Source: Basidiobolus ranarum | Lineage: Eukaryota | Length of the DNA stretch: 32,679 nucleotides | Direction: 5' to 3' | Assembly (NCBI GenBank): GCA_040143965.1 | Contig: JASJQH010006956.1 | Span: forward strand, 1 to 32,679 | In this document: in pieces, positions 1 through 32,679 of the stretch | Position numbering within the stretch: the first letter of the stretch is position 1 | Layout: every line of letters begins with the position of its first letter | The notes under the pieces: generated by a model | What the model was told of the DNA's origin: nothing | The model's input: the letters and a program-made list of their open reading frames with translations, nothing else | Database searches by the model: none | Program-made: the position numbers and the translations under genes

Positions 1-1674
1 GATCACCTGGAGGGGCTCCACCACCGCCTCCACCGCCACCCCCTAATCAGAACGGAAAAGCTCCGACAACTTCCATCAATGGTCTCTCACCCATCAACAC
101 GAATCCGCCACCACCTCCCCCGCCCACAACTGCCACCATCGGAACAAATCAATTTCCAGGGTCACCCACTTCACCCACTTCCAAGCCAATTCCTACGATA
201 CCTATGAGACAAATTTTCTGGAAAAAATTGAGTCCATATCAAACGAAAAATACGATCTGGCACAAAGTAACTTTCGAAGAAGTATTATTGGATACAGTAG
301 AATTAGAAGAGTTATTCTCCAAACCATTAAGTAATAACAAATCTACCACCTCCAATCTGGTCAAATCCCCGAAATTAAACAAAAAACCATTGGCTACTAC
401 ATTATTGGATATCACTAGAGCTAATAATATAGCTATCATGTTGTCAAGGATTAAGGCGACTTATACGGATATTTACAATGCAATTCTGGGAATGGATGAG
501 GTCTTGTTGTCCATCGAAAATCTTAAGGCGATTAAACAACATATACCGCAAAAGGAGGAGTTGGAAATGGTCCGTGCTTATGACGGAGATCCAAAAAATT
601 TGGGAAATGCGGAGAAATACTTTTTGGAGGTGATGCGGCTACCAAGAATGTCCGAGCGTCTTACGTGTATGATTTTCAAGAGAAGATTCGAGTTGGATGT
701 GGAGGAGTTAAAACCTGAGTTGAAGATCTTGTTTGAGGCCATTGCGGAGTTAAAGAAATCCGATCGTCTGTTGATCCTTTTGCATACAGTACTGAATATT
801 GGGAACTTTATGAACGGCAGCTCTTTCCGTGGAAATGCTAGTGGTTACATGTTGGATGCTTTACTGATGTTGAAGGATGTGCGAGCAAAAGATGGAAATA
901 AGAAAGGGATTCCTTCTTTGTTACACTATTTATGTTATCTGCTGCAGGAGAAAAACCCTCAGTTACTGACATTTATGGAGCAGTTGCCACATGTGGAAGC
1001 TGCAGCCAGAGTTTCCGTCCCCTCGGTAGTCAGTACCATTGAGGTTCTTGAGACGGGATTGCAACAAGTGCAGAAGGAAGTGGAGGTACTAACTAAAAGT
1101 AAGATTTCTGACAGCAATGATAAGTTTGTGCCCGTCATGACGGTAAGTGCATCAGATCTTGATAAAATCGGGATGTTTTGAAGATGATTAACATTTGATT
1201 CAAGGAATTTATTCGCTCCGCCGAAGCCACCGTCAAAACCATCTCCGAAATGCGACTTAAACTAGAGAAGGATCTCAACCATATGCTGACCTATTTTGGC
1301 GAGGATCCAAGCACTACTAAACCGGAGGATTTTTTCTCTACCATCGTATCTTTTTCTTCCGCCCTTCAAAAGGCCCATAAAGAGAATGACGAACAGAGGC
1401 AGAAGTCGATGCGTCGTCGGCAAACTCTTCTCAAGAAGGTAGGTTCAGTTATTACGCCATTCTCAATGATATATATTGATCCCGTGTTGTTTAGCCTACT
1501 ACAAATAAGCCACTTATGGGACCCAAAGTCATGGTCCAAGGTGAATTCGATGATGCAATTCGTGAGCTTCGATTTGGAATCAGAAGAAAGAGAAGTGACC
1601 GCCCCAAATCAACAGTTCTTAATGATCTCAATCTACTTGACAGCTTGATCAAAAAGCCATTACATGCTTCTTGA
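1..1674 (+). CDS. Formin (FH1-FH2-DAD), 5'-truncated by the window edge; exons <1-1142, 1205-1438, 1495-1674
   Basis: Frame open from base 3 with polyproline FH1 tracts (PPPPPPPPP, PPPPPPP). FH2 motifs follow (MRQIFWKKL, ANNIAIMLSR, LNIGNFMN, YFGED). Introns 1143-1204 and 1439-1494 (GT..AG) restore frame. The last exon encodes a DAD-like GEFDDAIRELRFGIRRKR and stops at TGA 1672-1674. Confidence 0.95.
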
Positions 1675-2025
1675 GCCAGTTTGATTGTTCTACATACCAC
1701 CTTACCCTCGTTGGGTGTAGTTAGCCACCCTATCAACATTGCTTTCTATTTCACAAAATGTAAATTCTTTTTACCACGTCATAATAGTACTAGACTGATT
1801 TTGTCATGCAATTAGTAAATACATGTGATGATTTTTATATTTATATTATATTATATAAACAGTATATTCTTGATTTTGTAGCGACGAACACGTGCTAGTC
1901 GTTAGAAAACTGGTTTAGCTGGAAACCAGTGAGGTGTGTTCATACAACTGGGGTTTGTGACTACCAGAGAGTATGCCAAGCGTGAATAAGGAAATCGATA
2001 AGCCCATAAGTTTGAAAATTTCCAC

Positions 2026-2032
2026 TATAAAA
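2026..2032 (+). promoter_or_regulatory. Probable TATA box of the heme-thiolate peroxidase gene
   Basis: TATAAAA about 60 bp upstream of ATG 2091, followed by a pyrimidine-rich leader. Confidence 0.5.
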
Positions 2033-2090
2033 TATACTCCCTTCCCCACATCTTTTCAACACTTACTCCCCCCCCAAAAAAAAACGAACC

Positions 2091-2759
2091 ATGTCTCACG
2101 AAAATGAATATCAGAAGCCTGATAGCTCGGCTTCTAGAAGTCCGTGTCCAGCATTAAACGCTCTAGCTAATCATGGTTACTTTCCACGAGATGGTAAGAA
2201 ACTGGACAAAGCGACTATAGAAAGTGGCTTAATTACTGTATACAACCTTGATCCATCATTTGCTGAGTTCCTCACTAACACAGCACTGGAACGCTTGGGG
2301 GTTGAAGATGAAAATGGGAAACTGGTGTTGGAGAGCCTTGAGAAACTAGCAACACATAATGTCATCGAACACGACATTTCTTTGTCTCGACTTGACCATA
2401 GCATTGGCGATAATAATAATGCTAACCCAGAGCTTGTTGAGCAAATCGTTCAGGCTTCAGAAGATGGAGTAAATATAACTTTCGATGATTATGCCAAATT
2501 ACGAAGAGAACGTTACGAACAATGCAAAAATAATCCAGGGTTGACATGGGGATTACAACAAAAGCAAACAGCGTATGGCGAATCCTCATTATTGTTAAAC
2601 GTTTTTGGTAACGGACATACAACCAAGAAAGCTGAAATTGTAACGATCTTCCAACATGAGAAAATCCCTGAAACCTTTGTTAAGCCTAGCTCACCCGTGA
2701 CATTTAATCAGGTACGTTGGACAGCCTTTAAGTTGTTGGTCAAAAATTGGTTTAAATAA
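2091..2759 (+). CDS. Heme-thiolate peroxidase (chloroperoxidase/short unspecific peroxygenase family), 222 aa, intronless
   Basis: RSPCPALNALANHG proximal-Cys (PCP) motif, IEHDISLSR (EHD-S-S) motif and a distal Glu in AYGES; single uninterrupted ORF. Confidence 0.93.
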   Translation: MSHENEYQKPDSSASRSPCPALNALANHGYFPRDGKKLDKATIESGLITVYNLDPSFAEFLTNTALERLGVEDENGKLVLESLEKLATHNVIEHDISLSRLDHSIGDNNNANPELVEQIVQASEDGVNITFDDYAKLRRERYEQCKNNPGLTWGLQQKQTAYGESSLLLNVFGNGHTTKKAEIVTIFQHEKIPETFVKPSSPVTFNQVRWTAFKLLVKNWFK

Positions 2760-3294
2760 GGGCTAAATCGTATAAATCGGTTTAAATCCATGTTTAATAA
2801 TACTTGTAATTTGTGTAATCCACCCAACTATTTGTTACTACAAACAATATGAATTTAGACTTCAGTGTCAGTGCGTAATCATTTCTGCCAATAAAATCCA
2901 TATTTTTCCTTATCCAAGTAAATGCCGAAGCTAACCAATTGATTCTCACCTGACGATAATGCTTGGCGATAGGGAAATAGTTAGGTTATCTTGATTATCT
3001 TGTCCAGTGAGGTTGATTTAAGGGGTCTATTGTTGAGTGAATTGGCATATACTCAGTGATTTAATTGACTTTTTCTTTGTTCTCGTACCATTAATTCATT
3101 TAGTTAAAAAAAAAGGTTGTGGTTAGGTAGAACTAATAAAAGACTTGGACTTGGGAATACTTGTGACCGGTGAAATTTACTTTTTACTAAATCGAGACCC
3201 GTACTCTTTACCTTTCTTTGAAGTGCGGTTTGTTGGTGATTTGCTTGATGCTATCTTATAAAAGTTAGGCAACTCTCAGTTTACTTTTTTTACC

Positions 3295-5482
3295 ATGACT
3301 CCGTTTTACTTTTTTCTTTTTCTACTCTTATTTTGGAGTATCCTCCCGTTGACAATTAAAGCACTCCGTAAACTGAAAGAGGTATTTTATTTAATAAATG
3401 GTCACATATGGTACCTTTTTATCCGCTTCAAATATCGGGTATTAAATGTACCTTTTCTCTCTCTCTATTCTGTAGACTAGAAAAAGTGAGGGCTTATTCA
3501 TAGAGGAGACTGCTTCAGAGCATGAGAATGAAGTTACCTCTTGTAGTTCACGCCACTCAATTCATACCTCTCTATTCCAAATCCGCTACACAACCACTTC
3601 TTTAAATGGATTTTTTCGGAAGGTAGCTACTTACTCGCCAAATTTCTGGAATCACTGGTTTACTGTTGGTGTATGCTTTGGCTTAGCAGCTATGTTATTT
3701 GGTCTTGGACTGATAGCACTGGCAGGTTGGAGAATAAGCGTAGTTTTATGTCAAAACTGGTTTGCGAATAAAACCGAAATAGGGGACGGTCTTCCCAATG
3801 ACTCTTCTGACGGAGAACCCTCTGGACAAGTGTTGATCCCTATGGTTTGTCTTAATTCTTAAATGACCTTCTCGACTTAGTTTTCATACTTTTGAATGTC
3901 AATAGATTCCTGGCGTAACCTTACCTCTCTCTCATTTGGTTTACTATCTTCTAGCTCTATTCATTTCTGGTATAGTCCATGAAGTGGGTCATGCAGTTGC
4001 AGCTATATGGTATGGTTTCATATGTGGTTTAAAATACATCTCGCAGGAGCGCTAATTATCTTTATTAATAGTGAACGCGTACCTGTTCATTCATTTGGAA
4101 CTTTCCTCATCTTCTTATATCCTGGAGCATTTGTTGACATTTCTTCACGTAATCTAACCCTTTTGTCACCCTTTCGTAAGCTACGGGTGATCTGTGCGGG
4201 AGTGTGGCATAACGCGGTACTTTTTTTAATTATTTGGTGTCTATTGTCCAGTGGAGCCATGAATTTGGGATTTAGTTTGGTCGGTTGGACTATACTCCAT
4301 CCAAATGATGGATTGGCCGTTGTTAATGTTGCTCAAGTAAGGATTGTGAAGAGTGAACTGCAAATACTGAATCTCACTAATGATGGTTATGTTTAGGATT
4401 CCCCGCTTAGTACCTTCCTTTCACAATCTTCTTTAATCACCCGATTGGATGATACACCATTGGATCATGGATTTGACTCTTGGAGCCGGTTTTTGTTGGA
4501 AGCACCATCTCAAGATAGGTTGGAGCATTCTAAAGGGTTTTGTGTGTTGCAGCCTGAAATGGAAGGTGAGGATGGATCTATTATGGTGGTTGAAGAATTG
4601 AATATATTAACCTTTTGAATGTAGTGGAGCCTCTGGAGTGTTGCGAGATTTCTAGTCAGCACCCATTTGGTCAAAGTCATAACGAGTCAATCAGTTGCTT
4701 CACATCACTCGTAGATACTGAACAAGAGGTTGGTTCAACGTTGTGATAGAAAGTGTGATTCCAATTACTGATTGATAGTTGTTCATTTAGATTGGGCCAA
4801 AGTTCGCATGTCTTCCTTCCATGCAAACCATCACGCAAGGTAAACGTTGTCAAGTGAACACAGATTGTGATGTTTATCATCAAGATGGATTCACCAGTGG
4901 AAACTGCATGGAGCCATATAATTCACAATCTAACGCGAAACTGCTGAGAATCTATTTCCGTGAGCCAGAGTGGAATCTCGAATCTGTATCCGATGTAAAC
5001 GACAAAGTGGTTGTATTTATGGGTGATTACGCTGAAGTCTGGAACACTGGTAAACGTAACTCTCATCCCAGCTTTAACCCATGACATATACTGAATTTGA
5101 AATTGTATAGTTCAAGTGAGCGTTCTTAGACCTCGTTGGTGGTTTATTCCTACCTCTCTACCTTTCATGGTGGAGTCCACTTTAAGGTTAGTGATTTTAA
5201 TGTACTGCTTGTTACTTTCGTCATACTCAATGATCCACCTTTAGATACATACTCTCTTTCACCCTTGCTCTGTCTATTTTAAATATTCTTCCGGCCTATC
5301 ATCTGGATGGACATCACGCATTAAGCGCTATTCTTAGTATGATCTTCTCTTGTGAACAAGGGAGCAACGGGCAAATTCAATTAAAGAAAGCCACGGAAAA
5401 AACCATTCTAATGGTCACTAGCGTCCTAATGGGTTGGGTTGTCATAGGTAGTCTTATTGTGGTTATTCTTGGTCTCCACTAA
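3295..5482 (+). CDS. Site-2 protease (MBTPS2/S2P-like, peptidase M50); 9 exons: 3295-3381, 3476-3844, 3906-4009, 4072-4336, 4397-4565, 4625-4728, 4791-5049, 5111-5186, 5245-5482
   Basis: The spliced product has IPGVTLP, zinc motif HEVGH, YPGAFV, AGVWHN, a Cys-rich PDZ-like insert and NILPAYHLDG (NxxPxxxLDG). All eight introns are GT..AG and keep frame. Stop TAA 5480-5482. Confidence 0.92.
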
Positions 5483-5992
5483 GTACAAAGAGACATTCCC
5501 TCTCCCCTTATGTGTATAGTCATGGTAAAATAATGTATTTTCAAACTGTACCTTCATTATCGGCATCTGTTCAATCAATATTGGTGTGACTTGTCTTGCG
5601 CTGTCGTCGCGTCGATGTAATCCATTGAGCTAACCCTTTAGGATTGTCCTATCGAACTAATCATTCCAGAATAAAGAGCTATCTAAAGAGTATAGAAGAA
5701 AGGCGAGATATGAGTGAAGATCAGATTGGGTGGCGAAGTAAGCAATTGATATCCAGTTGATCCATCACCGAGAACTTAAATATATAGAACGTTCCGATGA
5801 TTAAAAGTTAATTTAATATTTCGATGATAATGAACCTCAATATTACTTGTATTCATGCTCCAACTATATACACGTTCTCTTACCTCTACCCTTTCAATCT
5901 TACTAATTAAATTAGTGTAAAGTTTGTTGATCCGATATTCTTTAAGCATCTTCTCTATGCCGAGATATCTCAAAGCATACTTTTGAGGGGAA

Positions 5993-8900
5993 ATGTTTGA
6001 AACACTTGTGGCAAATATGCTGAATAAATTCCTGGGGGATTATGTGTCCAATTTAGAGACCACCCAGTTGAATATCGCCATATGGAAAGGTATTTCCTCC
6101 ACTTTGTATGGAGTTTTGGAGTTGAACTCACTTTTAAGAAACACTACTCATATTAGGTGACGTGAAGTTACGAGGACTAAAACTTAGAAAAGAAGCCCTT
6201 GATAAATTAAACTTACCCATCGTTGTTTTAGAAGGTAGTTGAAGAACCGCACACTTATTTACTTCCGTACAGTCTTTAGAATAAATGAATAATATTTTGA
6301 CTTACAAGGGTGCTTGGGGGAGCTTACTTTAACGATTCCTTGGCAAAGTTTGAAAACCCAACCTGTACGAGTATTCGTGGACAATGTGTATGTCCTTGTT
6401 ACCCCTAAAAGAGACGATATGGTTAGTTCTTTTCGAACCTCTTGCTTAGAATGCCCAATCATTAATGTTTCTCTTATTCGGGCATCTTTAGTATAACCCT
6501 AAGGAGGAAGAAGAACGCTTACAAAAATGGAAACAAGAAAAGTTGGAGACACTTGACTTACTGAATGCAAAATCTAATTCTGTGCCTGATGACAGTAAGC
6601 TTTCTTGATCAATATTTGATAATATCATTGTACTCAACGTTCTCTTGCTAATAACAATGTTAGCTATGGAAGAGGCTAAATCAAACACCTTTACCATGCA
6701 GTTGATCACCAAAATTATAGATAATCTACAGGTGTCAATTAATAATATACATGTTCGATATGAAGATCAAGTTAGCAATCCTGAGGTAGGTCGTAAGTTA
6801 TCTCCATTGTTCTTCATTCGTTATTGATTCCTTCGTTAGCGTCCCTTTTCTGTCGGTGTAACGCTTTCTGAGCTATCAGGGATCTCAACCGATGACCATT
6901 GGAATGAAAAATTCATCAGTCAACATACAGATACCATACATAAAGTTTGTCCAATTACCCATGTGTCTTGAAAACTCTCTTACTGACACTTCATAGCTTC
7001 TAAAATTGAAATCACTGGGTATCTATTGGAATACCGAATTCCAGTCTTTGGCCGGAAAAAGTTCCGAAAATTTTGCAAATCTTGTAAGTTGACAAAAGGC
7101 GACATTCCTTGGAAAACTTCACTAAGCATGGATAATTGTAGATTGCTTCCGAGAAGAATAATCATTTGAACCATCAATTCATTTTGAAACCAGTCTCTGG
7201 CACCGGAAGGGTAAGCATACAAAGTAGAATCCCTCCCTTCAATGAATATTCTAGACTAACTCTCTCTTGATGTGATTAGCTTATGTTAAATAAATCCTTT
7301 AGCGTAGATAGAGCCAAGAATGTCGCGCTCTTCTTGTTCGATGAATTTGGAGTGGTCATTGATGATGAACAGTATCGTGATCTATTTCTTCTCCTCGACC
7401 TGTTTGAATGCTCAGCCAAGCAACAAAAGGTTGGTTTATTCCTTGACCATCGTTTACCTTGGAATATCTCACTAATAGATGCTCCAGTATCGTAAATTTC
7501 GACCACCTCAATATCTTACTCCGATGAACAATCCTAGAGTGTGGCTCAAATTTGCGGGTAATCCTAGCATCTCTAGGCCTCAACATAGTGGCATCACTGA
7601 CAAAACTTCTCTAGGAAACTCTGTTCTTTCTGAAATTCAAGAAAAAAACCGTAGATGGACTTGGAAATATATAAAGGAGAGAAGAGATGATAGGAAAACA
7701 TACATCCCCCTGTATATCCGCTCAAAACTGGAGACTCTTGATATTCAAGTAAGTGGATAATTTCATATGAAATTGGAACCTTTAGAAATTCATCACCAAA
7801 TCTCAGGGACAGCAACAGCTTTCAATGCTCGAGAGAAAATTATCTTTTGAAGATATCCGGTTCTATCGTACAATCGCACATAAGCAATTAGCCAAGAAGA
7901 AGGATTTATTGAGTATGCTTCAAGCATTCACACTCCTCATACGCCATCTACTGACCTATTTGTTTAGATCAAAAGCGACAAAGGGAGAGCAATGGTTGGT
8001 TTAGCTGGTTAGGCTGGATCAATTCAGTGAGTAAAAGAAGTTTCTCTCAGCAACAATTGAGAAACTGATACATATATATATTAGGATGATGAGGAAGAGG
8101 ATCCCGAAGTACTGTTGGAAAAGCATAAACAAGTACTCTACGATGCTATCGATTTTAATGAGGATCTACCTGCATTTGAAATCCCTAAAGAGGTTCGTTC
8201 CTAACCCTATGATTTTCTGTTCTAAGTGAAGTTGTAAATCAACCCCAAGTTGCTTTTTAGTGTGCAATAGTTTCGGTTACTACTCAGCTCAAGTCAGGAT
8301 CACTGACATTAAGACAATCGTCACACAACTCGAACAAAGATATAGCCTCACTTGTATTCGACACGGTTACGTTAGAGTTTTTGAACCGACCTGATTCTTT
8401 TAGAGTGGCGTTGTCCTTGAAAGGGTTGGAACTCTATGATGGTGTCACTGAGGGAACTCTCTACCCATTACTTCTACGAGTTCAAGAGAATGATGGGGAA
8501 CTGGATGAACCATTGACTATTATGGATGACAAGTAAGCCGCGCACAGTCACCCAAATTCTATCACTATGGATTAATGTCAAATATCAGTGCTCATACTTT
8601 AGGTATTCAAGATCATGAGAGCCAATTTTTCAAATTGGTTTTTGAACACAATCCTCTAGACAAACAAGCAGATAATGGCTTGATGGTAAAGATGCGAAAC
8701 CTTGAAGTATATTACAACAAATTCGCGATAAATGCTATATCATCGTTTCTGAGAACTACTGAGTCTGCGCTAGAATCTATAACTCCTTTAATAGTCAGTA
8801 TGTTGAAATACACAGCATCATCGATCCCAGTTTAATAGTAGTTTTGATAGGAGGCTGCCGGAAGTACGTTCGACGAATTGAGTTTACAAACTAGGGCTAG

Positions 8901-11900
8901 CTTGCAATATGTATTGGAGACCCACAAGACTCTAGACCTGAATGTTGATATGCGAGCTCCCATATTCATATTCCCCGAAAGGTTTCTTCTCATTACACTA
9001 GAACGACTTGTACTTCATCTTTACTTACAGTTTTTAAATAATAAGTTGTACCGATCCAAAAGCTCATGTAGTTGTCCTTGACTCTGGACATGCTACCGTT
9101 AAAAGTGAGCTAATTAGTAACGAGCAAAGGCAAGAAGAATCGAAGACTCCTGAGAGCCTCATGTACGACAAATTCACCATTGAAATGACATCAGTACAGG
9201 TATGTACACTATTCTCGAAAGTATTCTATATATCACTTCAATGAGTACCTTTTTCTCCTCTTTAGATTCTAGTCGGGAGATCGGTGAGAGAATGCTTGGA
9301 GAAAATCAAAGAAACCGAGCAGACGGACGATGATCTTCATGTTGTTGATAGAATCAGTATGAGGTTTTCTGTTGAGATGTCCATTCTTGCCAACTCAGAT
9401 ATCACTCAATTAAAAATCGCTGGGAGTCTTCCGCTGCTGAAAATAAACTTTTCTGATAGAAAATACCGAACTATCATGCGGCTGGTGGATCTTGTTATCA
9501 ATGATGAGCACCCCACCACTACCAAACCAGCAATCAGCAATGGAAGCAAGAAAAAAGAGTCTGATTGGAATGACAATAAACATGGCGAATCTTCCGAGGC
9601 GTTGGTAATATTTTTTCGTATTGAAGTTTAAAATCTTTATGTATTAGGAACTCACGCTTCTTATCCAACAGGATGCCGTCGCTAGGAACCCCGAGCACAA
9701 AGAACTTGAATTTACCTTTAAAATCGAGAAATTCGTCGCATCTTTGAGAAAAACCGGAAAAGGCAACGAAAAAGAAGAGATCTTGGCTGAAGTGTATCTT
9801 GATCAGTTGCTGGTATGCCTCGTTACAAGACCTTATGATATGGAGGTCAGCGTAAAGTTAAAGTCTTTATTGGTGAACGATAAAATGAATCCGGGTAAAG
9901 GATTTGAGCAAATGATCACCTCCAAGGTTGACAATCCAAGTGGACCAAATCAAAGTCTTTTAAGCCTTGTTTATCACAGTGTTAAGCCAGAATCTCCTGA
10001 ATTTGTTTCAAAATATGAATCAACGGATCAATCGCTCGACATAGTCTTTTCTTCGGTTTGTATTGTGATTACTAGTAGAAGCGTTCTCACATTGTATGAC
10101 TTTATCTTGGCCACCTTTGTCGATGATCAGTATCCTGACCAAAAGGATTTGATGGATGCCAATTCGTCTCAGAGCTCGTCGACTCTTGCAGGTGCCTCCA
10201 CCTCTACAGGTATACTCAAAATTAAGGCTGAAGTGACTATGATCAGCTTTATTCTCAATAACGAAGGGACTCGCCTCTCGACAATCTCATTGTCTAAAGG
10301 AAAAATATCCATGGTCTTTCAGGAAAGCGCACTTATTGTTGGGGCTCAACTTGGAGGAATACATATCACTGACGATATGGTAAGAGGTAGCTTAGAGCAC
10401 TTCAATCAACTGGTAACTATTAAGGGAGATGAACTGGCAGATTTTCGCTATGAGACTTTCAACTGGGAGAGCGATCAAAAAGATTATCCAGGCTATGACT
10501 CTTCGGTCTACTTTCGACTCGGTTCTATTCAAATCGCATTTTTGGAAAATGCCATCCGAGAAATTCTGTCATTTGGTGAGAAATTTGCGGAAATGCACCA
10601 GTTATTCGAGTCAGCTAGGCAAGCGGCAGTGGAATCGGCCACTCAATTGCAACAGCATGCGTCTAAAATGCGCTTTGATGTTGCTATCAAATCTCCCATC
10701 ATTATCTTCCCGCGCGGTGGAGCATACGTTAAAGATGCATTGATCGCTAATCTTGGAGAGATCTCCTTTACAAACAATTTCACTCAAGGAGAGATGGGAT
10801 GCTTTTGGAGCAAGTCGGATCTTGCCATCAATAAGATTCACCTGTCCTCTTCATTCTACATGGAAGAAACTTTCCCTCAGATTCTTCAAATCATCGATAA
10901 TGTAGATATTAATTTCACGATGGTTCATAGTGAACACGTCCATGAAACCAGAAGACCAGATACCGAGGTAAGAGGCACTTTAGAATTGTCAAACTTCGTA
11001 CATTAATGACTCGTATTTAAATCACTATTTCAGATAGTTGGAGCCATCTCAGACATAAAGATGTGTTTAACGGAGCAACAATACGCATTCCTGATTGAAA
11101 TCTTCAACTCCATCATGGCTATGAGTGGGGGCTCTTCTGGTGATGCTATGGAAGTTACTGGCCAAGCCATTACCATTTCACCGGCAGACACTCAAGTTAT
11201 CGAGTATACCTCGGCTCCAAAAGGAGGACGTGAGACTTGGATTTACTTGGATTGTATTCTTTCATTGAACATGATATACCTCGAGATCTTCGCTGGATGT
11301 GGAAAGACAAAGAAAGAAATGCCCAATTCAAGTCTATGTCGTCTTACCTTAAAAGAGGCTTTGCTTAAATATCAAACTCTGACTGATAACTCCACTAGCG
11401 CAGAGCTTCAAATTCATACGTTAGAGGTGGTAGATACTCGTCCACATATTGATAGCAAATTCAAAGAAATCATTCCTGCTGTACGTTTTGATGAGCCACA
11501 ATTCATGGCATTTATTCGCACGAGCGCTTCACAAGATGTCCACTTGTCCATCACAGTTGACTCTCCTAAAATCCTGTTGGTTTTGGATCCATTGTTTGCC
11601 ATTCGAGACTTTTTCTTCGGTGCTTTCCAGCCAAATGCCGCTATGGTAGATAGAGTACAGGAGTTGACTTGCGAAAGTGCACCATTACCCTACACAGAAG
11701 AAAGTGGACGACTGACCTACACTGTCAACATTATTGATGTGGAAATTCAGGTTTTGGAGGATGTGGGCAAGTCCAATTCGGAAGCAATGGTGCTTTGTGC
11801 ATCTCAGATTTTCATTCAACAAACAGAATACTTGGATTTAAATTGCAATCAGATTGGCCTGTTTCTATGTCGAATGGATAAGCGGTCCAATGCACTTCGC

Positions 11901-14900
11901 GTGATCGATAGTTTCGATGTTCATCTGAATATCGACTCGAAGAAATCCCTTATTGATAATAGAATGCACACGGCCATGACTGTAGATGTCCAGCCTTTCG
12001 TAATCAGAGTCTCTTATCGTGATATCGAAATGATTACAAATATTCTTAACAAAGCCTTAGCATTACTTTATCAATCACAGGATAATGAGCCAGCATTCCC
12101 CCAGCCCGAAAATAACGACCAAGGAAACACTCCTCTACAAAGCGATAATCTAGTTGTCAACCGTCCTTCAAACAGAGAAACATTGAAGATAAATCTGGAC
12201 GAGATTCAAGTGATCTTTATTCGAGATTTAATCGATTTACCAATCCTCGATATCCATATAGCCAAATCCTTAATTAGTGTTCAAGATTGGTCCACGTCGA
12301 TGAAAGCAAGCACCAATATCAAATTATTCGCTAACATGCTAAATATCAAAAACTCTCATTGGGAACCTTTGATTGAACCATGGGATTTTACTGTCGATTT
12401 GACTTGTACACGCATGACACATATTAAGTTTATCTCGGATACTCAACTGGAACTCAATATCACTCATCGATTTTTGGAGACTTTGCTTAGTACAGCTGAC
12501 ATCTTTGATACAACCAACTCTCCACTGGATACTACACGTGATATTGCAGTCCCCTATCTACTAAGAAATCGCACCGGACTTGACATGTTGATTTGGGCTG
12601 AGCCTGACTTAAACACCCTGGGTGACGATGATAGTCCTGGTATTCATAAATTAGTCAATGGAGCTGAGCTCCCTTGGAGATTTCAGAATTGGGCTAGGTC
12701 ACGCGAAAGGATAGTATCTTATAGAAATCGATTGGGTATTCAATTTATTGATGTATCATGGGAGTGTATCAACGACATTGCAGTGGACACAGAAGGGATA
12801 TTTATCTACTTACTTCGACCGGATATTGAGAATGTCGCACATAGAATGGCTTGTGAGGTCACTTTGAAGGATTTCACCAAGATCATCACCTTTAGGTCTC
12901 CTATAGTAATTGAAAATCTTACCAAATTTCCCTTGGACATGGTGATGGTCAATTATCGTGATGAGATTGTCTCCTCTTCATTTGAAGTGCCCCCTGGTGG
13001 AAACCATCCTGTTCATATTTTATCCGGTTATGAGAATGCTATCAGGATCAAACCGATCATAGATGCCAAGTATAGGTGGAGTAATGAATATATCTACTGG
13101 CGGGGATTTCTGGGAAACGATCCCCTAAATACCGTCACTTGTGAGTCAGATCATGGAGATATACCTTACCGATTTCAGGTCCACGGACATTATGATCGAC
13201 GGGATAAATTGGCGATGATTTATCCTACCATGACAATTCGCATCAGTGCTCCCTTTGAACTAGAAAATCTCCTCCCTTTCGATTTCATATATAATATTAT
13301 CGACGAAACTAACGAACGAAGTTGGTCAGGTAAACTTTCCAAATCGATATGTTACCCGATTCATACCGCACAACAAGGACAGCATTTGTTAATGTCAGTT
13401 GAAGTCCCGGATGCTGGTTATGAATCAAGTCAACATGTCAGTTTTAGTACGCCAGATCCTAACGAAATACATCTTGGGGATACACTCGTTCTTAAGCATG
13501 GAAAAAGCTCCATGAGACTTAATTTAAAACTATCTTATTTCGAGATTCCTGATACTGGTGGTGCTACCCGCATTTCGGTTTATTGTCCATTCGTGATACT
13601 GAATAAGACAGGCATTGATCTTCATATCAAAAGTAGAAGCATATCTCAAGTAACTATCTCGGGACCTTGTGAGGATCATAAAGATAGACATAGAGACCAT
13701 ACTGGCCATAAGAGAGTAATGCCATTGATGCTCTCGTTTAGGAGACCGAAAAGCAAAAAATTCGTTCGCCTTAGAGTGGAGAATACAGTGTGGAGTAAGG
13801 GGATAAACTTGGAAGCAACAGGTACGATTACCTCGGTAGTTTTACCACAATCAGGGCGAGTAAATCATAAGAACAAACAGGAGGTTCAGTTAGGAATGAC
13901 AATCGATCAAGGTAAAGGGAGAGCGGCTTTGACTCGAGTAATTACGTTTACCCCTCGTTACATCTTCCAAAATAATATCCATCAAACTGTCAGCCTTCAT
14001 ACTGTTTGCTCTGAATCAATCATAACTCTGAATGCTGGTGAAAGAGCACCAATCTATATTACTCAACGCGAGACAGATGTTCTGATGCAAATACGTTATA
14101 CTGAGCTGAATCAAGACTGGTCATCACCCATTAACCTTACGCATATTGGTACTAATTACGTGAAGATTGGACCGTACAATGAAGAGCGTAAAGTAAGATA
14201 CATCGTTCGAGATAATGAAGATAATCGGGATCTCATAAAGATTCAGATATCCCTTGAGGGGCCAACAATCTTTGCTTTCCTGAGTAAAGAAGAGCAGAAA
14301 TGGCCATTTAAAATTGAAAATACCTCACCGGTGGACATTCAGTTTTACCAACAAAAGCCAAGTGCAAAGGATCTCATCAATGCTAGGACTACCTCGTATC
14401 AGAGTCAAGTATACAAAGTTCCAGCAGGGGAATCAAGAAGGTATGCATGGGATTACCCATTTGTTAAACACAAGTCGTTGGTACTTGATGTTCACGGCGT
14501 TACGAGGGAGGTCTCTCTTCAGGCCATTGGGCCCTTGCTACCTCTCAAGTACGATACCGATATAATGTCGATAGATGTCGTGGCTGATGGACCCACAGTA
14601 ATTCTTAAGCTTCTACCGTACAATCGGTCGAAGAGTATTTTCAGGCCCTCGAAGAGATCGCATTCTCATAGTCGTAAGGATAAGAATTCAACGCTGAAAT
14701 CAGTCGAGTTCGAAGTGGTTATGGTTGACACCAAAAACAATTTTCTACTTGAAATTAAATTGAAAGGAATTGGTATCTCGTTGATCAATAGAAGAATGCA
14801 GGAACTCATTTATGCAACATTTCATGGGTTAGAATTACAATATAGCAGTTCTATTCTACAAACCTCTACGAAGTGCGTCGTTCAATGGCTCCAAATAGAT

Positions 14901-16481
14901 AACCAACTATATGGTGGATTGAGCAGCACCTTATTATACCCCAGTTTCACTTCCAAGCACGAAACAGAGATCGATACACATCCTTTCTTCCAGGCAGCCG
15001 TTGTTCAAGCCAGAGACACAGAACATGGTGTCGACTACTATAAATACTTCACCGTACTTCTCCAGGATGTATCGCTCGAAGTGGATGAAGATTTCCTGTT
15101 TGCATTGTTGGATTTTTCCAAATTCAATATTGCTGGATGGGATGCTGAAGTCAATAGTGAAGACGTTTGGAGTGAAGATTTGGAAATTCCAGAAGCTCCA
15201 TTTAATGAAGGCGATGTTCAACTTTATTTTGAAGCAATTCTAATACAACCCATCAAGATCAGCTTATCTTTCGCAAGAACAGAGCGTGTCAACCAAGAAC
15301 AGCAAGCACCTCACTCTTACAATCCAGTGTGGTACATGTTGAATATCTTCACCATGACCATAGGAAGCGTCAATGATGCACCCGTCAAACTAAACGCTTT
15401 GATCATGGATAATGTTCGTCTTACATATCCTGAACTGATGTATCGTTTCACCAAGTATTATTCACAAGAGGTTATCTACCAAGTCCACAAGATCATCGGG
15501 TCAGCTGACTTCTTAGGGAACCCTGTCGGTTTATTCCATACTGTCAGTTCCGGTGTTAAGGATATCTTTTATGAGCCATATCAGGGGTTTATGATAAGTG
15601 ATCGTCCACAGGATATAGGTATCGGTATTGCTAAAGGAACTGTTAGTTTCCTATCTAAAATGGTGTACGGACTCTCAGATAGCTTCTCTAAATTCACTGA
15701 AAGTGTTGGGAAAGGCTTATCTGTCGCTACATTGGATAAAAAATTCCAAGATCGTCGACGAACCACACGCTCTCGAAATCGCCCTAAACATGCGTTGTAT
15801 GGACTTGCTCAGGCAACCACCTCGCTAGTTTATGGTCTCGCTGGTGGCCTATCTGGAATGGTGATTCAGCCAATCTCCGGGGCGAAGAGAGATGGTTTTG
15901 GTGGGTTTGTTAAGGGGATTGGCATAGGACTAGTTGGGGTAGTTGTCAAACCTGTGATTGGCCTTGTGGACATGGCCAACAATCTGACTGAAGGCATTCG
16001 AAACACCACTACCATCTTCGAAACGAATGACTTTGATCGAATAAGATTGCCACGTTATATTGATCCGGATGGAGTCCTTAGACCTTACTCAAGCAAAGAA
16101 GCTCTGGGGCAATCTTGGTTGAAGCAAGCGCACAAAGGAGCATTCTTTGATGAAATCTATGTTGCACACGTGGAGCTTAAAGAAGAAGAGATGATTGCGA
16201 TTTTAACTAGCAAGAAATTAATTGTAGTCTGGGCCAAAGGACTTGAAGTCAATTGGAAAATAAGTTTCAATCAAATTAGCCAAGTGAAAGTGGAACATGA
16301 GTTTGTAAGAATAACACTAAATAATTCCGATATGCCCTCCAAAAGAATTCATAGGCTCTGTATACCTGAATTAAGCAGTCGCAAATGGTTTGGGATGAAA
16401 ATTCACGAAGCCCTTTCCACATACAATCATGACTTAAATACCCCGCTTTTACCCTCATCCACTCTTTCCTACCCTCATTGA
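5993..16481 (+). CDS. VPS13: Vacuolar protein sorting 13 (bridge-like lipid transfer protein), about 21 exons; last exon 11034-16481
   Basis: Chorein N-terminus MFETLVANMLNKFLGDYVSNL..LNIAIWKGDVKL, IIDNLQVSINNIHVRYED, SHWEPLIEPW, VAB-repeat region, LQIDNQL, GSADFLGNPVGLF, Gly-rich ATG2_C-like segment and C-terminal PH-like region. About 20 GT..AG introns link the ORF-track fragments. Confidence 0.96.
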
Positions 16482-16766
16482 TCTTCCCATCAGGTATTTT
16501 GGAAATCCTACCCATAGTGGGGGCCAGAAACAATTGGATCATTTCTTGGTCAGTGAGTTTCTTTTCCGAGCTTCAGATTTCTGAATTCGAATGCAGTAAT
16601 AATTATTTAGGCGGTTAAGGCGTTTAACCAGTGAGATGAATACAATTTACCCCAATAATATTAGAATATAATTTTGTATACATATTTTTTACCAAAAAAA
16701 ATCCCATCTGAACTCGGTGTAGTAGGCAATGCTCATCAAATATAAGTGGAGAATAGTCACGAAAAC

Positions 16767-17545
16767 ATGTCGTCCGAGACTGTCTCTTCTGTATCGAAGT
16801 CTTGTAATTTTAGACACTTCTCATCCTAATCTTTCTGGTCAACATACCCTTCATTTAATATATATTAGCCCTCAGTATGACTATTCTTGAAGAGAACCCT
16901 CAGCTTCAGTACTTGGTAGAAAGCTCTGTGGAACGTCAGGTACGGGCCAAGGGTTTAGACGAGGCCATGACAGAGAAGTTAAGAAGAGAAAACCGAGAAA
17001 GAAAGAAAAAATGGCGGGAACAAAATGAAGACAGAAGTAAGAGGTGTTTTTTACTTGTATTCAGTTTCAATCATTAACATTTGATAATACGTTCAGATAA
17101 AGATAACGATTTACGTTGTCGAGTAAATAAGCGAGCCCAAAAACTATTTGGTTCCGAAGAGAGCGAAGAAAAGCAGCGGTGGATTCAAGATGAGTTCAAT
17201 AAACGTCAACTGAAGCGTAAAGAAAAAGAGCAAAGACGAGTGTCTATATTCGCCGAATCTCCAATAACACTTGATAAGTCAGTGATTTCGACGCATAAAC
17301 CTTACGCACCCTATACACCCCACACATCACCACATAGCACACCATACACACCTCCACCTACAATTTACACCTACTCGCAACACAATGTGCTGCCACCTAT
17401 GGTGAAAAAGCATTCACGTAATATCACTCTACCACCCATGGTCAATACTGACCAATACAACTCGGACTATCCAATAGATGCAGTTCTTTCGTTGATGGAG
17501 CTTAATGGAGCTATCCACAATGCCCCGAACGTCGCTTCACATTGA
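16767..17545 (+). CDS. DUF3020-family basic helical protein; exons 16767-16803, 16869-17036, 17097-17545
   Basis: Splicing 17037-17096 gives RENRERKKKWREQNEDRNKDNDLRCRVNKRAQKLFG, the motif I recognise as fungal DUF3020. The short first exon is inferred from a phase-compatible intron 16804-16868; ATG 16877 is an alternative start. Confidence 0.82.
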
Positions 17546-18511
17546 CTTTGTGCCTCTCATCATTCTCGCATCTAATTCATTAAATACATTAAATGACCTC
17601 CCTTAATAGTTGTCAGGTTAGTAATGAAATAAGCTTAGTGTCACAAAATTCGGAAATCTTCCGAGCTTGAGTTCATTTGGTTTAATAATAGAATTATTTG
17701 GCATATGATTGGTGGATCTTGATGAATGGTACGCTTCATTGTGTACCTATTATATTCACCGACATTCAGCAATAATACTGAGAGATTGATCGATTCCAAG
17801 TCATTAATCTAATCGCCACTCATGATTAATTGCTTCACTCTGTTTACGTTAATTCTCATAACTATACAACATTGTTACTATTTTAATCTACAATTAGATT
17901 ATTTTTCATAAGCAATTCAACTTGCTGTTAAATGTTCTTAGATTATCCCAGAACACTTTTGACATATTTCCAAAATGGTCGATTTGTAGGATGGTCAGAA
18001 GGATTCTGAAGGTAACCGACCAACACTCTTGCAAGTTAAAACAGTCTCATCTAATGCAGTGAAGTCTCGAAGTGGCATTTTTTTGGAGTCTTACGTATCA
18101 AAGAAACAGGAACGTTCGGATCCGTTACACTCACACATGGAGTCACCCAAACTCAAACCTAATTCTCCGTGCAGATTACCAAACTTTAGGTTTTATTAAC
18201 GTTGTTTGGTAGTCCAAATTTATGAGCAAACCACATCCCAAAGGACATCCCTGAATTCTTTTTAAATTAATCCTGATGCAACTATCCTCAAAATCTAATG
18301 GTTACTGCATGCGTTAACTCGTGCAGCACCCTGTTCAATCATGAATATCCTGCGTTGATTACTTCATTGAAATGCTACTTCCGAAGTATATAAACATTCC
18401 TATCTGCACTAAATTGCCATCTATTTAGACTGTAGAAGATTTACACGCTCGTTCACCGTCCCCGTCCCCGTTCACTCCCCACTCCCCTTTCATAATATCC
18501 CAACTGTACTA

Positions 18512-19563
18512 ATGAAAGAGGATTCACCCTCTAAAGAGGACATGTTCGACTTGGTGATCGTCCACCATAAAATTCAACCAACCTCCATCCTAGACGACTT
18601 CGACCCATACATCACGATCACCTCTCATTTTGTTTCCACAAAGTTCCTACTTGGGTTTCGCATTGTTTGTCTTGTTCTGTGTACTGGAATATTTATTTTA
18701 AACGCGATCTTCCAGGGCGGATCTCTCAGTCACTTTCTCTTGCAGTTCACAAACCTATCCTACATGGGTTCAATCATCTATTTTGGGGTAAGTAAATCAA
18801 ACCCTATCCCCTTAAACTGACTGGTCCCTTAACAAGTTCTTTTTAGATGGGCTCTTACTACCCATATCGACACTTAAATTCATGTGACTCGTTCATACTT
18901 CGTTCTAAATTGGGGAAGAGTTCGATGTGGAGGACTGCTTATTGGCAACTCTATCATACATTGGTGGTATTTCAAGTCATCGTCTCAGTGATTTTTTGGT
19001 CAGCGGCTATGAAAAGTGGTTTTGACCACTTGTCTCGCTCTCAGCAGCTCTTAACCTACAGTACATACAGCCTTAACTTTATCTTGGTATCGATGGAGAT
19101 TTGTCTTTCCAAATGGACTATGAGCTGGTTTCATCTTCCTTTTCTTCTGTTCACTGTGGTGCTCTATGTGGCCTTAGCTTGGATGTACTTTGCTGTGTAA
19201 GTGAATTCTTATATTATACGCCATGATCGTAATAGAAACTAATGCTGATGTGCTAGAACTGGGCAAACCCTATATTCCATCATGAATTTGAATGCCACAG
19301 CGGGAGTCCTATCAGTCCGTTATTTGGGGATTTTCTCGATGTTCGTGTTTGTGTTTGCTATGATGCTGTATATGCACAAGTTACGTGAGAATCTGGCCAA
19401 CTCTTTTGAAAAAGCATCGCGTGGAAAGCGTAGACTCTCCGATATAGAGGAGATAGAAGCAAAGTTGTCTAATCCACGAAAAGTCACCTCAACACCAAGC
19501 GTACCAAATTTCACCGCTACACAGTTCCCAATTGGATGCCAACAATTGATGAGTATATTTTAA
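18512..19563 (+). CDS. Multi-pass membrane protein, FAR-17a/AIG1-like (rolling-stone-like); exons 18512-18787, 18847-19196, 19257-19563
   Basis: Three hydrophobic ORF pieces joined in frame by GTAAGT..AG introns. About six TM helices with QFTNLSY, VSVIFW, SLNFILVSMEI and LYVALAW patterns. TATATAAA near 18387. Confidence 0.7.
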
Positions 19564-19606
19564 ACAATCTCCCTCCATTCGTAAACATCTGTGATATATT
19601 ATCAAT

Positions 19607-19658
19607 TATTCTATTACCAGATATTCTATTACCAGCTATTCCATTACCAGCTATTCCA
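19607..19658. repeat. 15-bp tandem repeat, about 3.5 copies (TATTCYATTACCAGM)
   Basis: Units at 19607, 19622, 19637 and a partial unit at 19652, in the 3' UTR of the membrane-protein gene. Confidence 0.9.
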
Positions 19659-20237
19659 CAAAATACCACTTGCACTCTTCCCCTTTCCCATCCCCTTCCC
19701 CTCAGCATTCATTGAATCAGTCACATAATGAATTCTACTTGGTTTCAGTTGATTTGTACCTTGAATTATCTTTTTGGTTAAACTTTGGGATTGACATATA
19801 TTCGAGATATTTCTTTTCACTAAATCTAATATAATGTATTGTAGTTATTTGTTTTCACTGTTTCTGATGCGCAAGTGTATCAGTAGCTTAATAACGTGAT
19901 GATTCGGTAGAGATGGCAGTTGCAGCGGACATTGGAGTGCAGTCTCCGATGCTCTCAGAAACTTGGTCCATAGCACTACTACTCACACAAACACAATCAC
20001 CAGAGAATACTGATGTCCTTATTGATGCTTATTTCAACAGAATTGGATAAACTAAATCAATAGACTTGAATAAACTGGTTTTTAAGCTAAATTACCATCT
20101 TGAATATGGATTAAGGAGCTAGAAGTGTTAGTAATAAAATAAACTAATACTTCTATTAATTGGATATATAAATAAAAGATATACTTCAGGTAAAATGGTA
20201 AATGTACCATTGCAGAGTCTGAAGTCAATATACATAG

Positions 20238-20654
20238 TCACTCATAACTGACACTTTTATATTTTGAGGCATCTTTTTTACTCCATTGTCCGTAATCTCT
20301 CAGTCTGCCAGAGTTATTCCACTGCATGAACCCTTCTTAGATATATACATATTTGTCAGTACTAGAGCAACAGACTAAGTATCTTACTAATGTCATATCC
20401 GATTACAACATCATTTTTATCACACATGATACAGCCCTTAGATCCATATAACCAGGAGGCTGCTTGATAAGTTTTCTAGCAACTGTCTCAATGGCACGTT
20501 TTAGAGTGTATTCACTGAGGGGTTTACATTCTTGATACTAACAGCAATCGTAGGCTTTCTAATTATTGGTACAGTCCCTGCCAGCTTCATCAATAATGAA
20601 ACAACTTGCAATAATAAATAGCCACAAAAATCAAAAGTTGGGAGAGCCTATCAT
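20238..20654 (-). pseudogene. Probable pseudogene of a small secreted Cys-containing protein
   Basis: Minus frame from ATG 20654 reads MIGSPNF*FLWLFIIASCFIIDEAGRDCTNN*KAYDCC*YQECKPLSEYTLKRAIETVARKL. It has a signal-peptide-like start and three stops (TGA, TAG, TAG). An intron-like GTAAGA..ACTGAC..AG segment lies at 20387-20336. The 3' end is uncertain. Confidence 0.45.
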
Positions 20655-21367
20655 GCTATAACCAAGAATACAAAGCATAAGGATGCCAGAGTACTTGGTG
20701 GAAAAGTAACTCTTGTTTGTGTAGCATCTAGCTATGGATACAATTGGAATTGAGAACAGTGTGGTTCCAATGAATTCTTATGCTTCAGAGAGAGGTTGAT
20801 AATATATCGACTAATCAGGTATTTTTTCAGTTAGGTGCCTACTTCTACAACTCAAGAATACATTAACTTTTTCTTGGATAAATAGCAAATAGGCCCATCA
20901 TAAATATTATTGAAAACCTGCTCCTCGGGTATCAAAAAGATGTGCAAAAATTGCTATCAGAAACACTTTTTGAAGGAAATGAATAAAAAAATGCACCTCT
21001 AATCATTTATAGAGGTGTAACCTACCCACTTTCAGTCAAACCTCACTTTGTTGCAACTTTTTTGTTTATTAATTTTTTCGTAAAACCGACGAACTTCATA
21101 AGGAAATACTTATGAGGCAATTGGGCTTTTTTCTTTGCAAAAGTTGGTGAGAATGTAGAGGAGATATCAAATTATTATACTTTGCTTAAGATAGCTTATT
21201 GACATGCATTTATTATAGGCAAAATGGTTTGTTCGAAAAGTACTTGTTAATAAATTTTTCATAGCAATTATTGCATTTCCACAAATGTAAAAAGACAAGA
21301 TAAAAGTAAAGATATACGAACTAAATTACCATAAAAATGGAAGGTAATCAAAAAACATGCAGCCTGC

Positions 21368-21710
21368 CTATGGTATCAGGCCTCCTTCTCCATCAATATA
21401 GTAGTTCCAGTCACTAGTGTATACACTACCATCGTCATTGATGCTCTCCACCACCGCAACATGGCCATACAAATCACAACCTTGATAGCCAGGCTGGATA
21501 GCAATGATAGAAGGAATGCGTGGCTCACTGGAGATTACCCAACCCGGAGTGTTCATAGCACTTTCTGGCCAGGTCTTGGCATTGCCCCACCATTGAGTAT
21601 GGTAGCAGGTAAGTTGATAGTAAGGCCAGGGAGCTCACTTTGTAAGTCAGTATTGTTGAATGTTGGAGAGTTAACAGATTTTTCTGAGGCTGGAAGAGTT
21701 TTGGTTTCTT
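21368..21710 (-). pseudogene. CHAP-domain (cysteine/histidine-dependent amidohydrolase/peptidase) gene remnant
   Basis: Minus frame 21634-21368: PWPYYQLTCYHTQWWGNAKTW..GWVISSEPRIPSIIAIQPGYQGCDLYGHVAVVESINDDGSVYTSDWNY, i.e. WGNA and GHVAVVE CHAP motifs. The catalytic GQCT segment is missing, there is an in-frame stop at 21635-21637, and a Ser/Thr/Pro linker lies upstream in another frame. Confidence 0.85.
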
Positions 21711-21774
21711 AATATGAAGATATACTGGCTTTGCGAACTACTTCACAATTAATGGTTAAATGCCGAGTCAGAAA

Positions 21775-21880
21775 AATCGAGTAGACAAATACACTAATGG
21801 TTTGAAGTGCAATCGAGTAGACAAATACGCTAATGGTTTGAAGTGCAATCGAGTAGACAAATACACTAATGGTTTGAAGT
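21775..21880. repeat. 36-bp head-to-tail tandem repeat, 3 copies (AATCGAGTAGACAAATACACTAATGGTTTGAAGTGC)
   Basis: Units 21775-21810, 21811-21846 (one A>G) and 21847-21880; no spacers. Confidence 0.95.
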
Positions 21881-22400
21881 CGTAACTCGATCCAAGTAAA
21901 ATAAACTCTTAAATTTAGTGATTTTTGGAAATGGTAATTCTTTTCACATGTTTCTTGCTAAATATGTTTACAAAACTGCCACTCGGTGATATAATGCCTA
22001 GCCAGAAAGTCTATCATGAGAGGCTGGACTATAAGAAATCGATAACTGGTTTGCACAGTTAATAACTAAGTAACATTGTTTGTATATAGATCCACAATGC
22101 CATTCAGTACTGCAGTGTTTATTAACTATGCATCATAAATGTAACACTACCGAGAATATAAATCCGAATTAATTAAATCCCGAAACTTGTACCTAGTTGC
22201 TTCTGTAGGGATTGTATCTCGCAAGTCACACCATATTGCGTGAAATTAGTAATAGAATACCAATGTCACAGTACAAATGCTGGATGCTTACAATAGTCAA
22301 CATACCTTGTATATTGAGGTTAGCTCTCATCTCTCGATTGAATACAGATATACCAGATATATAAGCTGGCTTCCATATCCTATTATCTCAACCAACTATC

Positions 22401-22592
22401 ATGAAGTTCTCTGCTCTCCGCGTAATCCTAGCTGTCATTACTTTGACAATTGCTGTTGAAGGCCAAACTGCTTGTAAGGATGCATGCTCCAGTACCACAA
22501 GTGCCTGTTTGTCCAGATGTCAAAAGGGTCAATACAACTGTAACTTATCCTGCATCAGCTATGGCAACTCTTGTCGCGATAGATGCACATAG
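22401..22592 (+). CDS. Small secreted cysteine-rich peptide, copy 1 (63 aa; 21-aa signal plus 42-aa mature peptide with 8 Cys)
   Basis: Signal peptide MKFSALRVILAVITLTIAVEG, eight regularly spaced Cys, TATATAA at 22358-22364, AATAAA downstream, and a conserved paralogue 1 kb away. Confidence 0.9.
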   Translation: MKFSALRVILAVITLTIAVEGQTACKDACSSTTSACLSRCQKGQYNCNLSCISYGNSCRDRCT

Positions 22593-23454
22593 AGTCATAT
22601 CGGTATATAGCTGAAAATAAAACTCACCGTTACTTCGAAAATGTTACATACGAGGTAAATCAACTTACTTGTATTACTATCATATCAGAATTCAATTGAG
22701 TGTTGATAAGTTCAGGCTTATATTCATATGTTCTCAGTTTATGTATTGCAATAAAAGGGGTTATGTTTCAACTCAGAGTCATCTTTGATATAAAAGAATG
22801 CAAGCAAACAACTGTGTTCATTACCCTAACCCTATATTATTTGGCCATAAGTAGCGATATAGTTAGTTGGTTTTATTAGTCCTAATTTTAAACCATACAT
22901 TGCGTTTGATTTGAAGGGTTAGGGAACCTTTGTTGCATTGCTTATTACTTTTCGTACTTAAGCATCAGTTATAAAAGGGCCTTACAACTTGGACTAATAA
23001 AACTTTCCTTTATTGAAGTGTATATATATTGTCCTTCAGCAGCACGAAATGCTCATTATTGTACTACAGATTATGACCTAGCATTTTATTCTCTAATTAG
23101 CCGTTGGGTCAAACATTCTTACACAAAAAACTGGCTTCTCAAGTACCTAGTCTTAGAGTGTAGCATGAGAGGCTAGACTTGAGAAAATATTTCTGAACTA
23201 AGAAATATTGGTTGTTACTGAATCACAATGCCGTTGAGGAATAATCAGTTATTAACAACACAGCATAAATGTAACATTAAGAACATAAATTCTTACTAAT
23301 TGAACTGTACTTTCCTAGTTTCAACAGCGAGCTTCCTTTCCTATTTGTAGTTATACATATGCCCCAACATTCATTATCCCGAGTACCTTGGTACAGATAC
23401 ACCAATATATAAACTGGTACTGACTTCCATATCGTATCATATCAACCACTTATC

Positions 23455-23646
23455 ATGAAGTACTCTCCTCTCCGCGTAATCCTAGCTGTCATTACTGTGG
23501 CCATTGCTGTTGAAGGCCAAGCCGCTTGTAAGGATGCATGCTCCAGTGCCACAAGTGCCTGTTTATCCAGATGTCAAAAGGGTCAATACAACTGTAACTT
23601 ATCCTGCATCAGTTATGGCAACTCTTGTCGCGATAGATGCACATAG
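23455..23646 (+). CDS. Small secreted cysteine-rich peptide, copy 2 (63 aa)
   Basis: 10 nt and 6 aa differences from copy 1, all Cys kept; TATATAAA at 23406-23413. Confidence 0.9.
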   Translation: MKYSPLRVILAVITVAIAVEGQAACKDACSSATSACLSRCQKGQYNCNLSCISYGNSCRDRCT

Positions 23647-24655
23647 AGTCATATCGGTATATAGCTGAAAATAAAGCTCACCAGCACACTGAAAGTGATG
23701 AACTAAAATAGATCACTACCATTATTATGTCATGGCTCAATTATCTTTACGTGAATTCCACTTTCAATTCATTGATGCAATGTGTAGAAAGTATTCATAT
23801 ACTTGTGGGTTGCGAATCATTGCATTCAAGACTTAGTGTAATAGTATCCTTCATTTTAATAAAGGGATCCATATAGCTTTGGTATGGCCATTGTTGAGGG
23901 CTAGATATCCATAATTGAAGTATAATCCACAAGTTCAATATTAAGGTTGCCATGTACACTGTTTACTTAACAGAAATGAGATCAGGATGTGATCATTATC
24001 AAATTGACAGAAACTGTCAGAGGACCAGCAAGATCATGTCCAGTCGTAATTTGTGGGATTAAATTAAGGAATCGTAAAAGTATTTTGAGGATATTCAGCC
24101 AGCTTTATGCCATATAATTCTATTCTATGCAAAACTTATTCTTTGCACTATTGCAACATTATATCACATTCATTATTAGTTAGAATTCTTCTATTTTGTA
24201 TACAGTTTTTAATTGTTAATGTTAATCAAATAAATTCACTCTGCTAATTCGATTATTCCAGTTATAATCCCAGTCAATGAAAAAATCTATCCACTCTTTT
24301 TTGTCTCCATATACGTGTATTCTTGGCTCAGTATGCAAAGCTCTAAAATTTCCATAAATTTCCCTTTCACAAACACCAAGAAGTTACTATATATACTGTA
24401 CCTTTTATAGCATATATAAGTTGCAAATAAACTATTTTATCTCACATCAGCACCATGATAAATTGTTGAACTTGTGCAAAAAGCTACCATATATTCAACC
24501 CAAACATTCCCTTCAAGATTCCCACGTATTTATAGTAGTAGTATTGAATACTTTGGCTGGAATAAATAACACCCCACAGGGTGGTGAAGAATCTAGCATT
24601 GTCAAGCAAAATATCATAAAGACATTGCCTTAGTTTCTCTGAATACAGGGTGAGA

Positions 24656-24970
24656 TATGTTAAAGTATTTGGGAGCCTGTTGAAAGTGGTTTGGAGAATT
24701 AGAGAAATTGGTGGTTTTCACTTATTGAGTTGATATTTATAGTTTTGTCCAGATGTAGACAAACTAGCGTGCAGAATGTGTTAATGAGGGTCCAAGAAAC
24801 ATGTGCGCAGAGTTTGGGGCTTCTAGTATAAGTTATCAAAATTTATATATCTTCAAACTTTTAAGTAAATTCCGATATCGAATAATGGGATATATCTTAG
24901 TTCAATATAGGATTACTAAATACTAAGCTATATATGACTATGTAGGTGTTTAGGTAATGCTAATTTCAGC
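24656..24970 (+). repeat. Dispersed ~300-bp repeat, copy A (probable non-autonomous transposon relic)
   Basis: Aligns by eye to 32035-32270 (only 2 mismatches in the first ~70 nt) and to 31371-31699; no credible ORF. Confidence 0.85.
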
Positions 24971-25638
24971 AATTTCCGCATATGTATGCTCCATAGAATA
25001 CTCCAGAATGTGTATCAAGGCCCAATAAGTTGTAAATACGTTGATTGGTACAGTAGGGCATGCACAGAATACTTGCCTACTTTAAGTCATGCTAGGCCAC
25101 CTTTGTAATACAATCTCTCCAAGTCCATGACATATTCTTGCAAAGTGGTTGTATATGACTCATATTGGTAGATGTCAGTATATGTCATAGAGAGATATTT
25201 ACATTGTCAACGCAAGTCTCCCAATGATTCCATTACACATTTGGCAAAAAACTTGGATGAATCTCACTAGAATGATTACATGTCAAATACTTTCAATTTT
25301 TACATTTAAATAGCTTTATGCTTATGTGGATAGAGTTAAACTCTTATCTCGATTTTGTTTGTTGAAACTCAACATATCCAACTGACCGTTTGGTGATTGG
25401 ATGTGTATAGCAAGGGTCGAATTTATGGAACAAGCAAATATTATTTAATATAAGAGCTGATGGCCATAATACAATACACTATATTAGACAAATAAAGACG
25501 ATCATGTAAATTGTTTGTATGCCGATTGAAACCACTAAAATCAAACATGAAAATCAATGCACAAAATCGTTGCCATGATTGAAAGGTTCGTGGAAAGGTT
25601 CGTGTGAGGAGTAGAAATATATTAATGCATATACTATG

Positions 25639-28600
25639 TTAGGCAGATCCCTTGGTTTTACTGCCCTTGGGAACACGGGCTAGCCAGTAGATGAACACCG
25701 CCGCGCCAATATTGAAGACGATGTATACCCACATGAGGCCAAAGTTGCGCCACGCATCCTTGTAGTAGCTAGACACTGAAGCCAGGAAGGTATCAGTTGA
25801 GGAAATGACGCAGAAGGAGCAGCTACCAGTGGCATTTGGGTCTAGCAGGTAGCCACCAGCATAGCTGATGTAGTTGGACATATACTCGCCACAGGTCATG
25901 TTACTTGGGGGATCGAAATGTAGGTACTCGACTGCTTCGCAGACCGCATTGGTACCGGAGACACCTGTCGAGAGCATTGCCGAGACCAGATATGTGAACG
26001 GTGAGACGCGGTACATGAAGATCCAGAATCCGGGTAGGGCTTCGGGAGTAGCGAGGACACCGCAAAAGATCAAGCATAAGGAGAAGAGTAAGTTGGCGAG
26101 ATTACCGCCGGTTTCGGCAAGTTCGATACCTGCGATGACCATATGTGCGAAGGTAGAAGTGAAGAGGAGGAAAGTCAGGATAAGCAGGAACATGAGGACT
26201 CCGCGCTCGCTCACGGCATTAGTGGGCTCAGCATTGTGGTACAGGCCGATGGGATAGTACCAGCAGACAAATATAAGGACCGCCATGAGAGTGTTCCAGG
26301 GAAGTTCAACAACAATATTTGCGGACATAAAGGCTTGCCAGGAGTAGGTCTTAGAGGGTCTCTCACGGACCTCGTACAACGAACGTTGAGTGCAGAAGTG
26401 GGGCATGATTTGTTGGACGAGGTTACCAAAGATGGTCATTAGCATGAAAATACTGAACATCTGGTTCTGAAGACCCTGGAGACTATTCTGTGAGTGGAAG
26501 AAGGAAAATCCGATGTACAAGGAAGTGAAGATGCAGAGAGCCGCCTTGGAGTAAATGTATACAGGGGTACGCCAATATTGCGAAAAGATTCGGACCAAGC
26601 ATTCATACAGCTGAATAGAGAAGGGGGCAGCAAATTCCTTGTAGCTGTCGTGATCGGAGGCAGAGTTTTCGATGGCCTTCTGAGGTAGTGTTAATTTCAG
26701 TTCAGCCAGGTGGTCAAGCACTGCTTTGTATTCAGGGCTATCACGCCAGACAGCAGGCCAGTCAATATCACTGTGGGACCCAGGAGCAGCACCAATAACA
26801 TCCAGCATCCATTCGGCGGGATTCGCATCGTCGGGGAGTTTAGGAGCACCGTTACGCTGGAAGTAGCTGGCAAGGGTGGAAGACTTCTCCCCAATCTCTC
26901 CGAAGTAGACGGTCCTTCCGCCCTTAGCGAGAAAGAGTAAGCGATCGAAACGTTGGAACAACATGGCAGATGGCTGGTGAATAGTGCAGAGGATTGCTTG
27001 ACCATGCTTGGCAAGAGTATCAATCAGATCAAGGATAGACCAAGAAGTCTGACTATCAAGCCCAGAAGTAGGCTCGTCCAGGAAGAGAAGCAGCTGAGGC
27101 TTAGCAGCGAGTTCTACACCAATAGTCAAACGTTTGCGTTGTTCGACGTTGAGACCCTCGCCAGGGACACCTACTACAGCATCGGCATATGATTCCATTC
27201 CTAAAAGCTTGATTACCTCTTCAACGTAGTCAAGCTTCTCTTGGCGAGGGACGTGTGCAGGCTGACGAAGAATGGCACTGAACCGAAGAGCCTCTCTGAC
27301 GGTAGTAGTATAAAGGTGAAGATCTTGCTGCTGTACATAACCTGTTTTTCTCTGGAAGGACTGATCGCGGGGTTTACCGTCAACCAACATCTCACCAGTT
27401 ACAACACCCATTGTAACACGTGTGGCCAAGACATCGAGAAGTGTTGTTTTACCAGCACCCGAAACACCCTGTAGAAGTCAGTAAAATATTAAAATAAAAT
27501 TGAAGGTAAAAGGACTCACCATAAGAGCAGTGCAAGTACCGGGCTTGACCCAACCATCAACATGGTCAAGGATTCGACGGGTCTCGTTCTTGATCTTGAT
27601 GTCGTAACACACATCCTGCCAATGGAAAATTGCCGTTTGTTTCTGGATCTTAGTTGACACTTCACCACCGTTGGAGTCACTTATTTTCTCAACAGAAGCT
27701 TGCTTTGGGTTGGCTTCAATGTCATCGGCATCCTTACCAACAGGCTGATGACCACGACGAAAGAGTAAGACCTCGCCCTTGGACTTGGCCTCCGAGATGT
27801 ATTCAGAAGCAAGTAGATAGGTGCACATAAAGAAGAACAAAAAAGCAAACATGATTCCCAGGTTTCTCCACTTGTGGCTGTTGTAGTAACGGAAGCTTTG
27901 GTGCAAATAGTTGTCTCCCAAAACAATATTGGAGCCAGCAACAGCGCCAACTGTAGAACAAATCTTGTTCTCCGGCGAGGCACTGATGTAGTCACCTCCA
28001 GAAGGAACGAAAACGGAGCATGGGAACGCCCGATCATGGAATTCGTTGACCATAAAACTCTCGAAAGCATACGCGATAGGGTCGATGTAGTTCATCCAGC
28101 GCGACCAGCCAAGCATGTTACGAGTTGGGATAGTGAAACCAGTGTATATGATCAGTCCTAATATAAGGATAGCTGCCGGCACCAAAGCCTGAGAGAGGGT
28201 GCGAGAAGTGGCGGCAATTGTACGAAAGATCATGGACATGGTCAATGTAGTCACAATGGAGAATAATAGGAACACGAAGAATGCACCTGGTTCACGACGA
28301 AGGTTGGTCATGAAGTAAAGCGTAATGTTGAATGTGATGGCATTAAGTAGCTTATATGGCAAGTCACAAATCATGGACGCAATGGCCTCGGCGAACGGAT
28401 GGTACATAGCATAACGAGTATGTTTTTCAACGATTGGACGTTGAACGTACAAGGTCAATATCTCGAGTGCACTAGAGAAAGCGTTAAGAAGGACCGCAAA
28501 GAAAAGCAGGGCACCACGGGAATAGAAACTATTAGTGTCATCGGTCAAATTATAGAAAACACTTCCAACAATCAATGCCATGATGAAGTTGCCGATCAAT

Positions 28601-30293
28601 TGGGTTAGGGTCAAGCTGGCATCGCCTCTCAAACGCTGGAAGCCACGGACAACGCAGAGTTTGACTTGATCCCAGACAGAAATGGTGTAAGGTGACTTGA
28701 CTCGCTGGTTCTTTGCTTGCATCGCCCTACGTGATTCAATGAACCTCTCCACGGATTCTCCACCAATCGGATACTTTTGCTCGTATTCCTCGATTTCCCT
28801 TATCAACTTTGCATAAGCATTACTGTTCTTCCAGGCAGCAGCGAACTCATCGGGCGTATTGGGGACTTGACCCCCGAATCCGGGCTTGACGATACGCTCT
28901 GAGGGGCTGGTAAGAGAGGTCAGGAAATCAGCGGTCGTCTGGCGTTCGGGGCATTCGAATCCCATAGTGGTGAAGAATTCTCTGGCTTCATCTGTACGAC
29001 CAAAATAGATCTGTCGCCCTTCATACAAAACGGTAACTTTATCGAAGACGTCATAGGCACTCTGAGAGGCCTGGTAGATAGCCACGGCGACTGTGGCGCC
29101 AGCATATTTAGACATCAAGTTCAGGGTCTTGCAAAATTCTAAGGCATTGGCACTATCCAAACCTCTGGTACTGTTGTCCCAGCACTGGATGGGGCTGCCA
29201 CTCAGTGCAGCTTCGGCAATACTGACACGCTTCCGCTCACCACCACTGACGCCACGAACGAAATCATTACCAACTTTAGTGTTAATAGTGTGCGAAAGAC
29301 CCAGCATGGCCATGACGACGTCTCTCATGTGCTCCGCATACTGTTGCCTAGTAACTCCGGGAAGACGATTGCGGGGGGCTCGGGCAAGAGCCGCGAATGT
29401 GAGGGTGTCTCCAACGGACAATTGTGGAAAATGGACATCAGTCTCTGCTGTGTATATGGCTTCACCACGGAATTGGTCTTTCATCTGTTTGACAGAGATA
29501 CCTGGATTCTTTTAGTTACGAGCAGCTAAAAATTGCTCACAGAGAAAACATACCTTGATAGTTGATGTGGGATTTCTCATCCAGGTGAATACCGTTCATC
29601 TCACCGGCAATGGTCTTGAGGAAGGTTGAGCAACCACTGGGGAGAGTTAATTTTGCGAGATTCAGAGTATAAACCAATGATTACATACCTGCCAGGTCGA
29701 CCCAGGACAACGAGCATCTCTCCGCTCTTGACGAGACCGTCGAAGTTATGAAGAATCTGAATCTTCTGCTTACCAGTACCAGTAATTGAACGGAAAAGGG
29801 TGCCGATCTCTAGAACAGAATTGGCAACATCTTTCTGATAATCCGTGGGACTACCGTAACCATGAACGCTGAGATTCTTGAAACACACACCTGCAGTTCG
29901 TTTAGGATATCTTTCTGGGTCCCGCGATTGAATGGTCAACAAGTTCTTCATCCAATTCTTGGGCTTAAAATTGGGATCATTAGGATTCAATGTCGAATCC
30001 TCATTCGATCCGATGAATGGGTTTTCAACCAGGTTATCAATAGAATATCTGGTTGACTGGCGGGTCAACTGACGTGCCAGACGAGTAACCTCCCCTAGAA
30101 TGATCTCTTCGCCTAGTACTTTTTCTGACTTATCGAAAACCGTATCGGCAGTGCACAGGCTGGAATCCAGTTCATGGGAGAAGTTATCCGAGTGCTGTTG
30201 TGATGCGTATTCCTCCACAGGCTGGTGGGCACCTTGGCCCCTGACAGTGCGTTCTACGTTCAAATTGGAATTAATCGTCCCTAACAGAGACAT
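25639..30293 (-). CDS. Full-size PDR/ABCG multidrug efflux transporter, 1499 aa, AbcG1/Cdr1B(AbcC)-like; exons 30293-29689, 29636-29554, 29501-27520, 27468-25639
   Basis: NBD1 has [22 protein letters not shown] and QCWDN; NBD2 has [24 protein letters not shown] and [12 protein letters not shown]; two 6-TM domains with PDR extracellular loops. Three 51-52 nt GT..AG introns give a 4500-nt intact CDS. Confidence 0.97.
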
Positions 30294-30317
30294 CGTTAAA
30301 GAGCGTAAAACGTTAGG

Positions 30318-30373
30318 CTTAAATTACTGAGTTAATGATGGGCTCCTTAAATTACTGAGTAAATGATGCGCTT
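30318..30373. repeat. 28-bp tandem duplication in the ABC transporter 5' leader
   Basis: CTTAAATTACTGAGTTAATGATGGGCTC followed directly by CTTAAATTACTGAGTAAATGATGCGCTT. Confidence 0.9.
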
Positions 30374-30380
30374 CAGGAGT

Positions 30381-30391
30381 ATATATAATAT
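30381..30391 (-). promoter_or_regulatory. Probable TATA box of the ABC transporter
   Basis: Minus-strand TATTATATATA about 90 bp upstream of ATG 30293. Confidence 0.5.
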
Positions 30392-30657
30392 ATTCGTCAG
30401 ATCCCTGAAAATCACGAAAAGCGATATGCCAAAAATTGAGGTCTGTAGATAACAAAGCCGAGTCATAAATGAAATTATCTCGACGCATTTGATTGGCTGA
30501 AGAAGGAAAAATGGGATTTCTGGAGCGTGAAAAACTGCAAAAATCGATTCTGTGTAGGATATTCGGACCCGAAATGCAAAAATTCATTGTAAATGTCTGT
30601 GTCGGCTGTACATATCCGCTTCCATGATTGTTACTGGAGTAGTTCTTAGGAGGTCTG

Positions 30658-30733
30658 ACAGAGTGGGCCAACAAATGCTAGAGACGAATACCACAGAGTG
30701 GGTCAACAAATGCCAGAGACGAATGTCACAGAG
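30658..30733. repeat. 35-bp tandem duplication in the ABC transporter promoter
   Basis: ACAGAGTGGGYCAACAAATGCYAGAGACGAATRYC at 30658-30692 and 30693-30727, plus a partial ACAGAG. Confidence 0.9.
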
Positions 30734-30811
30734 CAGAGAGCACTGTCATAGAATCAATTCCAAAATTACATGTGGATTTGAGTCACTTCCCCAAATCTTC
30801 ACACCGGAATA

Positions 30812-30873
30812 CGCTAAATCCTAGATTATCCGCTAAATTCTAGATTATCCGCTAAATTCTAGATTACCCGCTA
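30812..30873. repeat. 19-bp tandem repeat x3 in the ABC transporter promoter
   Basis: CGCTAAATYCTAGATTAYC at 30812, 30831 and 30850, plus a partial CGCTA. Confidence 0.92.
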
Positions 30874-31370
30874 TGGGTTGTAACACTCATTAAATCACGT
30901 GGATTCATTGTCCGAAGATCAAAATAAGTGCGCATTATTTAGCTTTAAACTTTAGCTACGTGGAGAAATTTGATGGCATTTTTGATTTTACTGATTATAC
31001 TAAGCTATATGAGAGTATCCAATCATGTGCAATGGAGGTTTGCTTTGATTTGTGCCTAAATGTTATGCTATATTTTAGGAACATTGAATTTCATTCACTT
31101 TCATTATGCATGTGACTAATTCAAATATCACATCGTGGCTACCCTACGTTTATAAGTCGTTTATCCCTATGTTCAAGATAAGATCACCACTTGATATATA
31201 TGTTAAACATCCTGGAATTGCCAAGTAGAGTTAGAAATGTTAAACTAGTATTACTGGCATCAAAAGTAGCTCATTTCACTTTTACTGATGCTCTGAACAC
31301 AACCCCTTTTGTGGCTTGGAAAATAATTACAATATTTGCAATCACAATTCTTCCCCATCTGCTAGAAATC

Positions 31371-31699
31371 AGCCTGTTGGAAGTGGTGTGAGAAATCAAG
31401 AAATTGGTGCTTTTCACATATTGATTTATTGAGTAGAAAGTTGACTTATCTAGTTTTGCCAAGGTATAAACAAACTAGCATGCTGAATGTGTTTAAGAAG
31501 ATCCCAAGAGCATGCGCAAAGTTTGGGGCTTATAGCACAGGTTTGAAAAATCTGTATATTTGAGAACTTCTAAGTTGTTAGAAATATTAGAACTAAGTTC
31601 CAATTAGGAATAATGGATAATTTCTTGGTGAGATATAGTATAGCTTAGTACTCAGCTATATATAACCATGTAGGTGCTTAGGCAATGGTAATATCAACC
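31371..31699 (+). repeat. Dispersed ~300-bp repeat, copy B (more diverged)
   Basis: Shares AGCCTGTTG.AAGTGG, GAAATTGGTG, ACAAACTAGC, AGTTTGGGGCTT and ATGTAGGTG.TTAGG.AATG blocks colinearly with copy A. Confidence 0.82.
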
Positions 31700-32034
31700 C
31701 TCTCCCTCACCCAAATCGTCATATAAACTAATCTTAAGGAAGATCTATAAATATCAAATTTTGCCAAGCTAATAGTTTGGCAAATATATCAGCAATCATG
31801 TTTTCTGTAGAATAATAAGTTGAGTCATCAAATTTATCTTCTATAGTCTCTTTAATAAAATGATGTCTAATATCTCTATGTTGGCTAGTAGTATATAACA
31901 TTGGATTTCCACTTATGTTGATACTGTTACTAAGAGGATCTTGACATAATGGGGGTAGACTGTGTATATTGGAGGTTACTTATGATATTGCTTTTAGCTA
32001 CTTTATTATTAAGAGAATATGTTGCCCTGTTTAG

Positions 32035-32274
32035 TATGTTAAAGTATTTGGGAGCCTGTTGGAAGTGGCTTGGAGAATTAGAGAAATTGGTGGTTTTCAC
32101 TTATTGAATTATTTAGTAAAAGGTTGACATTTATAGTTTTGTCATGATATAAACAAACTAACATGTGGCATCTGTTAAGGAAGGTCCCAGAAGCATGTGT
32201 GCAAAGTTAGAGGCTTCTAGCATAAGTTTGAAAAATCTATATTTCTGAAATTTCCAAGTTAGTATCAATATTCT
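32035..32274 (+). repeat. Dispersed repeat, copy C, truncated by an LTR insertion at 32275
   Basis: Near-identical start to copy A; homology fades by about 32270, just before TGTTGA. Confidence 0.85.
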
Positions 32275-32679
32275 TGTTGACAGTCTGGTGACTTGTGGTA
32301 CAAGCAGTAATTCCCAAAGAGGAAAATATGGAGTATGGTGACTGCACCTGAACACAAAGTCCAAGGCCAATCAGTTGCTTGTATAGCTGACAAGCCAAAG
32401 TACCATACACTGACAGACTAGGTTAAGGTTCCCTAGCAATATAGGCATAGCATACAAGGACTGGTAGCTCAGTGGTTAGAGCACCTTGCTAGAGTGAGGA
32501 GGTCACAGGTTCAAATCCTGGCCAGACCAATATTTCTCCCTAAATAATTTCAATAGGTTATGAGCCCTGGTTGGTGCTAAATCCAGAAATCCTGCTTGAG
32601 GGGGAATGTTAGCAGGGGGATGAAAAGCACCACAGGGTGTAATCTTTATTTATCTCAAGTCATACAACACAAATAAACA
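32275..32679 (+). mobile_element. Miniature non-autonomous copia-type LTR element (TRIM) with a tRNA-derived segment in its LTR: LTR 32275-32555, PBS 32556-32569, PPT 32598-32606, next LTR start 32607
   Basis: Termini TGTTGA...TCAATA (one transition from TCAACA). GGTTATGAGCCCTG follows immediately and is complementary to the tRNAiMet anticodon arm (Ty5/copia half-tRNA priming). GAGGGGGAA then abuts TGTTAG. Confidence 0.75.
32458..32529 (+). pseudogene. tRNA-derived sequence (degenerate cloverleaf) with intact Pol III A and B boxes, inside the LTR
   Basis: GGACTGG/CCAGACC acceptor stem (1 mismatch), GCTC/GAGC D-stem, CCTTG/TGAGG anticodon stem closing only a 6-nt loop, CAGG-TTCAAAT-CCTG T-arm. 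A box TAGCTCAGTGG at 32465-32475; B box GGTTCAAATCC at 32508-32518. Confidence 0.85.

Follow-up and report, generated by a model that had tools for sequence, protein, structure and literature searches.

The pump gene and its contig

The window, i.e., the whole stretch of DNA analyzed here, is an entire contig of Basidiobolus ranarum, 32,679 bp in length. Its minus strand carries, at 25639-30293, a complete gene for a PDR/ABCG transporter with four exons, three introns and 1499 codons, which begins with an ATG at 30293. Once spliced, its translation equals the deposited B. ranarum protein P0001, with no mismatch, and its Pfam architecture is complete, confirming the intact 1499-codon PDR transporter proposed in the initial annotation. 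The features considered are the following.

29689-30293, minus strand: exon 1, with the N-terminal extension, ABC_trans_N (Pfam E 1.5e-27) and the start of NBD1; it breaks off 2 nt into codon 202
29637-29688, minus strand: intron 1, 52 nt, GTATGT..CAG, phase 2, splitting the Ser codon of the deviant Walker A (GRPG|SGCST)
29554-29636, minus strand: exon 2, 83 nt
29502-29553, minus strand: intron 2, 52 nt, GTATGT..CAG, phase 1, in Gly230 (NYQ-G|ISV)
27520-29501, minus strand: exon 3, covering the remainder of NBD1, then TMD1 and the PDR_CDR loop, and reaching the beginning of NBD2; matched by Pfam ABC_tran, ABC2_membrane (E 1.2e-50) and PDR_CDR (E 4e-35)
27469-27519, minus strand: intron 3, 51 nt, GTGAGT..CAG, phase 0, at codon 890, directly before the NBD2 Walker A
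25639-27468, minus strand: exon 4, with NBD2 and TMD2, Pfam ABC_tran and ABC2_membrane (E 3.1e-45), and the stop codon TAA at 25641-25639
30294-30900, minus strand: upstream region, AT-rich and of host-like composition, with three short tandem repeats (30318-30372, 30658-30733 and 30812-30873)
24656-24852, plus strand: copy of an LTR-like repeat, about 0.8 kb past the 3′ end of the pump gene, 96% (76 nt) and 80% (124 nt) identical to 32035-32246
31390-32246, no strand assigned: two more copies of the LTR-like repeat (31390-31563 and 32035-32246), flanking a short ORF on the minus strand (31734-31979)
6017-16481, plus strand: host gene for VPS13, 21 exons and 20 introns of 52-74 nt, exact mapping of protein P0121
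3-1648, plus strand: host gene for a formin, truncated by the contig end; Pfam FH2, E 4e-79

Pfam recognizes ABC_trans_N, two ABC_tran, two ABC2_membrane and one PDR_CDR domain, distributed over exons 1, 3 and 4 in the reverse order NBD1-TMD1-NBD2-TMD2. The two nucleotide-binding domains are complementary in their motifs: NBD1 has a deviant Walker A, with Cys replacing Lys, and a canonical signature, while NBD2 combines a canonical Walker A with a deviant signature. All the nucleotide-binding motifs, LNVEQRKR among them, fall in invariant alignment columns, and we take this asymmetric pattern, as in Pdr5 and Cdr1, to be a mark of the PDR family. Moreover, the protein matches solved structures over its full length (9iuk_A, 1680.6 bits; 9s2c, 1632 bits; 7p03_A, 1604.1 bits; query residues about 65-1496). 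Judged from its sequence, the product is a full-size PDR (ABCG-type) efflux pump of the plasma membrane with an (NBD-TMD)x2 layout. Candida albicans Cdr1 and Saccharomyces cerevisiae Pdr5, to which these structures (9iuk, 9s2c and 7p03) belong, share the full-length match and the reverse layout; however, they are more distant and belong to a different orthologue group.

The pump is 82% identical (1228/1501) to Aspergillus fumigatus AbcC, also called Cdr1B or AbcG1. This identity spans the whole protein, and the motifs of the N-terminal extension align as well; thus the resemblance of the N-terminus to this protein, proposed in the initial annotation, proved correct. The 90% cluster of the A. 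fumigatus protein (P0005) contains ABCC_ASPFU, and ten Eurotiales proteins show 77-82% identity over the full length. The best 120 of 7151 matches comprise, besides the query itself, the Basidiobolus meristosporus protein (92% over exon 3), named Eurotiomycetes at 73-83% together with entries without a taxon name in that range, one Leotiomycete, a basidiomycete yeast at 60% and the CDR1 of the budding yeast Spathaspora at 52% over exon 3. Apart from Basidiobolus, early-diverging fungi are absent from these best 120. Native zygomycete PDR proteins were also sought through cluster representatives, and all ten of the representatives looked up were from Dikarya. Among the matches listed, the nearest relative is the B. 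meristosporus copy (P0003), with 91% identity over the full length, and named Eurotiales proteins do not exceed 83%.

The pump lies on the same deposited contig as VPS13 and formin, the linkage being that given in the assembly, and these neighbors have very different affinities. VPS13 finds its best matches in B. meristosporus (42-46%), followed by Dimargaris (34%), Umbelopsis (32%) and ascomycetes (31-33%). The formin matches B. meristosporus (82%) and then Glomeromycotina (51%), and no named ascomycete occurs among its 88 matches. The host is thus a non-ascomycete, as had been supposed: both genes match Basidiobolus first and other early-diverging fungi next. Also present as described are a CHAP ORF and the VPS13 gene, whose introns number exactly 20; the M50/site-2-protease match is weak (24.5 bits vs the Pfam cut-off of 27.2). 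Between the two Basidiobolus species, VPS13 is only 46% identical and formin 82%; judging from these values, VPS13 would reflect either paralogy or a species split deeper than the formin implies. The B. meristosporus homologues of the pump, formin and VPS13 are on three separate scaffolds (88,317, 117,348 and 151,761 bp, respectively; the first of these holds ORX90944.1), which gives no support from synteny.

Base composition, flanks and introns

Measured in 1-kb windows, GC content is 0.46-0.50 across the pump vs 0.32-0.43 in the remaining contig. The pump CDS, at 0.47-0.50, is richer in GC than host exons (0.40-0.43), as the initial annotation had estimated from spot counts, and the flanks of the pump stand at 0.34-0.37. 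The check at third codon positions agrees: GC3 is 0.49-0.56 in the pump, 0.36-0.51 in host exons (0.39 in VPS13) and 0.54-0.66 in Penicillium orthologues. The preference of the pump for C-ending codons could alternatively stem from high expression. In turn, the flanks of the Penicillium orthologues have a GC content of 0.48-0.53, vs the 0.34-0.37 of both pump flanks.

The surroundings of the gene had been called AT-rich repeat debris, a description that fits: the flanks are AT-rich and contain LTR-like direct repeats and a probable copia relic. The ORF at 31734-31979 is similar to the C-terminus of copia-type polyproteins (an Atlas feature search gave "Copia protein family" at 0.92, to be read as a lead only), and Pfam returned no retroelement family at 31390-32246; this region is probably a decayed LTR retroelement. 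Retrotransposition of the pump inside an LTR element was considered and rejected, since the gene has introns and sits outside the LTR-pol-LTR remnant. The upstream region of the pump has no DNA similarity to the flanks of the Penicillium orthologues and, as regards flanks transferred together with the gene, the blastn match to the Penicillium loci is limited to the CDS and ends inside it. Furthermore, the motif CGGN12CCG, presumably an AtrR-type binding site, does not occur upstream of the pump; its sole match in the window, at 745, is at chance level, and the Basidiobolus host may be without AtrR. In sum of likeness, the pump shares with A. fumigatus AbcC its identity of 82%, the same Pfam architecture and, in all trees, the same orthologue clade; unlike AbcC, it is found in a fungus outside Dikarya, within AT-rich DNA and without that presumed motif upstream.

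The retention of three introns from the donor, as previously claimed, finds partial support at most. The position and phase of intron 1 are also found in two metagenome PDR loci (L036 and L075). At the position of intron 2, an automated count found an intron-like junction in 10 of 80 related loci, and the position was confirmed at the nucleotide level in nine loci, including one (L030) that the count had overlooked. The genes that match the positions and phases of introns 1 and 2 are ascomycete-like PDR genes outside the Eurotiomycete clade. These shared positions are consistent with a transfer as genomic DNA. At the position of intron 3, on the other hand, none of the 80 related loci has an interruption, and all three introns are absent from L001 and L040, the two Penicillium-like orthologues whose DNA was compared. 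From these two orthologues the pump thus differs by its three short introns as well as by its lower GC3.

Phylogenetic position and origin of the gene

The Basidiobolus pump falls inside Aspergillaceae in all trees made, from which native zygomycete PDR proteins were absent. In a FastTree analysis of 119 sequences, the pair of Basidiobolus proteins (support 100) lies within a 73-member Aspergillaceae clade (99); in an IQ-TREE analysis of 38 sequences under LG+G4, the pair (100/100) lies within a 19-member Aspergillaceae clade (99/99), and in a 33-sequence tree with closer outgroups, within a 12-member Aspergillaceae AbcC clade (100/99). A quick tree under the LG+C20 PMSF mixture model places it likewise, with support of 97. 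The clade is that of A. fumigatus AbcC, separate from the clade of Cdr4-type paralogues, and inside it Basidiobolus, Penicilliopsis and Aspergillus plus Penicillium form an unresolved three-way fork. The remaining order of the tree follows that of the species, from Onygenales through other Eurotiales families to Aspergillaceae. The stem branch of the Basidiobolus pair measures 0.10-0.12 and the path from Basidiobolus to Aspergillus 0.36-0.42; Onygenales are farther from Aspergillus than Basidiobolus is.

The constraint groups of the AU tests were set by taxonomy, yet after a tree had been inspected. With three distant outgroup sequences only (Rhodosporidiobolus, Rhodotorula and Schizosaccharomyces pombe Bfr1), a Basidiobolus pair outside the Pezizomycotina sequences was not rejected (dlnL 20.7, p 0.0725). 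Because very long outgroup branches (3.81 for S. pombe) can shift beside Basidiobolus cheaply, the test was repeated with nine closer metagenome PDR proteins as outgroups, and a position outside the named Pezizomycotina sequences, or outside Eurotiomycetes, was then rejected (dlnL 56.3, p 0.00997). Together with the clade supports, this upholds the Eurotiales-like affinity that had been suggested. One Leotiomycete protein and one Onygenales protein also fall inside Aspergillus paralogue clades, and the PDR family may be repeatedly mobile.

On this comparative evidence, it is highly probable that Basidiobolus acquired the pump from a mould of the Aspergillus/Penicillium family through horizontal transfer from fungus to fungus. 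The proposal of such a transfer from a Eurotiales-like donor, already made when the gene was first described, is supported by the nesting in Aspergillaceae, the copy in a second Basidiobolus species and the divergence of the host genes. The donor would have been a mould of the Aspergillaceae lineage, branching close to the base of that family or at it, whose AbcC/Cdr1B/AbcG1 orthologue would have entered the Basidiobolus lineage as genomic DNA, ahead of the split between B. ranarum and B. meristosporus. Since then, the CDS would have remained intact and conserved while its base composition moved part-way to that of the host, and the gene would now stand under a host-like promoter in AT-rich host DNA littered with retroelements.

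Three other explanations have to be weighed against this transfer. The pump could derive from a contaminating Eurotiales mould and have been mis-joined to Basidiobolus DNA during assembly: it lies 2.4 kb from the contig end, some 4-6 kb of AT-rich, repeat-bearing DNA separate it from the nearest recognizable genes, and no repeat was found connecting its flanks with the host part of the contig (1-19.5 kb). Nevertheless, the independent assembly of B. meristosporus CBS 931.73 holds the 91% copy, which is closer than any named Eurotiales protein among the matches listed (up to 83%) and speaks for a single old acquisition rather than contamination; in addition, both flanks lack the GC content of Penicillium flanks, the DNA match with Penicillium orthologues ends within the CDS, and the GC3 of the pump is intermediate between host and donor values. 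An artefact of this kind is therefore very unlikely. Another explanation is that the two species acquired the gene separately from closely related donors, or that it passed between them after they diverged. The interspecies identity of the pump (91%) does exceed that of the formin FH2 region (82%) and of the best VPS13 pair (46%), and the B. meristosporus homologues are on different scaffolds. However, the two pumps have in common 49 derived substitutions at sites where A. fumigatus and Penicilliopsis agree, besides their stem branch of 0.10-0.12, and the 132 differences between them cluster in the N-terminus and linkers, leaving the NBDs 95-98% identical; the common substitutions and conserved NBDs point to a single origin and to constraint. 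PDR pumps also evolve slowly, Aspergillus and Penicillium orthologues having kept about 77-82% identity with the window protein, which makes 91% for the pump and 82% for the formin compatible with ordinary vertical descent, and the VPS13 pair may be paralogues. We regard more than one event as improbable.

A last alternative is that an ancient and unusually conserved PDR gene was inherited vertically or, as a variant, that it passed in reverse from Basidiobolus to Aspergillaceae. The AU test limited to distant outgroups leaves room for it (p 0.0725); the one with close outgroups does not (p 0.00997). Furthermore, Basidiobolus is nearer to Aspergillus than Onygenales are, the basidiomycete yeasts reach only 60%, the clade that includes Basidiobolus is nested in Eurotiales in species-tree order, and host genes of the same contig are deeply diverged from ascomycetes, as expected. 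We give this alternative hardly any credence, and the acquisition from an Aspergillaceae-lineage mould is the reading followed below.

Relation to known pumps and transfers

Basidiobolus is an opportunistic human pathogen, and basidiobolomycosis is treated with azoles. If the pump works as its family does, ATP would be hydrolyzed at one canonical composite site, made up of the NBD2 Walker A and the NBD1 signature, driving the export of hydrophobic xenobiotics from the membrane, plausibly including azoles. We infer that it is expressed in Basidiobolus and handles such substrates, and it may affect azole tolerance. A. fumigatus AbcC, one of the main azole efflux pumps of that mould, is regulated by AtrR and needed for normal voriconazole susceptibility (PMC11288021). 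For B. omanensis, azole MICs are reported to be very high, a finding not tied to the pump gene (PMC8400364). That the pump in fact helps to determine how well Basidiobolus tolerates azoles and xenobiotics, and that it is one visible part of a wider gene flow from Eurotiales moulds in the dung, gut and soil that they share, is a tentative idea, which we think less likely to be right than wrong. If true, it would mean that clinically relevant drug pumps can move by gene transfer across fungal phyla.

A full-text literature search, covering few subscription journals and no supplements, returned no published report of an Aspergillaceae pump transferred into Basidiobolus. Gene transfer into this genus has previously been described from bacteria; in the main text of that study, where neither "ABC transporter" nor "Eurotiales" occurs, the foreign genes lie among fungal genes on common scaffolds, are mostly without introns and do not differ in GC from genes of the same scaffold (Tabima et al., 2020; PMC7466969). 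Nineteen Basidiobolus genomes have since been newly sequenced (bioRxiv 10.1101/2025.03.31.646025). The pump shares the recipient genus with those transfers as the main text presents them; unlike them, it would come from a Dikarya mould, has introns and is richer in GC than its neighbors. A case from Dikarya to a zygomycete would thus add to the bacterial one a route that differs in its donor at the kingdom level, with an intact, intron-bearing gene of 4.6 kb. It would also provide a relative time marker, since the transfer would fall after the split of Aspergillaceae from other Eurotiales and before that of B. ranarum and B. meristosporus.

Gene model, composition and surroundings of the pump

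The PDR/ABCG transporter gene is read from an ATG at 30293 to a TAA at 25641-25639, exactly where the initial annotation had placed it, and is interrupted by three short introns, read from the window sequence. Its spliced translation has 1499 residues, every letter of which equals the deposited P0001, 'Multidrug resistance protein [Basidiobolus ranarum]', with the Pfam domain order ABC_trans_N, ABC_tran, ABC2_membrane, PDR_CDR, ABC_tran, ABC2_membrane.

Features at and around the pump
25639-30293, minus strand: pump gene
29688-29637, minus strand: pump intron 1
29553-29502, minus strand: pump intron 2
27519-27469, minus strand: pump intron 3
24656-24852, 31390-31563 and 32035-32246: three copies of one repeat family

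In 1-kb windows, GC is 0.46-0.50 across the pump versus 0.32-0.43 in the rest of the window. GC3 is 0.49, 0.53 and 0.56 in pump exons, 0.36-0.51 in six host exon blocks (VPS13, 0.39), and 0.54 and 0.66 in the Penicillium-like orthologues L040 and L001, two metagenome loci; codon fractions of pump and host blocks correlate at only r 0.55. This composition is consistent with a foreign gene that has been partly ameliorated; a similar bias toward C-ending codons could nonetheless arise from high expression of a native gene, and the signal is therefore supportive rather than decisive.

DNA similarity to the Penicillium loci is confined to 30026-25661, within the CDS, and GC in both flanks is 0.34-0.37, versus 0.48-0.53 beside the Penicillium loci. 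The repeat copies at 31390-31563 and 32035-32246 bracket a short ORF resembling the end of a copia polyprotein (Atlas score 0.92, a lead only; no Pfam match). The pump thus lies, as had been proposed from the sequence, in AT-rich, repeat-bearing surroundings, which include what is probably a decayed retroelement and differ in GC from the flanks of the Penicillium loci. No repeat linking the pump flanks to 1-19.5 kb of the contig was found. Three short tandem duplications (30318-30372, 30658-30733 and 30812-30873, with units of 28, 35 and 19 nt) occupy the 600 bp upstream of the pump start.

The window is a complete contig of 32,679 bp, and its other genes point to Basidiobolus itself. VPS13 (6017-16481; 3073 aa, 21 exons, 20 introns) has its best relative in B. 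meristosporus (42% in the VAB region, 46% full length, P0122), followed by Dimargaris (34%) and Umbelopsis (32%), with ascomycetes at only 31-33%. For the formin FH2 region, identity is 82% with B. meristosporus, 42-51% with Glomeromycotina, 44-47% with Mortierellomycotina and about 40% with basidiomycetes, and none of its 88 matches is a named ascomycete. The neighbours are thus Basidiobolus genes and not Eurotiomycete genes, in line with their suspected non-ascomycete character. The 46% VPS13 identity, beside 82% for formin FH2 counterparts, suggests either Basidiobolus paralogues or a true orthologue missing from the database; the pair is probably paralogous.

Some further elements of the contig deserve mention. 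A bacterial-type CHAP-domain ORF (21368-21634, minus strand, Pfam E 8.3e-13), about 4 kb from the pump, could be one of the bacterial gene acquisitions for which Basidiobolus is known; adjoining it, 21775-21880 holds 2.9 copies of a 36-nt unit (97% identity). Two copies of a 278-nt segment, 91% identical and 1054 bp apart (22366-22643 and 23420-23697), each bear a cysteine-rich ORF of 75-77 aa with a signal-peptide-like N-terminal stretch and no Pfam match. A Peroxidase_2 ORF of the heme-thiolate peroxidase family (2031-2759, plus strand, Pfam E 8e-52) sits between the formin gene and a weak M50-peptidase match.

Relatives and phylogenetic placement

Of the 7151 matches to exon 3, the best 120 are headed, after the query itself, by B. 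meristosporus (92%). Also among these 120 are named Eurotiomycete proteins with 73-83% identity, some unnamed rows within that span, a single Leotiomycete, one basidiomycete yeast at 60% and, at 52%, a CDR1 model from the budding yeast Spathaspora. The last (P0002, 2998 aa) resembles two tandem PDR genes fused by annotation. Full-length comparison of the pump gives 91% identity with the B. meristosporus protein; for ten Eurotiales proteins the values are 77-82%. The likeness to the A. fumigatus azole pump AbcC that had been proposed was borne out by alignment (1228/1501, 82%, N-terminal extension included); this protein (UniProt ABCC_ASPFU) belongs to the 90% cluster of P0005.

The phylogeny proposed with the initial annotation, built without native zygomycete PDR proteins, nests the Basidiobolus pair (the window protein and its B. 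meristosporus counterpart, P0003) within Aspergillaceae in all four trees.

Support for the Basidiobolus pair and for the clade containing it (IQ-TREE values: ultrafast bootstrap/SH-aLRT)
FastTree, 119 rows, fused Spathaspora row left out: pair 100; 73-row Aspergillaceae clade, 99
IQ-TREE LG+G4, 38 rows: pair 100/100; 19-row Aspergillaceae AbcC clade, 99/99
IQ-TREE LG+G4, closer outgroups, 33 rows: pair 100/100; 12-row Aspergillaceae clade, 100/99
LG+C20+F+G4 PMSF quick tree, 33 rows: pair 100; 12-row clade, 97

In the 38-row tree the pair, Penicilliopsis zonata and Aspergillus plus Penicillium (98/97) form an unresolved fork. The 33-row LG+G4 tree, whose outgroups are nine closer, unnamed metagenome PDR proteins and two basidiomycete yeasts, elsewhere follows species order, from Onygenales through Thermoascus/Rasamsonia/Paecilomyces and a paralogue clade to Aspergillaceae. 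In AU tests, with groups set by taxonomy though after a tree had been viewed, keeping 33 Pezizomycotina rows together against three distant outgroups lowered the log-likelihood by 20.7 units, which did not lead to rejection (p 0.0725), and keeping 20 named Pezizomycotina rows together against the closer outgroups lowered it by 56.3 units (p 0.00997). We infer that the former escaped rejection because the long outgroup branch is cheaply re-attached beside Basidiobolus. Tree distances agree with the AU test using closer outgroups: Aspergillus udagawae and Penicilliopsis lie 0.36-0.42 from the window protein in the 38- and 33-row LG+G4 trees, nearer than they do to Onygenales rows of the same tree.

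Other odd placements were seen in the 119-, 38- and 33-row trees (records P0114, P0096 and P0089): a Rutstroemia (Leotiomycete) protein is sister to an Aspergillus granulosus paralogue (100/100), a Malbranchea (Onygenales) protein falls within an Aspergillus Cdr4-type clade, and one from Penicillium herquei forms a pair with Aspergillus violaceofuscus. These placements may reflect repeated movement of this PDR family between fungi, or else contamination of the records.

Intron positions

Introns were compared across 80 related loci from a metagenome scan. The two closest are Penicillium-like: L001, which groups with P. cinerascens, is intronless over residues 1-1490, and L040, 95-99% identical to P. 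citrinum, has (with its duplicate L041) a single intron near residue 578; some of the loci without introns may represent assembled transcripts. Intron 1 (phase 2, Ser202) has exact matches in L036 and L075, and intron 2 (phase 1, Gly230) in nine loci checked at the nucleotide level. The automated tally counted one junction at position 202, ten at 230 and none at 890, missing L075 and L030, both recognised by eye. The claim that three introns were retained from the donor is thus only partly supported: introns 1 and 2 lie at positions found in other PDR loci, but at position 890 all 80 loci are uninterrupted, and L001 and L040 lack all three. The loci that share these introns reach only 59-69% identity with any named row, which puts them outside the Eurotiomycete clade; positions 202 and 230 would be old in the PDR family and could have arrived with the donor DNA, and intron 3 may have been gained later. 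Host VPS13 introns measure 52-74 nt (median 61; acceptors 13 TAG, 5 CAG, 2 AAG) and those of the pump 51-52 nt with CAG in 3/3, a sample too small to carry weight.

Predicted function and probable number of acquisitions

The pump aligns full length to the solved Cdr1 and Pdr5 structures and retains, in invariant alignment columns, the asymmetric nucleotide-site motifs that we take to define the PDR family. From its sequence it would be a xenobiotic efflux pump, and it may handle azoles. Its upstream region is host-like and holds no CGGN12CCG site, presumably the AtrR-type binding motif; on these grounds, its regulation in Basidiobolus must apparently differ from that in A. fumigatus. There, abcC/cdr1B (abcG1 in the paper) is reported as activated by AtrR and required for normal voriconazole susceptibility (PMC11288021).

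Within the main text of Tabima et al. (2020; PMC7466969) the donors into Basidiobolus are bacteria, and the terms 'ABC transporter' and 'Eurotiales' are absent. A family-expansion survey treats ABC transporters only in general terms, and a 2025 timetree paper cites Basidiobolus only for its phylogenetic placement. Our literature search, supplementary gene lists being outside its scope, found no report of a transfer of this pump into Basidiobolus.

B. meristosporus homologues of the pump, formin and VPS13 lie on different scaffolds and thus provide no synteny evidence. At positions where A. fumigatus and Penicilliopsis carry identical residues, the pair has 49 substitutions in common. Its members differ at 132 of 1480 aligned sites; conservation between them is weakest at the N-terminus (64% identity over the first 100 residues) and rises to 95-98% in the nucleotide-binding domains. 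Such a pattern would be expected for a single acquisition followed by purifying selection. Given the 82% identity of the formin, 91% for a slow-evolving pump is unremarkable.

Follow-up and report, generated by a model that had tools for sequence, protein, structure and literature searches.

Gene content of the window and the adjacent Copia relic

The window, that is, the whole 32.7-kb stretch of DNA analyzed here, comprises an entire contig. Its genes are of fungal type according to Pfam and encode a formin, a family-2 peroxidase, VPS13, and a PDR-type ABC transporter. The peroxidase ORF shares 71% identity with a protein of Basidiobolus meristosporus, the next named matches having at most 41%, and the two best named matches of the VPS13 ORF are from Basidiobolus ranarum (45% and 43%). 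A protein atlas search returned generic ABC-transporter clusters only. The gene for the PDR-type ABC transporter (25639-30323, minus strand) is read as three stop-to-stop frames, two of which (27478-29511 and 25639-27477) abut in one frame, so that either a stop codon lies in frame or a short intron is present. Between the genes for VPS13 and the ABC transporter, an AT-rich stretch contains a 36-nt unit repeated three times in tandem (21775-21882) and a 278-nt direct repeat (91% identity, spacing 1054 nt, 22366-23697).

The minus strand of the segment 31375-32274 is occupied by an internally deleted Copia relic, in which the LTR copy c3 is followed by 57 nt, a pol remnant, a PPT, and the LTR copy c2 (Table 1). 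The pol remnant yielded 663 matches with E ≤ 0.001 (best 9.5e-21) in a full HMMER (phmmer) search of 1.84 billion representatives, and nine of the ten long relatives scanned carried Copia-type Pfam domains, RVT_2 being present in seven. The remnant ORF itself gave no match to Pfam or NCBIfam and none in a word-index search among longer proteins. A further LTR copy, c1, is located beyond the ABC transporter gene, which is thus bracketed by Copia-relic LTR copies of the same orientation. Matching 5-bp flanks around the bracketing copies were not seen by eye.

In the alignment of the LTR copies (A1), the homology of c3 to c1 and c2 ends at about 32271-32274, precisely at the start of a TGTTGA motif. 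Because the homology breaks where TGTTGA starts, the tRNA-bearing LTR described below begins at an insertion boundary. Judged from this alignment, the element to which that LTR belongs is inserted into an LTR of an older, internally deleted Copia relic. The termini of the relic (TGTTAAAG...TAATATCA on the plus strand) differ from those of the element, and a tRNA-iMet half-PBS of the element's type is absent from the adjacent relic. Because of these other termini and the lack of such a PBS, nothing marks the relic as the mobilizing partner.

Structure of the element at the contig end

The preliminary description had listed, in this order, TGTTGA, a tRNA-like unit with A and B boxes, a PBS, 28 bp of spacer, a PPT, and TGTTAG, and each of these parts was re-measured as claimed (Table 1). 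The motif TCAATA, which had been placed at 32555, is present as well, but 32555 is its last base. The tRNA-like unit occupies the 3′ third of the 281-bp LTR, and both boxes are intact. The interior, from PBS to PPT, measures 51 bp and is non-coding. The contig end falls inside the element, 124 nt past the 5′ LTR, and a repeat search of the 32.7 kb detected no second copy of the element in the window.

Table 1. Coordinates of the element at the contig end and of the Copia relic
Feature	Position	Strand	Description and basis
Target site, putative (ATTCT)	32270-32274	+	5 bp; deduced as the left insertion edge; a right duplicate would lie past the contig end
5′ LTR	32275-32555	+	281 bp, TGTTGA...TCAATA; sequence reading and re-measurement by script
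U3-like LTR segment, 5′ of the tRNA-like unit	32275-32457	+	labeled according to the Pol III start model
tRNA-like unit	32458-32529	+	72 nt; pseudo-tRNA with a 6-nt anticodon loop; ARAGORN, Rfam RF00005, box scan
A box TAGCTCAGTGG	32465-32475	+	box pattern scan
B box GGTTCAAATCC	32508-32518	+	box pattern scan
LTR tail, from the tRNA-like unit to the PBS	32530-32555	+	26 nt; TTT present, no T4 terminator-like run
LTR terminus TCAATA	32550-32555	+	read directly and re-measured
PBS GGTTATGAGCCCTG	32556-32569	+	14 nt; abuts TCAATA; complements the tRNA-iMet anticodon stem-loop (half-tRNA priming)
Spacer	32570-32597	+	28 bp, non-coding; script measurement
PPT GAGGGGGAA	32598-32606	+	abuts the next LTR start, TGTTAG (32607)
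3′ LTR-like piece	32607-32679	+	TGTTAG...; first 73 bp, cut by the contig end
Copia-relic LTR copy c3	32035-32274	-	repeat families D2-D4, alignment A1; broken at 32274 by the insertion
Pol C-terminal remnant, Copia-type	31734-31979	-	81-codon ORF between c3 and c2
Copia-relic PPT	31697-31712 (reverse complement)	-	precedes c2 in the minus sense; 3′ end of the relic
Copia-relic LTR copy c2	about 31375-31696	-	repeat search and A1; left boundary approximate, from A1
Copia-relic LTR copy c1	24656-24968	same orientation as the other copies	repeat search and A1

The tRNA-like unit and the primer-binding site

ARAGORN reported the unit as "tRNA-???" with no isotype and a 2-nt anticodon. The Rfam tRNA model RF00005 scored it at 48 bits versus a gathering score of 29 (E 9.6e-09), and the alignment to this model contained four non-standard pairs. 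The unit is a pseudo-tRNA. It is barely conceivable that a genuine host tRNA gene is present, next to which LTR elements have integrated in the manner of tRNA-targeting retrotransposons. An Rfam score exceeding the gathering threshold would suit such a gene, and Pol III genes are known targets of LTR elements, but the missing isotype, the 2-nt anticodon, and the non-standard pairs argue against it, as does the location of the unit inside TGTTGA...TCAATA, directly upstream of the PBS.

On the plus strand of the 32.7-kb window there is a single instance each of the A-box and the B-box pattern, and the PBS motif is found once when both strands are counted; all three are located within about 100 nt of one another. 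The boxes of the tRNA-like unit are the presumed internal Pol III promoter, an activity that we infer from their sequence. The anticodon arm of the host tRNA-iMet is predicted to read CAGGGCTCATAACC, the complement to the PBS.

With tRNA-derived SINEs (SINE2), the element has in common its non-autonomous nature and a tRNA-like head whose A and B boxes presumably act as an internal Pol III promoter. SINEs, however, possess neither LTRs nor a PBS or PPT and are moved by LINEs, whereas in the window a PBS and a PPT lie between LTR termini, and LTR terminus and PBS follow only 26 nt past the tRNA-like unit.

Relationship to Helenus and other known systems

Helenus (TRIMp3) denotes LTR elements of miniature size whose LTR contains a sequence derived from a tRNA (Kojima, 2024, Biology 13:119, PMC10886601). 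Their overall length is given as 311-1263 bp, and 5-bp target duplications are described for the fungal families. Copia families have similar PBS regions and are proposed to mobilize the elements, and the use of Pol III is deduced from the conservation of the A and B boxes. The only fungal hosts named are Pucciniales, with 113 families, and Agaricomycetes, with few; Basidiobolus and its relatives are absent from the host list (Kojima, 2024).

The Helenus consensus sequences were compared with the window by eye and by motif search, without an aligner. In both, the LTR carries a tRNA-like unit with its A and B boxes close to the 3′ end, and coding capacity is lacking. The rust consensus LTR-1_PGr in the supplement of Kojima (2024) reads tgttga...ttcaata, with an interior of ggttatgagccc...gggggaa, so that, by eye, its LTR termini correspond to the TGTTGA...TCAATA of the window. 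A PBS beginning GGTTATGAGCCC directly after the LTR and a very short non-coding interior ending GGGGGAA are likewise common to Helenus and the window element. They differ in that the window PBS ends ...CCCTG versus ...CCCAG in the rust consensus, that the window LTRs form a non-identical pair, that no T4 follows the tRNA-like unit, and that the interior of 51 bp is shorter than those of the references measured. The hosts differ too, the nearest to that of the window being Basidiobolus, compared with Pucciniales and a few Agaricomycetes in the published host list.

Most fungal Helenus families have a PBS for the tRNA-iMet anticodon loop, as in Ty5 and copia (Kojima, 2024, section 3.6), and the half-tRNA-iMet PBS of Ty5/copia type that the preliminary description had assigned to the element matches this account. 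Its broader proposal of a tRNA-bearing TRIM that is mobilized by Copia and akin to Cassandra and Helenus agrees point by point with the same paper and with the environmental elements treated below. A motif search of the Helenus consensus file returned no match for the PBS variant (as a 13- or 14-mer) and none for either of the two LTR starts. Generic tRNA-box strings gave 12 matches for the A box and two for the B box (Helenus-4_CroRib and Helenus-16_CroRib). No report of Helenus/TRIMp3-type elements in Basidiobolus was found among titles and abstract openings in the literature. The kind of element has thus been published before, and the family in the window appears to be new as far as motif searches and the host list can tell, in keeping with the suggestion made earlier of a new family in this lineage.

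Cassandra is also a TRIM with the promoter of a small-RNA gene inside both LTRs and is described as the only TRIMp3 with demonstrated transcripts (Kojima, 2024, Discussion). Its promoter module is 5S rRNA, whereas that of the window is a tRNA, and Cassandra is a lineage of plants. When 31000-32679 was scanned with Rfam at E ≤ 1, no 5S rRNA was matched; a tRNA was found instead. Ty5 of Saccharomyces cerevisiae and copia of Drosophila are primed from the anticodon region of tRNA-iMet, too (Kojima, 2024). Both differ from the window element in being autonomous, with gag-pol and with Pol II LTRs that contain no tRNA-like unit. The termini and the PBS string of Ty5 are presumably the same as those of the window element.

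Comparison with environmental loci

Metagenome contigs were scanned for a B box followed by GGTTATGRGCC 26-50 nt further on, which yielded at least 121 loci. The family-specific B-box string combined with the PBS pattern gave no match in the metagenome scan. An ARAGORN tRNA ending 8-45 nt before the match was present in 52 among the 121 loci listed, many of which are unrelated tRNA neighborhoods. The upstream DNA was repeated downstream in 17 among the 121 loci listed, and 16 of these 17 have the structure LTR-PBS-short interior-PPT-LTR. In these 16 reference elements, the LTR part comprises 97-324 nt with an LTR identity of 76-100%, and the interior 59-115 nt, except for one of 444 nt (L040); the 51 bp of the window are shorter than all of them. 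ARAGORN predicted a tRNA in each LTR in several of the scanned loci, for example, L005, L068, and L077. The interior of the relatives ends with ...AGGGGGCG or ...AGGGGGTTG before TGTT, and 5-bp duplications were visible by eye in several loci (e.g., AGCCC in L073 and AAAAA in L063).

A second alignment (A2) was built from the window and 15 Helenus-like loci picked by eye, 10 of which are among the 16 loci with an LTR pair and have interiors of 59-115 bp. All 15 loci can be aligned with the window over the entire stretch from the tRNA-like unit through a short tail and the LTR end to the PBS, and the identical 14-nt PBS GGTTATGAGCCCTG follows the LTR in six of them (L024, L025, L027, L071, L080, and L118). 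The best BLASTN match of the window element among the 121 loci listed was L027 (75.2% over 109 nt, E 1.9e-14, window 32463-32570), which covers the tRNA-like unit, the tail, and the PBS. The order of the modules in the environmental Helenus-type loci (L027, L024/L069/L073, L025, L068, L077, and L090) is the same as in the window, but their U3 part is unrelated to that of the window, and their LTRs are 76-100% identical, unlike the window pair. The U3-like segment 32275-32457 had no BLASTN match among the 121 loci listed and is not repeated elsewhere in the window. The distance from the B box to the PBS is 26-29 nt in the relatives versus 37 nt in the window.

The environmental contigs contain complete Helenus-type TRIMs at L005, L011, L024/L069/L073, L025, L027, L040, L063, L068, L077, L078, L090, and L118. 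These carry tRNA-like units in both LTRs and the half-tRNA-iMet PBS variants GGTTATGAGCCCTG and GGTTATGGGCCC. Such environmental sequences suggest that the group extends beyond the hosts on the published list.

The comparison with the relatives also concerns the termination of transcription. The preliminary description had pointed out that no run of four T occurs on the plus strand from 32275 to the end of the window, so that Pol III could read through. The absence of T4 is correct, 0 being found versus 1.44 expected from the composition, and 13% of the TTTT-to-TTTT gaps in the window extend over at least 405 nt. A run of T4 or longer is present between the B box and the PBS in 13 of the 15 relatives, whereas the window has TTT only. 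Read-through as a design is therefore not the norm of the family and misdescribes the build of the relatives. The lack of T4, being statistically unremarkable and contrary to the relatives, was dropped as a special feature.

The alignments bear on an alternative in which an independent tRNA-derived SINE or a tRNA pseudogene would have inserted by accident into the LTR of an ordinary Copia-derived TRIM or relic, the tRNA-like unit then being foreign to the LTR family. Helenus itself is proposed to have arisen originally from a SINE or tRNA pseudogene landing in the LTR of a TRIM (Kojima, 2024, Discussion 4.2), only one copy is visible in the window, and the 183 bp upstream of the unit match nothing, all of which would be compatible with such an event. 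Nevertheless, an accidental insertion is disfavored because the position of the unit is constant across the aligned loci: it occupies the same place ahead of the PBS in 15/15. By eye, the rust consensus has the same layout, the similarity to L027 continues through the tail into the PBS, and neither a SINE-type tail (A-rich or simple-repeat) nor a direct repeat flanking 32458-32555 is visible in the sequence. A chance landing is thus improbable. The element is probably a Helenus-type TRIM (TRIMp3) inserted in the LTR of the older, internally deleted Copia relic.

The PPT junction and the 3′ LTR-like piece

Nine purines followed by TGTT occur at two sites on both strands of the window, and such a junction within about 110 nt after the PBS would be roughly a 0.003 event by our own arithmetic. 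Because the combination is rare in the window, the junction 51 nt past the LTR is unlikely to be due to chance. The second site, at 5985, is ordinary sequence ahead of an ATG and was taken as a chance occurrence.

The paired LTRs of a TRIM can be compared in the contig over the first 73 bp of the 3′ LTR. Aligned ungapped from the start, the 3′ piece is identical to the 5′ LTR at 21 of 37 positions. The weak match reported in the preliminary description was reproduced by script, and the LTR mismatch is real. When TGTT is left out, positions 5-37 agree with the LTR start at 17 of 33 positions versus a random mean of 8.2 (P ~0.001). The 3′ piece was rejected as a copy of the 5′ LTR, since the local alignment scored below the shuffle mean and 892 of 1000 shuffles scored as high. 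A reading of the piece as a short LTR with an internal deletion and the terminus ACAACA at 32669 was likewise rejected (10/20 identical positions when anchored at the end, P 0.55). The last 10 nt as a resumed Copia LTR were dropped as a candidate, their length being insufficient to judge.

A weak resemblance between the two pieces and a contig that stops 124 nt past the LTR would also be expected if 32275-32569 belonged, as 5′ LTR and PBS, to a longer and perhaps autonomous Ty5-like Copia element with its body past the contig end and GAGGGGGAA-TGTTAG were a chance look-alike in its leader. The PBS type, which is that of Ty5/copia, would fit as well. Against this stand the rarity of the junction of purine run and TGTT, which is placed exactly as in the relatives, and the pairing of the 3′ piece with the interior described below. 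Instead of gag-pol after the PBS, a PPT and an LTR start are found 51 bp past the LTR. Between the PBS and the contig end, no frame is open throughout, the longest plus-strand frame (32581-32676) being closed by a stop, and the LTRs of autonomous partners are expected to be of Pol II type and to have no long stretch in common with those of TRIMp3 (Kojima, 2024). A longer Copia element is therefore highly improbable at this site.

The PBS and interior together with the 3′ piece (32556-32651) fold into a hairpin with an MFE of -36.8 kcal/mol (z -4.9). The duplex between interior and 3′ piece has a z of -3.2 (3/500 shuffles), compared with -0.1 for the interior and the start of the 5′ LTR. Just ahead of the PPT, the interior shows complementarity to the opening 15-40 nt of the next LTR, which places the PPT and the LTR start in a hairpin loop. 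Around the PPT of the reference elements, the stem had z values of -0.4 to -2.2 in eight of nine cases and +1.4 in one. Because the stem is weakly supported in the reference elements, the hairpin may be peculiar to the window copy. Its length in the window indicates that the interior and the 3′ piece belong together and that the 5′ LTR is the odd partner; the 5′ LTR may consequently derive from a sister subfamily.

Freshly transposed LTR elements have identical LTRs. The copy in the window is probably not intact, since the start of its 3′ LTR is unlike the 5′ LTR and the T-run after the tRNA-like unit is reduced to TTT. The LTR mismatch would mean that sister families have recombined in this copy, that the copy is old and damaged, or that the assembly made a join at the end of the contig. 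The 5′ LTR may accordingly have been acquired by recombination with a sister subfamily via the shared PBS/interior, or it may have been joined in the assembly. In the latter case, the assembler would have switched between two TRIM families sharing PBS and interior, so that the junction of the tRNA-bearing LTR with the 3′ piece would be artificial. The contig does stop 73 bp after the junction, inside repeat DNA, and the interior pairs with the 3′ piece rather than with the start of the 5′ LTR. However, genuine recombinant or heterogeneous elements would look alike, and we regard an artifact as possible but rather unlikely. It would touch the 3′ side only and leave the assignment of the 5′ LTR and PBS to a Helenus-type element unaffected.

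Proposed mechanism and implications

For the Helenus-type TRIM, the following mode of propagation is proposed, in line with the published Helenus model. TFIIIC and Pol III would use the boxes of the tRNA-like unit in the 5′ LTR, with the RNA starting near 32458 and the tRNA-like unit serving as R. From there, transcription would cross PBS, PPT, and the 3′ LTR's U3 and stop past the tRNA-like unit of that LTR. Gag, RT, and integrase would be provided in trans by a Ty5-like Copia element. The minus strand would be primed at the PBS by the 5′ half of tRNA-iMet and the plus strand by the PPT, and integration would generate a 5-bp duplication.

Speculatively, Helenus-type elements might not be confined to rusts and mushrooms but be an ancient lineage present across fungi and accompanying Ty5-like Copia elements. 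On this view, the homologous module of tRNA-like unit, tail, and half-PBS common to the window and the environmental contigs would speak for common descent or horizontal spread and against repeated captures of SINEs. In addition, the pairing between PBS/interior and the 40 nt at the start of the 3′ LTR could function as an RNA structure in packaging or strand transfer. Taken jointly, we consider these two ideas doubtful.

Within the 32.7-kb window, the element amounts to an ordinary relic of a mobile element at the end of the contig. For genome annotation, Helenus-type elements matter in that they inflate tRNA gene counts: most of the predicted tRNA-Thr, -Ser, and -Ala genes of rusts are stated to reside in Helenus copies (Kojima, 2024). 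If the family proves to be repetitive in the genome, the range of Helenus/TRIMp3 would grow from Pucciniales and a few Agaricomycetes to a fungus near the early-diverging Basidiobolus. Such an extension, if true, would bear on the question of a single versus multiple origin of Pol III-driven LTR parasites.
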